A stretch of DNA of 64,000 bases, from the sequence record PX418213.1; one strand, written 5' to 3'. Source of the stretch: a phage. Shown here piece by piece: positions 1 through 64,000 of the stretch. The notes beneath the pieces were generated by a model that did not search any database, had not been told where the DNA came from, and worked only from the letters and a program-made list of their open reading frames with translations. A program made the translations under genes and the position numbers. Within the stretch, counting starts at the first letter, position 1. Every line of letters begins with the position of its first letter.

Positions 1-122
1 GTCCAGTGGGTTGGGAGAGAATACTTAGTCTGCTAACCGCCACCCCCGTTACTATTACCATGCTAAATGTTTCACCCTGCAACCATTTTAATTGCAAGGT
101 GAAACAATTTCAACTTTAATTA

Positions 123-899
123 TTACGCGACTTTTAGTTTCTCAATATATTGTTGCGGGCTGCAACTATATTCTGCGCGTTCTTCTTCTGTCATACTTTC
201 CCAACATAGTTTTAAGCGATCGGCTAGGAACTGATAATCATTATCATCCTCGAGCGATTCATCAATAAAGGTTCCGCCTATCAATGCCACGCCGATTGAT
301 AGAATATCATTAACGGCTTGCGCGTCCAACGTTTTAAATCCGTATGATGCCGCCGCTGATAATACACCTTTATGATCATCAATCATTGTAAAATCAGCGT
401 TCGGGTATAGCTGTTTAAATAATCCAAAGTAGTAACTTTTATATACTGCGTCCTTGCTGTGGTATATTTCGCTAACCTTATCAGCTTCAAAATATTTGTG
501 CAGTGTATCGCGGGAAAATACACGGATATTACTATCCCCACGCCCGCGCAAGCCTTGCTTGCGTAGGAAGTAATAATCTGATTTGCTCATCAGGCGAGCG
601 GTACAAATAAGGTTTAAGGTATTTGCGTCATTCATGCATTGGCGCATATATTCAACTAATGGTAATAAGGTGTCTTGCATTATTAAATGATGCTTGCAAG
701 CCTCGTTTTTGTATTTATTTAAATCTAAATTCCCGTCGCTATCAAAGCAAGGCGCTACGCGATGGAATGAGTTAACGATAGTGCCATCAAGATCCCAAAT
801 CATGACGCGGGAAACATGAGGAAAGCTACGGGTAATATTCGTTTTAACTTGATTCATTTTGTTACGTTCTCCATTAAAGGGATGTAGTTTATCCAGCAT
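123..899 (-). CDS. dmp: HAD-family 5'-deoxyribonucleotidase-like phosphatase (T5 dmp-like)
   Basis: 258-aa ORF; HAD motif I (IWDLDGTIVNS) near N-terminus; sits beside A1-like gene as in T5 pre-early region. Confidence 0.6.
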   Translation of the reverse strand: MLDKLHPFNGERNKMNQVKTNITRSFPHVSRVMIWDLDGTIVNSFHRVAPCFDSDGNLDLNKYKNEACKHHLIMQDTLLPLVEYMRQCMNDANTLNLICTARLMSKSDYYFLRKQGLRGRGDSNIRVFSRDTLHKYFEADKVSEIYHSKDAVYKSYYFGLFKQLYPNADFTMIDDHKGVLSAAASYGFKTLDAQAVNDILSIGVALIGGTFIDESLEDDNDYQFLADRLKLCWESMTEEERAEYSCSPQQYIEKLKVA

Positions 900-937
900 T
901 GCCCGCTATCTATCAGCGGGCAATAATAAATCAACTA

Positions 938-1330
938 TTAAAGACCAAAGGCCAGCGCATCAGCGATAAAACTAATATCTTCTCCTGATACGTGGGAACG
1001 AATGCCCGCGCATGTAAATACCTTCGCGCTCATTAGTTGATCATCAAGACAAGCCGGACAAGGCGCGACAACTGCAAACGCTAGGCCGGATTTCACGGCG
1101 TCGATGATAATCGTTTCCTGCTTCACCGTATCAACATAAACGCCTGCGGCCTTGATGTGACTACTTGCGCGGCCTTGCGTATAGGCGAAAGTCGTGATCT
1201 GCAGCGCCTCGTTAAACTCGAGTAAATCATCAACAACGTGACCGGCCTCAACGTGATACCGCTCCCCATTAGAATAAACCAGAACGATTGAGGATTGAGC
1301 GCGATCGAATGGAATATTTTGCTTTTTCAT
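938..1330 (-). CDS. hypothetical pre-early protein
   Basis: 130-aa ORF co-directional between dmp-like and A1-like genes; no recognised motif. Confidence 0.5.
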   Translation of the reverse strand: MKKQNIPFDRAQSSIVLVYSNGERYHVEAGHVVDDLLEFNEALQITTFAYTQGRASSHIKAAGVYVDTVKQETIIIDAVKSGLAFAVVAPCPACLDDQLMSAKVFTCAGIRSHVSGEDISFIADALAFGL

Positions 1331-1397
1331 AGTTATAAAACTCCAATTAATTTAATAAGGGAAATAAGCGAGGTATATACCCCGCTTATAAATTTAA

Positions 1398-3083
1398 TTA
1401 TGCGAAAAACTTACCGTTTTTAAAGTCAATCAAAGTGCGCTGGCCGTTCGCATAGGTAATTAAATGCGTTTGCGTCCAGCTTGACGCGCCAACGTTATAG
1501 CCCATATCTAGGGAACCAGCAACGCCCGCCGTATATACGCCGCCGTAAATGCTGGCGGTGTGAGTGTGCCCCGTGTTTAACTTGCCCAATTTCTTAAACT
1601 GCTTAGGATTGCCACGGCTGCCGTTTATGCCGTTGTGACCGTGTACGCCGCATTCAATGCCTGCAATCTTGAAAGATTGATCAGTCGTTAGGAAAATCGC
1701 GTTAAACTCGCAACCTGCGACGGTACGCAGCGCATAATCTAGCACGTTGAAAGTATCATCCTGCCTTGCAATAGCTGCATAGATAGCGGCATTCAGGCGG
1801 TGATATAATTCCGCGTTTGCTGGATCGTCTTTAATGTTAGCATTGCGATCATCAAGCCAACGGGATAGCGCCAGATCGTGGTTTGATTCCACAATGATTG
1901 TTTGACTAAAATCACGTTCCATTGATTCCAGCACGCGCCCGGTATCGATGAGATCATCCAGAACCTTATCACGTCCGGCTGCATACTGTTTCGCTAGAAA
2001 TACACCAGAAGCGCGGTTATGGTGGTTGCGCGATGTAAAATCATGCACGTCATGCACAAATTGATATTTTGGCTTGAGAATATCCACTAGCCCATAAGTA
2101 TCACCGTGCCCCCATGACGCTGCGGCGCACTCCTCATCAAGTTTTTCGGCGTGTATGTCGCCATATTGCAAGCCTAAAACATGCCCCGACGTTTCAAAGC
2201 ATCCGGTGGGAGTAGCGCAAACGTTCAGATCGTAAAACATGCCGCTTTCGTCCATCGTTTCAAGCTGGCGCACAAAAAACTCACCGTCTTCGTCGAACTC
2301 AACAATCAGCGCACCGAAATTATGCAATGCTTCCGCTTTCTGTCCTGCTTTCTGCTGAATGTAGTTTTTAAGCGTTGCCGTTCCGGTGGAATACATGCGG
2401 CGCACTACTTCACCTTTGAGAGCTGGCACGCTTTCGGCGGTGATTTTAGCGTGACCAATTGCCAGACCTTCCAGATTAAGCGCGGTTGCAGTTTCTGCGA
2501 ATCCAGACAGCGGATAGTCTGCGGTGGGCAAAACATTAATTTCAGCCATGAAAGCGAAACGGCGGTTATTTAAAAACACGTTTTTACTGCAAATATATTT
2601 ATCAAACGCGGAATCATATTTGATTCCGTCTGCGCCTTCCCCATTCTGGAATCCGTTTTTATTATAAATATACTTGCTAACCAGCAAATCAGCGCCGATA
2701 AATTGGGCGTATTGCTCCAACGCGGCTAAAAAGTTTTTATGCGGGAAAGTATTATTTTGAATCGACGTTAGAATAAAGCGTTTACCTTGTTTTACTTCCC
2801 ACTGTTCCACCGTGCTAGAAATAATTCCAGCCGCTTCGGGGCGCTCGTCGTTTTTAATGGCTTTTGCTACTTTCGCCGCTTTTGGTTTCGCTGGTTTATT
2901 TGCTTCCAGCCAATCACAAATCGCGGTGGAGTGTTTTGCAGTATCGTAAACCGCTTTCGAAATATCGTCACAAACTTCCAGCTTGGTGGCGCGCAGACGT
3001 TTACCATAGAAATTAAAGTCAGCGGCCAGCTTCAGGATAACGGTTTGCTTTTCTGCGGAAATAATCATAGTAATAAGCTCCAT
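1398..3083 (-). CDS. A1: A1-like pre-early protein, calcineurin-like metallophosphoesterase
   Basis: 561-aa ORF; phosphoesterase motifs GDIHAE, SNHD, GHTHT; size and position match T5 A1. Confidence 0.6.
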   Translation of the reverse strand: MELITMIISAEKQTVILKLAADFNFYGKRLRATKLEVCDDISKAVYDTAKHSTAICDWLEANKPAKPKAAKVAKAIKNDERPEAAGIISSTVEQWEVKQGKRFILTSIQNNTFPHKNFLAALEQYAQFIGADLLVSKYIYNKNGFQNGEGADGIKYDSAFDKYICSKNVFLNNRRFAFMAEINVLPTADYPLSGFAETATALNLEGLAIGHAKITAESVPALKGEVVRRMYSTGTATLKNYIQQKAGQKAEALHNFGALIVEFDEDGEFFVRQLETMDESGMFYDLNVCATPTGCFETSGHVLGLQYGDIHAEKLDEECAAASWGHGDTYGLVDILKPKYQFVHDVHDFTSRNHHNRASGVFLAKQYAAGRDKVLDDLIDTGRVLESMERDFSQTIIVESNHDLALSRWLDDRNANIKDDPANAELYHRLNAAIYAAIARQDDTFNVLDYALRTVAGCEFNAIFLTTDQSFKIAGIECGVHGHNGINGSRGNPKQFKKLGKLNTGHTHTASIYGGVYTAGVAGSLDMGYNVGASSWTQTHLITYANGQRTLIDFKNGKFFA

Positions 3084-3164
3084 TAAAGGGATAAAAAACG
3101 TTTGTTATTGGCAAATGTTGCCAAATATAACGCCTCCAATAATAGGCGTTATAATTTGCAATAT

Positions 3165-3410
3165 TTAACTAATAGGCATCAGGCTAGAACTAACACCGCA
3201 AACAACGGCGGCAATAAAACAAATCAGGCCCAAACGCTTCGCTAACTTAGATTTGCGTTTAAAATAATACGAATCTAAATCATTTTGAAAATATGCGAAC
3301 AATAACGAGGCCGCCACAATAAATAGGCCTAAAATTAAGGATTCAGTAGGAAAGAAAATCATTTTAATAACTCCAATTAAAGGGAAATTATAGTGGGGAA
3401 TAATCCCCAC
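3165..3410 (-). CDS. small membrane protein
   Basis: 81-aa ORF with two hydrophobic segments. Confidence 0.5.
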   Translation of the reverse strand: MGIIPHYNFPLIGVIKMIFFPTESLILGLFIVAASLLFAYFQNDLDSYYFKRKSKLAKRLGLICFIAAVVCGVSSSLMPIS

Positions 3411-3419
3411 TAATTAAAT

Positions 3420-3827
3420 TTATTCACCTGCGGCTTGTTTTACCTCATCGGCAACGCCTAACAACTGCGCCACGGCGTCCAGCGTTTCCAGCTTCGCGCT
3501 TTCAAGGCTTGCCAGATCATCGGCGTCCTTGATAATGCCGGAATCGATAGCGTGTTTTGCAATTACTCGCACATAGTGAGCTTTACGGATTGAGCTGCCG
3601 CCGCCAACCTTGCGCGGCTTGTCGCTTTTTTGGTAGGCTTTCGCGCTGGTCAATTTCGAACGAACTGACACGGGAGAAGCCGCACCAACTGCTTTCGCGA
3701 TCTCTTTCAAGCCGTCGCTATTTGCGAATTCTAGCCCGTTTTCATTGATTAACTGCTGATACATGGAAACAGCCTGCTGGGTGTTTTCTTCGTTCCAGGA
3801 AAATTTTGCGGCTTTAACGTTAGTCAT
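3420..3827 (-). CDS. hypothetical protein
   Basis: 135-aa ORF, co-directional, tightly packed. Confidence 0.55.
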   Translation of the reverse strand: MTNVKAAKFSWNEENTQQAVSMYQQLINENGLEFANSDGLKEIAKAVGAASPVSVRSKLTSAKAYQKSDKPRKVGGGSSIRKAHYVRVIAKHAIDSGIIKDADDLASLESAKLETLDAVAQLLGVADEVKQAAGE

Positions 3828-3927
3828 GGTAAAAACTCCAATTAATTTAATTTAAGGGATTAAATGATTAACTAATGTTAATCGTTATATGCCCCGAACT
3901 ACTGGGGCATATAAAGTTAACACTAAT

Positions 3928-4179
3928 TTATAAAACGGCTTCCCATTTTTCGTTGCGTTGAACAACCTTTACAACGTCGCCGGATTTAACGCGAACGTTA
4001 TAAATCGGCTTGCCGTTGTTACTGCGCTCATTTTCAGCGTATACCGCGTCGATTGTATCGAACGGCATGAGCGCCGCGCCTTTAATACGTTCGGCTTTTC
4101 CGGTCAATTCATCCGTTTTAGTAACGAAAGGAATAAAAACGGATTGACCAACTTTCGGCGCATTAATAACGTTTTTCAT
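3928..4179 (-). CDS. hypothetical protein
   Basis: 83-aa ORF. Confidence 0.5.
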   Translation of the reverse strand: MKNVINAPKVGQSVFIPFVTKTDELTGKAERIKGAALMPFDTIDAVYAENERSNNGKPIYNVRVKSGDVVKVVQRNEKWEAVL

Positions 4180-4408
4180 GGTATAAACTCCAAGTTATTT
4201 GTGGATTGTTCCGCATTATCTGCTACTTTCTAGCAGACAATAAGAAAAAATCCGCTAGCCATTATAAAATCAATTTAAGGAACTCCACGCGGGCCGCTAT
4301 ATCCCAGTTAGGGGGCGGGATGCATTATGGTAAGCACCGACCGTCAGATTTTATCAAGTTATCGCTCTTATCGAACTGGGTACATCTTAAAGCCTATCGG
4401 CTAGGGTG

Positions 4409-4585
4409 TCAAATAGTTTTTTCGTTTTCTTTTAAGTTAGGATCTTCCCAACTGAATAGCATTTCGCAAAATATTTTCCCATCTTTATGATGGTAAGCTA
4501 TTTCACTTCCGTGGTTAGCACAAAAATTAATCACCGCTTCAGCTTGTTCTACCGTGATATTGTTAGCCGTTTCTTTGATTTTCAT
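4409..4585 (-). CDS. small hypothetical protein (58 aa)
   Basis: hand-translated MKIKETANNITVEQ...; AAGGA RBS 9 nt upstream; below ORF-track length cutoff. Confidence 0.3.
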   Translation of the reverse strand: MKIKETANNITVEQAEAVINFCANHGSEIAYHHKDGKIFCEMLFSWEDPNLKENEKTI

Positions 4586-5010
4586 ATCGTCGATTCCTTA
4601 TAATGTAATAAGTTTACCGCCGATAGGCTTTAAGATATACCCAATTTTTAAAGAGCGCGGCGGTAAACTTCCCGCCGTGTAGTTCGTCATTGCCGCCCTA
4701 CGAGATAAATAATAACAAACAACGAAAAAGGCGCAACCTTATATTTGTAAAGAAATGTAAAGACAAACGCCACCGGACACCGTGCGGCGACCTGGGCGCA
4801 GCGCATTAAAATTAAAAGAAACGGGCGCGCGAATAACACAAAACATAGCAGATAGGCAAGTAATTTTTTCACTTATATTTGCTTTGGGGGTATTGACAAA
4901 ATCTAAAAAGCTCGTGGCAGCGATAAACGACGTGGCCCCTTATGATTGGATGGCCAAAAACTTTATTGCGTTCTGGGGCGTTTTAGGCGCATTCTAGCCT
5001 TGTTGATAAC

Positions 5011-5076
5011 TTATCCACAGAAGCAAAAATGAAATTTTCCTAGTTATCCACTTGACTTTTATTTTCCAGTGGATAA
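5011..5076. promoter_or_regulatory. DnaA-box-like cluster with perfect inverted pair
   Basis: TTATCCACA at 5011-5019; AGTTATCCACT (5042-5052) and AGTGGATAACT (5068-5078) form an 11-bp inverted repeat. Confidence 0.5.
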
Positions 5077-5275
5077 CTACTTATTTTATGAAATAAATTA
5101 ATTGACTTTTATTTGCTAGTATGCATCGGAAAGATAGCAGACTAATAATTGCTAGGATGATGATCATGCTGGTGGATTGTAACGGCCTGAATTATTAGCA
5201 GACTGTTAATCAGGGAAAATCTCATTAGCCAACTAACTATTTCATGATATATAATATACTTATAAATTAATGAGA

Positions 5276-5360
5276 AATAATAACTATAAGAAATCATCAT
5301 CATTATAATAATAACTATAAGAAATCATCATCATTATAATAATAACTATAAGAAACTATC
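5276..5360. repeat. 31-bp tandem repeat, about 2.7 copies
   Basis: unit aataataactataagaaatcatcatcattat repeated head-to-tail. Confidence 0.7.
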
Positions 5361-5365
5361 GGCAT

Positions 5366-5497
5366 AAGTGAGAACCACTATCATTTAAGTTATCCACAAC
5401 GTTATCCACAGCACAAAATAATTTGACACGATAGGCGGCGATATGAGGGCTTTTACACAGACTTATCCACAGGTTATCCTACTGTATAAATATACAG
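5366..5497. repeat. left arm of ~130-bp imperfect inverted repeat with three TTATCCACA boxes
   Basis: reverse complement closely matches 8755-8886 at both ends (gtgagaac...ttatccaca...ctgtataaatatacag). Confidence 0.65.
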
Positions 5498-5786
5498 GGT
5501 AAAAAGGCAGTGTTAACGACTGCAATCAATTTTAGGCGGCCTAAAACGCTTTCTAACGAGCTAAACGCTGCGGGGTAATATTAAAGTAAAGACCCAACAC
5601 GTCGCCCTGATGGCTTCAGTGCGTCGCCCTGGTGGCTTCGCCGTGTTTTGCTCGTTACTACACCGCTGCGCGGTTAGCATAAAATTAGGCGTTAGGCAAG
5701 AAAAATAAAAAAGTAAAATAATCTTTGCCTATGCTAGAAAATTACCTTTATCATTCACTCACCGATTAACGAGAGGGGCCGAACAA

Positions 5787-6773
5787 ATGAGGCTATATAA
5801 ACCAGATAACGCAACCGTCTTAAAAGGTGCGCTGCGTAACCTGCTGGACGGTAGCAGAACAACCAGCATTAAGCATTTTGTTTTCAATATTGAAACTATT
5901 CATCAAAACTTTTTTGATGATTATGATGCTTATAATATGAATAGTTTTCTACCGTTATATAAGCAAGGGGCAACGCTTGTTTTATATAATCAGGATTATC
6001 AATTACTTACTAGTCGGGGGCCGGATACTGATTTCATAATAGTAAAAGGCAACACAGTAAAAGCCTATGATACTGGGGCGGGCCTAGAAGTTTTTTCAAT
6101 AGAAAACTATGAGGCCAATGATAATGATCTTTATGACGTAGAAAATTTTCTCGATTCATTTTGGCGTTATTTATCAGTTGGCTGGAATCGGTCGGATTCT
6201 GATGGGTATCGTTTTGCGGCTATAATGGCCTTTGATGATAACGGTAATTTTTTGCTACCGTCGGAGTTATATAATCGGGTATATGAAGGCGATATTGTTG
6301 ACGCCGGATTTTCTTTCGAAAGGGAAGAAAGTATTGGCAATATAGAAAAACATGTTGTAAATTCTAACACTAAAAACGTTCACACTCAAACTACTGAAAA
6401 CAAAGGAAAAAATACCATGACCAAGATTGCTAACATCGTTGCCGCTAATAAATCCGCCGTTGTAAACGCTGCAAAACTGGAAGCGGGTAAAATTGCACTA
6501 ACTCAAATCACGAAAGTAGCGGCTAAAAAAGCACCGTTCATGATCAGAGGCTATATTGATACGCCGATTGGTCGCGTAGTGATCGCTAACCTGCTGAGTG
6601 TAGCGGTTGACCAGTACGCCCCGAGTAACCAGAAAGCGAAAGCGGTAGCAAGCGCGGCAATGGAAGCGGCTATGTTAGAAATGGTGCAATCTTTTAACAT
6701 CGCTGAGATGATCGATGAAATGGTAAAAGGTATCGATATTTCTACTTTTACCAATAACACCGAAAACGAGTAA
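5787..6773 (+). CDS. hypothetical protein (328 aa)
   Basis: long plus-strand ORF with GAGAGGGG RBS; first gene of inverted-repeat-bounded block. Confidence 0.6.
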   Translation: MRLYKPDNATVLKGALRNLLDGSRTTSIKHFVFNIETIHQNFFDDYDAYNMNSFLPLYKQGATLVLYNQDYQLLTSRGPDTDFIIVKGNTVKAYDTGAGLEVFSIENYEANDNDLYDVENFLDSFWRYLSVGWNRSDSDGYRFAAIMAFDDNGNFLLPSELYNRVYEGDIVDAGFSFEREESIGNIEKHVVNSNTKNVHTQTTENKGKNTMTKIANIVAANKSAVVNAAKLEAGKIALTQITKVAAKKAPFMIRGYIDTPIGRVVIANLLSVAVDQYAPSNQKAKAVASAAMEAAMLEMVQSFNIAEMIDEMVKGIDISTFTNNTENE

Positions 6774-6890
6774 TAAATAATCTAATGTAAAGTTTTGTAA
6801 AGGTCGCCTTTTATGGTGGCCTTTTTTGTTATAATGCCTTTACACCGTTCGAGGACGGTTGAAATTTTCCCAAAATTTTGGAGGCTTAAA

Positions 6891-7121
6891 ATGGTTGCTT
6901 TTTCTTCTGCTAGTCATCTTTTCACTGGAAAAGGCTGGGTATCAAATCGCTGGATCATTCAAGAAATGGTGCAAGAGTACGGCATCGCTAAAACTTATAC
7001 TACCATACAGGCGCTTTATGATAATGATCAGATTGATCAGCAAACGGCGGGCTTTTTACTGGATACCCTGAAGGCGGAGCACTGTACCAAAAAACAAGCG
7101 GCCAAAATTATTTTAATGTAA
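6891..7121 (+). CDS. hypothetical protein
   Basis: ORF 6813..7121 with start moved to ATG 6891 behind GGAGG RBS. Confidence 0.5.
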   Translation: MVAFSSASHLFTGKGWVSNRWIIQEMVQEYGIAKTYTTIQALYDNDQIDQQTAGFLLDTLKAEHCTKKQAAKIILM

Positions 7122-7170
7122 TCAATAACGGGGGATATAATATCCCCCACTAACTAGGGGAGTATTACAA

Positions 7171-7350
7171 ATGGTTATTTTTCGAGCTTTTTTAGCGGGT
7201 ATCTTGGGCGCTATTCTTACTCTTTTTGCTACCGCTTACGGTATCCAAGATTATTGCGGCTTAGTAGTCACAAAACCTATGGTTACTATTGGCGCGGGTA
7301 TCGCTGTATTTTCTTATCTGCTGGGCTGCATGACTAGTAAAGGAGAATAA
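7171..7350 (+). CDS. small membrane protein (59 aa)
   Basis: hand-translated MVIFRAFLAGILGAILTLF...; GGGGAG RBS; hydrophobic. Confidence 0.45.
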   Translation: MVIFRAFLAGILGAILTLFATAYGIQDYCGLVVTKPMVTIGAGIAVFSYLLGCMTSKGE

Positions 7351-7352
7351 AA

Positions 7353-7565
7353 ATGATCCGCAACGTTTCTCTTGCACGTTCGAAAGGCTTTGCGCTGGTG
7401 GATGCTAACACGTTCGAGCGTCCTGATTGTAAAATTGAATATGTAGCACGTAATAAAAATGCCTTTCGTGTTACTGAAAAGAAATTCGACAAGCGCGGCA
7501 ACGTGATCCTTGAAACGGTCAGGCACTTTGCCACCTTTTACGCTGCGTTTCGTGGGGTACTATGA
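7353..7565 (+). CDS. hypothetical protein
   Basis: 70-aa ORF with AAAGGAGAA RBS. Confidence 0.55.
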   Translation: MIRNVSLARSKGFALVDANTFERPDCKIEYVARNKNAFRVTEKKFDKRGNVILETVRHFATFYAAFRGVL

Positions 7566-7693
7566 AAAGCGTTATTGTTGTTCTCCTTGCAATGGCTGGC
7601 GGTTTTATCGCCACCTTATTTAGGAATGACCCCGTTTCGCTGGGGATCTTTATGCTTTTATCTGGATACCTGATCGGGAGGTTATGCAAATGA
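7562..7693 (+). CDS. small membrane protein (43 aa)
   Basis: ATGA start/stop overlap with upstream gene; hydrophobic MKSVIVVLLAMAGGFIATLF. Confidence 0.35.
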   Translation: MKSVIVVLLAMAGGFIATLFRNDPVSLGIFMLLSGYLIGRLCK

Positions 7694-8034
7694 TCATTTA
7701 CGAGGGCAATCGTTTTGTTGCTAACTGCCGCCCGGCATTGTTAGCAAACTATTTAAACCAGCTTTCGCCAGCTTATAAGGGCGTTATTAATATTTATGAG
7801 GGCAAGGCGCATTATAAAATCAATGCGGTCGTTGCCCGTGAACTAGCGTTTCAATTTTTAACCTTCGCATCTTGCGACGTTCAGGTAATGGGTGAGGCAT
7901 TAATCGCAGAAAATGAGGATGATTTTATTAATATTTTTCGCAAGATATGCACCGAGCGCCTGATAATGAAAGGCGCGTATATTCAATCCACGGCTGATAG
8001 TATTGAAACAGCGTTTCGAAAGGTGGCGCAATGA
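7684..8034 (+). CDS. hypothetical protein
   Basis: 116-aa ORF, overlapping-coupled with neighbours. Confidence 0.55.
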   Translation: MQMIIYEGNRFVANCRPALLANYLNQLSPAYKGVINIYEGKAHYKINAVVARELAFQFLTFASCDVQVMGEALIAENEDDFINIFRKICTERLIMKGAYIQSTADSIETAFRKVAQ

Positions 8035-8246
8035 GTGAAATTACTTGGAATATGTTGCTGAAGGTTAAACGGGTAAAATTAACGCAGGATTTATGGGGAG
8101 TAGGTAAAACTGGGGATGTATTCACTGTGTTTAAAGACGCCCATCATAGGTTTATAAGAAGGAATAACAATACCGGTACAGCGTTTTATTTAATTGATTT
8201 AATCAAATTACATGGTGAGGATATTTTCAAACTAGAATATGAGTAA
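8031..8246 (+). CDS. hypothetical protein
   Basis: 71-aa ORF, ATGA overlap with upstream gene. Confidence 0.5.
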   Translation: MSEITWNMLLKVKRVKLTQDLWGVGKTGDVFTVFKDAHHRFIRRNNNTGTAFYLIDLIKLHGEDIFKLEYE

Positions 8247-8301
8247 CTATATAATTTTGGCGTATTGCAATGAGATAGCCAACTAATAACGGAGCGTTAT
8301 T

Positions 8302-8496
8302 ATGAGCAATAAAATTGTTGTAACCAAAACTACTACGATGGTAGACGTTTTTTACGTGCCCAATACGCCGGAGAATCGACAAGCGGTTGAGCGTGGGGAA
8401 TATGATAAAGTGATCTATGATCACGATGGTTATTATCAGTATTTGGTGGATTCATACGGGGAGGAGGAAAAGATCACGCATCAACTACCTGACTAA
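8302..8496 (+). CDS. hypothetical protein
   Basis: 64-aa ORF, last gene of plus-strand block. Confidence 0.5.
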   Translation: MSNKIVVTKTTTMVDVFYVPNTPENRQAVERGEYDKVIYDHDGYYQYLVDSYGEEEKITHQLPD

Positions 8497-8754
8497 TAAT
8501 CACGGGGCGCAACTATCCGGGAGTGCCCCCAATTTTCAAACGATAATCATTCTCATTTGACCGCGCTCGCGATGGTTAGCCTGCTAATGGTTCGGGTGTT
8601 ACGTGTCGCCTTGTGTGATCGTTAGCGTGCTAACTAATTTTCAAGCCTCCTCCAATTTTGCCCTTGTTTTAGTATCTCCACCAAAATAAAACGCGTTAGA
8701 ATGCGTTTGAGAGCGTTTTAGCGGTATATTAGAATTATTCACTACATAGGAATA

Positions 8755-8886
8755 CTGTATATTTATACAGTAGGATAAGCTGTGGATAAGTCTGTTAATA
8801 ACGCCTCAAAATGGCTAGGATTCTGTCAAGTCAAATCGTGCTGTTAATAAGTCTGTGGATAACTTAAATAACAGTGTTTCTCACTT
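8755..8886. repeat. right arm of ~130-bp imperfect inverted repeat with TGTGGATAA boxes
   Basis: ctgtatatttatacagtaggataagctgtggataag ... tgtggataacttaaataacagtgtttctcac mirrors 5366-5497. Confidence 0.65.
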
Positions 8887-8889
8887 CCG

Positions 8890-9125
8890 TTCTTAAATGA
8901 GAATCATTATCATTTGCATTTCACTATCTAACTAATAATCATTCCACTTTTTAAATGAGAATCGTTCCACTTCCTGAATAATTTTCGTTCCACTTTCTAA
9001 ATGATAATCGTTATCATTTGCATTCCTCTTTCTAAATGCGAATCATTCCACTTCTTAAATGAGAATCGTTTCACTTTTTAAATGAGAATTATTATCATTC
9101 TCATTCCGCTTTTTAAATGAGAATG
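8890..9125. repeat. array of about 7 TAAATGAGAAT-type motifs
   Basis: taaatgagaat and variants (taaatgataat, taaatgcgaat) at irregular 23-60 bp spacing in AT-rich DNA. Confidence 0.6.
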
Positions 9126-9148
9126 ATTCTTATTATCATTCGTATTTA

Positions 9149-9170
9149 GCGCAGGGCAATTGCCCTGCGC
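9149..9170. promoter_or_regulatory. perfect 22-bp palindrome GCGCAGGGCAATTGCCCTGCGC
   Basis: exact palindrome between the two repeat arrays. Confidence 0.6.
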
Positions 9171-9174
9171 TTTT

Positions 9175-9397
9175 GTGCAAATCCGACATTGCTCCACGGG
9201 TGTTACGTGCGGGCGTGTATGTGCGAATCCGACAATTTTTGGTAGTGTGCAAATCCGACTCGAAAAATTTTTATAGTGTGCAAATCCGACAATGAATTTT
9301 TCTAGAAACTCCAGCAATCTCGAACTGCGCATCAATCCTGTGGAGTATGTGCAAATCCGACATGGTTTTTCTAGGATTAAGATGTGCGAATCCGACA
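9175..9397. repeat. six direct copies of GTGC(A/G)AATCCGAC, each followed by a T-run
   Basis: copies at 9175, 9221, 9247, 9278, 9349, 9384. Confidence 0.7.
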
Positions 9398-9725
9398 AGA
9401 TTTTTGTGACTTCGATGAGAGGGTGTGTGATTGTGTGAGTTTGAGGAGAAGTTGAGAGAGCGAGTGAAACTTGGGGGAACTGCGAGAGGGGCGCATGTTT
9501 GGTGCAGGGCACCTGATTTGCGGGGATTTTGGGGAAGAGTTGAGAAGATTTGGGTTAATTTGAGATTAGGGGAGATAAAGTAAAATTTTATTAGCAAAAT
9601 GGGGCAAAATAGCTTGACAAGTGAAAATTTCTGTGGCTCTAAAAACTCAGGCAATCATGGGCCTTCGGCCCGAAATAATGCTGCTATTTTCAGGAGATTA
9701 TATGTTCCTAAAAACTTAGGCAATT

Positions 9726-9774
9726 GTGCAAATCCGACCATAAATTTCTAGAAACACAATGTGCGAATCCGACA
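9726..9774. repeat. two further GTGC(A/G)AATCCGAC copies
   Basis: gtgcaaatccgacc at 9726 and gtgcgaatccgaca at 9761. Confidence 0.65.
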
Positions 9775-10284
9775 GTAATTTCTGGAAATGTGTTTTCAAA
9801 AAATGTCCCCTAGAAATAACCGCCCTCCTCATAACCGCCCTGTATTAAACCGCCTAGTATATGTTCCTAGAAACTTAGGAGAACCGCCCACTAGAAGTGT
9901 AGTATCTCGTGAGTATTTCGTGAGAACTCTGGAGTTTCTAGGAAAGTGTTGTGCCACCCTAGCAGATGAGCGGCAACAGGTGTATCATCTTGAATGTAAA
10001 TTATGTGGTCAAAAGTTTTACTTTTATTTTAAATATAAGATCCCCCAGGGTTCTCATATAGAGCTTTGCCCCCGCCAGAAGGTCTCGTGGTGTTTCTAGC
10101 AATTTATATTAAATTACTTATTAACTTGTCCTGTCGCTCCGTATCCTCCGCTACAAGTTAGTAATTTTAAATTACTGAACCACCACACCTTCTGTGTGGC
10201 AACTCTAAATGGTTAATTCTATTAACTCATAGAGTTATGATAACATACATTTAGCTATCTGTCAACGAGAGTTTGTATTTGAGT

Positions 10285-10309
10285 CTCGGTACAGATATTG
10301 TGCACCGAG
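10285..10309. other. stem-loop at boundary of repeat region and early genes
   Basis: CTCGGT (10285-10290) pairs with ACCGAG (10304-10309), 13-nt loop. Confidence 0.4.
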
Positions 10310-10321
10310 ACATGCAGGATC

Positions 10322-11206
10322 TTACAGTAACTCTTGGTATGCTTTTTGATACGCCTCAGTGTCAGTAGGTGTATCTTTTGCTAGTGCAATTAGTTCATCT
10401 GTTATCTGAATATTCGTATTATAACGTGAGTGGAACTCGTTAGGAATTTCTAGGTATCTATTGATGAATGCTGCAGCAAGCGGTGTGACTAAACCAATCT
10501 CTAGAGATAGCTTAACTTGTTTTTCGTAGATTAAATATTGAGAATCAGATGGGGTTGGTGGGGTTACATCAGTTTTCTCCGGTTCTTTTTCTGGAAGCAA
10601 GGGATTATTATATAATGCTTCATCTGGAAGCACAGATTTACGCTCTTTAAATATATAAGTTTCTAGATCCGATGCTTTAGATCCTGAGTATACCGCAAAG
10701 ACGCTAGCTTTACCCTGGGATGCCCTAACTGGTAAATAACTAGTAGGATAGCTTCTTAATGCATCATGGAATGGACTTCCTGAGTACTTGTACGTATCCC
10801 CATAGAGATCATCAATATTCATTCGTTCATCTTCAAAAATGTGAAAAGAGCTAAATGATGGGATAGTAAAGTATTCCATCTGTAATCCATAAACTAAGAA
10901 ACGATGTGCATATGCGCTAATCTTTAAGACTGTGAATGCTTTTTCACCTTCTTTATGGGCGTTGCCTTTTGAAGTAACTTGATAACGTTTACAAAACATC
11001 TCTACTAGACGTTTCTCATTAATACTAAGGGTGGAGTATAGTCGTCCACTTAATCCTATAAGTGCATCGAACATAAATGCTAGTTTATCTTTTTCTTCCT
11101 GAGATAGTTCTGGAAACGGTAATACTTTCGCATTAGGAACATTATTGTTCTCTTTAGGTTTTGTTTTACCAGCATTTTGTCTTAGTTTATCTTTAAAGTT
11201 ATACAT
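10322..11206 (-). CDS. hypothetical protein
   Basis: 294-aa ORF. Confidence 0.6.
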   Translation of the reverse strand: MYNFKDKLRQNAGKTKPKENNNVPNAKVLPFPELSQEEKDKLAFMFDALIGLSGRLYSTLSINEKRLVEMFCKRYQVTSKGNAHKEGEKAFTVLKISAYAHRFLVYGLQMEYFTIPSFSSFHIFEDERMNIDDLYGDTYKYSGSPFHDALRSYPTSYLPVRASQGKASVFAVYSGSKASDLETYIFKERKSVLPDEALYNNPLLPEKEPEKTDVTPPTPSDSQYLIYEKQVKLSLEIGLVTPLAAAFINRYLEIPNEFHSRYNTNIQITDELIALAKDTPTDTEAYQKAYQELL

Positions 11207-11285
11207 TATTATCTCCCATTTTTAAGGTCTGGATGACCTTCTTTTTATTTTAGAGCCTCCGTAGAGGCTCATGTATTAGGAATTA

Positions 11286-11888
11286 TTAATCCTTTTTACT
11301 CTCATTAATAGCAGCTCCCAACGCCTCCATAATAGCATCTTCTAAACTTCCATGTTGACTAGGATTATTAAAATGAATAGTACAAACAGAACTCCTAGAA
11401 ACTCCAGCATCCGCAGGTGCTACGCTTCGCATATCAGATTCAAAAGCTTCTTGAGTATGTTTCAACTGTACAGAAGGGCCGTAATCTTCCCCAAATTTAT
11501 ATGACTGCGTACTACTTACCACACCCCCACAAGGAACATTGTGCATATCCGATGATTTATTCAGCATTGCGATTGTCCCCGACTGCCACGGATCCCGAAT
11601 AGTTACTGGAGTACTAGGGCGGTTCACCTCAGCCTTCACAAGTTTGTACCCTGCATCGATTAATGCGTTAATTAGATTATCAGCTGGGATGCGAGCCTTA
11701 CCAAAAATCTTGCGAGCGTCTTCGAGCTTATCCTCAAGACCTTTACATGCTCTAAGGTCAGTGTGTGCAAAGGTTAGCTTCATAGATTTGAATTGTACAG
11801 TAGCAGTTAAATCTTTAAAGCTATAATCCCATGTATTCAGTTCATGATCTGGTACTACTTGAATAGATTGTTGCGCATTAAAAGTCAT
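11286..11888 (-). CDS. hypothetical protein
   Basis: 200-aa ORF. Confidence 0.6.
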   Translation of the reverse strand: MTFNAQQSIQVVPDHELNTWDYSFKDLTATVQFKSMKLTFAHTDLRACKGLEDKLEDARKIFGKARIPADNLINALIDAGYKLVKAEVNRPSTPVTIRDPWQSGTIAMLNKSSDMHNVPCGGVVSSTQSYKFGEDYGPSVQLKHTQEAFESDMRSVAPADAGVSRSSVCTIHFNNPSQHGSLEDAIMEALGAAINESKKD

Positions 11889-12073
11889 TATTTATTCTCC
11901 AGTTTGTCTAACAGTTTATGGGCTGCGATGTTATATTGTTTAAGTTCACGATTAAGGATTTGGTTCTCACACTTTAGCTCTAGATTCTTATTATTAAGAA
12001 TGTTGCAGATTAGTAGAAGTGCTAGTATTAGTAACAGAGAACCTATGAGCATTAAAAGAAAAAGAGTTTCCAT
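11888..12073 (-). CDS. small membrane / coiled-coil protein
   Basis: 61 aa; N-terminal hydrophobic LMLIGSLLLILALLLI then charged helix. Confidence 0.45.
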   Translation of the reverse strand: METLFLLMLIGSLLLILALLLICNILNNKNLELKCENQILNRELKQYNIAAHKLLDKLENK

Positions 12074-12513
12074 TATTTGATCTCCATTCTTAACTTTGAA
12101 AACTTATTATACCAAACTATATGATTATCGTCAATTACAAATTTATGATAACATGCTGGTACGGTATAAGTTCCATAATCCGTGACACGCTGCACAACCT
12201 TGTGTGCACACAGTCGACAACCATGCCCTTCTAAATGAGATCTAGCAGTTTGCCAATAATACCCTTCATGATCTGGACAATAGATCTCGACTTGCTGTTG
12301 CATTGTTTTGTAATTTACTCGCTCATACCCAAAGAAAGCTCCATGAACTGCAACAGCTTTCTTGATAAATATAAGGTTTAGTGCTTCTTGTTGAAAGTCG
12401 GGATGTAGCTGTTTAATCTTAGTTCTATTAATAGATCCATCCGATTTGATAAACCTGTTTATTGGAAAGTTGTTAGCTTCCTCGATTAGTAATTCATTTA
12501 CTTTTTCTCTCAT
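12073..12513 (-). CDS. hypothetical protein with Cys/His cluster
   Basis: ORF 12073..12615 trimmed to internal Met to avoid overlap; motif CPDHEGYYWQTARSHLEGHGCRLCAH. Confidence 0.45.
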   Translation of the reverse strand: MREKVNELLIEEANNFPINRFIKSDGSINRTKIKQLHPDFQQEALNLIFIKKAVAVHGAFFGYERVNYKTMQQQVEIYCPDHEGYYWQTARSHLEGHGCRLCAHKVVQRVTDYGTYTVPACYHKFVIDDNHIVWYNKFSKLRMEIK

Positions 12514-12514
12514 A

Positions 12515-12739
12515 TTAGATATTCTCACAGCTAAGGTAGAAACATTCGTAAGCATCACCAGTAAACTCTTTATCTTGTAGTATACACTTAGCCTGGTCTT
12601 CTGGTACTCCAGCATCTAATAATTGTTGTTTACTTGGCTTTTCAGCGAATACCTTTACAAAATATTCACCATCCTGATTATACTCATTTATATCTCTAGT
12701 AAGGACATATACTTGCATCTGAAGTTCCTTGAAACACAA
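12515..12739 (-). CDS. hypothetical protein
   Basis: 74-aa ORF. Confidence 0.5.
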   Translation of the reverse strand: MCFKELQMQVYVLTRDINEYNQDGEYFVKVFAEKPSKQQLLDAGVPEDQAKCILQDKEFTGDAYECFYLSCENI

Positions 12740-12772
12740 AAGGCCAGAACAATCAAGTCCTGGCCTCTAGAA

Positions 12773-13144
12773 TTAATGAAGTTGTTTACCACTTCTTAAA
12801 ATAGTGGCCGTTTCCATAAGACCTAGCGTAGCATCACGCTTATTGATCTGTTTACCAAGTTCATCAGTACGTTTACCGATATAAGCATTAATAGCCATAT
12901 TCATAGCTGTAGCGAGATCTTCTTTGGTTATCTCTTCATCATCTAAAGCTAATTTAGCCAAAGAATCGAAAGTACTAGAAAGCCCTATAAGATCAGAAGC
13001 TTCCCCAGCCAAAATAGGATTTATATTATCTATTGTTATTTCTAACATGGAGTTAACAATATTTTCTCCGTCTACTAGACCAGATTCAATATTACTCTCC
13101 CATTCCTTCATCTGCTCCAGCAATGGATTTTTCTTTTCTGTCAT
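12773..13144 (-). CDS. hypothetical protein
   Basis: ORF 12773..13210, start assigned to internal Met (MTEKK); true start ambiguous. Confidence 0.45.
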   Translation of the reverse strand: MTEKKNPLLEQMKEWESNIESGLVDGENIVNSMLEITIDNINPILAGEASDLIGLSSTFDSLAKLALDDEEITKEDLATAMNMAINAYIGKRTDELGKQINKRDATLGLMETATILRSGKQLH

Positions 13145-13553
13145 GGTAGAGGTTTCCTGTGTCAGTTGGTAAGAAGGACGATTGAGCTTTAGGTGGATGT
13201 TGTTTAGCAATCCAGTTAAGAATCAGTACACGACTAGGAACAATATCAGTGTTGTACCAAAAATCATGAACCCATTGACGAGCATCCTCAAACTTACCAA
13301 ATTTATATGCTTTCTTAAATAATTCAAACCCAAAACAATCTGGTGTGAAGTCTACTTCACGATACTGAACTACTTTGGAACCGGTTAGGTCTTGGATCGC
13401 TGCATTAATTTCTGTATGCGAGAATTTTGTTTCGTGAAACTTGTTAAAGAATCGGTAGTTGAAGCGTCCGTTCGTTTCGACAAACAACTGGATGAAGAGA
13501 TCGTTAAATTGGTTATCAAACCAGTAATTCTGTAGTTGTTGTAGTGCTGTCAT
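13092..13553 (-). CDS. hypothetical protein
   Basis: 153-aa ORF. Confidence 0.5.
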   Translation of the reverse strand: MTALQQLQNYWFDNQFNDLFIQLFVETNGRFNYRFFNKFHETKFSHTEINAAIQDLTGSKVVQYREVDFTPDCFGFELFKKAYKFGKFEDARQWVHDFWYNTDIVPSRVLILNWIAKQHPPKAQSSFLPTDTGNLYHDRKEKSIAGADEGMGE

Positions 13554-13750
13554 TTACGAACTCCGTTAATTGCCACGATGATGCCTTCGTACATAAAAGG
13601 AAGTAGTCCAGAAGTGTAGAAGATATTTTCTGTTATTCCTAGATGTCGAAAAAGTATATTAAATAATGCTGTTAGAAATACAATCTGAGGCAGTAATACA
13701 AAATACTCAGTTACAATCTTTGGTGCCTGATAAACAAGACGTTTTATCAT
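13550..13750 (-). CDS. small membrane protein
   Basis: 66 aa, hydrophobic. Confidence 0.45.
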   Translation of the reverse strand: MIKRLVYQAPKIVTEYFVLLPQIVFLTALFNILFRHLGITENIFYTSGLLPFMYEGIIVAINGVRK

Positions 13751-13849
13751 TGTTTTTAAGTCTCCTTATTACTTTGGCCTGCTCCACAATAATAAAAACT
13801 GCAAGCACTAATAGTGCTATTAGCCCAGCAGTAATTGGTACTAAATCAA

Positions 13850-14182
13850 TCATGGGAGACGCCATACGTAATTAGCTGTCTGTAGGATCTTAGGAGTATC
13901 GCCTTGATGCATTACTACAGACTCTGGTGAATAACTGTTAGCTAGTTCTTTACGAATCATCTTACATTCTTTACCAGTATCAATATTTTTAACAATCACT
14001 TTCATATTAAGTGGTGTTAATACAGAAAGTGGTTTCCAGGAATCTTCAATTTCAACTGCTACCTTTTTCTCAATTACTGTGAGAACTTCTAGTGTATCGT
14101 CTGGCATAGTGATATAGTCATTAGTATTCACAAACTGTAATAGATCAAGTAAGGTATTTAATTCATTAAAATTAAGCTTCAT
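13850..14182 (-). CDS. hypothetical protein
   Basis: 110-aa ORF. Confidence 0.5.
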   Translation of the reverse strand: MKLNFNELNTLLDLLQFVNTNDYITMPDDTLEVLTVIEKKVAVEIEDSWKPLSVLTPLNMKVIVKNIDTGKECKMIRKELANSYSPESVVMHQGDTPKILQTANYVWRLP

Positions 14183-14417
14183 CTTTAAGAATATCCTCTA
14201 CCATATCACAAGACTGCTGCAATTCATCAGCAATACGCTTAATATCGGTTTTTGTTACTTTACCAGCTAACATCACTAGTAGCATAGAAAAGATAATAAG
14301 TGGAACTGGAATAACAAATAAAGCTACCTTAACAACATTCTTTGGTGCCCATGTGTGGTATTTAGTAATCAGTACACCAACCACAATTAGATAAAACGCT
14401 AGAATAAACATCATCAT
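14172..14417 (-). CDS. small membrane protein
   Basis: 81 aa, two hydrophobic segments. Confidence 0.5.
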   Translation of the reverse strand: MMMFILAFYLIVVGVLITKYHTWAPKNVVKVALFVIPVPLIIFSMLLVMLAGKVTKTDIKRIADELQQSCDMVEDILKDEA

Positions 14418-14695
14418 CTTTTAATCTCCGTAATTATCTGTGCACGCATTACTTTATTAGGTAATTTTGTATTCCCAGCTATTGCTTCAATATTGTTTAA
14501 TTTTTCTTTTAGAATATCCGAGCGTCTCTGTGCTAGTTCAATATCTTGTTCTTGTTCTACTAGGCGGCAGTGAAGTCCGCTATTAGTAGTAAGCATACTC
14601 TCTATATTTTTTCGCATGCTTACAATACCAATAATCCCACCTATAGCTACTAGTGTCATAAGCACTAGCAATCCAATGAGAATTTCAGTTAACAT
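14414..14695 (-). CDS. membrane-anchored coiled-coil protein
   Basis: 93 aa; N-terminal TM (ILIGLLVLMTLVAIGGIIGIV) then charged helix. Confidence 0.5.
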   Translation of the reverse strand: MLTEILIGLLVLMTLVAIGGIIGIVSMRKNIESMLTTNSGLHCRLVEQEQDIELAQRRSDILKEKLNNIEAIAGNTKLPNKVMRAQIITEIKR

Positions 14696-14717
14696 TAATT
14701 ATATACTCCCTTAGTCC

Positions 14718-15014
14718 TTATTTCTTACCTTTCAGTTGCTTAACTTCACGCTCAAAGCTAGCTGCTCGGCGTTCTGCCACTGCTTGATGCTCCTTAGCAA
14801 AGCGTGCCTCTTGTTTTGCTAAGTTAAAGGCCATAGCGTTCTTGTTAAGAGAATCATACATCTTCTTCATCGCCGGAATAGACATCTTCATGAGCTGACC
14901 CTCAAAACCCTGCATGTCGAGGAGAATTGCTAATACATTGGCCATTTCAGTCTTGGTAAGGTTAGAGGCGTCGAAGTCTTTAGTCATGTTTTTCATTAGA
15001 ATTTCCTCTCTCAT
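14718..15014 (-). CDS. hypothetical protein
   Basis: 98-aa ORF directly downstream of promoter 15029-15057. Confidence 0.55.
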   Translation of the reverse strand: MREEILMKNMTKDFDASNLTKTEMANVLAILLDMQGFEGQLMKMSIPAMKKMYDSLNKNAMAFNLAKQEARFAKEHQAVAERRAASFEREVKQLKGKK

Positions 15015-15028
15015 TAATTTATGAACTT

Positions 15029-15057
15029 ATTATACAGAATTTTAAGGCTTAAAGCAA
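15029..15057 (-). promoter_or_regulatory. T5-type strong sigma70 promoter
   Basis: minus-strand TTGCTT, 17 bp, TATAAT in A/T-rich context. Confidence 0.6.
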
Positions 15058-15074
15058 CTGAATTTTTTAATTAC

Positions 15075-15503
15075 TTACCAATCGTTAACAACGCCGGAGA
15101 ACTCAGAAGCAAAAACTTTTTCAAATTTCTCTGCAATTTCAGGATGATCTTTGCAGATCAGCTCAATACAGGCTTCTGGAGTCATTCCTTCATCTTCAGG
15201 ATCACCGTAGTATTTATTCCAAAGATCATTAGGAATGATGCGTTCAGCTAGGTCTTGGAAATAAACTGCCTGATAACGTGGAGCCTCTTCAGTAAAAAGT
15301 TCTTCGATCTCTTCGTCTGCCTCACCCCTGTAATATGCCATTAATAGGGCATCAGTTGCGTAACATTCCCAAACCATCAAACGTTCAGAGATAGGATTAG
15401 ACTTATCTTGAACGTAAGACTGGAACAAGGTTCGGAAAGTTGCCTTAACTTGTTCAAACTTATCTGCTGCTGCGAAAACTAGAGCTTTGTCAACTTTGTT
15501 CAT
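15075..15503 (-). CDS. hypothetical protein
   Basis: 142-aa ORF downstream of promoter 15534-15562. Confidence 0.55.
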   Translation of the reverse strand: MNKVDKALVFAAADKFEQVKATFRTLFQSYVQDKSNPISERLMVWECYATDALLMAYYRGEADEEIEELFTEEAPRYQAVYFQDLAERIIPNDLWNKYYGDPEDEGMTPEACIELICKDHPEIAEKFEKVFASEFSGVVNDW

Positions 15504-15533
15504 TTTGATTCCTTCTCATCAATTTATAAAGTA

Positions 15534-15562
15534 ATTATACAGAAACTTAAGCATTTTAGCAA
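15534..15562 (-). promoter_or_regulatory. T5-type strong sigma70 promoter
   Basis: TTGCTA, 17 bp, TATAAT. Confidence 0.6.
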
Positions 15563-15670
15563 ATAAAACTTTTAATTAAAATGCCTAATCCCGTGCCAAT
15601 AGCAATACAAATGAGTATAAGTATTGCTATCGCTTGTATGATTCGTTTAATAATAGCCTCAGCTATATAC

Positions 15671-16192
15671 TTAGACATTTAACATCCAGCTAGTTTTATC
15701 ATGCGAAGTGTACTTACCACTCATGATGTCTTCCAGGCGTACTGGTGATTTTGCATACTCGACACAAACGTTAATATAACGAGGATCCCCCATTAGCTCA
15801 AAGTGAGTATGCCCATGTAAGTTCTTCTTACCTCTCAGCTCCCCATGGTGTATTGGGGCATGGGAAAGCCAGAAGTTTTTATACTTAACTAGTGATTGTA
15901 CGTTATCTACAACCCCTATTAAGTCTTTGAAAGATAATCCTTCTCGTTCTAAGTCGTGGTTTCCCAAAACTAACGTAGTTCTAACATTGCCAAAGAGTTT
16001 TTCGAACTTCTCCAAACCATTTCTAGATACAAATGCGTCTCCTAAAATATAGAATAATGTACGCTTATTCTTCACGGATGTAATAGTATCCATAATAAAT
16101 TCGTCATGCTCTTCCATAGTAGAGAAGATTGGTCTGAATTTAGTAATATTTGCATGTCCCAAGTGGAGATCACTCCAAAAGCTAACTTTCAT
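15671..16192 (-). CDS. calcineurin-like metallophosphoesterase
   Basis: motifs DLHLGH, GDAFVSRN, GNHDLE, HGHTHF. Confidence 0.65.
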   Translation of the reverse strand: MKVSFWSDLHLGHANITKFRPIFSTMEEHDEFIMDTITSVKNKRTLFYILGDAFVSRNGLEKFEKLFGNVRTTLVLGNHDLEREGLSFKDLIGVVDNVQSLVKYKNFWLSHAPIHHGELRGKKNLHGHTHFELMGDPRYINVCVEYAKSPVRLEDIMSGKYTSHDKTSWMLNV

Positions 16193-17067
16193 TAAAGAAT
16201 CCTCTGTACACCGCAGCTATTATTTTTATCAGTGGTAAATGTGGTGATTTTGCCAGTTTCATCGTTAACTTGCGCAACCGTCAACTGCCCGTTGAAAACA
16301 CCGCCAGTATCCAGATAAACACGGTTCTGATATAAAACCGGGTAGGGTACTCCAGTATGCCCATGAAATACAAAGTCTACTCCATTAACTGGGGGTACTT
16401 CTACCATGTATTTTTCTTTAAATCCTGCATAACGCTGGAAATATGGGTGTTCCTCACCATTTTTGGATAAGTAGAAGCCTATTTCTTGGATTACATCTCG
16501 ATCCCATAAATATGGTTCAACATGATATTCAGGATGGTCATGGGGGTCTTCCTTAGCTGCTTCTACTTGCGCAATAAGATTATCCCATACTGGGGTTTCT
16601 ACTTCATTACCACATTCTTTGTACGTAAAAGGTACACCACCATGAACAACACCAAATTTCTTACCACGATGTCTAACAGTTAGGAATACTGGCATTTTTT
16701 CAGCCATATCTTCGGCAATACTTTTAATGGTGTCTGCATCCAATTCATTCATGGCCCACATACCACCATTATACATCCAATTAGCCCAATCTCCTGCAAT
16801 CATAAATTGGTCATGATTACCACGGACACTGATAAAACGTGGATTATACAGGAATTTGGCTAAAACTTGTAGATTTTGCGTGCCTCGATCAATTAAGTCA
16901 CCAACACATACTACGCAATCTTTTTTGCTATTATACCCAGCCAATTTCAACGCATCTTCTAGCAAATCATTGCATCCATGAATATCACCGACGAAAAACA
17001 AGTTGGCGTCATCCGGCACTACTAGAGTTTTATGTACATTGAATTCTTTTTTCATAATTATTCCCAA
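16192..17067 (-). CDS. serine/threonine protein phosphatase (PPP family)
   Basis: motifs GDIHGC, GDLIDRG, GNHD. Confidence 0.75.
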   Translation of the reverse strand: MGIIMKKEFNVHKTLVVPDDANLFFVGDIHGCNDLLEDALKLAGYNSKKDCVVCVGDLIDRGTQNLQVLAKFLYNPRFISVRGNHDQFMIAGDWANWMYNGGMWAMNELDADTIKSIAEDMAEKMPVFLTVRHRGKKFGVVHGGVPFTYKECGNEVETPVWDNLIAQVEAAKEDPHDHPEYHVEPYLWDRDVIQEIGFYLSKNGEEHPYFQRYAGFKEKYMVEVPPVNGVDFVFHGHTGVPYPVLYQNRVYLDTGGVFNGQLTVAQVNDETGKITTFTTDKNNSCGVQRIL

Positions 17068-17303
17068 ATAACGGTTAAAATAGTTGTGCCATAATCATTA
17101 GATAGTTGGAGAGTATAACCCTCTTTATAGAGGGCTTTTATAGCTTCATAACTAATTTCATCACGATTAAACTGCACAAAAGAACCCCCAATCCCCACAG
17201 AAGAAACTATTCTCTTTTTAACATACTTATATGGTTTCTTCCTGCTATTAAGGAGTGCAGCTCTATTTATCCTGGCTAAACGTTTTGCTTGTTCCGCTAA
17301 CAT
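17058..17303 (-). CDS. hypothetical protein
   Basis: 81-aa ORF. Confidence 0.45.
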   Translation of the reverse strand: MLAEQAKRLARINRAALLNSRKKPYKYVKKRIVSSVGIGGSFVQFNRDEISYEAIKALYKEGYTLQLSNDYGTTILTVIWE

Positions 17304-17330
17304 TTAATCCTCCAATCAATTTATATAACT

Positions 17331-17359
17331 ATTATACCAAAATTTTTAGCAAAAAGCAA
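17331..17359 (-). promoter_or_regulatory. T5-type strong sigma70 promoter
   Basis: TTGCTT, 17 bp, TATAAT. Confidence 0.55.
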
Positions 17360-17360
17360 G

Positions 17361-17392
17361 TAAAATAAAAGCCTGATCAGCTAAGATCAGGC
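17361..17392 (-). terminator. rho-independent terminator
   Basis: GCCTGATC...GATCAGGC hairpin with U-run on minus strand, after thioredoxin-like gene. Confidence 0.6.
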
Positions 17393-17400
17393 TTTGTTTA

Positions 17401-17691
17401 TTAGTCCTCCGGATTATCATCCAGGAAATTTTTAATAGCTTCGTGCATAGTTTCTTTACGAAGCTGACGTCCAATCAGAATATGATTAGCTTCTACTCGA
17501 CCATTAGGTAAGCGATCCGCCAGAACTACTACGGGAACTTGGCGCACACCAAATTTCTGCATTAATTCTGTATTATCAGTCTCTTTATGGATTTCCAAAT
17601 TATAGTCACTGACTACTTTATCAAATACTGGCTCGAAAAGTTTGCAAGGGTTGCAAGTGGAACCTTTTAATAGATATACTAATTTACTCAT
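17401..17691 (-). CDS. thioredoxin/glutaredoxin-like protein
   Basis: 96 aa; CxxC motif (CNPC) near N-terminus; terminator downstream. Confidence 0.6.
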   Translation of the reverse strand: MSKLVYLLKGSTCNPCKLFEPVFDKVVSDYNLEIHKETDNTELMQKFGVRQVPVVVLADRLPNGRVEANHILIGRQLRKETMHEAIKNFLDDNPED

Positions 17692-18115
17692 AGTTATTAA
17701 TGGCCTCTAAGAAGTTTCTCATGGTTTTTACGGTTGCGGTGCTTAGATCAAGATTTACACCCAAACACTCGGTTAATGCTTCCTGATAAGGAGCCTTCAA
17801 TCTGCCTTCTGGGACTTCTACCTTTTTATACTCTTTATTTTTGACCTTTTTAATCATAGTCTCTAGTACAAGAAGCGGTAATTTAGCACCTTCAATATCA
17901 GTACCCAAAAGTTCAGTTAAAATTTTATTAAGATCAAGACGAGTTAACTTTTTGCCCTTAGACATAGATGCACCTACCTTTGTATCAATAGATTTTTCCG
18001 CTTTCTTTTCGAGCTTTTTGTACTCAGGAGAGTCATGATCACGGAGTGCAATGTTTAGCTCGTAATGTGGTATACGAAAATGTTCCGCCATTTGAGTATA
18101 GAAACGATCAGACAT
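17684..18115 (-). CDS. hypothetical protein
   Basis: 143-aa ORF. Confidence 0.5.
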   Translation of the reverse strand: MSDRFYTQMAEHFRIPHYELNIALRDHDSPEYKKLEKKAEKSIDTKVGASMSKGKKLTRLDLNKILTELLGTDIEGAKLPLLVLETMIKKVKNKEYKKVEVPEGRLKAPYQEALTECLGVNLDLSTATVKTMRNFLEAINNYE

Positions 18116-18190
18116 AATATATACCTCTCTTAACTAATTTATGTATATATTATATAATAACTAGGGCTAAAAGTCAAATACTTTTTTATC

Positions 18191-18607
18191 TTAATCCACT
18201 GCATGTATAAATCTTTTCCTAACTAGATACATAGTTATTGGGTAAATTGAGTACATAAGTATCGGGGAGAAAAGGGTGAAATACGCTGTAACTCCCCCAG
18301 CTAACATCAAAGGTATTAATGCTAGAGTAAGGGCCATAAGAATCATGCCGAATGAAACAGCCAAAGCTATGGATATAGGATTCTCTAGTTCCATCCATAA
18401 CCAACAATATTTCGTATCTCTATGGCAATTGCATTTACAAACGCCGAATGAACCCATAATTATATACTCTAGTCCGTGAATAACCTTTATTAATAAGCTA
18501 TTTCGGGTAGTTAATGCAAGGATAGTAAAGACTATCATTAAAACGAATACTACTAGACTTATTTTCCAGATACCTAGCAGCATCATAGTGAATAGTTCTG
18601 CAAACAT
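18191..18607 (-). CDS. polytopic membrane protein
   Basis: 138 aa, about 4 hydrophobic helices. Confidence 0.5.
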   Translation of the reverse strand: MFAELFTMMLLGIWKISLVVFVLMIVFTILALTTRNSLLIKVIHGLEYIIMGSFGVCKCNCHRDTKYCWLWMELENPISIALAVSFGMILMALTLALIPLMLAGGVTAYFTLFSPILMYSIYPITMYLVRKRFIHAVD

Positions 18608-18684
18608 GGCTTTCTCCTATCTTCAAAAATTATTAAAGCCCCCTTTGCCTAAAAAGGCGGGAATATTCCCGCCTAAGTTATTAA

Positions 18685-19098
18685 TTAAACTAGTTCGACA
18701 TGACCGCCATCATAGGTACCACGTTTTATTTCATCGTGATAATCTCCCGAAGCATTCCAATCAGCACCAAAACGAAGTTTAATGCCTAGTTCTTTACCAG
18801 CTTGTTCAAAAGCCTTTTTAACTGCCCAAAATGCTTCTAAATCATTCCAATCAATTTTGCCATTAATGTATGGAGCAAAATCAAGGGCATCCCCAGTAAT
18901 ATGCTTGCTTTTACTAGGATCTTTTAAAAATGAAGTACCATTAGCAATATTCTGGGCACTTTGTGCTACTGTACGAATACCCTGTACGATCGTGAAATCA
19001 TATGGAGATAATTCTAAAGCTCTACGAGCTACTTTTTGTAGCTCTGGCTTAACGGTAGCTAATTGTTTTTCGCTATTTTTACCAAATTTAAAACTCAT
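18685..19098 (-). CDS. lys: endolysin, L-alanyl-D-glutamate peptidase type (T5 Lys-like)
   Basis: 137-aa ORF matching T5 endolysin in size and sequence character; immediately downstream of holin-like gene. Confidence 0.7.
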   Translation of the reverse strand: MSFKFGKNSEKQLATVKPELQKVARRALELSPYDFTIVQGIRTVAQSAQNIANGTSFLKDPSKSKHITGDALDFAPYINGKIDWNDLEAFWAVKKAFEQAGKELGIKLRFGADWNASGDYHDEIKRGTYDGGHVELV

Positions 19099-19751
19099 AT
19101 TGATCTACCTAAAGATCTCTGTTGTGGGGAACAGAGCTTTGTTAAATACTCGTTAAATTTCTCAGAATCGGCTGCATCTACAGGATTATCTTTCCAAGCA
19201 ATACCAATATATCCAGCATAGATATTGTTTAGATTGAAATACGGACAAGTGTATATATAATTAAAAGTAACGTTCTTAAACGCAGGTATATTTAACCCCA
19301 TGTATTTATTTACTTTTACACTTAAATCCGACGCGTAGTTAAAGCCGTCTAAGTGACGTCTATATAGCTCAGACGTCTTATTTACCGCTTTATCGGCCAA
19401 GTCAGCCCTATCTAATTGCGCATTGCTTTCCCATGCAATAATGTTAGAATAATCATTAATGGCATCGGGTTTATACTTGACTACAAAAACAGCATCCGCA
19501 CCCGTTTGGGAAAAAAGCACCATGCTCTTTTCTCTAGCTACGTTAGGAAAATTACTTATCCTTTGAGTTTGAACATCCTGTAGAACTGCAGACGTGGAGA
19601 AAGTCTTTAAGAACGACATCACCTCACTAGTATTACTAACAAATAAGAAAATAATGACAGCAACTAAGATAGTTAGCAGACGTTTAAGAAGCGATGCTGG
19701 ATCTTTCGCTTCTTGGAGCAGTACCGTTAATAATTGTAAGAACTTTTCCAA
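19095..19751 (-). CDS. holin (T5-type, 218 aa, single TM)
   Basis: N-terminal TM LLTILVAVIIFLFV; ATGA-coupled to endolysin gene. Confidence 0.6.
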   Translation of the reverse strand: MEKFLQLLTVLLQEAKDPASLLKRLLTILVAVIIFLFVSNTSEVMSFLKTFSTSAVLQDVQTQRISNFPNVAREKSMVLFSQTGADAVFVVKYKPDAINDYSNIIAWESNAQLDRADLADKAVNKTSELYRRHLDGFNYASDLSVKVNKYMGLNIPAFKNVTFNYIYTCPYFNLNNIYAGYIGIAWKDNPVDAADSEKFNEYLTKLCSPQQRSLGRSI

Positions 19752-19922
19752 TTGTAACCTCCTCTAACCAGTACCATTATACTAATTTTGGAGGAAAATT
19801 ACAATGTGTTTTTAAAGATCACTTCTGGAGCATAAAATTTTGTCGTTGTCAAGAAGAATTTTACATAAAAGAAAAGCCAGGGTCGTTAAACCCTGGCTTA
19901 AAACTACTTACTCTTCGTTATG

Positions 19923-20507
19923 CTACTCTGACTGAGGTAACTGGGCTTTATTATATTGCTCAGATCGATATTTTGCCAAGATTTCAATACGCTTATGGAT
20001 TTCTTTGCTATCTAGATAGATATTTTTGTTGTCTTTTACCATCTCGTCGATTTCGTCTATTGAGAAGAACGGATAGTAGACATCTAGCATCATATCTTCT
20101 ACGAACTTGTTGTAAGATTCATAGGCTTTCTTGATTTCTTGACCCTTCTCACAGAATCCGCCAGAGAACGTGTGTCCCATTAGCGTAGCATGTGGATGTA
20201 CTACCCACCCATGGCAGGATAAGAAAATTGTGCAGTAAGCAGAAGCACTAGGACCAACCAGATGTCCTATAACTGTTCCACGGCAATTAGCAATTAAGTT
20301 AGATAACTGTGCAGCAGTATCAACATAACCACCAGGGCCATTAATCATCAGATTAATTTCGTCGTCCTCATTTGCTTGCATAAGTACCATTGATAAATCA
20401 CGGTATTCATCCGGCGGACCTAATTCTTCATCAAAGAAAAAGGTATACTCATTAGATTGGCGAATGGAGTGAAACAGGTTAGTCTTTTCTTCTTTTTTAT
20501 TAGTCAT
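19923..20507 (-). CDS. ClpP-like serine protease
   Basis: INGPGGYV and GPSASAYC motifs resembling ClpP oxyanion and Ser regions. Confidence 0.5.
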   Translation of the reverse strand: MTNKKEEKTNLFHSIRQSNEYTFFFDEELGPPDEYRDLSMVLMQANEDDEINLMINGPGGYVDTAAQLSNLIANCRGTVIGHLVGPSASAYCTIFLSCHGWVVHPHATLMGHTFSGGFCEKGQEIKKAYESYNKFVEDMMLDVYYPFFSIDEIDEMVKDNKNIYLDSKEIHKRIEILAKYRSEQYNKAQLPQSE

Positions 20508-20519
20508 AGCGATCCTTGA

Positions 20520-21272
20520 TTATCCAACTAGTGGTTCTAGCTCTAAGTCACAGAAGTTATAAACTTCTAGTTTAAGGTTATTGATACCATCGAATTTATT
20601 AACTAATTCGTGAGTAATATATTTTGCAGGAATACCACTTTCAGATGGATGATCTGATTTAATAGTAAACTTCTGCTCAGCGGGTACTACATTTACTATC
20701 AAAGAATCCATATCTAAATGGTTTGTTTCTCTGAGTAGCTCTCCTTCATTGGGGAATCTAACATCTGTTATTACGGCGACGTCTGGGTCGTCTTTAGCGA
20801 TGGATTGCTCCAGAATTATGAGCCAAATGCGTTCGTGCACCAGCTGTCTTCCTAGCTCTGTCCCTACGAGCTGTAACATTTTTCTCGGAGAAATAAATAA
20901 ACTGTAAAGTCCGTCTTCTTTATTCTCTGAGATAAGTTGTTGAGGATTAAGATATTTTTCCTCAAAAATAGGCCAAACGTACGAGAAGTCTTCAAACTTA
21001 TCGATACCGTACTTAAACCACACATCTCTGGCTCGCTCCAATTGAGATTGTGTGACCGTAAACCATTGGTCAATCTCTTTCCCCCTGCGCTCTCCTAGAA
21101 ACTCTGGAGTTACACCGAGGATTACGGATGCAAGTTCATAAACGGGCTTAGCAAAACTATAACGATGAGAAAAACACGTTGGATACGTGTCATTACACCA
21201 ATCGATAATTAATTTTGCAACGGTATCTTTTCCCGAACCAGCTTCACCATGTAAACCGACTAATACTGACAT
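20520..21272 (-). CDS. dnk: deoxynucleoside monophosphate kinase
   Basis: 250 aa; P-loop GEAGSGKDT at N-terminus. Confidence 0.65.
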   Translation of the reverse strand: MSVLVGLHGEAGSGKDTVAKLIIDWCNDTYPTCFSHRYSFAKPVYELASVILGVTPEFLGERRGKEIDQWFTVTQSQLERARDVWFKYGIDKFEDFSYVWPIFEEKYLNPQQLISENKEDGLYSLFISPRKMLQLVGTELGRQLVHERIWLIILEQSIAKDDPDVAVITDVRFPNEGELLRETNHLDMDSLIVNVVPAEQKFTIKSDHPSESGIPAKYITHELVNKFDGINNLKLEVYNFCDLELEPLVG

Positions 21273-21625
21273 TAATCTTTCCTATTGTTAATTGGTGGAT
21301 AATATACTAAACAACGTTTTTCTTGCAAATCTTGGCGATAGAAGCAAACCATACTTGTCAGTCGTGAAATATACGAATATTCTGCCTCACGGCATTTTGC
21401 CAACATATTCCAATCTTTATATGGTACAACAACTACTACGCCATCTTCCCCATTTGTAGCTAATTTCTTTTCAAACCTAAAGTTAAAGCTACAAGGTTGA
21501 AGTCCTTTAGGCCAGTCTACATGAGCTTGCTTTAACTCATGAGATGGCTCTGGTTTTATTTCTTCTGCACAGCCTGTGATTGTGATTGTGGCTGCGAGCA
21601 GTACTCCAAGTTTCCAGTTAAACAT
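21272..21625 (-). CDS. o-spanin-like outer-membrane lipoprotein
   Basis: signal peptide with lipobox (ITGC); 70-bp overlap with upstream i-spanin-like gene. Confidence 0.55.
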   Translation of the reverse strand: MFNWKLGVLLAATITITGCAEEIKPEPSHELKQAHVDWPKGLQPCSFNFRFEKKLATNGEDGVVVVVPYKDWNMLAKCREAEYSYISRLTSMVCFYRQDLQEKRCLVYYPPINNRKD

Positions 21626-22005
21626 GCTAATCTTTCCTCGAACTCTTTATTCTGCTTTTTAGCAATTAATGTTACCAATCCAGGCTTTGCAGCGATAACA
21701 TCTTGACGACTAAGAGCTTTATCTAGCTGCTTAATCTTTTTGTCTAGATCTGCTTGCGAAATATTATTCATTGTGAAATACTGATTCATTCTAGTCTCAC
21801 GAAGTTCGCTTTCAGCTTTCACCTTATTAAGGGAAGTCTCTAGAGAAGAGATCTTTTTAGTAGCTACTGCAAGATCTCCCGCTAAAGTCTCCACTTTATC
21901 TACTAAGTGATAAGCACCGAACCCGATGCCTATCGCTAGACCTGCTCCCAGGATGTACCACTTACCGTGCCATATTCCTGAAAGAAGTTTTTGTATCAAA
22001 TCCAT
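21556..22005 (-). CDS. i-spanin-like protein
   Basis: N-terminal TM (YILGAGLAIGIGFGAY) followed by coiled-coil-like periplasmic region. Confidence 0.55.
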   Translation of the reverse strand: MDLIQKLLSGIWHGKWYILGAGLAIGIGFGAYHLVDKVETLAGDLAVATKKISSLETSLNKVKAESELRETRMNQYFTMNNISQADLDKKIKQLDKALSRQDVIAAKPGLVTLIAKKQNKEFEERLACLTGNLEYCSQPQSQSQAVQKK

Positions 22006-22660
22006 GCGCTGCTAACCTGTCTTTATCTGATACTTTAATCATATCAGGCTCACCAGTTCCTAGTACACCGAAGATATACTGTTCGAGAACTTGGTGTAAA
22101 CGGTATAAGTTACTTTCAATTTCCTGCCACGGAATACCTGACTGATGGAAACGAATGTTAGTCTGAATCACGAAGTTACGAACATCATCGTTATCGTTCT
22201 TTTTAATACCTTTCACATATGCAATCGGTACACGCAGTTCGGATAAGATACGTTCTGCTTTAGGTTTTGCTTCAGCGAGCAAATCACGCATTGTTTCACG
22301 AACATCTCCACGACTCTTATCCATTAAGTAAGAGCGAGCATGCAATCCCATCTCTTCCATTTTATCGAACATAGTGTCGAGATTAAACGTTTTGAAGCTA
22401 AATGCTGGATGCCAGCAGTACAGCTCGTGTAACCAGTAAACTTCACCTGCAACAAATAGTGGGTTTACAAAGTATTCGAAATCACCACGGAAAGATAGCG
22501 AACCATCACGAAATACCTGGCGAGTATGCACAATGTTCTTTTCTGCATCATCGGTTACTTTAACCAGCAACTCCTCAGTTTTACGTTCCCACACACGATC
22601 TGGGTCGAACAAACTGTTCTGCAAATCATACACATCGGCGAACTTAGAAATAATCCTCAT
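21962..22660 (-). CDS. hypothetical protein
   Basis: 232-aa ORF downstream of promoter 22692-22720. Confidence 0.55.
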   Translation of the reverse strand: MRIISKFADVYDLQNSLFDPDRVWERKTEELLVKVTDDAEKNIVHTRQVFRDGSLSFRGDFEYFVNPLFVAGEVYWLHELYCWHPAFSFKTFNLDTMFDKMEEMGLHARSYLMDKSRGDVRETMRDLLAEAKPKAERILSELRVPIAYVKGIKKNDNDDVRNFVIQTNIRFHQSGIPWQEIESNLYRLHQVLEQYIFGVLGTGEPDMIKVSDKDRLAAHGFDTKTSFRNMAR

Positions 22661-22691
22661 ATTTAATCCTCTTGCCTCAATCTATAAACAT

Positions 22692-22720
22692 ATTATACAA
22701 AAGTTTGGGCATTTAAGCAA
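22692..22720 (-). promoter_or_regulatory. T5-type strong sigma70 promoter
   Basis: TTGCTT, 17 bp, TATAAT. Confidence 0.6.
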
Positions 22721-22730
22721 CTAAAATTTT

Positions 22731-22770
22731 ATTATAAAAATAGCCCAGTCGCAAAAGTGCGGGCTGGGCT
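22731..22770 (-). terminator. rho-independent terminator
   Basis: AGCCCAG...CTGGGCT hairpin with U-run on minus strand. Confidence 0.55.
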
Positions 22771-22814
22771 TTGTCATTATTTGCTTTTGCTAGTAAGTTG
22801 ATTTAGCATCAATC

Positions 22815-23195
22815 TTATGTAATATTAGTTTCTCTAGCTTTACGTAGTACCCCTGCATTTCTCCACAATTTGATGTCAGCAACTGTTTCTTTATACGGGG
22901 CAATGGTAGAACCAATTGGGCCAGCAACTAATAGCCCAAAGAACCCTACAATACGCATATAGAACAAACATTCTTTGGCTGTCATACTACTTACTGCTTT
23001 TTTCTGTCTTTCATCTCTAAACTCATGCTCTTGATTATCAATACGTAGATACTTAACAAACCATTCAGCAGAGTATTCGTCCAAATGTCTAATAATAGCT
23101 ATAGCATATCCAGCACCGATTAAAAACCAAGTTGTAACAAGAATTAGTAATATAGTCATATTATCTCCAGTTAGGGCTAGCAGCCACCTCACCAC
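22815..23195 (-). CDS. membrane protein
   Basis: 126 aa with TM segments. Confidence 0.5.
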   Translation of the reverse strand: MVRWLLALTGDNMTILLILVTTWFLIGAGYAIAIIRHLDEYSAEWFVKYLRIDNQEHEFRDERQKKAVSSMTAKECLFYMRIVGFFGLLVAGPIGSTIAPYKETVADIKLWRNAGVLRKARETNIT

Positions 23196-23269
23196 TTACC
23201 GCACTAAGGGGCACGACTCCCTTATCCGTAACAGTTGCAGGTGACGCAACTCGGTCCTACGCGAGTTCT

Positions 23270-23554
23270 TTAGGTATTCTGCATTTCAGCTTTAAATTTT
23301 TTCATATTACGAGTTTTTCTATAAAAGAAGAATACAGATGCTGGGCCTAGCAGAATATCCACAATAAATATCATAGATCTAGCACATCTGAGTAATGTTT
23401 TATCATCAAGAGGTGGCAGATCTAACGGTCGAGTTTTATGTATAACGTATAATATTACATCTTTATTCTTAGAAATATACAGATCATCAACCAAGCTGTA
23501 AATAGCAACTACAGATCCAATGACGAACCAAAGAGCAAATGGAGAGATAATCAT
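23270..23554 (-). CDS. membrane protein
   Basis: 94 aa hydrophobic. Confidence 0.5.
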   Translation of the reverse strand: MIISPFALWFVIGSVVAIYSLVDDLYISKNKDVILYVIHKTRPLDLPPLDDKTLLRCARSMIFIVDILLGPASVFFFYRKTRNMKKFKAEMQNT

Positions 23555-23847
23555 TTCAGATCCTTTTCATTAATTAGAATATTAGTAAACAGTGGAGTAA
23601 ATCCTAGACTCATAGTGGGTCCAAAGGTTTTCATAGCTATCCATAGCTGCATAGTAATCATCCCATCTTTAATCTCTGGATCTTTATATTCACCAATACG
23701 TTTCTTGGCAAAAGCAACTATGTCTGGGTTATTTTTATTTTCCTGAATATAGTCATGCCAAAATTGGGTATTCTCACTACGTAGGAATGTTAAAACATCC
23801 TTAGTTGCGGGAATCTGCACTGTGCTGTTGATGTTTAGTCTTTTCAC
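23551..23847 (-). CDS. hypothetical protein
   Basis: 98-aa ORF. Confidence 0.5.
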   Translation of the reverse strand: MKRLNINSTVQIPATKDVLTFLRSENTQFWHDYIQENKNNPDIVAFAKKRIGEYKDPEIKDGMITMQLWIAMKTFGPTMSLGFTPLFTNILINEKDLK

Positions 23848-24244
23848 GTTCTTCTCTCCTACGTTTACTTTCTTTCATCATATGAGCTGCTACAACTTCA
23901 TGGTAGTAGTCATTAATGTTACCTTCTGGCAAGAAATGCTTAATAGTCTCTAGCTGACAGATAACTCGATGAAGATGGTTATTTGGTAGACACAATTTTA
24001 TACCTGCAACAAATCCAGAGAAGCCTGGAACACTGAACATGGGTTGGGCCTCTACTCTACCTTCAGAGTTGATATTAAGCTCAATTGAGATACCCATTTT
24101 CATACTATAAAGCTGGCAATATTCTCCGTTACCAGACCTTGACCAAATAGTGAAGTCCTCATCAATTTGATCTTGGATTTCTGTAATTGCAAATTTAATT
24201 CTAGGGTCTAAATTATTCATCTTCACCTTCAAAGTCGCAATCAT
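23801..24244 (-). CDS. hypothetical protein
   Basis: 147-aa ORF. Confidence 0.5.
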   Translation of the reverse strand: MIATLKVKMNNLDPRIKFAITEIQDQIDEDFTIWSRSGNGEYCQLYSMKMGISIELNINSEGRVEAQPMFSVPGFSGFVAGIKLCLPNNHLHRVICQLETIKHFLPEGNINDYYHEVVAAHMMKESKRRREEREKTKHQQHSADSRN

Positions 24245-24578
24245 AACGACAAGTAAAAGAACTGGAGCTATTAGTACGTTGAGTGGTTATTTCACCGCGT
24301 TTGCTAATAGTAACGGCTGGAGTAGAGAAGTTTTTATTAGTATATATTTCTACTTTACCATTACGTTCCTTAATATCACGAACTTTACCATACTCGGTAA
24401 TAATGCCGTTCTGTTGGACTTTAACATTACCATTTTTCATAGAAACTTTGGTAGATGCCAGAGAACCGAAACTAACTGCGGAGATCATCAGTGCAATAAT
24501 AAACTTATTCATCTTCATCCTCCCCACTACAATCACGACATACATCATAATCGTTGAAAGAACGTTCGTGGGCTTCAC
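24213..24578 (-). CDS. secreted protein
   Basis: signal peptide MKMNKFIIALMISAVSFGSLAS; acidic C-terminal tail. Confidence 0.5.
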   Translation of the reverse strand: MKPTNVLSTIMMYVVIVVGRMKMNKFIIALMISAVSFGSLASTKVSMKNGNVKVQQNGIITEYGKVRDIKERNGKVEIYTNKNFSTPAVTISKRGEITTQRTNSSSSFTCRYDCDFEGEDE

Positions 24579-24786
24579 ACCACCAAGAACAAGAATCGCA
24601 GAGAAACATTTCGGTTTTCTCCAGTGCTTGACCTAAAAGATCATCAGCTTCCTCAGCAGTAATCTTCAATCCGCACACATCTGCCACACGTTCTTTAATT
24701 AAACGACCTGCTTCGTGGTAAGACATACAGGTTCCTGCAACATCATGTTCAAGAACATGAACAGCACAGTCTAGACGAGTTTTCAT
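24505..24786 (-). CDS. Cys-rich protein with acidic tail
   Basis: CDSCSWWC...CRDCSGEDEDE. Confidence 0.5.
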   Translation of the reverse strand: MKTRLDCAVHVLEHDVAGTCMSYHEAGRLIKERVADVCGLKITAEEADDLLGQALEKTEMFLCDSCSWWCEAHERSFNDYDVCRDCSGEDEDE

Positions 24787-24816
24787 TTCAAACCTCTCTC
24801 ATCAATTTATAAACAT

Positions 24817-24845
24817 ATTATAGCAAGAAAAGAGAGGTTTAGCAA
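24817..24845 (-). promoter_or_regulatory. T5-type strong sigma70 promoter
   Basis: TTGCTA, 17 bp, TATAAT. Confidence 0.6.
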
Positions 24846-24862
24846 ATGAATTATTTCAGAAT

Positions 24863-25210
24863 TTAGTCATAGCACCACCATAACCCGCGTTTACGCATGT
24901 CATGATCGCGATTATAATCATAATTTTCTGGATCTTTCATCACGCGGTGGAGTTCTTGACGATTCCCTTGACGAACCATTTTATTAGAATGCCACTTAAC
25001 ATTCTTACTAATAGAATTCCAGTTATAACCATCCTTTTTCTCATTACGAATGGTTGCTTCCTTCATTTCTTTTTTGATGTCGTCCCAGGATTTGGCATAA
25101 ATAACACGAATCCAGTAGCCATTTTCTTTGAGGAAAGAAAATTCTTGAGAGAATTGTTCTTTAGACTTCCACCACTGATCACCAGATTGTCTACGATAAG
25201 TACGGCTCAT
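24863..25210 (-). CDS. hypothetical protein
   Basis: 115-aa ORF. Confidence 0.5.
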   Translation of the reverse strand: MSRTYRRQSGDQWWKSKEQFSQEFSFLKENGYWIRVIYAKSWDDIKKEMKEATIRNEKKDGYNWNSISKNVKWHSNKMVRQGNRQELHRVMKDPENYDYNRDHDMRKRGLWWCYD

Positions 25211-25331
25211 ATTACCTCCATTAAGTCTTTTAAATTAACCTAATGTGGATGAATTTTATTATACATATATTATGTACCTTTATACAGAAAAACCCCAGAC
25301 TACTTATTCAATAGCTGGGGTTTGTTATTAA

Positions 25332-25637
25332 TTACAGATCGGGGCGTTCATCTTCGAACGCTACGAAGCCATCAAATTCATCGTTTGAAATACCACCAGT
25401 ATAGGTGGTGTCCGCAATCATCGCTTCCATTTTCCGGATCTCCGAGGTTTTCATGCCTGCTTTACTATTCTTATAATACTTGCGAGGGTTCCCACACATC
25501 CAACAAGAACAGATGCAAGGAGTAGTAGTGATAATACCTAACCGCTTAGGGCTTTCTTCATGTGGAAAGACTGTCCAATACTTCTTGCGGTTGTTCTTCA
25601 CACGTTGCCGGTGATGGCGTCTTAATGCTCGATCCAC
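25332..25637 (-). CDS. basic protein with Cys cluster
   Basis: N-terminal RRHHRQRVKNNRKKY and CICSCWMC; not a canonical CxxxCxxC radical-SAM motif. Confidence 0.5.
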   Translation of the reverse strand: MDRALRRHHRQRVKNNRKKYWTVFPHEESPKRLGIITTTPCICSCWMCGNPRKYYKNSKAGMKTSEIRKMEAMIADTTYTGGISNDEFDGFVAFEDERPDL

Positions 25638-25718
25638 ACATTTCTCCTAAAACTTGGGAGATAAACGGAGTTTGCTCGACTACCTTGCGTAGCTGGGAGA
25701 AATCGTATCCAAACCCCA

Positions 25719-26087
25719 TTACATCGCCTGAGTAAATGTACGACTAATAACGTCGTTCTGTTGTTCACGAGTCAATGCGTTAAATCGAACAGCATAGCCA
25801 GAGACACGGATAGTCAATTGAGGATATTTTTCAGGATGTTTCTGTGCATCCAAAAGCTGATCACGGCTTAACACATTGACATTTAGGTGCTGTCCACCTT
25901 CGATTTGAGGGGCGACTTCCACTTTGACTTCACGGAAGGCTTCGGGATCGAATTGTGGCGTGATACCTTCTAGATCTTCAACTAGAACTTTCTGTTTAAG
26001 TTCACCATTGTCGGAGTATAGCTGAATAATCTGATTTTCATGAACAAGGTTAATTACGCCAGATTTAAGATTTTGATATGCTTTCAT
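25719..26087 (-). CDS. grcA: autonomous glycyl radical cofactor (GrcA/YfiD-like)
   Basis: C-terminal ...[10 protein letters not shown]...[28 protein letters not shown] matches the GrcA/PFL glycyl-radical signature (RVSGY). Confidence 0.75.
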
Positions 26088-26129
26088 TAGATCTCCCCGA
26101 TGTTAGAATTTGGCTCAGCTCTTTATTCT

Positions 26130-26324
26130 TTATACTTTTCCATAGTATACGGAAACTGTCTTACCAGTTTGGTTCATGACATATGCTACTTCATCTTCTT
26201 TTAAAAAGATGGCTTGGTCTACTCCAACTATAGCCAATCTTTTATTTCTAGGATTAAAGCTTACACTTCTGCCTGTATGAATCTGTTCCCCATTCTTGGC
26301 TGACATTATTTTAATTGTTAACAT
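26130..26324 (-). CDS. hypothetical protein
   Basis: 64-aa ORF. Confidence 0.45.
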   Translation of the reverse strand: MLTIKIMSAKNGEQIHTGRSVSFNPRNKRLAIVGVDQAIFLKEDEVAYVMNQTGKTVSVYYGKV

Positions 26325-26361
26325 AGCTGCTCCTAAATTTAGCTATCTCTAGCTCTTTTAA

Positions 26362-26437
26362 TGGTAGTTAGTAGTGGATTTGAACCACTGTAGTCACTCC
26401 GTATGAAGGAGGTGCATAACCGCTCTGCCAACTAACT
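26362..26437 (-). tRNA. tRNA, anticodon CAT (Met or Ile2)
   Basis: T-arm GGTTCAAATCC, acceptor AGTTAGT/ACTAACT, CCA encoded. Confidence 0.6.
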
Positions 26438-26533
26438 GTTATGTTTTACTAGACTAAGTAAGTATTCTTTATACTCTTTAGACCAATTAGCTTTTTTAAA
26501 CTTTCCTGGACGCATAGTCTTAATTCCTAAATT

Positions 26534-26610
26534 TGGTACTCCGGGAGGGATTTAAACCCCCGATCTCTCGGTTATCAGCCGAGTGCTTTAGATCGCTAAG
26601 CTACCGAAGC
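26534..26610 (-). tRNA. tRNA-Ile (GAT)
   Basis: acceptor stem pairs; anticodon arm CTCGG-CTGATAA-CCGAG; CCA encoded. Confidence 0.65.
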
Positions 26611-26611
26611 A

Positions 26612-26839
26612 TTAACATTTTACAGTAGAACGTTTGCCATTTCTAGGTGCACCTGGAAGTCGTGCACGTTCTGCCATTCTTCGCTTAATCTTTGAGATAT
26701 TTTCTAGTGTTTGTTTTTCAAGCTTAATACCTGAAACACTACACCACTGATTACCATCCCATGCGGTAATGATCATAACACCATTACTCATAATCTTTTC
26801 TGTGAAAGTAATTCTCATTATAGCAACTCGTCTAAGCAA
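26612..26839 (-). CDS. hypothetical protein
   Basis: 75-aa ORF abutting tRNA; uncertain. Confidence 0.3.
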   Translation of the reverse strand: MLRRVAIMRITFTEKIMSNGVMIITAWDGNQWCSVSGIKLEKQTLENISKIKRRMAERARLPGAPRNGKRSTVKC

Positions 26840-27111
26840 GAGGTATATTTAAGTTTACCATCTTTATCTACTTTAATTTCGACTTCCGCTCGTGGTACTT
26901 GACGAACTACACCATGAATCATCTTATAGCGAATGCCTTTAGCTGGTTCACGATCTTTTGGAAATACTTGCTTAACCGTTACTACCTTGAAACCCTCACG
27001 CGGTGTTAACACTACTACTTGATCACCTTCTTTGATCTTCCAAGAGCTAGGAAATTCATAGGTATAGCGTTGACCACCAGTTTGGAACACAACAGAAAGA
27101 TAACGTTTCAT
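26818..27111 (-). CDS. hypothetical protein
   Basis: 97-aa ORF downstream of promoter 27142-27170. Confidence 0.5.
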   Translation of the reverse strand: MKRYLSVVFQTGGQRYTYEFPSSWKIKEGDQVVVLTPREGFKVVTVKQVFPKDREPAKGIRYKMIHGVVRQVPRAEVEIKVDKDGKLKYTSCLDELL

Positions 27112-27141
27112 TTGGTTTCCCTCTCATTAATTTATATAAAT

Positions 27142-27170
27142 ATTATAACAATAAATAAGAGAGAAAGCAA
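27142..27170 (-). promoter_or_regulatory. T5-type strong sigma70 promoter
   Basis: TTGCTT, 17 bp, TATAAT. Confidence 0.6.
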
Positions 27171-27178
27171 ATGAATTT

Positions 27179-27346
27179 TTAATAAAGTTTAGTCACTTCA
27201 TAAACTATACTACGAGATTCTTTATTACGTTGTATTAAATTAGCATATGCTTCTTCAGCTTCATTTTTAGTATTAAAGTCTATAACGTGGGAGGTATTAG
27301 CTCTGTTTGATTGGCTATACCAGATAACTACTAGGAGTTTAAACAT
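27179..27346 (-). CDS. small hypothetical protein
   Basis: ORF 27179..27373 trimmed to internal Met with AAGGA RBS so it no longer overlaps the tRNA. Confidence 0.4.
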   Translation of the reverse strand: MFKLLVVIWYSQSNRANTSHVIDFNTKNEAEEAYANLIQRNKESRSIVYEVTKLY

Positions 27347-27360
27347 ACTAATCCTTAAAT

Positions 27361-27447
27361 TGGTGCTGGGCACAGGATTCGAACCTGCAATGGGATTACT
27401 CCTCCTGATTACAAATCAGGTGCATTCAACCATTCTGCCAACCCAGC
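27361..27447 (-). tRNA. tRNA with long extra arm, anticodon TGT (Thr-type) in arm CCTGA-TTTGTAA-TCAGG
   Basis: 87 nt; acceptor GCTGGGT/GCCCAGC; T-arm GCAGG-TTCGAAT-CCTGT; class-II-like length unusual for Thr. Confidence 0.5.
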
Positions 27448-27612
27448 AGAACCCGTTATTTCAACGGGATTTCTTTTTCAATAACAAGAGACTTGTCAGT
27501 CATAACTATCATTGCCATTTGTTGTAGAAATTCAAAGGTGAAGGCTACACGTTCTTCACCAATCTCTACTTCTACACGTTTCTTTTGTTTATCGATCTTG
27601 ACTTTTATGTTA

Positions 27613-27864
27613 TCAGCCATTAGAGAGTACAGTACTGGTAGTTGGCAATACTACAGATGAAGCAACAGTGTTTAAATGCTTTCTCCAGTCTAGGTTAAAT
27701 TGTTTTCGAAACTCTTCATAAGGTTCTTCTGGATAAAAGCTAAAACCCCCTTTCTCATCATTCAGGATAACAGATCCGTCAGTTTGTTCGTATGCTCGGT
27801 ATGTTTCTCCAATAACAATAACTCGTTTATCGGTACTTTTATTACGAAACTCAAAAACGTGCAT
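27613..27864 (-). CDS. hypothetical protein
   Basis: 83-aa ORF. Confidence 0.5.
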   Translation of the reverse strand: MHVFEFRNKSTDKRVIVIGETYRAYEQTDGSVILNDEKGGFSFYPEEPYEEFRKQFNLDWRKHLNTVASSVVLPTTSTVLSNG

Positions 27865-27880
27865 AATGTTTCCTTAAAGT

Positions 27881-27956
27881 TGGAGCGGCTAGAGGGAATC
27901 GAACCCTACTCAGCGAGGCTTGGAAGGCCTGCGACACAACCCATGTGCTTAACCGC
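27881..27956 (-). tRNA. tRNA-Gly (TCC), tentative
   Basis: acceptor GCGGTTA/TAGCCGC; loop CTTCCAA; one mismatch in anticodon stem. Confidence 0.5.
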
Positions 27957-27964
27957 TTATTATT

Positions 27965-28040
27965 TGGCTGGAGAAGGAGGAATCGAACCTACCATTAACG
28001 GAGTCAAAGGCCGTTGTGCTAACCGTTACACTACTCTCCA
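27965..28040 (-). tRNA. tRNA-Gln (TTG)
   Basis: U1-A72 acceptor (TGGAGAG/CTTCTCCA) as in bacterial tRNA-Gln; loop CTTTGAC. Confidence 0.55.
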
Positions 28041-28046
28041 ATTATT

Positions 28047-28122
28047 TGGCTGGAGTGCCTGGGATCGAACCAGGAACCTTCGGAGTCAGAGGCCGACGAT
28101 CTGCCAATTGATCTACACTCCA
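28047..28122 (-). tRNA. tRNA, anticodon CTG (Gln-type), tentative
   Basis: acceptor TGGAGTG/CACTCCA; T-arm CTGGG-TTCGATC-CCAGG; loop CTCTGAC. Confidence 0.5.
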
Positions 28123-28131
28123 AAAATGCTA

Positions 28132-28368
28132 TTAACTAGATGCTGTTTCTACTGGCTGAGACACAGCAGGCTGTTCTAACGTATCTGGTGCTGATACAGA
28201 GAAAAGAGCTTGTAATGCTGCAATATCACGCTCGTAAGTATCAATACGAGTAGTAAGAGTATCTACCATCTGTTTATGGTAGGCTAAGTTATTCTGAGAT
28301 TCATCTCGAAGAGTTTGCAGTTCTGCAAGACGTGTTAACATAATTTCACTAATTAAAGCATTACTCAT
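28132..28368 (-). CDS. coiled-coil protein
   Basis: 78-aa ORF. Confidence 0.5.
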   Translation of the reverse strand: MSNALISEIMLTRLAELQTLRDESQNNLAYHKQMVDTLTTRIDTYERDIAALQALFSVSAPDTLEQPAVSQPVETASS

Positions 28369-28558
28369 TTGTTTCTCCTAAGTTTTCCGGTTCTTCTAAA
28401 CGTTTGCCTTCATGATCTACTCGAATAACTCCGCACCCTTCGCAAATCACAACTGCACCATAACCTTCTTTGACCTCAGCTTCTGTAATCAAACCAGAAA
28501 GATCACCAGTATCTCTGCCCCACATATCAATGGAGCATTGTTTGCAGAAATCAGCCAT
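28361..28558 (-). CDS. hypothetical protein
   Basis: 65-aa ORF. Confidence 0.45.
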   Translation of the reverse strand: MADFCKQCSIDMWGRDTGDLSGLITEAEVKEGYGAVVICEGCGVIRVDHEGKRLEEPENLGETNE

Positions 28559-28583
28559 ATTTTATTTCCTATTTAAGTTAATT

Positions 28584-28660
28584 TGGGGTGGCTAGTGGAA
28601 TTCGAATCCACATAGGCCTGATTCACAATCAGGATCATTAACCAATTATGATATAGCCAC
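28584..28660 (-). tRNA. tRNA-His (GTG)
   Basis: extra 5' G typical of tRNA-His; anticodon arm CTGAT-TGTGAAT-ATCAG. Confidence 0.7.
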
Positions 28661-29029
28661 AATTGAAAACTCGCAGGGTTAGCGAAACCATCCTCAATTA
28701 GCATGTTCTAGAATACTAATCAAGTTATCTCCTATTGCACGCAGCTCAAGACGAGTACGAATTTTCAATTGTGGCGGCTCTCCGAAACTCTTCTACTCTA
28801 GCCTTAGCAGCTTACTCCCGAACGCATGTCGGGAAAGTCTTACTAAGAGTATCAAATAGCACCGTTACACTTTGAGCCATAGGTGTATCAAGAAGCAGAA
28901 GGACTTGAACCTTCACGAGATAGACCATTTATCTCAGCCGCTTTATGAGGTATGTTGCGGGGAGTGGATGTTCCCCATAAACCTTTTAGGCAGCCCCGTC
29001 TACCGATTCCGGCATACTTCAAGATTTTT
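28661..29029 (-). ncRNA. non-coding stretch with isolated T-arm-like hairpin
   Basis: GAAGG-TTCAAGT-CCTTC hairpin near 28898-28914 with no matching acceptor stem; GGGGA..TCCCC hairpin at 28958-28975. Confidence 0.3.
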
Positions 29030-29203
29030 TTATAAACCAGCAGAAGCCTCATTTAGAGCATCAACAATAGCTTCACGTTGGGTCATTCCATACCCGGTGG
29101 AATCTAGGTGTGGCAAATAAGCCATCCATCCCTTATCTGTTTCATGAAGACATGCTTTAAATTTTGTACCATCCTTCATTGTTACAGTAACTGTTTTGCT
29201 CAT
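29030..29203 (-). CDS. small hypothetical protein (57 aa)
   Basis: hand-translated MSKTVTVTMKDGTKFKACLHE...; AAGGAAA RBS. Confidence 0.4.
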   Translation of the reverse strand: MSKTVTVTMKDGTKFKACLHETDKGWMAYLPHLDSTGYGMTQREAIVDALNEASAGL

Positions 29204-29223
29204 AAGATTTCCTTATAGTTAAT

Positions 29224-29313
29224 TGGCAGAAGATAATGGAGTCGAACCATCACCGTATCGCTACAGCGGGCTGGTTTTCAAGACCAGTTACGTACCACTA
29301 CGTCCTATCTTCT
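29224..29313 (-). tRNA. tRNA-Ser (TGA)
   Basis: 90 nt with long variable arm; anticodon arm CTGGT-CTTGAAA-ACCAG. Confidence 0.7.
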
Positions 29314-29326
29314 AGTATTTATTATA

Positions 29327-29674
29327 CTAATAGTCACTCGTACTAGTGAAGTTTTCTACTTTTCCACAAATTTTACAAGTCCTACGATGGTAGTAGGTAA
29401 TTTTTACTTTAGACCAGCCATCGTGATCATTACCTAGGTTTTCTGTTACTCCCCAAGTATGAGAACACTCATTTTCAATTTGCTTAGTAAGAGCGTTATA
29501 GCGAGTATAAAACTCCTCCTGAGCAATAGCAAACTCTTTCTGTAGTTTATCACGAGCAATAATAGCACGTTCCAGATATGTTAAATCTGGCATTCCAGCT
29601 TTTTCAGCAGCATCTATAATCTTATCTTCATCTAAAGATGCTAAAAACTCTAGAGCTTTATCTTTTGCTAACAT
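29327..29674 (-). CDS. hypothetical protein with C-terminal Cys pairs
   Basis: 115-aa ORF; ...CSHTWG...RRTCKICGK. Confidence 0.5.
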   Translation of the reverse strand: MLAKDKALEFLASLDEDKIIDAAEKAGMPDLTYLERAIIARDKLQKEFAIAQEEFYTRYNALTKQIENECSHTWGVTENLGNDHDGWSKVKITYYHRRTCKICGKVENFTSTSDY

Positions 29675-29693
29675 TATTATTACCTCAAGTGTT

Positions 29694-29784
29694 TGGCGGA
29701 AGAGGAGAGATTTGAACTCTCAAGCCGTTTTACCAGTCAGCCACTTTCCAAGCGGTTTTCGTCGCCAATTCGATTTGCTCTTCC
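29694..29784 (-). tRNA. tRNA-Ser (GGA), tentative
   Basis: 91 nt; acceptor GGAAGAG/CTCTTCC; T-arm GAGAG-TTCAAAT-CTCTC; long variable arm. Confidence 0.55.
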
Positions 29785-29804
29785 AATAATAAGATGATGC
29801 CTCT

Positions 29805-29893
29805 ATCACACCAGGCTGTTATGCCTCGCTGGGATTCGAACCCATTAAAACAGCTCAACCGAGATAGTAGGTTTAATTTACTCTGACCATCAA
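29805..29893 (-). ncRNA. degenerate tRNA-like element
   Basis: T-loop GGGTTCGAATCCC at 29831-29843 but no complementary acceptor strand or encoded CCA. Confidence 0.3.
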
Positions 29894-29896
29894 ATT

Positions 29897-29973
29897 TGGT
29901 GCGTGACAAGGGATTCGAACCCTCAAAACCCGACTTCTAAGGACGGTATGTATGCCAATTCCATCAATCACGC
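29897..29973 (-). tRNA. atypical tRNA, anticodon TAG (Leu codon) but class-I length
   Basis: 77 nt; acceptor GCGTGAT/GTCACGC; D-loop GAATTGG (Leu-like); loop CTTAGAA; no long variable arm. Confidence 0.45.
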
Positions 29974-29978
29974 GTATT

Positions 29979-30057
29979 TGGTGGAGAATAACGGAATCGA
30001 ACCGTTCTGATGTCCTCGGTGCAAGCGAGGTGTCCACTCCATGCAGACCCATTCCCC
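29979..30057 (-). tRNA. tRNA-Ala (TGC)
   Basis: G3:U70 pair in acceptor (GGGGAAT/ATTCTCC); anticodon arm CCTCG-CTTGCAC-CGAGG. Confidence 0.7.
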
Positions 30058-30295
30058 AAATTCTTTAGTTTACTAAGGCTATTAGCTCGGCGCAACTACA
30101 GCACCTTCGCTTCGAGCGGAAGGAACTGCGTCATCTCGCAAACCCAATACACTATTCAGTTGCCGCTGAATCTAGTGGACTAATCTAGAACTTCTCCCGA
30201 ATCGTAGGGATCGTGCTTTTTGGCAGCCAGTCCTAGGTCGAGCTAATACCTTAGTGAACTATGATGAGGATTTCTCCTCATCAATTTATATAAAT
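30058..30295 (-). ncRNA. structured leader / candidate ncRNA at 5' end of tRNA transcript
   Basis: no ORF; long-range complement AGGCTATTAGCTCG (30076-30089) with CGAGCTAATACCT (30239-30251); local hairpins. Confidence 0.35.
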
Positions 30296-30324
30296 ATTAT
30301 AACAAGAAATTAAGCATCAAGCAA
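30296..30324 (-). promoter_or_regulatory. T5-type promoter driving tRNA cluster segment
   Basis: TTGCTT, 17 bp, TATAAT; overlaps 3' end of CDS 30317-30685. Confidence 0.55.
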
Positions 30325-30685
30325 GTACATTTTTAGCGATTTCTTGCAGTTCCTTTACATCACGAACGTAAAGGTAATCAGAGCTTCCAGAGTGCATACT
30401 TTGCATAACTACACCTTCATCTGGTGCATTATCCTTCAGAGTAATTCCTAACCAGAACTCGGCAAAACTAGGTGTTATCTCACCTTGACTTGCCTTGAAT
30501 ACATCATATTCTGTAAGTTCTTGACCAGTAGATAATCCCAAATAGACAGAACTAAGATCTATCTCTTTATGAGACTCATAAAACTCCGTTAGATCTTTCT
30601 CCATATCCCAACCATGCTGTAACGCGAACTCCATTGCCACATGACTGAAATAACCTTGAATCTTGCTTGATAATTGCATTTGCAA
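30317..30685 (-). CDS. hypothetical protein
   Basis: 122-aa ORF starting with TTG. Confidence 0.5.
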   Translation of the reverse strand: MQMQLSSKIQGYFSHVAMEFALQHGWDMEKDLTEFYESHKEIDLSSVYLGLSTGQELTEYDVFKASQGEITPSFAEFWLGITLKDNAPDEGVVMQSMHSGSSDYLYVRDVKELQEIAKNVLA

Positions 30686-30704
30686 TTCCTTATTTTGAGT
30701 TAAT

Positions 30705-30778
30705 TGGTACTCGGTGATAGAATCGAACTATCGCAATCGCCGTGTAAAGACGGGGTTCTCCCATTAAACTAACCGAGC
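30705..30778 (-). tRNA. tRNA-Val (TAC), tentative
   Basis: acceptor GCTCGGT/ACCGAGT; T-arm GATAG-TTCGATT-CTATC; loop TTTACAC. Confidence 0.5.
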
Positions 30779-30782
30779 AATT

Positions 30783-30861
30783 TGGTAGATCGCCTGGGAC
30801 TCGAACCCAGAACCTTCCGATTAAAAGTCGGATGCTACTAAACCTATTGAGCTAGCGATCT
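30783..30861 (-). tRNA. tRNA-Lys (TTT)
   Basis: anticodon arm TCCGA-CTTTTAA-TCGGA; acceptor AGATCGC/GCGATCT. Confidence 0.7.
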
Positions 30862-30862
30862 A

Positions 30863-31030
30863 TTAGTAACCATTGTATACTTCTTTAATAGAGTGAATTT
30901 TCAAGTAAGGGTGATTAGTATTAAACTCTGCCATTACTTCATCCCAATTTTTACCGTAATGAGCGAGTAAGGATTTTGATGTATTCTTACCTAAACGTTT
31001 GTCACTTACTACTAATCGAAATACTTTCAT
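30863..31030 (-). CDS. small hypothetical protein (55 aa)
   Basis: hand-translated MKVFRLVVSDKRLGKN...; AGAGGA RBS. Confidence 0.4.
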   Translation of the reverse strand: MKVFRLVVSDKRLGKNTSKSLLAHYGKNWDEVMAEFNTNHPYLKIHSIKEVYNGY

Positions 31031-31050
31031 TTCGAAATCCTCTATTAAAA

Positions 31051-31128
31051 TGGAAGCGGGTGCAGGAATCGAACCTACCTCTTTCTAGCTTATGAGACTA
31101 GTGATCTCTACCAGAGATCTAACCCGCA
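31051..31128 (-). tRNA. tRNA, anticodon CAT (Met/fMet/Ile2)
   Basis: anticodon arm CTAGT-CTCATAA-GCTAG; T-arm GTAGG-TTCGATT-CCTGC; irregular acceptor end. Confidence 0.55.
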
Positions 31129-31134
31129 ATTGTT

Positions 31135-31212
31135 TGGTCTCCGTGGGAGGATTTGAACCCCCGACCCTATCGCCCCAAACGAAACGCTCTGGCCAAACTG
31201 AGCTACACGGAG
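31135..31212 (-). tRNA. tRNA-Pro (TGG)
   Basis: acceptor CTCCGTG/CACGGAG; D-arm GCTCAGTTTGGCCAGAGC; loop TTTGGGG. Confidence 0.6.
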
Positions 31213-31216
31213 AATA

Positions 31217-31375
31217 TTATTTCTTCAACCACAACAAAGATAAGCCCAACATACTAAAGCCGCTAACTAATCCGATACATTTTTCTTCTATAGTAAAAGT
31301 ATCTAGATTAAATGCTGTTATAGCTATTGGCATACACCATAATGCCATAAAAACTTGAGCTATCTTGTGTTTCAT
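31217..31375 (-). CDS. small membrane protein (52 aa)
   Basis: hand-translated MKHKIAQVFMALWCMPIAITAF...; GAAGGAAAG RBS; promoter directly upstream. Confidence 0.4.
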   Translation of the reverse strand: MKHKIAQVFMALWCMPIAITAFNLDTFTIEEKCIGLVSGFSMLGLSLLWLKK

Positions 31376-31407
31376 TTTGCTTTCCTTCTCTTCACTTTAT
31401 AAGATAT

Positions 31408-31436
31408 ATTATACAGAGAATTAAGCAGAATAGCAA
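31408..31436 (-). promoter_or_regulatory. T5-type strong sigma70 promoter
   Basis: TTGCTA, 17 bp, TATAAT. Confidence 0.6.
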
Positions 31437-31439
31437 ATG

Positions 31440-31828
31440 AATTTTTAATAAATTTACTTATTGTGTAGGCCACCTGGAGGCTACCAACCCCACGGCTGAC
31501 AAAGAAGTTTGCGAGACCTCTCTTAAATGCCAGAATAGACCCGCCGATCTATCGGAACCTACATAATAAGTAAACTTTATAGTGTCATTCTAGACAGGAC
31601 TCGAACCTGTTATCACTTGTGCGGACTTACGAGAACCATTCTTTCACTCGAATCGAACGAGCTTCTGCCCTAGCCAAGCTGGTTTCCCCATCAACCACGC
31701 TAGAATGTTTGATTGTTTTCAGTGCAAGAGTCCGAGTCTTGGACACGACCGCTTCGCAAGTACATAGGCAGCTTATCATGAGTCAGCACTTCCGAATTGC
31801 TAGCTCCGTGTTCTGCACTGAAATTTTG
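31440..31828 (-). ncRNA. structured non-coding region with tRNA-like elements
   Basis: no ORF; D-arm-like TGGTT-GATGGGGA-AACCA; two T-arm-like hairpins (CTCG-TTCGATT-CGAG and ACAGG-TTCGAGT-CCTGT); ATTCTAG/CTAGAAT complement about 120 nt apart; separate stem TTCAGTGCA/TGCACTGAA (31719-31727 with 31812-31820). Confidence 0.35.
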
Positions 31829-32176
31829 TTAATTTAATAGTAAAGTACGATCTACTTCACCATTAATTGTTCGGCACTCTTCTGGGATTGCTGGTGTAGC
31901 CTTATATTCCCACCATTCAGAACCGTCGTATTCACCACGTTCTAACCAAGTTCCGTCAGTAAACCATACATTACCATAAAGCAATTGCCCACCGAAACCC
32001 GAGTCATATTTAAAGTCTAGATTATTTAGAAAATCTTCAATATCTTTTTCTGTATAACCTACGGGCAATACCCAAACTTCTTTGTCTCCATAATAACCGA
32101 ATTCTATCTTAATACACTTAACTTCAGAATTAGTATTCTTTAGGGCAAGTAACAACTCTTCTTTAGCATTAATCAT
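31829..32176 (-). CDS. hypothetical protein
   Basis: 115-aa ORF. Confidence 0.5.
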   Translation of the reverse strand: MINAKEELLLALKNTNSEVKCIKIEFGYYGDKEVWVLPVGYTEKDIEDFLNNLDFKYDSGFGGQLLYGNVWFTDGTWLERGEYDGSEWWEYKATPAIPEECRTINGEVDRTLLLN

Positions 32177-32202
32177 AGCATATTTCTCGTGCTAGTTTAA
32201 TT

Positions 32203-32278
32203 TGGTACACCCACTAGGACTTGAACCTAGAACCCTCCGCTTAAGAGGCGGTAGCTCTAACCATTGAGCTATGGATGT
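32203..32278 (-). tRNA. tRNA, anticodon CTT (Lys-type), tentative
   Basis: acceptor ACATCCA/TGGGTGT; D-arm GCTCAATGGTTAGAGC; loop CTCTTAA. Confidence 0.5.
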
Positions 32279-32279
32279 A

Positions 32280-32438
32280 TTAAATTACTTTTTCCAGTTC
32301 ATCAGCTATGGCTTTGATTTTTTCAAAGTTTACATCACTTATAATGATACCTTCCAGTGACAGAGATATTCTAGCATTTTTCATAGCAGATTCTTTTATC
32401 TGCTCTATCTCTTCTGGAGTAAACTCCCTACGTTCCAT
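32280..32438 (-). CDS. small hypothetical protein (52 aa)
   Basis: hand-translated MERREFTPEEIEQIKESAMKNARISL...; AAGGTAGG RBS. Confidence 0.4.
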   Translation of the reverse strand: MERREFTPEEIEQIKESAMKNARISLSLEGIIISDVNFEKIKAIADELEKVI

Positions 32439-32455
32439 AGCTAACCTACCTTATT

Positions 32456-32532
32456 TGGCGCGACCGATGGGATTCGAACCCACATTCCCTCCCGTGACAG
32501 GGGAGTACCATTACCAAGCCAGCCCCGGTCGC
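32456..32532 (-). tRNA. tRNA-Asp (GTC)
   Basis: acceptor GCGACCG/CGGTCGC; anticodon arm CTCCC-CTGTCAC-GGGAG. Confidence 0.75.
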
Positions 32533-32541
32533 ATAATTCAT

Positions 32542-32727
32542 TTACTCAGCTTTGAGTTTTTCAATAGCTGCATTAAGTTCCTTAAGAAACTCTTTTCGTA
32601 CATTAAGACGATTAAGACTTACTAGTATATCATGTTTAAGTTCTTCGATGTATTTCTTCTCAACTTCAATATTGTTGAGAGTGCTATCACGATGAACCTC
32701 TAGCTGCGCAATTACATTCTTGGACAT
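32542..32727 (-). CDS. small coiled-coil protein
   Basis: 61-aa ORF. Confidence 0.4.
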   Translation of the reverse strand: MSKNVIAQLEVHRDSTLNNIEVEKKYIEELKHDILVSLNRLNVRKEFLKELNAAIEKLKAE

Positions 32728-32829
32728 GCTTGTTTCCTCAGTTATTAATGAAAATGGTATCTGTGGCTGAATTCGATGTCAGCAATGATAGCTGGTTGGC
32801 TACCGGTTTACTTAACTCTACACAGAATT

Positions 32830-32912
32830 TGGCGGGCCGTGTAGGATTCGAACCTACGTTGTCTTTCGACATGGATTAACAGTCCACCGCCAAACCGCTT
32901 GGCTAACGACCC
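32830..32912 (-). tRNA. tRNA, anticodon GTT (Asn-type) with 13-nt extra arm
   Basis: 83 nt; acceptor GGGTCGT/ACGGCCC; anticodon arm GTGGA-CTGTTAA-TCCAT; variable GTCGAAAGACAAC. Confidence 0.55.
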
Positions 32913-33064
32913 TAAATTTATATTGCTGACTAGGATTTTCACCTAGACGGAGTTAGCACCGTAGCGTGTAGCGGCATACCTCTCCAAACCGTGCCTCATC
33001 TTTCAATTACGGAGACAGTGTTCCTACGCGTGCCTGAATTGATTTAACAATTCTTTCAGCAAAT

Positions 33065-33140
33065 TGGACGACCGCATGAGATTTGAACTCACATAAAAAG
33101 GATTTGCAATCCTTCGCCTAAGCCATTCAGCCAACGGTCG
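33065..33140 (-). tRNA. tRNA-Cys (GCA)
   Basis: anticodon arm AAGGA-TTGCAAA-TCCTT; acceptor CGACCGT/GCGGTCG. Confidence 0.7.
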
Positions 33141-33188
33141 ATTTATCTTGTTCTGTCATGTTGCTTCTCCAGTTCAATTTATGTAATT

Positions 33189-33217
33189 ATTATACAGAAC
33201 TTTTGGAAACTAAGCAA
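33189..33217 (-). promoter_or_regulatory. T5-type promoter upstream of tRNA-Cys
   Basis: TTGCTT, 17 bp, TATAAT. Confidence 0.6.
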
Positions 33218-33497
33218 CTACATTTTTTAAGAATTTGATGCCTTTCTTTTTCTTCTTATATTTCCACGTTAATGGATTCTGTCGATTATGAACGCTTGAG
33301 ATCTTCGTCTCGTCAAAGTTCTTCAATATCATGTAATCACAAGATAATTGTTCTAGTGGAATGTGATCACCGTCAAAAGCGTATACATAGGGCTGTTGAC
33401 TAGCACGATAATGATAGACTTTGTTAATTCTACGTTTCAGCGACTTATCCGCGCAGTAAATAAAGAAGTTTTCAGGATGCATCAGCAGCTCCTTCAA
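33210..33497 (-). CDS. hypothetical protein
   Basis: 95-aa ORF. Confidence 0.5.
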   Translation of the reverse strand: MKELLMHPENFFIYCADKSLKRRINKVYHYRASQQPYVYAFDGDHIPLEQLSCDYMILKNFDETKISSVHNRQNPLTWKYKKKKKGIKFLKNVVA

Positions 33498-33499
33498 TT

Positions 33500-33574
33500 T
33501 GGTGCACCCTGTTCGTATCGAACGAACCTCTCAAGCTCTTCAGGCAAGCGCTAATCCATCTCAGCTAAAGGTGC
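33500..33574 (-). tRNA. tRNA, anticodon ambiguous (GAA-Phe or CTG)
   Basis: acceptor GCACCTT/AGGGTGC; T-arm GTTCG-TTCGATA-CGAAC; anticodon stem irregular. Confidence 0.45.
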
Positions 33575-33580
33575 AAATTT

Positions 33581-33660
33581 TGGCAAACCTACTAGGACTC
33601 GAACCTAGACCGTACGGTTTTGGAGACCGACATGCTGTCCAGTAACACTCTAGGAATGCA
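33581..33660 (-). ncRNA. tRNA-like element with mismatched acceptor
   Basis: T-arm CTAGG-TTCGAGT-CCTAG, variable hairpin ACCGTACGGT, 3' TAGGTTT-G-CCA; 5' strand pairs at only 5 of 7 positions. Confidence 0.35.
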
Positions 33661-33665
33661 GGAAT

Positions 33666-33742
33666 TGGCGTCCTGTGCGGGGGTCGAACCCGCAAATCCT
33701 ACCTTGAAAGGGTAGTGACTTTACCAGTTTGTCTAACAGGAC
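33666..33742 (-). tRNA. tRNA-Glu (TTC)
   Basis: acceptor GTCCTGT/ACAGGAC; anticodon arm CTACC-CTTTCAA-GGTAG. Confidence 0.75.
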
Positions 33743-33748
33743 TTAAAT

Positions 33749-33835
33749 TGGTGGGGAAAGATGGAGTCGAACCACCCGAGTCGCAATGACAACTGATTTA
33801 CAGTCAGCTCTGCTACCACTTACAGAATATTTCCC
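33749..33835 (-). tRNA. tRNA-Tyr (GTA)
   Basis: long-arm tRNA; acceptor GGGGAAA/TTTCCCC; anticodon arm GCTGA-CTGTAAA-TCAGT. Confidence 0.7.
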
Positions 33836-33967
33836 CATATTTAGAAGTATTCAAAAAATTCTAATTTAAACACTTTTAAATATGTTTCCAAATTAGGTAA
33901 CTATTATACCAAGTTTTAAGGCACTGAGCAAGTCAAATTTTAAAGAACTTGCTCAGTGCTGTATTGG

Positions 33968-34243
33968 TTAGTCGAACTTAGGAGTGACAGTTAAGGAGAA
34001 TGGAAGTTCGAAAACTTCTTCACCCTCATTACTAACAGTAATTACACGACCTTTAAGTTCAGACATTGAAATATCAATATCAGCTTTTGCATCCGGAGCC
34101 ATGCCAGCTTCAACACATTTAGCTTTAATTTCCGGCAGAAGTTCTACATCATAGAAATAAAGCCATTCAATCTCACCTTCCCAGCCTTCCCAGGATTTAC
34201 AGATTGCACTTTCAATACCAGCTGCTATAACACGATTTTGCAT
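33968..34243 (-). CDS. hypothetical protein
   Basis: 91-aa ORF. Confidence 0.5.
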   Translation of the reverse strand: MQNRVIAAGIESAICKSWEGWEGEIEWLYFYDVELLPEIKAKCVEAGMAPDAKADIDISMSELKGRVITVSNEGEEVFELPFSLTVTPKFD

Positions 34244-34273
34244 TCATTAACTCCTTCATCAATTTATATAACT

Positions 34274-34303
34274 ATTATATCAGAAATTTAAAGCAAAAGG
34301 CAA
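34274..34303 (-). promoter_or_regulatory. T5-type sigma70 promoter
   Basis: TTGCCT, 18 bp, TATAAT. Confidence 0.5.
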
Positions 34304-34333
34304 GTACATTTTTAAAAATTCTGTTTGGAGGAG

Positions 34334-34540
34334 CTAAACTCCAGATTCTTCAGCCAAGTCTAGGCTAATAAGAGATATAGCCATAATTGCCGCTCCATGT
34401 TCTTTTTCTCCAGTCTCTTTAGCTAGAGTTATAATGTCAAGAAATTGCTTATGAAAATCTGCAACCTCTTGAGTTATACCTGCCTCAGCAATCATGCCTT
34501 TAAGCATAAAACGTTGTGCAGTAATTTCAGGATTAGCCAT
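34334..34540 (-). CDS. hypothetical protein
   Basis: 68-aa ORF. Confidence 0.45.
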   Translation of the reverse strand: MANPEITAQRFMLKGMIAEAGITQEVADFHKQFLDIITLAKETGEKEHGAAIMAISLISLDLAEESGV

Positions 34541-34700
34541 GTTGTTTCTCCAGTTTCATCTTTAATAGTCTACAAATAAAATCAATGTCTTCATCCGTGC
34601 CTAGATCTCTGTCTTCAAGAGTTGCCTTGAAGTTTTTAGTCAATTCCATGAGGATAACTTCCCTAGAACGACGTGTTGGCGGAGGTGGATGTCTATACAT
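34533..34700 (-). CDS. small hypothetical protein (55 aa)
   Basis: hand-translated MYRHPPPPTRRSREV...; AAGGAAA RBS; stop overlaps next start. Confidence 0.4.
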   Translation of the reverse strand: MYRHPPPPTRRSREVILMELTKNFKATLEDRDLGTDEDIDFICRLLKMKLEKQHG

Positions 34701-34715
34701 CTTATTTCCTTAATT

Positions 34716-34792
34716 TGGTAGGGGTGGTGGGATTCGAACCCACAAAACCTGAATTTTAAGTCCAGTACCTATGCCAATTCGATTACACCCCC
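34716..34792 (-). tRNA. atypical tRNA, anticodon TAA (Leu codon) but class-I length
   Basis: 77 nt; acceptor GGGGGTG/CACCCCT; D-loop GAATTGG; anticodon arm CTGGA-CTTAAAA-TTCAG; no long variable arm. Confidence 0.5.
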
Positions 34793-34893
34793 ATGTAATC
34801 AGTTTATTAGTTGATACATATTATAGCCTAGTGAAAATCCTACTACTAGTCCCACAAACCAACCAATATAATAATCTTTTAGTTTCACAGGTA

Positions 34894-35079
34894 TTATCCT
34901 CTTTCAATATCTAGAGAAATACCACAGTTAGGATTAATACCTGTACCCTTGCAATTTGGGCAAATCCATATATTGCAAAAAGTATCTCCTGCTTCTGCAT
35001 CAGAACTTTCACCAATTCCCCTACACTCAGGGCAGGCGCATTCTTCTAGCTCTTGCTTGAGTTCTTGAAACTTGGACAT
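34894..35079 (-). CDS. small zinc-ribbon-like protein
   Basis: 61 aa; CPECRG...CPNCKG. Confidence 0.5.
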   Translation of the reverse strand: MSKFQELKQELEECACPECRGIGESSDAEAGDTFCNIWICPNCKGTGINPNCGISLDIERG

Positions 35080-35088
35080 ATAGTCTCC

Positions 35089-35277
35089 TTAGTTAATTAC
35101 TTTTGAGGCTTCTAAAGCATTAACGTAGTAAACATCTTCTACATTATACATATAGTCTACTACTTTGTCCATAGCATGGAGTTCGGATGTAGCCTTTACT
35201 AGTCTGTACCCTTGTTTAAACTCGTCCGAACGTTCTCTATCTTGTGCAAATTTAACAGAAACTATGAATAATTCCAT
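35089..35277 (-). CDS. hypothetical protein
   Basis: 62-aa ORF. Confidence 0.45.
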   Translation of the reverse strand: MELFIVSVKFAQDRERSDEFKQGYRLVKATSELHAMDKVVDYMYNVEDVYYVNALEASKVIN

Positions 35278-35296
35278 TAATTGTCCTTATTTAATT

Positions 35297-35374
35297 TGGT
35301 GGCTCCCCGAGGATTCGAACCTACGTACCTTCCGGTTATGAGCCGGGTGCTCATACCATATGAGCTTGAGAACC
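35297..35374 (-). tRNA. tRNA, anticodon CAT (Met/Ile2)
   Basis: acceptor GGTTCTC/GGGAGCC with G-U pairs; loop CTCATAA; T-stem has mismatches. Confidence 0.5.
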
Positions 35375-35380
35375 AAAATC

Positions 35381-35469
35381 TGGCGGAAGAAGTGGGAATC
35401 GAACCCACAAGGCTATATTTCAAACCGACAGATTAGCAATCTGCTGCAATACCGTTATGCTATTCTTCC
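35381..35469 (-). tRNA. tRNA-Ser (GCT)
   Basis: 89 nt long-arm tRNA; acceptor GGAAGAA/TTCTTCC; anticodon arm GCAGA-TTGCTAA-TCTGT. Confidence 0.65.
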
Positions 35470-35484
35470 GAATTTATAAGATAT

Positions 35485-35513
35485 ATTATATTAGAAATTT
35501 AGCTTCATAGCAA
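35485..35513 (-). promoter_or_regulatory. T5-type promoter upstream of tRNA-Ser(GCT)
   Basis: TTGCTA, 17 bp, TATAAT. Confidence 0.6.
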
Positions 35514-36060
35514 GAAAATTTTTCAAGTTTTCGGTAGACATCTCATCCATATCTACGGGAGAAACAAAGCCGTTTAATTTTCTAGCAAATTTTTCACCTG
35601 CAGGGTCATTATCCCCAACAGCTACCAATTTAAAAGGTAGTAATTTCAGTTGCTTTAATAATGCTTTTCCTGGAGAAGAACCCAACATTGCCAGGGCTGG
35701 ATAACCAGCGTTATGTAGCGCCACTGCCTTAAATACAGACTCAGCAATCAATACTACTTTTTCATCTCCATTGAGAGTTTCTAGTCCCCATACACACTGG
35801 GTAGTAGAATAAGTAAAATATTTAGCTTCAAAGGGGCACTTACCATGACCTTTTGGAGCAGAAGGATTATAAGTTTGATAGCCCCTCAACATCCCAGAGA
35901 AGTCATACAACGGGACTGTTAGCCATCCTTCCGGACTTAACCAGCAATGATATTTATCTGTATCAAATCCTCTAGATAAGAGGTGCTGTGTTAGCTCATC
36001 AACATTCATATTTGGTTCCTCTCTCAAATTTATAGATATATTATACTGAGAATTTAGCAT
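35491..36060 (-). CDS. Toprim-domain protein (primase-like fragment)
   Basis: VLIAESVFKAVAL...VAVGDNDPAGEKF resembles DnaG-type Toprim E...DxD motifs; only 189 aa. Confidence 0.55.
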   Translation of the reverse strand: MLNSQYNISINLREEPNMNVDELTQHLLSRGFDTDKYHCWLSPEGWLTVPLYDFSGMLRGYQTYNPSAPKGHGKCPFEAKYFTYSTTQCVWGLETLNGDEKVVLIAESVFKAVALHNAGYPALAMLGSSPGKALLKQLKLLPFKLVAVGDNDPAGEKFARKLNGFVSPVDMDEMSTENLKNFLAMKLNF

Positions 36061-36068
36061 TCAAGCAA
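36040..36068 (-). promoter_or_regulatory. T5-type strong sigma70 promoter
   Basis: TTGCTT, 17 bp, TATAAT. Confidence 0.6.
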
Positions 36069-36184
36069 TCAAATTTTTTAACTTTTTAGAGGAAAATCAT
36101 AGGGCACTTAAGGGTAGCAGATAAGTGGTGAGGACCAAAATTTGTGACCCCACTAAAAATTCAGGGGCAATTTTTAAAGACCCC

Positions 36185-36213
36185 TTGACATTTTCGCTGG
36201 GGTAGTGTAAAGT
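36185..36213 (+). promoter_or_regulatory. sigma70-type promoter for plus-strand three-gene module
   Basis: TTGACA (36185-36190), 17-bp spacer, TAAAGT; AGGAGG RBS before 36266. Confidence 0.4.
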
Positions 36214-36265
36214 ATATGTTATGGATGAGTGATCAAAGAGACACACATTTTCTATATACTAGGAG

Positions 36266-37261
36266 GTGTCAAAAATGACAGAAGAAGTAGCTAAGAGTCC
36301 TGAGACCGTCGCTAGCGTTGCAGCAGAACTGCACCGTCACGAGGAATCAGATAAGAAAAAGTGGGAGAAGGTCAGAGCCTACGAAGAAAAACATCGTGAA
36401 CACGATGATGAAGAAGATGACGATGATGAACATTGTCATAAATATGGAAAACATAAAATGCAAGAACCAGTAAACGTATTTACTAGTGGCTTCCCTGGCC
36501 TACTGGGTGGTTACCCAGCAAACGCAGGTGCTTTCGGTGGTGAAGGTATGGGACTATTCGGAGCTATCCTAATCGGTGCTCTATTAACAGGCGGATTCGG
36601 TGGATTCGGTGGATTCGGTGGACGTGGTATAGTTGGTGAAGGTACCGCAGTTGATGCAGTACTTCAGAACCAAGATACCGCTAGTATTCTAGCAGCTATT
36701 AACACTACTCGTACAGAAGCTAATCAGGGTACTGGGGCTGTTTTAAGCGCAGTTAACAATGGTTTTAGCCAGACATCCCAAAACCAGAGCCGTGATACTC
36801 AGTCTGTACTAACTACGATCTATGGTACAGGTGCTAATCTGTCTAATCAGATCTGCCAGGAAACTCGCAATGTTATTCAGGGTCAGTTCGATCTTTCTCG
36901 CCAGATTGATCAATCTTTCGCAGCTAATCAGATAGCTCGTGCACAAGATAAGTTTGATTCTGCACAGATCGCTTTCCAGCAGACTTTACAAACTAATAAC
37001 CAGTTTGCCGCTGTTCAGGCTCAGATGTGTGCTAACCAGAACTCTCTGGAACGTCAGATCGCTGAATGTTGCTGTGAACTTCAGACTGCGATCGCTGGTG
37101 TAACTACTGCGCGTATCCAGGATGAGTTAGACGCATGTCGCCTACGTGAAGCAATCGCTGCGGGTAGCGGTGCTAACGGTCAGGTAATTAATCAAATCGC
37201 TTTAAGTCTTGGTGCTATCACTCAGACTCTGGCTGGTCTGCAGGCTAAACTGCCGGCTTAA
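36266..37261 (+). CDS. glycine-zipper membrane protein with Q/N-rich coiled-coil-like tail
   Basis: 331 aa; His/acid-rich N-terminus (HREHDDEEDDDDEHCH); GLFGAILIGALLTGGFGGFGGFGG; long Q/N/S/T-rich region with ECCCE. Confidence 0.6.
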   Translation: MSKMTEEVAKSPETVASVAAELHRHEESDKKKWEKVRAYEEKHREHDDEEDDDDEHCHKYGKHKMQEPVNVFTSGFPGLLGGYPANAGAFGGEGMGLFGAILIGALLTGGFGGFGGFGGRGIVGEGTAVDAVLQNQDTASILAAINTTRTEANQGTGAVLSAVNNGFSQTSQNQSRDTQSVLTTIYGTGANLSNQICQETRNVIQGQFDLSRQIDQSFAANQIARAQDKFDSAQIAFQQTLQTNNQFAAVQAQMCANQNSLERQIAECCCELQTAIAGVTTARIQDELDACRLREAIAAGSGANGQVINQIALSLGAITQTLAGLQAKLPA

Positions 37262-37282
37262 TATTAAGGGGAGGAGCCCATT

Positions 37283-37699
37283 ATGAGTAAATATGGTTTT
37301 GTAAATAACGGACTTAATCAAAGTATGGGCTCCCAGCAGCCCGTTCCGGGTCTGGATAACCCCTACTTACAACAGTTGCAACAGCGTTTAGCAGAAGCGC
37401 AACAGATGCAGCAACAACTCCAGCAAAACCCTGGAAGTGTAAGTCCTATGCAAATGATGCAGCAAATGAGCGGGCAGTCGCAAATGTCTCAACAAATGCA
37501 GCAACAGATGCCGCAGCAGCAAGTTCAACAACAAACCCAACAACCGCAGGTTTCTGCGGAAGGACAGGCAGTACTAGCCCTTTTCGAAGACTTCGCAAAG
37601 ACAGAGGATGGGAAACAGCTTGTATCACTTATGGGTAAGTTTAATAGCTTCTGCCAAAGCCAAGTTGCAAAAGCTCAAAATGGTGGTAATAACTCCTAA
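37283..37699 (+). CDS. Gln/Met-rich low-complexity protein
   Basis: 138 aa; central QQLQQRLAEAQQMQQQLQQ...QQMQQQMPQQQVQQQTQQPQ; GGAGG RBS. Confidence 0.55.
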   Translation: MSKYGFVNNGLNQSMGSQQPVPGLDNPYLQQLQQRLAEAQQMQQQLQQNPGSVSPMQMMQQMSGQSQMSQQMQQQMPQQQVQQQTQQPQVSAEGQAVLALFEDFAKTEDGKQLVSLMGKFNSFCQSQVAKAQNGGNNS

Positions 37700-37708
37700 G
37701 GAGAAATT

Positions 37709-37903
37709 ATGTGTTGCAGAAAATCTGTTTCGTGCTGCCCAATGCCTGTAGCACGTTGTTGCTCTCCAGCAATGTTTACGCAAATACCGGCGTTCAATCC
37801 GTTTGCCTTTAAGCCTACTCTTATCCTGCCCCCTAGAGTGGATTTTCAGTCAAGATTGGCCTCCCGTATGGGTGGTTGCTGTACACCGAGAGTGTGGTTC
37901 TAA
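37709..37903 (+). CDS. small Cys-doublet-rich peptide
   Basis: 64 aa with four CC doublets (MCCRKSVSCCPMPVARCC...GGCC); AGGAGA RBS; followed by terminator. Confidence 0.45.
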   Translation: MCCRKSVSCCPMPVARCCSPAMFTQIPAFNPFAFKPTLILPPRVDFQSRLASRMGGCCTPRVWF

Positions 37904-37913
37904 ACCAAAAACA

Positions 37914-37950
37914 AAAGCCCCTGCCGAAAGGTAAGGGGCTTTTTCTTTTG
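37914..37950 (+). terminator. rho-independent terminator
   Basis: AGCCCCT...AGGGGCT hairpin followed by TTTTTCTTTT. Confidence 0.65.
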
Positions 37951-37959
37951 CCTTAAATA

Positions 37960-37994
37960 CAGAAAAGCCCGCGCTCTCGGAGGAAACGCGGGCT
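37960..37994 (-). terminator. rho-independent terminator for SPFH gene
   Basis: GCCCGCG...CGCGGGC hairpin with U-run on minus strand. Confidence 0.6.
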
Positions 37995-38018
37995 TGGTTC
38001 GAAGATTACGTGTAACTA

Positions 38019-38966
38019 TTACTTGTTACGCATATCCATGATCATTTGACCATCGTAGCCAGTACCTACCACAGTCTGAGGTACACCACCTTGATATTTC
38101 TGAGCACGAATCATCTCAACTTCCAGTTGTTTCCAACGAATCATCTCAGGAGTAATAGTACGTTGCAATGCGGCGTTAGCTTCAGCTTCTTTCTTAGCTG
38201 CGTACAGTTTAGCATCTGCGTCACGTTCATTAGCAATAGCTTGGTTGTTGCGAGCTTCACGATCTGCTTCTGCTTGTTTAACCTTCTGCTGTGCTTCTTG
38301 TTCAACACGAGCCAGTTCAGCTTTTGCAGCATTAACTTGCTCTTCACGAACTTTGGTATTCTGTACCTGCTCCATGATTACCGGTGGCAAAGTAATATCC
38401 TGAAGGAACACCTGCTTAACTGTGTAACCATATGGGCGTGCATACTCTTCAACTTCCTGTTGAATTGCAGTTTGCAATTGAGCCTGAATTTTAGCATCAA
38501 ACAAATCTTGTGCTTTAGGTACAGACTTACCAAACTCACGAATAGTAGACAGTAATTTTTCAGTTACATATTTGTCTAACGCTTGATCCTGAGTACCTGC
38601 ATTAATACGGTTAATCGGTGCCTTAGAACCATCAAACTGCAACATAACAGTCAGGTCAACAGTGGATTTAAACTTATCCTGACTAGGAACCTGAAGTTTA
38701 TCTAATTTTAGAGCAATATCTTTTGTACTAAAAGTATCGAAAGAAGCAAAAGGATTTACAATATGAAAGCCGGGTAATACTGGATTAGGGTCTACTTTAC
38801 CCAGGAAAGTCTGGGTTTTAACAGTACCGTCTTGAACAACAGTATAGGAGTTAAGGGCCAGAACTAAACCTACCAAACCAACTGCAGCACCAATACCCCA
38901 ACGTTTGATATTACGCATCAATTTTTGCTCATAAGTCAGTTCTTTAGTGTTTTTAGTAGCAAACAT
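38019..38966 (-). CDS. SPFH/band-7 (prohibitin/HflKC-like) membrane protein
   Basis: 315 aa; N-terminal TM (WGIGAAVGLVGLVLAL); band-7-like core; C-terminal coiled coil. Confidence 0.65.
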   Translation of the reverse strand: MFATKNTKELTYEQKLMRNIKRWGIGAAVGLVGLVLALNSYTVVQDGTVKTQTFLGKVDPNPVLPGFHIVNPFASFDTFSTKDIALKLDKLQVPSQDKFKSTVDLTVMLQFDGSKAPINRINAGTQDQALDKYVTEKLLSTIREFGKSVPKAQDLFDAKIQAQLQTAIQQEVEEYARPYGYTVKQVFLQDITLPPVIMEQVQNTKVREEQVNAAKAELARVEQEAQQKVKQAEADREARNNQAIANERDADAKLYAAKKEAEANAALQRTITPEMIRWKQLEVEMIRAQKYQGGVPQTVVGTGYDGQMIMDMRNK

Positions 38967-39000
38967 ATATTTCCTTTGTTTTAGTTACAGTTAATAAAAT

Positions 39001-39075
39001 TGGCCGAGGTGACAGGATTCGAACCTGCATAAAGGAATTTAGAAGACTCCTGCCTCTCCCTTAGACTACACCCCG
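39001..39075 (-). tRNA. tRNA-Arg (TCT)
   Basis: acceptor CGGGGTG/CACCTCG; anticodon arm GGAGT-CTTCTAA-ATTCC. Confidence 0.7.
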
Positions 39076-39083
39076 AAATTTAG

Positions 39084-39584
39084 TTATTTAATCAGATTAG
39101 CTTGACTTTCCACTGCTTCTGTAGCAGCTTTCTCAGCAATTCTAGCAGCTCGATTTGTCCTAGCTTTAGCAATTATCTTTTTATATTGTTCATCTATTAG
39201 ATCTTCTATCTCGTCATAGAATCTACATTGGTCTAGATAATTTATTGCATCAACATTATAAAGTTTTATATGTAATGCAGAGCTACGACCACCTTTCAAT
39301 GTGCTTTCTAAGATCTGTGGACGATAACGTCTAAGAGTATCTTTTGCCTTTTTAACTTCACCAGTTTCTTCTCCTAATTGGATTAGGTGATAAAGTCGGG
39401 TGTTATCAACGTAGTGCAGTTCAACACTGTGATATTCACCTTCACGAAGATTAAATCCGGTGAGTTTACTCATCTTTTCCTGTGCTTGTTCCAGTGTAAG
39501 CCGCTCCGTAAAATGAACTACGTACAGGATATGAGGACAACACATCTCTTGATGATCAAATATACAAGTAGTTCCTAGATTCAT
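39084..39584 (-). CDS. hypothetical protein
   Basis: 166-aa ORF. Confidence 0.5.
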   Translation of the reverse strand: MNLGTTCIFDHQEMCCPHILYVVHFTERLTLEQAQEKMSKLTGFNLREGEYHSVELHYVDNTRLYHLIQLGEETGEVKKAKDTLRRYRPQILESTLKGGRSSALHIKLYNVDAINYLDQCRFYDEIEDLIDEQYKKIIAKARTNRAARIAEKAATEAVESQANLIK

Positions 39585-39599
39585 AGATATATTTCCTAT

Positions 39600-40396
39600 T
39601 CTAAGTATTTTTAAGAATTCTCATAAAAACTCTTAAAAATACAGACGATACCGGGAGAGTCATAAGTCTCACTCATTAAGTATTTCAAGACAAAATACGG
39701 TAACGTCTATTATTTTCCAGTTTAAGTCAGGGTGACTTAGTGGTTATGTCCTGCGGTATATTGAGGACTCGGTTAGGCTTGGGGTCATGACTTCCCACCT
39801 TTTGCTGCTACTCAACAGGAGTTATCGCGAATTACCTGTGCTATTGTGCACCATTAGTGACATCTCTCATGTCAGCATTTCCCACTTTGTGGATAGCTTG
39901 AAAAACTACTCCGATATGGAGAAAGAACTTCACTATCCTAGAATACCTTCTAAAGTTCTTCTTTAGCCTGGACATAGTTAAATCGTAATAAAACTATTCA
40001 GCAGACTGGTTGGTTAGTCTGGAACCAACTACCGCGTGGTTTAGGCAGTGCGCAACTAACCTCGGAAGCTTTTACGTTAAAAGCACCAGTTATCCAGTTC
40101 TTACCGACCGTAGGATTCGAACCTACATCTTCCACCAGTTACGACTTGATAATACCAATTATACTAGGACGGCAGTGTTACTACATAAGTGATTTCCACA
40201 CCCCACTATTTATAAATTAGAGAAGAGTTTAGGGGAGAGGTTTCAGACGCCTCATTTTACACGTTCTAGCCACTAACCGGGATTGCCGCCCCCTGTGTAC
40301 TAGTTTTACAACTAACCCACCGACTCTATTCAATGCGCTCCGCTTGGGATTCTGCACTCAGCGTAATCGGCTCGCTGTTCCCTAATTTATGAATAT
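39600..40396 (-). ncRNA. about 800-nt non-coding transcribed region with degenerate tRNA-like element
   Basis: no ORF of 60 aa or more; lies between promoter 40397-40425 and gene 39084-39584; T-loop GGTTCGAATCC at 40113-40123 with imperfect acceptor. Confidence 0.3.
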
Positions 40397-40425
40397 ATTA
40401 TACAGAATTTATAAGCATTTAGCAA
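40397..40425 (-). promoter_or_regulatory. T5-type strong sigma70 promoter
   Basis: TTGCTA, 17 bp, TATAAT. Confidence 0.6.
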
Positions 40426-40433
40426 ATAAATTT

Positions 40434-40877
40434 TTAATTAAATTCTCCAGCAATCTGAGCAGCAGTACCACCATCATAACGCCCAGGAAATTCTTCCTTA
40501 ATCGCTTTCATCAGCATACCCTTTGTAATTCCAGGGTTTAGCTTAACTAATTCTGCAAAGTATTTACGAATCTCAGTATCAGATAACTGAGGAGGCAGAT
40601 ACTCCTGCAACCATTTATTTAGAATGTACTCATACTGAGCAGACTGCAAGCTATAACTATCAAGATCTTGACCATGAAGTTTAGCTTTCATCTGGTTAAT
40701 GCTTTTTAGTTGAGCTTTGAGATAAGACACAAATTGTTCAGAAGTGATGAAATCTTTATCAATACGCTGAAGATCCCCAATTATGGTCTGATAGCTTTTA
40801 GCGACTTCTTTATCAGAACCATTAAACTTAGAATCCTGCAAAGCTCTACGCAAAACATCTAAAATATTCTCTTCCAT
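40434..40877 (-). CDS. GatB/YqeY-domain protein
   Basis: 147 aa; C-terminal ...ITKGMLMKAIKEEFPGRYDGGTAAQIAGEF resembles YqeY family. Confidence 0.55.
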   Translation of the reverse strand: MEENILDVLRRALQDSKFNGSDKEVAKSYQTIIGDLQRIDKDFITSEQFVSYLKAQLKSINQMKAKLHGQDLDSYSLQSAQYEYILNKWLQEYLPPQLSDTEIRKYFAELVKLNPGITKGMLMKAIKEEFPGRYDGGTAAQIAGEFN

Positions 40878-41047
40878 TATTTCATTCCTAACGCTTGGTT
40901 AAAAGATTGTTCTGTCATAACTGCTGAGACTTTGGCGAAATCAAACTTTTTAGGGTTCGTAGTGATTTCAGCAACGTTAGAAGTTTTAACAGTTTTCGTA
41001 GTACGAATACCGCGAGTGTTAACACCAATAATTACAACTGATTTCAT
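40877..41047 (-). CDS. small hypothetical protein (56 aa)
   Basis: hand-translated MKSVVIIGVNTRGIRTTK...; GAGGAAG RBS; TAATG overlap with YqeY-like gene. Confidence 0.4.
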   Translation of the reverse strand: MKSVVIIGVNTRGIRTTKTVKTSNVAEITTNPKKFDFAKVSAVMTEQSFNQALGMK

Positions 41048-41078
41048 ATTTCGCTTCCTCTCATTAATTTATGAAAGT

Positions 41079-41107
41079 ATTATACAGAAATTTAAGTAGT
41101 TGAGCAA
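41079..41107 (-). promoter_or_regulatory. T5-type sigma70 promoter
   Basis: TTGCTC, 17 bp, TATAAT. Confidence 0.55.
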
Positions 41108-41115
41108 GTAAATTT

Positions 41116-41565
41116 TTAAGTTTTAGTGACAACAGGTTTATAGAATGTATGTCCCTTAATCTTAGTTGTTTTCTTAAATTTCTTTGTCCAGTAAGGTTTA
41201 TCTTTACCACTATGGAAGTATAGTGCTCCATGTGTAGGATCTTGTGGTAAATCAACGTAGTATATCACTCTAGCTAAATTCTTAGCGGTTTGCCAAGCCT
41301 CATCAGTTTTATCAACTTTTGGTCTCTTAGATACCCAAGAGAACTGGTTAGACTGATATACTACTTTACAGTAGGAATCTGGGAATTTACCGGAGTTTAC
41401 ACGGTTTTTAGTAACATGTGCAATCGCCGTCATTCCCTTTATGCCCTCACCACGACTTTCGAAATAGATATTTTTAGCAATGCAATCTATTTCTTTTGCA
41501 TCGTGCGATGCCTGACTACTAAAGCTGAAGGTAAGGGCAGCTACTAAAAGCAAAGCTGCCTTCAT
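41116..41565 (-). CDS. secreted SleB-like cell-wall hydrolase
   Basis: start moved to Met with AGGAG RBS; signal peptide MKAALLLVAALTFSFSSQA; core ...NIYFESRGE...AIAHVTKNR... Confidence 0.6.
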   Translation of the reverse strand: MKAALLLVAALTFSFSSQASHDAKEIDCIAKNIYFESRGEGIKGMTAIAHVTKNRVNSGKFPDSYCKVVYQSNQFSWVSKRPKVDKTDEAWQTAKNLARVIYYVDLPQDPTHGALYFHSGKDKPYWTKKFKKTTKIKGHTFYKPVVTKT

Positions 41566-41569
41566 TCTT

Positions 41570-41887
41570 TTACTCCTGCCAATCATATTCAACACGATTG
41601 GGATTTTCTTTATACCCTAAGTCAAGCAAATCATTACGCATATTTTGCTTAGCTACTGGGTTCGAGGTTACTAGTACCACTTTCTTTGGTCTCTGCCCAA
41701 ATTCTAAGAGTAAACGAAGAATTTGATAACCTTCCATACCATCTACAGCCAAGTCATTATCCATATAAACGAAATGGCCTGTGGTATCAGTTTTATTCAG
41801 AAACTCTACAGCGGCTTCTGGGGTTCGAATGATAATGTCCATTCCGTGAAGATTACGCACATCATCAATCAAAATATGAAAAGTCAT
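41570..41887 (-). CDS. hypothetical protein, possible receiver-like fold
   Basis: 105-aa ORF; domain call is weak. Confidence 0.45.
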   Translation of the reverse strand: MTFHILIDDVRNLHGMDIIIRTPEAAVEFLNKTDTTGHFVYMDNDLAVDGMEGYQILRLLLEFGQRPKKVVLVTSNPVAKQNMRNDLLDLGYKENPNRVEYDWQE

Positions 41888-41917
41888 AATAGCCTCGTTT
41901 CATCAATTTAAAAATAT

Positions 41918-41946
41918 ATTATACATATAATTTAGTAGATTAGCAA
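41918..41946 (-). promoter_or_regulatory. T5-type strong sigma70 promoter
   Basis: TTGCTA, 17 bp, TATAAT. Confidence 0.6.
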
Positions 41947-42329
41947 ATACATTTTTAAATTGTGAAACTAGTAAACCGATAAACAGCCTAGAGGCGCCAC
42001 AGGCCATATCTTATGAGCCATGTACCTTTGATCTAGGGTTTGAATCATCAACGAATACTTTGCATCTTTTAGCTTTAGAAGTTTAGAAGTTTGAGTTCTT
42101 TAAACTTTTCAGCTTTCATACTTAAATGTTGATCTTTGAAGTTGTGTCGGTAATATCAACGACGCTTTGTTCTTACGTGTCAGCTTAAAAGGCTGGTGTA
42201 ATAAACATAATCTCCAATAGATTATACTTTATAGTATGGTCAGCGGTCCTATTTAACCTCGTATTTCAACCGCTGCTGCGAGGTAAGATGCTTGGGCTTT
42301 CGTCTACCGATTTACTAGCTTTTAAATTA

Positions 42330-42968
42330 TTACTCTACTTCAATGAAGGTAGAGGCGTTAGACTCGGACAGAACAAAGTCAACATTTGTTGCAAAGTCCT
42401 GATATTCCTCGTCATGCTGCTTAATCAGCTTTTCCAGTTCCAGCGGATCAATCAAGAATGGAGTATTCTTGAGTTCCAGCAGGTTGAGCTGCATTTTAAC
42501 TTCATCTTCGGAAGTTTTCTTATCGCGGGTAGCCATGCTATCCTGCAAACGCTCATATTTAGCATCAAACTGTGCTTTCTGCGTATTAAACTTAACCGTA
42601 GCGGCATGGAACTGCTTACGCATATTAGCCAGCAGTTGGGCTTTAAGTTCCATAGAACGCTTAGCTTCAATTGCTTCCGCAACAGTCATCTTACGAGAGC
42701 CAATCTCAACGATTGTTTCCGCATTGCTTTTAATCAGAGCAGATTTGATACGATCACGCTGGGACATCATATCCAGGAGAGATTGGAAATCTGCCTTAAT
42801 ACGAGTAGACAAATCAGCTACTTCGATTGCAGCGCCAACTACAACCTGGTTTTTATCCTTACCTTCGCCAACAGCGATCAGAAGCTGCTGTTCAGTAGCT
42901 TTACGGATTTTAGCTTCCAGAGATTTGATAGTTGCCAGAGCGCGAGTTTTAGAGATACGAGTAGTCAT
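42330..42968 (-). CDS. hypothetical coiled-coil protein
   Basis: 212-aa ORF; overlapping plus-strand ORFs judged spurious. Confidence 0.55.
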   Translation of the reverse strand: MTTRISKTRALATIKSLEAKIRKATEQQLLIAVGEGKDKNQVVVGAAIEVADLSTRIKADFQSLLDMMSQRDRIKSALIKSNAETIVEIGSRKMTVAEAIEAKRSMELKAQLLANMRKQFHAATVKFNTQKAQFDAKYERLQDSMATRDKKTSEDEVKMQLNLLELKNTPFLIDPLELEKLIKQHDEEYQDFATNVDFVLSESNASTFIEVE

Positions 42969-43021
42969 TATTTGCTTCCTTATATGAAGTTTGAGATTTG
43001 AATTTGTTTAAATTTGGTCTA

Positions 43022-43204
43022 TTACAGACCAATTGCCAGCAGAGTGCGCAGAACAGTATCATTACTGTTATCAATTTTAGGATTAGCACGATTTAGCAGA
43101 TCAAAGATCTTCTGGATACCTGATTGACGTTCAGCCATACGACGGATGCCCAGATTACGAGTAGCTTTCTTACCATTTTTACGAACATTTTTAGATACTG
43201 GCAT
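43022..43204 (-). CDS. small basic protein
   Basis: 60-aa ORF downstream of promoter 43245-43273. Confidence 0.4.
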   Translation of the reverse strand: MPVSKNVRKNGKKATRNLGIRRMAERQSGIQKIFDLLNRANPKIDNSNDTVLRTLLAIGL

Positions 43205-43244
43205 ATTTGTTTTCCTTTTATTGTTTTCTCAAATTTATGAGTAT

Positions 43245-43273
43245 ATTATACAGAATTTTGGGGCCGGAAGCAA
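43245..43273 (-). promoter_or_regulatory. T5-type strong sigma70 promoter
   Basis: TTGCTT, 17 bp, TATAAT. Confidence 0.6.
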
Positions 43274-43274
43274 A

Positions 43275-43976
43275 TCAAATTTTCATTTTTTCGATCATAG
43301 CTGCAACACAATAGCTCTCAACTAAGGCATCAAATGCAGGAGCATGCTTAACCGGATAGATCCCATAACGAATGGTGTCCATCTTTTCCATTTTAGCTAT
43401 TGCCCAGCTAATACCTTCGGTCTCTAGAGCTTTATAACTGTATCCAGCTTGCATCCAGAGATTACGAAGAGATCGAACATTGCCCAAATTCCAGAATTTC
43501 CACGGAACTACCTCTTCATTGGTTCCAGCATGGAACGTATTTGCAGAGTAGATAGTCATATCAAACTCTGGGCCATTGCCATAATACAAAGCATTTTCGC
43601 CTAGAGCCAACTCCATAATATTTTGAGCCATAGAGAAGGCAGCATAGTTTGAGCCTAATTTATTAGTGCAATGATGTTTACCATTTTGGAAGGCAATCAG
43701 TTTTGGATTACGTTCCTTCATAGCTTCCATAATGTGGATAGCAGACGGACTATTTTTAGCTTGATCCATCCAGAATGCTAGAGTAGATGCTGTAACTTTG
43801 GCACCAGAATTAAGTTGATCTTGCACATCCAAAGTAACAAATACTAGATCAGGGTCTTTATCAATTCCATGCATAGCCACAAAAGCGAAAGAAGGCATTG
43901 CGATATGAGTAGTACCACAATCTCCTGGAGTTCCTAGAGATTCAATATCTAGCATACCAAATGGTTTTACTTTCAT
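43275..43976 (-). CDS. DEDD-family 3'-5' exonuclease-like protein
   Basis: 233 aa; N-terminal FGMLDIESLG resembles DnaQ-like Exo I motif. Confidence 0.5.
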   Translation of the reverse strand: MKVKPFGMLDIESLGTPGDCGTTHIAMPSFAFVAMHGIDKDPDLVFVTLDVQDQLNSGAKVTASTLAFWMDQAKNSPSAIHIMEAMKERNPKLIAFQNGKHHCTNKLGSNYAAFSMAQNIMELALGENALYYGNGPEFDMTIYSANTFHAGTNEEVVPWKFWNLGNVRSLRNLWMQAGYSYKALETEGISWAIAKMEKMDTIRYGIYPVKHAPAFDALVESYCVAAMIEKMKI

Positions 43977-44004
43977 AACTTATCCTTTATTGTGTAGAAA
44001 ACTA

Positions 44005-44226
44005 TTAAAGAGCTGTCTCTTTAATAGACTCCCACTTCTTGGGGTCTTTAAAACCAGGAAGCATATCCTCACTGACATCCCAGTTCTCTTCCATATAGGG
44101 GTCATCTAAGTCTAACTCATCCACTGCTAAATCCATTACCTCATGACTAGAAAGTCGTGTATAATCCCTAGCTGACTTATGGGTGCTAGCACGGTTAAAA
44201 TCATTCTTTGCTACAAAATTACGCAT
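44005..44226 (-). CDS. hypothetical protein
   Basis: 73-aa ORF. Confidence 0.45.
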   Translation of the reverse strand: MRNFVAKNDFNRASTHKSARDYTRLSSHEVMDLAVDELDLDDPYMEENWDVSEDMLPGFKDPKKWESIKETAL

Positions 44227-44267
44227 AGTTTCTCCAAATAAGAGGGGCTTTCGCCCCCTGATTTAAA

Positions 44268-44483
44268 TCACTTGCCCAGCAGTTTAAGGATATTTTCCAT
44301 AATAGTTTGGGCGGATTTTTCACTCTTGTTGGTTTCAGCCAACTTTAAAGCGAGTTCTTCCTGCTGTTTCTGAATATCAGCTGCGATTTTTTGATCAGCC
44401 TCAATACGAGCTTGAAGCTCATCAGTGATAGTGGTAAAGGAAGCAACGATTTCAGTAACAGAACGTGGTTTCTTAGAGAACAT
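44268..44483 (-). CDS. hypothetical coiled-coil protein
   Basis: 71-aa ORF. Confidence 0.45.
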   Translation of the reverse strand: MFSKKPRSVTEIVASFTTITDELQARIEADQKIAADIQKQQEELALKLAETNKSEKSAQTIMENILKLLGK

Positions 44484-44547
44484 AAAAAATATCCTTGATT
44501 AGTTAGAGAATTAGTCGATTGTAGGGGCTTTCGCCCCTATTTATCTA

Positions 44548-45063
44548 TTACTTCGCTTTACGCTTGCGAGCTGGTTTAGCAGATTTACGAGCAGAATCAC
44601 CCGTGAACTTAATGCCTACACCGTAACACAGAGCACGAACATTATCTTTACTATACTCTACGCCAAAGATATTTGGCTTAACAGAACCAAACTGTCCACG
44701 AGTATCACGCAATACATCTGCTGTTGGTTTACGCTTCTGGTTAACTGCCTTCTCATAGTCTTTCATAGACATACCATTACGAGAGAACAATTCAGCCCCA
44801 GCGTTGAAGCTCAAGGAAACCGGGACAGATTTGTGGCCGTAATTTTCTACATACATAACCATTTTGTAGGATTTACGGGTGGCATTTTTAGCTTTAGGCT
44901 TTTGACGAATCGGAGCCGGGTTATTCAGTGCTTGTGCAGCCTGAGCATCGGTAGGATGCTTACGCAGGTGACGTTCCAGGCGAGCTTTGCGATTAGCCTC
45001 GGTCTGCGGGAAAGTTTTAACTGCCGGAGCTGCTTGAGTTTTTGCGTTTTTCTGCTTAGCCAT
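44548..45063 (-). CDS. basic, probably nucleic-acid-binding protein
   Basis: 171 aa; K/R-rich termini. Confidence 0.5.
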   Translation of the reverse strand: MAKQKNAKTQAAPAVKTFPQTEANRKARLERHLRKHPTDAQAAQALNNPAPIRQKPKAKNATRKSYKMVMYVENYGHKSVPVSLSFNAGAELFSRNGMSMKDYEKAVNQKRKPTADVLRDTRGQFGSVKPNIFGVEYSKDNVRALCYGVGIKFTGDSARKSAKPARKRKAK

Positions 45064-45101
45064 TATTTGTTTTCCTTTTTGTTTATCAATTTATGAAGTA
45101 T

Positions 45102-45130
45102 ATTATACGAGAATTTGAAGCGTTTAGCAA
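45102..45130 (-). promoter_or_regulatory. T5-type strong sigma70 promoter
   Basis: TTGCTA, 17 bp, TATAAT. Confidence 0.6.
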
Positions 45131-45138
45131 ATGAATTT

Positions 45139-45588
45139 TTAATTTATTAACTGTAAGCTTCTTTTAATTTCAGACCTTACCTGCATCAAAAGAACTCCTA
45201 AAGTATTATCCCCGATGCCTCGGCAAACACCCCAATATGTATCTCCCCAGGTATTTCCTTCGATCAAAGTTGCATTTTTTGTTGCTAACAGTTTGTCTCT
45301 CAAATCAGGGATTGCAAACTTTAACCGTAAAAGCTCTAGCATTACATCATCTTTTACCTTATCCCAGTCAGAGCGCAGAGTTAATTTACGTCCTCTACGT
45401 TTGGCAACTCCTGCATTTAGGGAGCGCAGTACATGAGCTACATCATCTTTTTGGTCGGATTTCATAGCCTGAAAAGCATGTTCTACAGTATCAGCATGCC
45501 ATATCTCATTTAGGTATTCGAAAGTAATTGGTGATAAATAAAAGTTAGATAAGAAACTATAAGCACCTTTAAATTCAGTAATCTTCAT
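45139..45588 (-). CDS. NADAR-domain (YbiA-like) protein
   Basis: 149 aa; ...EGNTWGDTYWGVC...GDNTLGVLLMQVR resembles NADAR/DUF1768. Confidence 0.6.
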   Translation of the reverse strand: MKITEFKGAYSFLSNFYLSPITFEYLNEIWHADTVEHAFQAMKSDQKDDVAHVLRSLNAGVAKRRGRKLTLRSDWDKVKDDVMLELLRLKFAIPDLRDKLLATKNATLIEGNTWGDTYWGVCRGIGDNTLGVLLMQVRSEIKRSLQLIN

Positions 45589-45869
45589 TTTTTACGCCCC
45601 GCATCTTTAGCCTCTTCGGCTGTATAGATATACTGATAAGCCCCTTTGGAGTAGGCTGGAGCAGTACACATTTTCTTACGCTCAATCTCTTCTTGGGCTT
45701 TTCTTTCGCGTTCAGCTAATTCTTCATCCAGATAAACTAAACGTTGTTCTGGAGGGGGTGGAAGACGTGTTTCTGGCTCACCAATATTAGCCTTTCTTAT
45801 TTGACGAGGTGATTGTGCACGTTTTCTCAATGGTTTAAATCCTAATGAATTTGAGTTATAAATCCGCAT
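45585..45869 (-). CDS. hypothetical protein
   Basis: 94-aa ORF. Confidence 0.5.
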   Translation of the reverse strand: MRIYNSNSLGFKPLRKRAQSPRQIRKANIGEPETRLPPPPEQRLVYLDEELAERERKAQEEIERKKMCTAPAYSKGAYQYIYTAEEAKDAGRKK

Positions 45870-45896
45870 AAAGCCCTCCTCACTTTCAATACGAAT

Positions 45897-45925
45897 ATTA
45901 TACTAAATTAGAGGGCTTTAAGCAA
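45897..45925 (-). promoter_or_regulatory. T5-type strong sigma70 promoter
   Basis: TTGCTT, 17 bp, TATAAT. Confidence 0.6.
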
Positions 45926-45946
45926 GAGAATTTTTTAATTTATTTA

Positions 45947-46435
45947 TCACATCTCAGCCATTTCAGCTTCAGTAATAACTGTGTTACATAAGGCATCTAC
46001 AGCTTCATTACCACTAATACCAGAATGTCCTTTAACCTTAATAAAGGTAGGGTTAGTATTATGAAAGTTGATATACTGCTGTGTTAATTTAAATGCTTCC
46101 TGCCAAAGTTCTAGATTAAGAGGAACTTCACCATCTGCTTTCTTCCAGCCTTTCCTTTGCCAAGAAAACATCCAACTTTCCATACCATTTTTGCAATAAG
46201 CAGAGTCAGTATAGATAGCAATTGGTCTATTATCTTTTTTAACAGACCAACGTAGAGCTTCTACAATAGCTGTGAGTTCCATCTCATTATTTGTAGTTTT
46301 AGGATTATAACCAGATTTAGAACCTAAACGATCGTCGTTATCATCATAGACAATAAAACCCCAAGCACCTGGACCTGGATTAGACTTACAAGCACCATCT
46401 GTGTAAATGTGGAAAACCGACATTATACCTCCCAA
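45947..46435 (-). CDS. rnhA: ribonuclease H
   Basis: 162 aa; RNase HI motifs YTDGAC, NNEMEL, YTDS, GHSGI.GNE.VD. Confidence 0.8.
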   Translation of the reverse strand: MGGIMSVFHIYTDGACKSNPGPGAWGFIVYDDNDDRLGSKSGYNPKTTNNEMELTAIVEALRWSVKKDNRPIAIYTDSAYCKNGMESWMFSWQRKGWKKADGEVPLNLELWQEAFKLTQQYINFHNTNPTFIKVKGHSGISGNEAVDALCNTVITEAEMAEM

Positions 46436-46704
46436 CTAATTTTAAGACCCATGTCTACAAAGGCGGCTTCTCGGTAGTATTGTGAGAGATGATACCCCTT
46501 ATCCGATAAGGCTTTTAGTACCGATTTAGCCGCTCCTGGCATTTCTCTAGGGTTATATAGCCACCTAGCGTAAGGATTATCTCTAATAATTACTTCTGTA
46601 TTTCCAGACTTAGCAGCTTCTACAATCTTTTCTTCTATAAATTTTAGAAATGCGGGTACTTCTGTTAATCCTGCAAGTTCTTGGGCTTCTTTGGCTGAAA
46701 TCAT
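46423..46704 (-). CDS. hypothetical protein
   Basis: 93-aa ORF. Confidence 0.5.
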   Translation of the reverse strand: MISAKEAQELAGLTEVPAFLKFIEEKIVEAAKSGNTEVIIRDNPYARWLYNPREMPGAAKSVLKALSDKGYHLSQYYREAAFVDMGLKISWEV

Positions 46705-46729
46705 TATATACCTCCAATTTATAAAATAT

Positions 46730-46758
46730 ATTATATTTAAATTTCACTAAATAAGCAA
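46730..46758 (-). promoter_or_regulatory. T5-type strong sigma70 promoter
   Basis: TTGCTT, 17 bp, TATAAT. Confidence 0.6.
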
Positions 46759-46797
46759 ATGAAATTTAAATATAATAGCCCCGAAGGGCTATTTAAA

Positions 46798-47652
46798 TTA
46801 CACAGTGAATGGATATGCAATAGCAGGATGGTGTTTGTAACCACGAACAGTAAAATCATCCTTATTTACCCAGGTCAATACGTCCTCCAGAGTTCGGATA
46901 TTTGGATTGATTTCTAGAGTAGGAGGTGCAAAAGGTTCACGATCGAATTGCTTATGCTCCATCAAAACGTTATACTGATCCTCATAAATATGAAGATTGA
47001 TAATCTTCTGGCGTGCAATTCCTGGTTTAAGGCCTGTAATCTGTGCCATTAATGCTAGAAGCGTATAGCACTGAACCATGTTAAATACTTGGCCTAACAG
47101 GAAGTCATTAGATCTCTGGAAAGAGTTCAGATATAATGTATCTCCCAAAATAGAGAACTGATGAGTGTGCATACATGGACGTAAGCAACCCTTTGAGAAC
47201 TCTCCCGGATTCCAAAATGTTAGAATTTCCCCACGATCATCAATGCCCTTCTTCAGGTTATGATAAATCTTGGCTAGTTGGTCAAACATAAGACCATCGG
47301 AATTAGTCCACTGACGTCCTTGAACACCATAGACTCGTCCCATATCATCCTCACCTTTACGGTATGGATTGTCTAACCAAGCTAAGTTTTCATTTGCATT
47401 AGCATTCCATGTGTTAACACCAATAGCGCGGAATTGTGCTGCTGAATCATACCCGCGTAGATACCCAATCATTTCCATTATTGCTTGTTTTGCAAACGCC
47501 TTACGGGTAGTAATAAGTGGAAATTCACCTGCACCTACGTTAAAAGTAAAGTCTGCGTCAATAATAGTGAGGCAACGAACCCCCGTTCTAGGATTCGTTA
47601 CCCACTGACCTTCTGATAGAATACGTTTTCCAACTTCGATATACTGATCCAT
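46798..47652 (-). CDS. thyA: thymidylate synthase
   Basis: 284 aa; ThyA-like sequence; ATGA-coupled to DHFR gene. Confidence 0.8.
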
Positions 47653-48185
47653 TAATAAGTAACCAATTCCTGTACAAATCGCAGGCTGTTATCACTGTTT
47701 GCGCCAGTTGCGTAAACTAAACGAGTAGATTCATAGTTGTAATCTAGAATCGTATTATCCAGATGTACATCTGCCTCTAGTTTTTGATTACTAAAGATTG
47801 TGGATACGAAAGCACTTTCAATATGTCCATGAATATACATTTCGTACAGTAATGTTGCACCACCTAAAACCACTGTCTGTTGATCTTTTAAGAATGTAGG
47901 TAATGTATCTCCAATCTTTGAAATTGGGGTATAGATACCATGCTTAATATCATCAGGCAGAGGACGATCCGCACGAATAAAGAGGTCAGATTCTCCAATC
48001 ATACGTTGCCGAACAACTTCTGGAAGTGCTAAATAAGTACCCGCACCAATGATGATGTTATCTGGATTCAACACGTCTAGTTGAGAATAGAAAGCATCTA
48101 GTTCTTCTTTGAAGGAACCCCATGGGAGTTTACCTCGGAGGCCGAACTCCCCATTCGGCCCAACTGCATATATTGCTGTAATCAT
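47652..48185 (-). CDS. frd: dihydrofolate reductase
   Basis: 177 aa; N-terminal [25 protein letters not shown] motif. Confidence 0.75.
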
Positions 48186-49327
48186 AAGAAATCTCCAAAT
48201 TCATTACCCAGATCTTTCAAAGTATCCGTAGAGGTCTCAGTTACCTGACCTACACGGTAGGCTGCACCAATCTGGATTTCTTGTGGAGCAGGCTGTAAAG
48301 AGGTGGTATCCAACCAGTTCATGATCCACGGAATAGGGTTTTTGGTGATTACTGGTAAATGACTAGGCCATTCTACACCAATGTGCATAAACGCATTACG
48401 CCCTACAAAATATAGGTACTCTTCTAGAAGTTCTGCATTCAAGCCAATCAGACTACGACCTTTGAAAATGAAGTGGCCCCATTCAATTTCAGTTTTCAGA
48501 GTTTTCAGGAGCTGTGCTGGTGCTTTAGTCACTGCTTCATCTACCAGATCTTTGTCAAATTGCTGAAACATAATCTGGATGATTGCTTTAGACATCTGAG
48601 TGTGTAGAGCTTCATCTTTAGCAATTAATTGTAGGTTTTTAGCAATACCTTGTAGAATATCGTTCTCTGCTAATGCAAAGGTACATGCAAAGGATGCGTA
48701 AAACTGCATTGCTTCCAGACCATAGATCGCAAAATAAGCGTCTAATAGTTTAGCCTGAGTTTCACGTTTAACTTCAGGGAACTCAGTTTCTGGATATGTA
48801 TTGTCTCCACGATGATCGCGTACTGCGATGAAATACTGACCTAACTGGTACAGTTCATCGAATAGTTCAACAGAATCAGCGATGCGTGCGAATGCTTCTT
48901 GGTTTTTGGTTACAGAATCAATAAATTCTGCTGGATCAGTTAGCACATTACGAATAATATTGCTATAAGCACGACTATGCAGATCTTCGAAGTAGCTCCA
49001 CTGCTTGAGCATACCTTCCAATTCTGGACGACTTACAAGCGGCATAATAGCTGCTTCAGGAGCACGACTGATAAAGGAATCAGTTTGAGTCTGCCATGCT
49101 AAGTTCAGGAGTGTAATTTCCTGAATTTCACGTGGGAGATTAGGCCATTGTTTCTTATCTGCTTCCAGACTGATTTCAGTTTCAGTCCAAAATTGAGAGC
49201 GTTGCAGAAGTGCCAGGCGTTCTAGTTCTGGATGTGCTACACGTACATAATCTGCGATACCGAGAGAATCTCCCAGGAAAAGGTCAGCGTTAGTATGATC
49301 CCAATTCAGGTTTAGTAAAGTAGTCAT
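48182..49327 (-). CDS. nrdB: ribonucleotide reductase class Ia small subunit
   Basis: 381 aa with di-iron/tyrosyl-radical motif pattern. Confidence 0.8.
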   Translation of the reverse strand: MTTLLNLNWDHTNADLFLGDSLGIADYVRVAHPELERLALLQRSQFWTETEISLEADKKQWPNLPREIQEITLLNLAWQTQTDSFISRAPEAAIMPLVSRPELEGMLKQWSYFEDLHSRAYSNIIRNVLTDPAEFIDSVTKNQEAFARIADSVELFDELYQLGQYFIAVRDHRGDNTYPETEFPEVKRETQAKLLDAYFAIYGLEAMQFYASFACTFALAENDILQGIAKNLQLIAKDEALHTQMSKAIIQIMFQQFDKDLVDEAVTKAPAQLLKTLKTEIEWGHFIFKGRSLIGLNAELLEEYLYFVGRNAFMHIGVEWPSHLPVITKNPIPWIMNWLDTTSLQPAPQEIQIGAAYRVGQVTETSTDTLKDLGNEFGDFL

Positions 49328-49358
49328 TGATTTTCCTCTTTCTCACTATTTCAGGAAT

Positions 49359-49387
49359 ATTATAGCAAATCTGGTAGCGATTAGCAA
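49359..49387 (-). promoter_or_regulatory. T5-type promoter for nrdB-DHFR-thyA operon
   Basis: TTGCTA, 17 bp, TATAAT upstream of nrdB. Confidence 0.6.
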
Positions 49388-49400
49388 GTAAAATTTCAAA

Positions 49401-49425
49401 GAAAAAGGAGACCCGAAGATCTCCT
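49401..49425 (-). terminator. rho-independent terminator after nrdA
   Basis: GGAGA...TCTCC hairpin with U-run on minus strand. Confidence 0.55.
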
Positions 49426-49433
49426 TGTTTTTA

Positions 49434-51764
49434 TTAAATAGTACAACCACCGGATGCACAACCGGCTGCTTCTTCTCCAGCACCTCCACCATTTGCGGTA
49501 TTGAAGTTAGCATAATACCAAGTTTTCCACCCATACTTAACAGCAGTCATGAAATCACGAACTACTACTGGGCCAGGAATGATTTCATTCTCAAACTTGG
49601 TGTAGTCATAGTACATATTCGTACTGATAGACTGACTGAAGAATTTCTGCATAGTTGCTACCCATTTGATCCACTCGATACGATCTACATCATAAGCCAG
49701 TTTATAGCTCATTAATGTTTCCCAATCGGTTGCACCTGGAGCAATTGCAATTACTTTATTTACTGCACTACCTTTAATAGATACAATCTTACGAGGCGGT
49801 TCGATAGAGTTAGTAACTCCTAGCAGAACAGAAGAACTTTCTCCCGGCATCTGAGCAGTCAGAACAGAGTTACGCATACCATATTTCAGAATATCTGCAC
49901 GTAGAGACTCCCAATCCATTTCTAGACCTACGGATACCAGTTCATCAACAGTTTTCTTGTACGTATCGATTACCAGAATTCCTTTAGATGGTTTAGTACG
50001 ATCAAACCACTCACATGCACCCTGTTCCTTAGCCAGGCGTACAGAGGCTTTATGCAGGAAGTAAGACAGTTTTTCAGCCTCACGGTGAATCCAGTTACGG
50101 GCTTCAATACCTTCGTAAGCCAGACCTTCTGCTGCCATTGCACCTGCTGCATTCATCAGGCCAATACCAACATTACGACGTTTCTTAGCCGTATATTCCA
50201 TAGTTGGGAACGGATAATCCTGAATTTCAATAATTGTATCAACGAATTTCAGGAGGATGTAGCAAGTTTTTTCCCACTCAGCCAGAGACTCCATGCGCCC
50301 AAGTACAACACCACCTAAGTTACACAGAGATACTTCACCAATATCCTCCGGCTTCATTTGATCAAGCTGCTCTTTTGTCTTGTACAGCTCTGTAATGTGA
50401 TGGAACGGGCGCGTAGGCTGAGTAATTTCAACACAAAGGTTTGTCATACGGATCGGATCAAGGAAGTTACCGTGACGATTAGATTCCCCGATGTGATGAG
50501 CATACATACGTCCTGTTTCCATTCGGATACGTAGCCAAGTATCTAGGATTTCTTTTGCAGAGACTTTAGGAGCTGCTGGAACTGTTTTTCCTTCGTGGTC
50601 GATCTTTGTAAGAGATGCCACACGTTTCTCCGCTGCCACGTAGATTTCTTCAAAATTAGCCTCGTCATCACTATAAAACGCTTCATGAACTTCTGGAGCA
50701 TAGAAGTATGACATTAGCGTAATATCTTCGTTTTTAAGATAACGTTTTAACAAAAGATTGTTAAAGCTCAGAGAATAATCCATCTTATCGATTTTATTCT
50801 CATCTGTAGCACGTTGTTGCTTAACCTGCATCAATTGAATGATTTCAGGATCGAAGTATGGATAAGACACTGTAGCAGAACCACCACGAGTTTGCTGAGT
50901 ATTGGCCTTTACTGAGCGGTCAATGTGTCGATAATATGGCAGTTTTCCGGAATGCGGGAATGCCCCATTTCGCACCGGATCAGCAATTGATCGGCTTTCA
51001 AGATGATACCCGATTCCCGCTCTGGCTGCGACCATTTTGAAGACGATGTGCTCGGCGGTGTCGATTGAATCCAACGTGTCAGTGGAATCCACGAGGCAGC
51101 AACTAGCAAATCCACGGTCACTAGAGCGCAGACCAACCAGTGGCGGCGTAGGAACGTTGATTTTGTGGAGTGACATTGCGTTGTAGAGATCGATTGCATC
51201 TAGAATTGTCCAGTTAGGTTGAGATAACATAGCCATTGCCATACCCATGTAGGCAAACTGCGGGGTTTCATAAATTTCACCAGTGGCTATATTACGACGG
51301 GAATACTTATCAAAGAACTGCTTCAGCCCACCACTAGTAAAAAGACGGTCACGATCATGGTCGATAACCTGATTCAGAGCTTCAAATTGCTCATCGGTAA
51401 TCCATGCACTCATGTCTTCCCATGCACCTACGCTAACCATGTGGTCATGGAAGAAGCGTAGAGAAGGTGGTTCGAAGGAATCATAAAGGCGTTTACGCAT
51501 TTGCGCAAGACGTAATTCCTTTGCTGGCACATCATATGCTGGATTATCTTTAATAAGACTTTCAGCAGCTTTAATTAATGCATCCATCAGAGTGTCGGAA
51601 TCTACAACCCCTTTAGGCAGAGTTTTTTGAGCAGCCATAGTAATGGCTGACCAACTTACATCAACTGTTTTGCAACCATACTCTGCCCAACCATTGATTT
51701 TTTCAGGAGCAAAGTCTTCTACAGTACCGTCACGTTTAATTACTTTTTCAATGCGATGGCTCAT
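49434..51764 (-). CDS. nrdA: ribonucleotide reductase class Ia large subunit
   Basis: start moved to ATG 51764 (MSHRIEKVIKRDG, ATP-cone) behind AAGGAAAG RBS; terminator downstream. Confidence 0.8.
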   Translation of the reverse strand: MSHRIEKVIKRDGTVEDFAPEKINGWAEYGCKTVDVSWSAITMAAQKTLPKGVVDSDTLMDALIKAAESLIKDNPAYDVPAKELRLAQMRKRLYDSFEPPSLRFFHDHMVSVGAWEDMSAWITDEQFEALNQVIDHDRDRLFTSGGLKQFFDKYSRRNIATGEIYETPQFAYMGMAMAMLSQPNWTILDAIDLYNAMSLHKINVPTPPLVGLRSSDRGFASCCLVDSTDTLDSIDTAEHIVFKMVAARAGIGYHLESRSIADPVRNGAFPHSGKLPYYRHIDRSVKANTQQTRGGSATVSYPYFDPEIIQLMQVKQQRATDENKIDKMDYSLSFNNLLLKRYLKNEDITLMSYFYAPEVHEAFYSDDEANFEEIYVAAEKRVASLTKIDHEGKTVPAAPKVSAKEILDTWLRIRMETGRMYAHHIGESNRHGNFLDPIRMTNLCVEITQPTRPFHHITELYKTKEQLDQMKPEDIGEVSLCNLGGVVLGRMESLAEWEKTCYILLKFVDTIIEIQDYPFPTMEYTAKKRRNVGIGLMNAAGAMAAEGLAYEGIEARNWIHREAEKLSYFLHKASVRLAKEQGACEWFDRTKPSKGILVIDTYKKTVDELVSVGLEMDWESLRADILKYGMRNSVLTAQMPGESSSVLLGVTNSIEPPRKIVSIKGSAVNKVIAIAPGATDWETLMSYKLAYDVDRIEWIKWVATMQKFFSQSISTNMYYDYTKFENEIIPGPVVVRDFMTAVKYGWKTWYYANFNTANGGGAGEEAAGCASGGCTI

Positions 51765-51906
51765 TTGGCTTTCCTTTTTATAGTTATCAGGATTTAAGGA
51801 ATATTCTACTTTATTATCGGTCATTAGGCAAATAAAATTTTCTGATAGAAAAGGCCCGAGTATTTTCATACCCAGGCCCTGTATATTACCAGTCTAGCTT
51901 TTTAGC

Positions 51907-52128
51907 TTATTCAATTACTTTAGCTCTAGCTACTTCTTTTAATAGAATATCTATGGAGGTGCTCAGCTCATTATAATTGAATGGTTTATTTGGATTTGAG
52001 GTTACAATTTTCCACGCTAGGGTTGTCTTAGGACTTTCTTCCCCTTCCTTACGTGTAATCATATTAGCAGCACTCAGTGAAGTACGATGTATTTTAGTTT
52101 TACGGCTCATATGAACGACGTTTCCCAT
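51907..52128 (-). CDS. hypothetical protein
   Basis: ORF 51907..52197 trimmed to Met with GGAAGG RBS. Confidence 0.45.
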   Translation of the reverse strand: MGNVVHMSRKTKIHRTSLSAANMITRKEGEESPKTTLAWKIVTSNPNKPFNYNELSTSIDILLKEVARAKVIE

Positions 52129-52129
52129 A

Positions 52130-52891
52130 TTACACCTTCCCCATGTCTTTAAAAATATCATAGAATGCTTTAGACTCAACAGAACGAACGTTATCAATCA
52201 ATTCGATCATTGAGAATGGGGCATTTTCGTATTTCTCATAGACTTCCATAAGGAGTGCTAGACCTGAGTCACCTTTAATGTCTTTCTGAGCTATATCTCC
52301 GCAGATAATTAAACGGCAGTCTTGTCCTACACGAGTTAGGAGACAAATCATTGCCTCAACGGAAATATTCTGAGCTTCATCGACAATTACATAGGAGTTG
52401 TTGAAAGTTCTGCCACGAGCATGTTCGATAGCCAAAAATTTAATTTTCTGACGTTCGACATATCCTTTATATGCATGATCGCCAATGGCCCATTTCATAC
52501 CATCAGCTATTGGCTCCAACCAAGGCTCTAGCTTTTCTGCTAGATCACCAGGAAGCATACCAAGAGACTTACCTAGAGGTTCATTAGGACGTACGAGAAT
52601 CACTTGCTCAATATCTGAGTGAATGTCTACGAGTTCCTGAGCTGCAAGAACGGACGGAATAAAGGTTTTACCAGTACCTGGCTCACCGATACCCACAGTC
52701 ACTGTGTTGTTCTTGATCATATTGATATATGATTTTTGCTCGCGGTTTTTACCTACTAGGGATTTAGCAACTGGGTTAGCGTAATCATTAGAAAAATCAG
52801 CCTGAATTACGTTATTCTCATATTTGTTGCCACGCTTTCTTGAACCATTGCGGTTCTCTCTTTTTTGACGTGCTTTTCCCATAAATAACAC
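52130..52891 (-). CDS. phoH: PhoH-like ATPase
   Basis: 253 aa; Walker A GEPGTGKT, Walker B VIVDEAQN. Confidence 0.8.
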   Translation of the reverse strand: MLFMGKARQKRENRNGSRKRGNKYENNVIQADFSNDYANPVAKSLVGKNREQKSYINMIKNNTVTVGIGEPGTGKTFIPSVLAAQELVDIHSDIEQVILVRPNEPLGKSLGMLPGDLAEKLEPWLEPIADGMKWAIGDHAYKGYVERQKIKFLAIEHARGRTFNNSYVIVDEAQNISVEAMICLLTRVGQDCRLIICGDIAQKDIKGDSGLALLMEVYEKYENAPFSMIELIDNVRSVESKAFYDIFKDMGKV

Positions 52892-52955
52892 TCCTATAGT
52901 GTACTTCGCTAACAGAGGATCAACAAAAAGATCTTGTTTATCAACTTACAAATAT

Positions 52956-52984
52956 ATTATACCAATATATACAGTAAAAAGCAA
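52956..52984 (-). promoter_or_regulatory. T5-type promoter for phoH, divergent from nrdD promoter
   Basis: TTGCTT, 17 bp, TATAAT. Confidence 0.6.
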
Positions 52985-53176
52985 CTACAATTTTAAATAA
53001 GCCTATGATATTGCATTTAAATAAAAAATTTGCTTGCTTTTAACGTGAGATGTGTGATAATAGATAATCATTTTATATCGCGTACACGAGTGCGTGATTA
53101 TACAATTTTTAATAGAGATTGACAAATAAAATTTTTTGACTCAGATCATGTTACAGAACTTTATAGTAAAATATTG

Positions 53177-53205
53177 TTGACATCCGCCCTCGAATGAGTT
53201 ATAAT
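53177..53205 (+). promoter_or_regulatory. sigma70-type promoter for nrdD
   Basis: TTGACA, 17-bp spacer, TATAAT; further TTGACA/TTGCTT elements upstream. Confidence 0.6.
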
Positions 53206-53234
53206 AGTAGTCTTAGTTAGAAAAGGAGAGTATA

Positions 53235-55109
53235 ATGAATCGCAATGAAGAACTAAAGTATAAAGAAATGCAGGCGTTAATTAGAAACTGCAAAGAGATT
53301 ATCGAAGGGTCAGCAGATGAAGAGCTGCTGTTTAATAATGCCAATAAACCCTCAGAACGTTTCCCTACACAAAGGGATATGCTTGCAGGTGAATTGAGTA
53401 AGTATCTAATTCTAGAAGAAATGCCAATTCAGATTCGAAATGCTCATATGATTGGGGATATTCATTTCCATGATGCCGATTATGCTGCATTAGGCATGAC
53501 TAACTGTTGTCTGGTAGCTCTGGAAGATATGTTGAAGAATGGTATGAAGGTTGGTAATGCTGAAATTAGCACTCCAAACTCTATCACTACTGCGGCGGCT
53601 ATTACTGCTCAGATTATCACTCAGGTTAGCTCCCATCAGTATGGTGGTACTTCTGTAGATCGCCTTGATGAAGTATTAGCCCCTTATGTTCGTAAATCCT
53701 ATGATAAAAATCATGCGTTTGCAAAACGTTGGACTAAGGATGAAGCCAAAGCATCCGTAATGGCTACGGAGATGACTGAAAAAGAAGTCTATGACGCTTG
53801 TCAGGGTTTAGAATATGAAATCAATACCATGTTCAACTCTAATGGTCAGAGTCCATTTATTACCTTTGGTTTTGGTCTAGGAACTTCTTGGGAAGCACGT
53901 CTAGTACAGAAAGCAATACTGAAAGTACGCATGGATGGTTTAGGTATCAATAAACGTACAGCTATCTTCCCGAAACTGGTATTTGTACTTCGTGATGGTG
54001 TTAACATGAAACCAGGAGATGTTAATTATGACATCAAGAAGTTAGCTATGAAATGTACTGCTGAACGTATGTATCCAGATTATATTAGCTATGACAAGGT
54101 TGTAGAAGTTACTGGAGACTATAAAGTTTCTATGGGCTGCCGTTCATTCCTAGCTGCTACAGAAGATGGTGAAACTGCCGGTCGTAATAACTTAGGTGTT
54201 GTTTCTGTAAACTTGCCTAGAATTGCTATCGAAGCTGAAGGAAATATTGACCTATTCTTTGATTTGCTTGAGCTACGTGTGGATACAGCATTAAAAGCGT
54301 TGGAGTGGAGAGTTGATCGCTTAAAATACATTCAAGCTAAAGCTGCACCCATCCTCTATATGTCAGGAGCCTTTGGGTTACGCTTGGGGCCTGATGAATA
54401 TGTATTCGATCATTTCTATAACCGTGCTTCTGTATCTCTAGGGTATATTGGCTGCCATGAAATGCTACAGTTCATGTTTGGCAAAGATGTAGACACAATG
54501 TCCGAGACCTGCATCAAGTTTGTTCAGCGTGTATTGCAGTACATGCGAGATAGAGTCGATCAGAAGAAGGAAGAGACTAAGTTAGGTTATAGCCTGTATG
54601 CTACACCGTCAGAGTCCCTATGCGATCGTTTTTGTCGTCTAGACCGTGAGTATTTCCCGGAGCATGAAGATATTCTGTCCAAAGGATACTACACTAACTC
54701 TCACCACCTTGATGTGGAACGTAAAGTTGCTCCCAATGTGAAATTTGATTATGAATCTAACTTTACGCCTATTGCCTCTGGTGGGTGTATTTCCTATGTA
54801 GAACTACCGGATATGAAACGATTCCCAGATGCGCTGGAATGGGTTATTAATTATGCTGCTAGTAAGGTTCATTACTTCGGTATTAATACTCCAGTGGATT
54901 CTTGTGGTAAATGTGGATTCTTAGGTGAAACAATAGCATCCGAAGATGGATTTAAGTGCCCTATCTGTGGTAATCATGACCCCGAAACTCTTGAAGTAAC
55001 TCGTCGAGTTTGTGGGTATCTTGGAAATCCGGGTGCTCGTCCATTTAACCCTGGCAAACAGCACGAGGTTATGGGCAGAGTGAAGCATCAGGATATTCGA
55101 GCTAAATAA
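53235..55109 (+). CDS. nrdD: anaerobic ribonucleoside-triphosphate reductase (class III)
   Basis: 624 aa; C-terminal Zn ribbon (CGKCG...CPICG) and glycyl-radical motif RVCGYLG. Confidence 0.85.
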   Translation: MNRNEELKYKEMQALIRNCKEIIEGSADEELLFNNANKPSERFPTQRDMLAGELSKYLILEEMPIQIRNAHMIGDIHFHDADYAALGMTNCCLVALEDMLKNGMKVGNAEISTPNSITTAAAITAQIITQVSSHQYGGTSVDRLDEVLAPYVRKSYDKNHAFAKRWTKDEAKASVMATEMTEKEVYDACQGLEYEINTMFNSNGQSPFITFGFGLGTSWEARLVQKAILKVRMDGLGINKRTAIFPKLVFVLRDGVNMKPGDVNYDIKKLAMKCTAERMYPDYISYDKVVEVTGDYKVSMGCRSFLAATEDGETAGRNNLGVVSVNLPRIAIEAEGNIDLFFDLLELRVDTALKALEWRVDRLKYIQAKAAPILYMSGAFGLRLGPDEYVFDHFYNRASVSLGYIGCHEMLQFMFGKDVDTMSETCIKFVQRVLQYMRDRVDQKKEETKLGYSLYATPSESLCDRFCRLDREYFPEHEDILSKGYYTNSHHLDVERKVAPNVKFDYESNFTPIASGGCISYVELPDMKRFPDALEWVINYAASKVHYFGINTPVDSCGKCGFLGETIASEDGFKCPICGNHDPETLEVTRRVCGYLGNPGARPFNPGKQHEVMGRVKHQDIRAK

Positions 55110-55151
55110 GCTAATCAGCCGGGTTGCTAGTCGACCTGGCTTTTATTTTAT

Positions 55152-55180
55152 TTGCTTTCAGCCAAAAATTTATATATAAT
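55152..55180 (+). promoter_or_regulatory. sigma70-type promoter
   Basis: TTGCTT, 17-bp spacer, TATAAT; near-duplicate of cassette at 62772-62800. Confidence 0.6.
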
Positions 55181-55208
55181 AGATTTATAAATTTGAGAGG
55201 AGAAAGAT

Positions 55209-55589
55209 ATGGAATTAAAGCCCTATATAGTTGAATCTACATGTGGTGGTTTCCATCTGGGTGTGGATGATATTGCTGAGGCTGTCTTTGCTGCCACAGG
55301 TGATTACTCGCACATAGAGGGTGTTGCATACCCTACCATTATTGGCGATTGGGTAGGAACAAATCTAGATGTATCTCCTTATAACCCATATTGCTTGTTT
55401 GATGAAGACAGAGATGAAGTAAAATGTAATCTTGAATTTGTGTATAATAGAGTGTTAAAAGTATACCAACGTAGCCCCAATGGGTACGAAGATATTACTT
55501 GGAGCATTAAACAGTATCTTAAAGATATATACTCTAGTTTTTCTGACGAAGACCTAGAAACAGTTGCAGTGGAGTTTAATAATGACTAA
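55209..55589 (+). CDS. hypothetical protein
   Basis: 126-aa ORF with GAGGAGAAAG RBS. Confidence 0.5.
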   Translation: MELKPYIVESTCGGFHLGVDDIAEAVFAATGDYSHIEGVAYPTIIGDWVGTNLDVSPYNPYCLFDEDRDEVKCNLEFVYNRVLKVYQRSPNGYEDITWSIKQYLKDIYSSFSDEDLETVAVEFNND

Positions 55590-55788
55590 GAATGTGAAAC
55601 ACCTTAAATATCGCTTAATTTACAATGGACGTATGGAAACAGAAGACCTAGCCCAATTAGCTATTAATTCTAATGAGGTTACAGTGCGTGCGCTGGCAAT
55701 TGAAAAGTTGCGTGCCTCTTATGAAAATCGTGTTATGGAACTAGAGGAGAAACTTTATGGCATTCTCGAAGCCGATGCTACCAGATAA
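55564..55788 (+). CDS. hypothetical protein
   Basis: 74-aa ORF. Confidence 0.45.
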   Translation: MQWSLIMTKNVKHLKYRLIYNGRMETEDLAQLAINSNEVTVRALAIEKLRASYENRVMELEEKLYGILEADATR

Positions 55789-55978
55789 TGGTTTAAATGC
55801 CGCTTTGGAAAATGCATTAATGCAGCAGTGGGAAACTGGCTATAAGGATGGTGTTGAATCCTGTGCTACTATGCTAGAAGTTATTGCTAATACCTTAATG
55901 GAGAAAGGCAATAAAGAATTAGCTGAGCTATTAGACAGTATTGGGCAAAACTTCAGAGAACAGGTGAAAAATGCGTAG
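55757..55978 (+). CDS. hypothetical protein
   Basis: 73-aa ORF. Confidence 0.45.
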   Translation: MAFSKPMLPDNGLNAALENALMQQWETGYKDGVESCATMLEVIANTLMEKGNKELAELLDSIGQNFREQVKNA

Positions 55979-56789
55979 ATTAATTATTATTAGCGGTGCA
56001 GGTTTGAGTGTTGAAAGTGGTGTACGAGCTTTTCGTACTGATACTACTAGTGGTAAAGCACTGTGGGATGACTATGATCTAGAAGAAGTATGTAATATTC
56101 ATGCCTTTCGTGGTAATTTTTATCATAAAACCCATATGTTTTACAACAAGCGTCGTGAAGAGCTAAAAACTGTTGAACCCAATCTTGCGCATTTGCGTAT
56201 TGGTGAATGGTATAAACAATATCCAGGTCAAGTAGTAAACTTGACTACCAACGTTGATGACCTTATTGAGCGTGCTGGAGTTCCACATAGTGACATTCTG
56301 CACATTCACGGATATTTAAAAGAGGTTGTTGTAGCTGATAGCTACAATAGTAGCAATAAACGGATTATTGATGTAGGATACAATTCTGTTGATCCAGATG
56401 ATTATAAATGGGTTAAACCTAATGTAATCTTCTTTGGAGAGCATGCTCCTGCATACGCAGAAATGTATAATGTTTTTGATGGTATTACCAGTCAAGATAT
56501 GATCATTGTGGTTGGTTGCTCTAACCAAGTAATTAACTTCTACTGGGAATTATTTCCTGTTCTTAATTTGACTGCTGCGAAACTTATGGTTGTTAACTAT
56601 TATGATAGTGCCCTAGCGGCGGAACCGGGCTATCAAGGTATGACTCGTAGTGAGATGTACCAGCTGGAAGAACGTGGTATCCCTTACTGGAGTAAAGGTG
56701 CAGTAGATGCTTTCAGTGATCCTGATTTTATTGCTCGTGTAGAAGCTCATTTAGAGGGTAGACCTTATGTGTCGAGAAGCAAGAAATAA
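55971..56789 (+). CDS. Sir2-family NAD-binding protein lacking Zn-ribbon cysteines
   Basis: 272 aa; ISGAGLSVESGVRAFR, PNLAHLRIGEW, TTNVDDLIERAG, HIHGYL, KPNVIFFGE match Sir2/CobB blocks; no CxxC pairs. Confidence 0.7.
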   Translation: MRRLIIISGAGLSVESGVRAFRTDTTSGKALWDDYDLEEVCNIHAFRGNFYHKTHMFYNKRREELKTVEPNLAHLRIGEWYKQYPGQVVNLTTNVDDLIERAGVPHSDILHIHGYLKEVVVADSYNSSNKRIIDVGYNSVDPDDYKWVKPNVIFFGEHAPAYAEMYNVFDGITSQDMIIVVGCSNQVINFYWELFPVLNLTAAKLMVVNYYDSALAAEPGYQGMTRSEMYQLEERGIPYWSKGAVDAFSDPDFIARVEAHLEGRPYVSRSKK

Positions 56790-56964
56790 TGAATGGGATA
56801 TTTTTATAACTGAGTCTGGCACTTGGTGTTATAGGTTTGCCTACAGGTTTGCCTACAGGTTTCCTAGTGTAAGAAAACGGTTGGGATACGCATATAAAAT
56901 TATCTATACTATGGATAATATATGGTTATCCTCTGGAGATGAGGAGAAACAGGTATGTCCATAG
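56767..56964 (+). CDS. hypothetical protein
   Basis: 65-aa ORF. Confidence 0.35.
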   Translation: MCREARNNEWDIFITESGTWCYRFAYRFAYRFPSVRKRLGYAYKIIYTMDNIWLSSGDEEKQVCP

Positions 56965-57137
56965 TTAAATCTGTGTATACACATCCAGATGATATATTTG
57001 TATGGGCGGATGGTAGTTGGTGCTATCGCTGTGAGCTGTGGGAAATGGATTATAAATCCGATGACTATGGTGTTATATATGTTGATACGGTTGAGTATGA
57101 TACGTTCTTAGAAAGGAACAGAAATGGAAATAAGTAA
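56955..57137 (+). CDS. hypothetical protein
   Basis: 60-aa ORF. Confidence 0.4.
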   Translation: MSIVKSVYTHPDDIFVWADGSWCYRCELWEMDYKSDDYGVIYVDTVEYDTFLERNRNGNK

Positions 57138-57630
57138 TACTCCAATTATTTTTCTAGACATTGATGGGGTGCTCAATTCGAGCATCTCCCACCATCATGC
57201 ACCTGACGATGAGAAGATTTTCTTTGGAAGTGATTGGGTTTTCAAACCGCTTCTCAAGGCTTTTCAGGACTTTATTCGTCCTTCTCCAATAATGATTGTT
57301 GGAGTATCATCTTGGTTCTCTGTCAGAAATGAGATGGAGAACGTTCGGATTATGACCGGATTAGGTCTTATCGATCGTTTTCTTGGTACAACGGATTTTA
57401 CTGGTGGTGGATTATCTAGGGGTAATTCTGTTCTTCGTTTCGTCGAAAAGCATAAGCTCAAACATTGGTGTGTACTTGATGATGCGGGTGCTATGATGTA
57501 TCAGTATCCAACGGTTATAGTCAACGGTAGAACTGGGATAAATCTTCAAGATTTAAAAGCTGTTAGCTATATGCTAGAATTTAGCCCAGATCTTGAAATG
57601 TGTAAATCCTTACAACAATTTAAGGTGTAA
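57124..57630 (+). CDS. HAD-like hydrolase
   Basis: 168 aa; N-terminal IIFLDIDGVLN (DxDG) and downstream VLDDAG acidic motif. Confidence 0.55.
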   Translation: MEISNTPIIFLDIDGVLNSSISHHHAPDDEKIFFGSDWVFKPLLKAFQDFIRPSPIMIVGVSSWFSVRNEMENVRIMTGLGLIDRFLGTTDFTGGGLSRGNSVLRFVEKHKLKHWCVLDDAGAMMYQYPTVIVNGRTGINLQDLKAVSYMLEFSPDLEMCKSLQQFKV

Positions 57631-57632
57631 AT

Positions 57633-58061
57633 ATGTTCAATAATGTATTCTCTAAAGAAGCTAACCCAATTTTGGTTAACTTTTGGCGTACTCTCCCGGC
57701 TAGCCTGTATAATGAGGCTATTAACTCCTTGAAAATATGGTGTGAGAATAATGAAATCTCCTTTGCTTTTAAAGATGATATTGATGAGGGCCCCTGTATT
57801 GGTTTAACTGTGCAGGTAGAGGATGGTCTTGAAGAGATTGTCGGCTGGAAAGAGTTGGATGAAATGGGCTTAGTTTTTGCGTTAAACTATAAGCTGTTTA
57901 TGCCTAACAAACACCGTATTGCTATTAATTATAAAACCGGTGAATCTCCTGGTTTTCAGGTTAATGAACGTTATGGTTGGTCTTACTCACCAGAAGAAGT
58001 AAATGAGGGGATTCAGAAACTTCGACGTTTCGGGTATATAATCCCAGGTTTAACTGCTTAA
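57633..58061 (+). CDS. hypothetical protein, paralog A
   Basis: 142 aa; shares PCIG, MGL..ALN and IPGL/VPGL blocks with next gene. Confidence 0.5.
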   Translation: MFNNVFSKEANPILVNFWRTLPASLYNEAINSLKIWCENNEISFAFKDDIDEGPCIGLTVQVEDGLEEIVGWKELDEMGLVFALNYKLFMPNKHRIAINYKTGESPGFQVNERYGWSYSPEEVNEGIQKLRRFGYIIPGLTA

Positions 58062-58070
58062 GGAGGCAGA

Positions 58071-58463
58071 ATGGAACAAGTATATTGGCGTCAGATTGAC
58101 CCTAGTTTGGTGAAACGTGCGGAGAAGCTGCTACAACGTTGGTTGGGGGTAAGACAAGCCTCCTTCACTTTTCCGGAACAGCAAATAGATGACCCCTGCA
58201 TTGGTGTTTTCCTGTCTGGATATGCCGGGGAATGGGAATTGGATTGGAATGAATTGTCTGCTATGGGCTTGATTGTTGCCCTAAACTTCTCTATATTCCA
58301 TCCACGTGGTTTGGCCATATGTCGTGTGCCTGATGACGGTTGTTCGCCCCATCTTTTACAGGTGGAAGATGATATTTGGGAGTACACTCCAGATATTCTC
58401 AAAGAGGCTAAAGAACAATTAAACCGTGTTGGGATATATGTTCCGGGATTAAATGATGAATAA
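58071..58463 (+). CDS. hypothetical protein, paralog B
   Basis: 130 aa; same motif blocks as 57633-58061. Confidence 0.5.
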   Translation: MEQVYWRQIDPSLVKRAEKLLQRWLGVRQASFTFPEQQIDDPCIGVFLSGYAGEWELDWNELSAMGLIVALNFSIFHPRGLAICRVPDDGCSPHLLQVEDDIWEYTPDILKEAKEQLNRVGIYVPGLNDE

Positions 58464-58650
58464 GGAATTTTGGAAAATAAAAGGTAAGATTTCTAAGTGG
58501 AATACTACAGGGAAAATTAGTAAGTCTCTAGAGATAGAGATAGCTAGAATGTTTACTGATCCTGATTTTGATATAGGAAAGCTAAGTAAAGTAGATGCTA
58601 AAAAAGTAGATAAGTATATGGAAGAGATTAGAAGTATTTTAAGTGTCTAA
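58453..58650 (+). CDS. hypothetical protein
   Basis: 65-aa ORF. Confidence 0.4.
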   Translation: MMNKEFWKIKGKISKWNTTGKISKSLEIEIARMFTDPDFDIGKLSKVDAKKVDKYMEEIRSILSV

Positions 58651-58657
58651 TCCACAT

Positions 58658-58684
58658 AACCGAGTCATTTTGGCTCGGTTTTAC
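58658..58684 (+). terminator. rho-independent terminator
   Basis: AACCGAG...CTCGGTT hairpin followed by TT. Confidence 0.5.
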
Positions 58685-58726
58685 CCGTACTCAAGACCAA
58701 TGATAGCACCATCCGGAAAATTTTAC

Positions 58727-58755
58727 TTGCAGGATGCCCAAAATCTTGATATAAT
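58727..58755 (+). promoter_or_regulatory. sigma70-type promoter
   Basis: TTGCAG, 17-bp spacer, TATAAT. Confidence 0.5.
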
Positions 58756-58764
58756 ATTTATATT

Positions 58765-59250
58765 GAATTGAGAGACATTAGTAAAAATTGATTTTGCTAA
58801 TTTTTCTTGTTTACAATCCGCGATACGGAACAGTTAGGCTGCCCCATTAAGGGTTGTTTTAACTGTTACGTGTTAGTTTTTAAACAAATAATTAATAGAA
58901 TACTTAGCGATCTACATCCCGTAGGAACCCTGGTAAGGCCTCGAAGCAACCTAGTGTGAGGTGGTTGTGAAGTGAGACGGGAAGAGTGAAAAACTCTGAG
59001 AAGTGATGACGTAAGGTATACTACATCTAGTATGAGCTAGTACATGAAGCATTAGGTGAGCAAATCTGGCTTAGCGGCCATCCTCAAGGATTTGTGCGGT
59101 ATAGTGAAGCGGCAGTGTAGCGTGAAAGGGGAAGTTGCCACCCCCCTTCAGTATTTGCGATTAATTTGTTGAGAAATTGACAGTAACAGTTGTTCTATTC
59201 TTTCTGAATAGTCCTAAAGAAAACTTATTTCATTTCCAACACAGGAGTAT
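58765..59250 (+). ncRNA. candidate purine-rich non-coding RNA / long leader
   Basis: no ORF; downstream of promoter; recurring GTGA(A/G)G units; GGGG..CCCC hairpin near 59128-59148. Confidence 0.3.
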
Positions 59251-59254
59251 TGTT

Positions 59255-62041
59255 GTGTTCTCAATCCTACAAGGTCATGCAGGATTTCATCGCGATTTAG
59301 CCACAGGCAATTGGCGAGAAGTTAAAGCAGAAGACTATCTTTTTGCTAAAAGATTTTCCTCAAAGCATCCTGAAGGTAAACCAGCTTCAATGCCCTTCAA
59401 GTTTGATGTAATTGATGAAGTTGATCCTCAAACCCTAGTAGAAATGCTTCCTCTTATGAGACGTTTAACGTCTGACCCTCATATCGTTGCGGTACGAGGT
59501 CGATGTCTTGCACCTAAAAATAATGTGCGACGTAAGAAGGGCAACTTTAATATATCTAACCCAAGTCATATAATTGCAATGGACGTGGATGGTATTGTAG
59601 ATACAGGTGGTTGTAACAAGTTTGATCTTGTTGGCATGGCTCGACATATTATTAGAATGTTAAATAGTATTAGTGAGGATATGTTTCCTCTTGATGCAGG
59701 GTTTATTGCTCATGCATCGTCTTCGGCTGGACTAAAACCAGGTATCCGAATGCACTTAATACTAGAATCTAATGTTAAAGTAACTCAGGGTCAAATCAAA
59801 TTCTTATTTACATCTATCAACGAAAGTAGTAGACAAAAGTATGGCTTTGATATTGCCGACTTAGCCTATTACTCTTCCGTACAGCTCCATTACTTTGCAG
59901 ATCCGTTATTTATCGATGGTATAGTAGATCCGTTTAAAGCGGAGGGTGCTTCACGTCTGGTATTTGTTAAGGGTTCTAAAGTAAATTTACCCAATAATCT
60001 GGTTGACTATGAAACAACTAGGGGTGAGTTTAAAGAGGAGTTTTACTCTTTACTCGATCAAATTAAAGGTAAAAAAGCTGCCTCTGATAAAGTAGAGGAA
60101 ACTATCAGCGAACTAGAAGAAGCTGAGGATGGAGTGTATCTACGTATCATACCTAAACTCTATCACAGAGCTTTAGAGGATGGTGTTGACTTTGCATGGC
60201 TAGAAAAAGAAATCCGTCCAGCCTTATCAGAGTATATTGCAACTAAAGATAATAGTCGTAATATTCAAGATTACTTTAATAACGGTCGTAAACAGGCTCT
60301 GAAAGCATTTGTTAATAATTCTAAACGTGATATACCGGATGTTTTAAAAGGTATTCCACTTAAAAAACTAGAAACTAATTCTCTAGAAACTGATAACTTC
60401 TTGAAATTAAATACTGTACCACCAGAAGGTTATATGACTTTTGTAAAAGCAAGTCTAGGTACAGGTAAAACTACAGCGGTTGTGCGTTGGTTAGACTCAG
60501 GAGTTATTAAAGGTAATTTCTTAGCAATTACCAATACTAGAGCGCTAGTATCTTCAAATGCTAAGAAATTTAGTGCAGGACAATATGATAAGTCTGTAGA
60601 TATGCTTAATTTTAAGCGTGGTGCTATTGACCGTATGTCCACAACTATTCACTCTTTGCATAAGTTCAAGAGTTTTATTGGTCAAATTGATGCAATCTTT
60701 ATCGATGAATGTGATGCTGTAATGAATGACCTATTATTCGCCCCGGTTGTTAAACAACGTCGTGAATGTATTCAGGTTCTTCGAGACATTCTTGCAACTG
60801 CAAAAATCATTATATTATCTGATGGGGATATTAGTGCAGAAACAATTGAAGCATATGGTTCTTTGATTGAGTTTGATAAACCGGTTGCATTTTATAATCA
60901 TCACCGTAAAATGCTATCAAAAGCTCATGCTTATGAGTTCCCGGATGAATCCAGTATTTGGGTTGCACTTCAGACTTCTCTAGAGATGGGTGAGAAATCT
61001 ATCCTAGTATCTGACTGTGGGCCGGATGAACTGAATGAGAAGGGCATGGCATTACGTCGTAATACGGGTGCGTTAGTTAAGGAAATCCACTCAAACTCTA
61101 CGTCTGATGTAGATATTCGACGTATTCTGGATTACACAACTAATGAGCTAATTGATCAACAAATTGATTGCTTATTATGTAGTCCATCGGTAACAAGTGG
61201 TGTTGACTTTAACTACTTTGATAACGTATTCGTTATTACTAGAACCTCAAACCAAGCGCCAAACATGCGTTTCCAAGCAATCAGGCGCGACCGTGGTGCT
61301 CAGAACATTTATTATTTTATTGATAAATCTACGAGTGGGTTCTCCGCAGGTTCTGAGCAATATAACATTGATGAAGGTTGGCTGGAGTTAGCACAGCAAT
61401 TATACGCACGTCGCAGGGAGCTGGAATCTAGAAACTATACTAGTACTCTACGTTATTACTTGCTTGATCAGGGTGCAACTATTGATATTTTCAGTGAAAG
61501 CTGGGGAAATATCGAAGGTGCAGGAAAAGAGTATACGGAAGAGCGAATCAAAGCTATTTTGTATTCAACTCCTGATTATTGTGCTCCACGCCATGCAGAT
61601 GCGTATGAAGCTAAACTACTTCTTGTTCGCTATTACCATCTTGAGTCTATTAAAGATGTAACAGTTGAGCATGTTGAACAATATATCAAAGATAAACCGA
61701 ATGATCGAGCTGCATTCTTCCATAAGATGCACGAGATGTTCTGGGAAGATATTAAGAAGTGTTCAAATGTCACTATCAAACCCTTTATAGAAGCTCTGAA
61801 AGGTAAGAAGAAAGATTTCTTCCTTAAAACAGGTCAGAGTGCTAACCCAAAATATGCGAGAATGTATCTTGGTATGATGGGTATTGGCAAGGATATGAAC
61901 ACGGAGAATATTGTAGACTGGTACAGAACCTATTGTAAAATCGAGTGTATGCCAATCCCCCTAAAATTCATGACAGAGGAAGAGAAGGCCATGGCAGAAG
62001 AAGTAATGTCCGAACTTGGAGCAACCAATGAAGATACATAA
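59255..62041 (+). CDS. primase-polymerase / helicase-like fusion protein
   Basis: ORF called from TTG 59177; GTG 59255 behind AGGAG RBS preferred; N-terminal IIAMDVDG and IRMHLIL (AEP-like), C-terminal Walker A LGTGKTT and Walker B FIDECD. Confidence 0.55.
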   Translation: MFSILQGHAGFHRDLATGNWREVKAEDYLFAKRFSSKHPEGKPASMPFKFDVIDEVDPQTLVEMLPLMRRLTSDPHIVAVRGRCLAPKNNVRRKKGNFNISNPSHIIAMDVDGIVDTGGCNKFDLVGMARHIIRMLNSISEDMFPLDAGFIAHASSSAGLKPGIRMHLILESNVKVTQGQIKFLFTSINESSRQKYGFDIADLAYYSSVQLHYFADPLFIDGIVDPFKAEGASRLVFVKGSKVNLPNNLVDYETTRGEFKEEFYSLLDQIKGKKAASDKVEETISELEEAEDGVYLRIIPKLYHRALEDGVDFAWLEKEIRPALSEYIATKDNSRNIQDYFNNGRKQALKAFVNNSKRDIPDVLKGIPLKKLETNSLETDNFLKLNTVPPEGYMTFVKASLGTGKTTAVVRWLDSGVIKGNFLAITNTRALVSSNAKKFSAGQYDKSVDMLNFKRGAIDRMSTTIHSLHKFKSFIGQIDAIFIDECDAVMNDLLFAPVVKQRRECIQVLRDILATAKIIILSDGDISAETIEAYGSLIEFDKPVAFYNHHRKMLSKAHAYEFPDESSIWVALQTSLEMGEKSILVSDCGPDELNEKGMALRRNTGALVKEIHSNSTSDVDIRRILDYTTNELIDQQIDCLLCSPSVTSGVDFNYFDNVFVITRTSNQAPNMRFQAIRRDRGAQNIYYFIDKSTSGFSAGSEQYNIDEGWLELAQQLYARRRELESRNYTSTLRYYLLDQGATIDIFSESWGNIEGAGKEYTEERIKAILYSTPDYCAPRHADAYEAKLLLVRYYHLESIKDVTVEHVEQYIKDKPNDRAAFFHKMHEMFWEDIKKCSNVTIKPFIEALKGKKKDFFLKTGQSANPKYARMYLGMMGIGKDMNTENIVDWYRTYCKIECMPIPLKFMTEEEKAMAEEVMSELGATNEDT

Positions 62042-62546
62042 ACCAATGCCTCCTATGGCATTTATCCTGAAAAAGCTTAAGTATGATGAAAGTACTGGGG
62101 ACTTAATTTGGTTATCTGGCCCAAGGAAGGGAAGGGTAGCGGGCTCCAAAATGAAAACTGGGAGACAGTTAGAGTTTACTATAAAGGGAGAGCGGACAGC
62201 TTACTTAGCCCATAGAATAATCTGGTTTATAAAAACAGGCGAAGATCCTGGGGATAAAACTATCGACCACAAAGACGGGGATAACTTAAACAACTTGTGG
62301 GATAATTTACGTAAGGCTACCTACTCCGAAAATGGAAAGAATAAGAAGTGTTCTACTAATTCTACCGGATTCACTGGAGTTGTAAAACGAGGTAATAGGT
62401 ATATGGCCTACGCTTACTGTGATGGAAAGCAGCATATTTTTGGTAGACGAGATACCCCGGAAGAAGCCCATCAGCTATACCTTATGGGAGTTAAAGAACT
62501 GTTTGGTGAATTTAATCCCTCGGAGAGATATGACAGTGAAGAATAA
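62016..62546 (+). CDS. HNH homing endonuclease with AP2-like DNA-binding domain
   Basis: HNH core AHRIIWFIKTGEDPGDKTIDHKDGDNLNNLWDNL; AP2-like GFTGVVKRGNRYMAYAY; overlaps 3' end of upstream gene. Confidence 0.7.
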   Translation: MEQPMKIHKPMPPMAFILKKLKYDESTGDLIWLSGPRKGRVAGSKMKTGRQLEFTIKGERTAYLAHRIIWFIKTGEDPGDKTIDHKDGDNLNNLWDNLRKATYSENGKNKKCSTNSTGFTGVVKRGNRYMAYAYCDGKQHIFGRRDTPEEAHQLYLMGVKELFGEFNPSERYDSEE

Positions 62547-62771
62547 AAAATGGGAAACAAGGAAGTTCCCAGTAAAAGAACGTAAAGTTCCTGCTTACAA
62601 CACTTCGGAAAAGCTATGTAGGGTGGTTCCTGCTAGACTAGCTGGCATCCCTAACATATCCGAGTGGTTACTTAAACAACGGAAAACAAACGTGTCTCTT
62701 CGCATCGGCTTTGAGTTAGATAAAGTCTATGCTGAACTTGCTTCTTTGCTCAAGGAATCGTAAAAATTTAT

Positions 62772-62800
62772 TTGCTTTCAGGAAAATTTTTCTGTATAAT
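62772..62800 (+). promoter_or_regulatory. sigma70-type promoter (duplicate cassette)
   Basis: TTGCTT, 17-bp spacer, TATAAT. Confidence 0.6.
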
Positions 62801-62831
62801 AGATTCATAAATTTGAGAGAGGAGTTTAAAT

Positions 62832-63536
62832 ATGGCTGGTTCTCGCAGAAAGAAACATATCCATGAAATCCCTGATGAAGTCTTTAAAAAGGTTATAGAG
62901 CATCTGGAGAACGGTGGTACTAAGAAAGCAGCATGTGAAATGCTCGGCGTATCATCCAATCCAACTATGGAAAGGATGATTGAGGAGTGGCAAGACCGCC
63001 AGATCCAAGTTGCCGAAATGAAGAAAAAGAAACGCGGCACACTTATTGAAGGCATTGAGTTAGCTAACGTTATTGAGCAGTATTTATCTGGTGATTCTTT
63101 CGAAGAAATTGCCGATCGTAATTACCGCTCTGTAGCAATGGTTAAATCTGTTCTGGAACGATATGGTGCTCTACTTCGTTTGAACGATATTGTAGATCCA
63201 TTGAATCCTCCAATTATTCCTGATGATGCTGTAGCAGAAGAATTTGCAGTTGGTGAGCTTGTTTGGGTTCCTGGATACCAGTGTATTGGTGAAATCAAAA
63301 AAGCAATGGATAATCCTGTTGGTTGCTATCGTGTATGGCTTCTATCAGAAGGCAAACAACAGAACGTCCATTATATGAATTACGAGCTGGCTTCTGTTAA
63401 ACATCTGGAAAAATTAGGGGTTGACGTAAAATCTCTAGGGTACAAGTGGACTCGTGAAGAAGTAATTTCATTAATTAATGAAGCTGTTAAGGCTGCCTTG
63501 AAACTTGATAAAGAAAAAGGAAAACGCCGTGAGTAA
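62832..63536 (+). CDS. hypothetical protein with HTH-like segment
   Basis: 234 aa; GGTKKAACEMLGVSSNPTMERMIEEW. Confidence 0.55.
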   Translation: MAGSRRKKHIHEIPDEVFKKVIEHLENGGTKKAACEMLGVSSNPTMERMIEEWQDRQIQVAEMKKKKRGTLIEGIELANVIEQYLSGDSFEEIADRNYRSVAMVKSVLERYGALLRLNDIVDPLNPPIIPDDAVAEEFAVGELVWVPGYQCIGEIKKAMDNPVGCYRVWLLSEGKQQNVHYMNYELASVKHLEKLGVDVKSLGYKWTREEVISLINEAVKAALKLDKEKGKRRE

Positions 63537-63780
63537 GCTAACAGATTTGCTTAAAGATGGGGAAGTAAAAACTCTGTATCGTAGAAGCTGGGATAATGAT
63601 AATAATGGCTTAGTATTACTAACTCTAGATGCTGACTCAGATGTAGTTACCCAACATACCTGGGTAGCTGGTAATTATCCCTATAGTGAGGTTGTTACGT
63701 TAACAGTATGCGAAGCTATTGCCGACGATTGGGAGGTTGCCAGCATCGATGATATGCTCGCTGTTGGCCTGGTGGAGTAA
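63505..63780 (+). CDS. hypothetical protein
   Basis: 91-aa ORF. Confidence 0.45.
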   Translation: MIKKKENAVSKLTDLLKDGEVKTLYRRSWDNDNNGLVLLTLDADSDVVTQHTWVAGNYPYSEVVTLTVCEAIADDWEVASIDDMLAVGLVE

Positions 63781-63797
63781 CTACAGAAAAATTTCAG

Positions 63798-63826
63798 TTG
63801 CTTAATCCTATAATTCTTGATATAAT
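63798..63826 (+). promoter_or_regulatory. sigma70-type promoter
   Basis: TTGCTT, 17-bp spacer, TATAAT. Confidence 0.55.
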
Positions 63827-63883
63827 ATTCTCATAGTTTGAAAGAACTATTCTGTTTAATTCTTAATTAAGGAAATATAAAAT

Positions 63884-64000
63884 ATGACTACTCCAACTCA
63901 GTGGACTGATGAACTGTTCGAAAAAATGTCTTCCGAATACGTTGCTCGTATGGAGCAATTCCCAGAGGATGAACGTCCGGGTGTTAGCATGGAAATTGTT
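63884..64000 (+). CDS. hypothetical protein (5' partial, runs off window)
   Basis: ATG 63884 behind AAGGAAA RBS; MTTPTQWTDELFEKMSSEYVARMEQ... Confidence 0.4.
   Translation, partial: MTTPTQWTDELFEKMSSEYVARMEQFPEDERPGVSMEIV

What the first reader, a model, noticed from the sequence alone, without database searches (positions are those of the whole stretch)
58727..59250. Promoter-driven purine-rich non-coding RNA candidate upstream of the primase-helicase-like gene
A terminator (58658-58684) is followed by a consensus promoter (58727-58755) and then ~480 nt without any ORF. The stretch is G/A-rich with recurring GTGA(A/G)G units and ends in a GGGG..CCCC hairpin just before the long ORF. It may be a regulatory leader controlling the replication gene, or a free-standing sRNA.
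Basis: seen in the sequence. Interest (0 to 1): 0.55.

Follow-up and report, generated by a model that had tools for sequence, protein, structure and literature searches.

The report
Large structured RNA before T5 helicase
The gene-free stretch in front of the replication helicase gene (D2/obp) of this T5-like phage encodes a roughly 430-490 nt RNA with an elaborate fold. The fold is preserved by compensatory mutations across T5-like phages of six host genera, and I found it in no RNA family database or paper I could search.

Summary
A conserved terminator hairpin (58658-58682) is followed by a T5-early-type promoter (-35 58727, -10 58750, start about 58762). About 490 nt with no conserved ORF then run to the true start of obp, the homologue of T5 gene D2 (RBS 59243, GTG 59255).

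The stretch is a structured RNA on the + strand, made of these parts:
- a 5' hairpin;
- a small conserved hairpin;
- a long-range helix of about 39 bp, closing a core of about 245 nt with at least 8 helices;
- within that core, a hairpin carrying CUUAGCGG, identical in all seven lineages.

Helices covary among seven divergent lineages (Escherichia/Salmonella, Klebsiella, Pectobacterium, Providencia and Proteus phages). The fold is much more stable on the + strand because of G·U pairs. There are no iterons, no conserved small protein and no Rfam match.

Within T5-like phages the core exists as two alleles that are 42-45% identical. They have the same length and fold and sit between almost invariant flanks.

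Function is not shown. My best guess is a co-transcribed structured leader of the obp mRNA, whose long helix is a likely RNase III site. The main rival is an excised non-coding RNA that works with the helicase. The recurring GTGA units are real in this sequence but are not conserved.

The parts
58658..58682 (+). Intrinsic-terminator-like hairpin ending the upstream operon (arms 58658-58667 and 58671-58680, then TTTT)
   Evidence: I5. It is invariant in T5-like phages. Klebsiella and Pectobacterium phages have a different-sequence hairpin plus T-run at the same place.
58715..58761 (+). T5-early-type sigma-70 promoter: an A/T tract, -35 TTGCAG at 58727-58732, a 17-nt spacer, -10 TATAATA at 58750-58756. 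The predicted start is A58762.
   Evidence: The promoter is positionally conserved in 9 lineages. The T5 promoter consensus is given in PMC3326045 and in the AKFV33 annotation. The start site is inferred, not measured.
58769..58808 (+). P1: 5'-terminal hairpin of about 16 bp (58769-58786 pairs with 58792-58808)
   Evidence: RNAalifold helix 1 has 6 pairs with changes on both sides. Self duplex energy averages -19.8 kcal/mol against -8.9 for cross pairings. The hairpin is GC-rich in the Providence and Proteus phages, so it is an RNA hairpin rather than an AT-rich DNA-unwinding element.
58827..58843 (+). Small conserved hairpin GGAACAGUUAGGCUGCC (called 'A2')
   Evidence: helix 2; it barely varies, so covariation says little. 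Klebsiella carries GG-to-AG with CC-to-CU, which I read as compensatory from the unaligned sequences; the MAFFT columns score these two cells as unpaired. It lies inside the block 58768-58868, which is invariant in T5-like phages.
58860..58904 (+). P2, 5' arm of the long closing helix (about 39 bp with small bulges)
   Evidence: Self duplex energy is -31 to -51 kcal/mol in 7 lineages, against a cross mean of -19.7 (sd 4.2). There are 3-11 G·U pairs, and the helix is much weaker on the reverse complement. The tool also finds inverted repeats I1 and I4 here.
58912..59120 (+). Core closed by P3 (CUACAU 58912-58917 pairs with GUGUAG 59115-59120). It contains:
- P4, 58918-58921 with 58978-58981;
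- a P6 hairpin at about 58924-58940;
- P7, 58946-58951 with 58963-58968;
- P5, 58983-58987 with 58993-58997;
- P8, 59024-59031 with 59052-59059;
- P9, 59060-59066 with 59089-59095.
   Evidence: Positions and pairing were checked in up to 9 sequences. P3 encloses 189-210 nt everywhere, P4 encloses 56-66 nt, the P7 loop is 11-13 nt and P9 encloses 18-26 nt. P3 and P9 have 6-8 pairs with double changes. P6 and P8 were derived by hand and have weaker support.
59068..59079 (+). P10 hairpin GGCUUAGCGGCC. The octamer CUUAGCGG (59070-59077) is identical in all seven enterobacterial lineages.
   Evidence: The flanking pairs covary (GG/CC, GA/UC, UG/CG, GC/GU).
59126..59148 (+).
   Evidence: Compensatory variants occur both within and between alleles.
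59151..59192 (+). P2, 3' arm of the long closing helix
   Evidence: Between alleles the base of the helix changes in a compensatory way, CUGUU/AACAG to CUAUU/AAUAG.
59195..59211 (+). P13 hairpin CUAUUC-UUUCU-GAAUAG, inside the near-invariant block 59186-59222
   Evidence: The Klebsiella phage has CUAUC/GAUAG.
59243..59257 (+). Ribosome-binding site AGGAG (59243-59247) and the GTG start (59255) of obp, the homologue of T5 D2
   Evidence: The gene matches Herpes_ori_bp in Pfam and phrog_3712. T5 D2 is characterised in PMC3632103.

Best explanation
The interval is the template for a large structured RNA. Host RNA polymerase starts at a T5-early-type promoter near 58762.

Shown by comparative analysis: the first roughly 430 nt fold into a conserved architecture.
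- A 5'-terminal hairpin (P1).
- A small conserved hairpin.
- A long-range helix of about 39 bp (P2).
- P2 closes a junction with P12 and P3.
- P3 closes a multi-helix core (P4-P10) that includes the CUUAGCGG hairpin found in all seven lineages.

Inferred: no terminator follows in this phage, so the RNA is the 5' leader of the mRNA for obp/D2, the replication helicase.

Inferred mechanism, as a cis-acting or co-transcribed element that sets how much obp is made:
- The 5' hairpin protects the transcript end.
- The compact, C-poor fold lets about 490 untranslated nucleotides escape Rho and nucleases.
- The long P2 helix is a likely RNase III site. Cleavage there would separate the folded core from an obp mRNA carrying a short leader of about 60 nt.
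For: Structure:
- Covariation is summarised: 90.6% of cells pair against 76.7% in shuffles, 31 of 57 pairs have double changes against 15.9±2.4 (0 of 500 shuffles), and slid controls pair at 39-50%.
- Self-versus-cross duplex tests support P1, P9 and P2.
- Helix geometry is the same across 9 sequences despite different sequence.
- The + strand is favoured: P2 is -31 to -51 kcal/mol against -13 to -30 on the reverse complement, and the whole-RNA MFE is lower on + in all 9 sequences.
- The MFE z-score is -3.2.

Not coding.

Leader reading:
- There is no terminator-like site between 58685 and 59255.
- The promoter-RNA-obp order holds in every enterobacterial Demerecviridae lineage examined.
- The metagenome pattern scan gave 8 true matches, all of the known window-like or Klebsiella-like RNA types. 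Neighbouring genes could be checked only in some, so it adds no independent evidence on gene order.
- The RNA allele is co-inherited with the obp clade.

Composition: C is 16-17% and G 22-31%, as expected for an untranslated RNA that avoids Rho loading sites. That last link rests on general knowledge.
Against: - No transcript data are available. The start site, read-through into obp and processing are all inferred.
- I found no conserved pairing that hides the RBS or start codon. The pre-RBS segment pairs no better with its own RNA than with another lineage's.
- The Proteus phage Stubb has a perfect 12/12 promoter of its own between the RNA and obp. The Vibrio phage D145 has two tandem terminators there. 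RNA and obp expression can therefore be uncoupled, which fits a separate RNA at least as well.
- A fold of 12 or more helices is much more elaborate than stabilising or processing a leader requires.
Confidence: 0.5

Rival explanations
1. It is a free-standing large non-coding RNA. RNase III, or another nuclease acting at P2, excises the roughly 290-330 nt core from the early transcript. The core persists as a stable RNA or ribonucleoprotein that acts with the neighbouring helicase D2, for example as a cofactor, specificity determinant or primer-like RNA in starting T5 DNA replication. Alternatively it acts on a host target.
For: - The complexity is like that of large 'ornate' RNAs rather than simple leaders.
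- The termini are paired in a helix of about 39 bp, like the processing stalks that flank ribosomal RNAs.
- The loop CUUAGCGG is the same in all seven lineages, which suggests a specific partner.
- Stubb has a separate obp promoter and D145 has terminators before obp.
- Two discrete alleles lie between invariant flanks and are co-inherited with the obp clade. This pattern would be expected if the RNA and a partner must match.
Against: - In this window no terminator or separate obp promoter is evident.
- No complement to the conserved loop occurs in the 64-kb window.
- Co-inheritance with obp can be simple physical linkage.
- No evidence of processing exists.
Confidence: 0.3
2. It is a DNA-level replication origin activated by transcription. 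The promoter-driven transcript would form an R-loop or primer, as with ColE1 RNA II or the phage T4 origins, right next to the gene for the putative origin-binding helicase.
For: - A strong promoter is followed by about 110 bp that are invariant across two genera.
- The transcript is G-rich and C-poor, which would stabilise an RNA:DNA hybrid.
- It lies next to obp, near the middle of the genome: about 58-62 kb of the 121,750-bp contig L057, which I take to be T5 from its length.
- The sequence of the T5 origin is not known (PMC10055335, PMC3632103).
Against: - There are no iterons. Only chance-level two-copy repeats occur, and they are not shared between alleles.
- The AT-rich segment after the promoter is the P1 hairpin. 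It covaries and is GC-rich in the Providencia and Proteus phages, so AT-richness is not what is conserved.
- Helices tolerate G·U pairs, which are mismatches at the DNA level.
- Recombitron strand-bias data suggest that T5 replicates mainly from one genome end (PMC10055335).
Confidence: 0.1
3. It is a ligand- or factor-sensing attenuator (riboswitch-like) that gates transcription or translation of obp.
For: - A large conserved fold lies directly upstream of a single conserved gene.
- The Vibrio phage D145 has two tandem terminators between its leader and obp, with no obvious downstream promoter. That is the layout of an attenuator.
Against: - There is no Rfam match even at E<=10.
- This phage has no terminator and no conserved RBS-sequestering helix.
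- The one candidate alternative pairing (58825-58836 with 58860-71, I2) is not kept in the T5-type allele.
- Homology of the Vibrio leaders to this RNA is not shown.
Confidence: 0.07
4. The interval encodes one or more small proteins, as several GenBank records annotate.
For: Mechanical ORFs of 50 and 38 aa lie on the + strand. SaI_NFG_5581 annotates three small ORFs across this interval on the + strand and GEC_vB_N3 annotates two on the - strand.
Against: - The annotations disagree on strand and position.
- No ORF is conserved among seven lineages.
- The only cross-lineage peptide similarities appear in several frames and on both strands at once, which is the signature of nucleotide rather than protein conservation.
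- The two alleles are 42-45% identical yet almost equal in length and keep their base pairs.
Confidence: 0.02

Closest known systems
Large 'ornate' bacterial and phage non-coding RNAs (GOLLD, ROOL, OLE, HEARO)
   Same: It is several hundred nucleotides long, has many covarying helices, is carried by a phage and has no known function.
   Different: It matches none of their covariance models. It is fixed in position directly upstream of one gene (obp/D2) rather than near tRNA genes or in varied contexts. Oligomerisation has not been tested.
RNase III processing stalks of ribosomal RNA precursors, and RNase III sites in phage T7 and lambda early transcripts
   Same: Sequences flanking a folded RNA pair over a long distance to form an extended helix of about 39 bp at the base of the domain. 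The element lies in an early phage transcript.
   Different: Cleavage is not shown. The enclosed RNA is not ribosomal RNA. T7 sites are short local hairpins between genes.
ColE1 RNA II and other structured replication-control leaders of plasmids (IncFII CopT, the IncI/IncB rep leader)
   Same: A promoter about 500 nt upstream of a replication function gives a folded untranslated RNA. Discrete sequence alleles share a fold, reminiscent of incompatibility or specificity groups.
   Different: No antisense promoter lies inside the leader. There is no leader peptide and no demonstrated hybrid or primer. The helix covariation points to an RNA fold, not to DNA sites.
Structured RNAs encoded just upstream of their partner enzyme (retron msr-msd, DRT2/DRT9 non-coding RNAs, omega RNAs of IscB/TnpB)
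   Same: A structured RNA and a nucleic-acid enzyme gene lie under one promoter, with the RNA first, and the two are co-inherited.
   Different: The neighbour is an SF2 helicase, not a reverse transcriptase or nuclease. No template or guide segment is recognisable.
5'-terminal stabiliser hairpins (the ompA 5' UTR type)
   Same: P1 starts within a few nucleotides of the predicted 5' end and is kept by covariation.
   Different: This accounts for only the first roughly 50 nt of the element.

Membership tests
Any Rfam 15 family | Score at or above the family's gathering threshold against its covariance model | tested here: not met
   Only tRNAs pass the threshold anywhere in the window. A permissive scan of 58400-59500 at E<=10 gave only sub-threshold snoRNA, lncRNA and U6 noise: best 17.6 bits against a threshold of 36.
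Structured non-coding RNA (generic) | Base pairs maintained by compensatory substitutions, above shuffled and slid controls | tested here: met
   31 of 57 pairs have double changes against 15.9±2.4, with 0 of 500 shuffles reaching this. Paired cells are 90.6% against 39-50% when slid. Caveat: the structure was predicted from the same 7-sequence alignment.
Structured non-coding RNA (generic) | Strand specificity (G·U pairs tolerated on the transcribed strand) | tested here: met
   P2 has 3-11 G·U pairs, and energies on the + strand are 4-25 kcal/mol better than on the reverse complement in all 9 sequences.
Small protein-coding gene | An ORF conserved in frame and strand among relatives | tested here: not met
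Iteron-type replication origin | Three or more direct repeats of an initiator-binding site, conserved among relatives | tested here: not met
   One search finds only two-copy repeats of 10-22 nt, which differ between the two alleles. The GTGAR units are not matched at the aligned positions of the T5-type allele.
Transcription-activated / R-loop origin (ColE1 RNA II, T4 oriF/oriG type) | A promoter followed by a conserved DNA-unwinding or hybrid-forming segment | tested here: inconclusive
   The promoter is present and the RNA is G-rich and C-poor. However, the AT-rich segment is a covarying RNA hairpin that is GC-rich in other genera.
Transcription-activated / R-loop origin (ColE1 RNA II, T4 oriF/oriG type) | DNA synthesis starts at the site, with a persistent RNA:DNA hybrid | not testable with these tools
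   This needs replication-intermediate or hybrid mapping.
Riboswitch / transcription attenuator | An expression platform: a terminator/antiterminator pair or an RBS-sequestering helix downstream of the sensor | tested here: not met
   There is no terminator-like site between 58685 and 59255 and no lineage-specific pairing of the pre-RBS segment. Only the Vibrio phage D145 has terminators.
Riboswitch / transcription attenuator | Specific ligand binding | not testable with these tools
   -
RNase III processing stalk | An extended double-stranded helix (20 bp or more) formed by sequences flanking a folded RNA | tested here: met
   P2 pairs 58860-58904 with 59151-59192, about 39 bp with small bulges. 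It is present in all 7 lineages.
RNase III processing stalk | Cleavage by RNase III in vivo or in vitro | not testable with these tools
   -
Retron / DRT-type RNA-enzyme pair | An adjacent reverse-transcriptase gene | tested here: not met
   The neighbour is a helicase with a Herpes_ori_bp domain. Its N-terminal 390 aa match no Pfam family.

The most novel reading that the evidence does not exclude
This may be a previously undescribed class of large ornate RNA, about 430 nt here and perhaps 600-1,070 nt in the Vibrio phages, carried by Demerecviridae. In this reading the RNA is cut out of the early transcript at its long closing helix. It then works as an RNA partner of the D2 helicase in initiating T5 DNA replication, or in making initiation specific to the phage's own genome. 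The two discrete core alleles would then act as matching RNA-protein specificity types.
Probability: 0.15. Interest if true: 0.85.

Novelty: new variant of a known kind. Interest (0 to 1): 0.62.

Why it matters
T5 is a classical model phage, yet how its replication starts and how the D2 helicase is controlled are unknown. A conserved RNA of more than 400 nt with many helices sits directly in front of that gene and is unannotated or mis-annotated as small ORFs in hundreds of genomes. It gives a concrete, testable handle on both questions.

Large, complex RNAs without known function are rare and have repeatedly led to new biochemistry.

In practical terms, several public annotations of this interval disagree with one another. 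These are hypothetical ORFs placed on either strand, and obp starts placed 123 nt too far upstream, inside the RNA. They are probably wrong.

The two-allele cassette between invariant flanks is also a natural experiment for testing RNA-protein or RNA-host specificity.

Tried and rejected
- Rfam: scans at gathering and at permissive thresholds gave nothing relevant.
- Small proteins: no ORF is conserved.
- Iterons and tandem repeats: none. The GTGAR units are allele-specific.
- RBS masking. In T5-like phages GCGAUAC (58820-58826) can pair with GUAUUGU next to the start codon in the MFE fold. By my own inspection this is not kept in the Klebsiella or Pectobacterium phages. The self-versus-cross test of the pre-RBS segment was negative.
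- Switch between the A2 hairpin region and the P2 5' arm (I2): not kept in the T5-type allele.
- Partner for the CUUAGCGG loop: no complement anywhere in the window.
- rrn-type boxA or put-like motifs: I saw only a 6-nt resemblance by eye, and it is not conserved, so I dropped it.
- Homology to Vibrio-phage leaders: nhmmer found nothing at E<=10. By eye there are short shared strings (ACGUACCU, AAGAGUG...AAGUG). I leave this open.
- Host or plasmid origin: no blastn match in E. coli genomes or plasmids.
- More diversity or other gene contexts: motif-pair scans of viral and metagenome contigs found only the already known T5-like, Klebsiella-like and Pectobacterium-phage types plus two chance hits.
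- N-terminal domain of obp. Invariant DxD and S..G..H columns suggested an AEP-type primase. There is no Pfam or PDB sequence match. This stays untested.
- Covariance model: not built, because MAFFT could not place the register shifts of P9 and the full RNA exceeds the size that can be calibrated.
- Literature: 8 searches and several papers turned up no description of this RNA, no T5 transcription-start map and no sequence-level T5 origin.

Full report
**What the window is.** The window is part of a T5-like phage (Demerecviridae). The interval 58600-59300 is 99.6% identical to Salmonella phage SaI_NFG_5581, and 536 phage records match at least part of it. A block of 24 tRNA genes lies at 26-39 kb. 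The long gene downstream of the finding is annotated as 'replication origin binding protein' (obp). It carries a Herpes_ori_bp domain at residues 394-533 and matches phrog_3712 end to end. It is the homologue of T5 gene D2, which has been characterised as a bipolar SF2 helicase and proposed as an initiator (PMC3632103). Annotations and the alignment place its start at GTG 59255, behind AGGAG 59243, not at the mechanical TTG 59177.

**Checking the observation.** The terminator hairpin (58658-58667 with 58671-58680, then TTTT) is real. It is invariant among T5-like phages. Klebsiella and Pectobacterium phages have hairpins of different sequence plus a T-run at the same position.

The promoter is TTGCAG-N17-TATAATA (58727-58756) with an upstream A/T tract. 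This fits the published T5 consensus TTGCTw-N17/18-TATAATA (PMC3326045). The generic scan missed it only because its -35 hexamer matches TTGACA at 3 of 6 positions. A promoter of this form occupies the same relative position in nine lineages. By analogy with T5 promoters I place the start at A58762; this is inferred.

The core 58900-59140 is 60% purine (98th percentile of the window) and only 17% C. GTGAR occurs 7 times against 0.34 expected. The GGGG/CCCC hairpin is at 59126-59148.

**Not coding and not iterons.** Stop-to-stop frames of at least 25 codons from seven divergent lineages share no ORF that is conserved in frame or strand. The few peptide similarities appear in several frames and on both strands at once, which reflects nucleotide conservation. 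GenBank annotations of this interval contradict each other: + strand ORFs in SaI_NFG_5581 and - strand ORFs in GEC_vB_N3. Direct repeats are limited to chance-level two-copy matches that differ between alleles. The GTGA units are not matched at the aligned positions of the T5-type allele.

**A conserved gap upstream of obp.** Every Demerecviridae lineage I fetched has a promoter followed by a gene-free stretch of 470-1,070 nt before obp.

| Phage group | Loci | Stretch before obp (nt) |
|---|---|---|
| T5-like, two alleles | L001-L032 | about 490 |
| Klebsiella JIPh_Kp127 | L033 | 481 |
| Pectobacterium My1 | L034 | 468 |
| Pectobacterium DU_PP_V | L066 | 481 |
| Providencia PSTCR5 | L035 | 609 |
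| Proteus Stubb / PM135 | L069 / L070 | 761 |
| Vibrio phages | several | 608-1,067 |

One group of metagenomic obp relatives (44% identity; L074-L076) has only a short AT-rich gap.

**The fold.** Positions below count from the start site, so window coordinate = 58761 + n. Single-sequence folds, RNAalifold and hand comparison converge on the following architecture:
- P1: 8-25 with 31-47.
- A small hairpin at 66-82.
- P2: about 39 bp, 99-143 with 390-431.
- P2 closes a three-way junction with P12 (365-387) and P3 (151-156 with 354-359).
- P3 closes a junction holding P4 (with hairpins P6 and P7), P5, P8 and P9.
- P9 encloses hairpin P10, GGCUUAGCGGCC.
- After P2 come hairpin P13 (434-450), a spacer of about 30 nt, and the RBS.

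*Covariation.* On the 7-sequence alignment, 90.6% of cells pair against 76.7±1.2% in shuffles. 31 of 57 pairs carry changes on both sides against 15.9±2.4, and 0 of 500 shuffles reach this. Sliding the partners by 1-3 columns gives 39-50% pairing. That structure was predicted from the same alignment, so I added a test that does not depend on any alignment. It takes the best duplex between the 5' window of lineage i and the 3' window of lineage j.

| Helix | Own-partner mean (kcal/mol) | Foreign-partner mean (kcal/mol) |
|---|---|---|
| P1 | -19.8 | -8.9 |
| P9 | -11.5 | -6.7 |
| P2 | -38.7 (range -31 to -51) | -19.7 (sd 4.2) |

*Geometry.* The helix geometry is constant while the sequences differ. 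P3 encloses 189-210 nt in nine sequences, P4 encloses 56-66 nt, the P7 loop is 11-13 nt and P9 encloses 18-26 nt. Three rows in that table were picked up at a wrong occurrence by my string search: L069 P10, T5 P12 and L066 P13.

*Examples.* P9 reads CAAAUC/GAUUUG, AUAGAAUC/GGUUCUAU, AUACGGG/CUCGUAU, GUGCGGG/CCCUGCAC, CCACA/UGUGG, CCACCU/AGGUGG and CCACG/CGUGG in the seven lineages. T5 and S114 differ by two adjacent compensatory changes.

*RNA, not DNA.* P2 contains 3-11 G·U pairs and loses 4-25 kcal/mol on the reverse complement. The whole transcript folds better on the + strand in all nine sequences. The window's RNA has an MFE z-score of -3.2.

**Conservation pattern.** Within T5-like phages the core 58876-59185 exists in exactly two forms. 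They are 44% identical between forms and about 95% identical within a form, and have the same length and fold. The flanks are far more conserved.

| Segment | Identity to the window in the non-window alleles |
|---|---|
| Leader 5' block, 58762-58875 | 0.89-0.98 (58768-58868 is invariant) |
| Core, 58876-59185 | 0.42-0.45 |
| Leader 3' block, 59186-59222 | 0.95-1.00 |
| First codons of obp | 0.79-0.84 |

The allele does not follow genus: RN29 is an Epseptimavirus with the window-type core. It does travel with the clade of the obp N-terminus, which could be plain physical linkage. The window-type core shares more motifs with the Pectobacterium and Klebsiella forms (GAGAAGUG, CAGUGUAG, GUUGCCAC), so the T5-type looks like the derived form.

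**What it does.** Nothing here is measured, so this section is inference.

*For a leader.* This phage has no terminator or obvious second promoter between the RNA and obp. The order promoter-RNA-obp is fixed. A 5' hairpin and a compact, C-poor fold are what a long untranslated region needs to survive Rho and RNases; that is general knowledge, not tested here. P2 has the form of an RNase III substrate, and cleavage would leave obp with a leader of about 60 nt.

*Against a simple leader.* No conserved helix masks the RBS. The fold is far more elaborate than stabilisation needs. Stubb has a perfect consensus promoter between the RNA and obp, and Vibrio phage D145 has two tandem terminators there.

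I therefore rank the options as follows: co-transcribed structured leader, probably processed, 0.5; excised RNA acting with D2 or on another target, 0.3; transcription-activated origin, 0.1; attenuator or riboswitch, 0.07; small proteins, 0.02.

The origin idea is weakened by four points:
- There are no iterons.
- The AT-rich post-promoter segment is a covarying hairpin that is GC-rich in other genera.
- The helices tolerate G·U pairs.
- Published strand-bias data suggest replication mainly from one genome end (PMC10055335).

**Comparison with what is known.** There is no Rfam family at gathering or permissive thresholds. There is no similarity to E. coli genomes or plasmids. I found no description in the searchable literature, including the survey of structured RNAs in viruses and phages (PMC10690425) and the papers on large ornate RNAs. 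In size and complexity it resembles GOLLD, ROOL, OLE and HEARO. Its closing helix resembles rRNA processing stalks. Its position and alleles resemble plasmid replication-control leaders. It meets the membership criteria of none of these families.

The Vibrio-phage leaders are also ORF-poor, and RNAalifold predicts a shared fold. 58 of 200 predicted pairs carry compensatory changes, but I ran no shuffled or slid control on this. Sequence homology to the enterobacterial RNA was not detectable, so I do not claim one family across the whole virus family.

**Verdict.** The element is best described as a new, unannotated, large structured RNA or leader linked to the T5 D2 helicase gene. Its function is open.

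Noticed in passing
window 26362-39075 (- strand): A cluster of 24 tRNA genes, typical of T5-like phages. It includes two tRNA-Met, two tRNA-Gln, two tRNA-Lys, two tRNA-Leu and two tRNA-Ser. Rfam also scores a tRNA-like hit at 40102-40173 that ARAGORN does not call.
   Followed up: no
window 58453-58650: A 65-aa ORF (phrog_29527, unknown function) overlaps the end of the preceding gene. It is present in window-type phages and GEC_vB_N3 but absent from T5, Bf23 and the Epseptimaviruses, so the upstream boundary of the locus is an indel hotspot.
   Followed up: partly
window 57124-58463: The upstream genes encode a HAD domain of the 'Swiss Army Knife' RNA-repair type (HAD_SAK_2, 57124-57630) and two tandem DUF7415 paralogues (57633-58061 and 58071-58463). 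These are preceded by a Sir2-family protein (55971-56789). A terminator separates them from the RNA, and they are not conserved neighbours in the Vibrio phages.
   Followed up: partly
window 62016-62546: An HNH_3 endonuclease ORF overlaps the 3' end of obp by 26 nt. It is probably a homing endonuclease.
   Followed up: no
L005 (AKFV33) 116-607: In phage AKFV33 a putative homing endonuclease gene sits immediately upstream. The terminator and the -35 side of the promoter are replaced by unrelated sequence, while the RNA from about +5 onward is intact.
   Followed up: partly
L007 (GEC_vB_N3), alignment A1 columns 180-186: A 7-nt duplication (CAATCCG) lies in the otherwise invariant 5' block, between P1 and the small hairpin. 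It is tolerated in a single-stranded linker.
   Followed up: no
L003, L006, L007 (Epseptimavirus-type records): obp is annotated 123 nt (41 codons) longer, starting inside the RNA (P12 / P2 3' arm). The RBS and GTG are conserved at the position equivalent to 59255. This is probably a mis-annotated start.
   Followed up: partly
L069 (Proteus phage Stubb) 705-733 and 1435-1464: Two perfect 12/12 consensus sigma-70 promoters: one drives the RNA and one lies about 40 nt upstream of obp. The Stubb and Providencia RNAs also carry about 150-270 nt of extra structured sequence 3' of the shared core.
   Followed up: partly
L037 (Vibrio phage D145) 1369-1424; L080 365-1431: The Vibrio-phage leaders are 608-1,067 nt and G-rich, and they covary among themselves. 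D145 has two tandem intrinsic terminators about 80 nt before obp. L080 has no + strand ORF of 50 aa or more for about 1.07 kb; the only ORFs that long in the stretch are on the - strand.
   Followed up: partly
window 59255-60424 (obp residues 1-390): The N-terminal 390 aa match no Pfam or PDB sequence. Columns invariant across six genera include D110, D112 and S155-S157-G159-K161-G163-R165-H167. This pattern recalls the motifs of archaeo-eukaryotic primases but was not verified; the structure prediction failed.
   Followed up: partly
L093 (metagenome contig, Klebsiella-phage type): Compared with JIPh_Kp127, this variant changes AUCUAUAA to AUCUGUAA in the 3' arm of P2. That turns an A-U pair into a G·U pair, a change that is neutral for RNA but a mismatch for DNA.
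   Followed up: no
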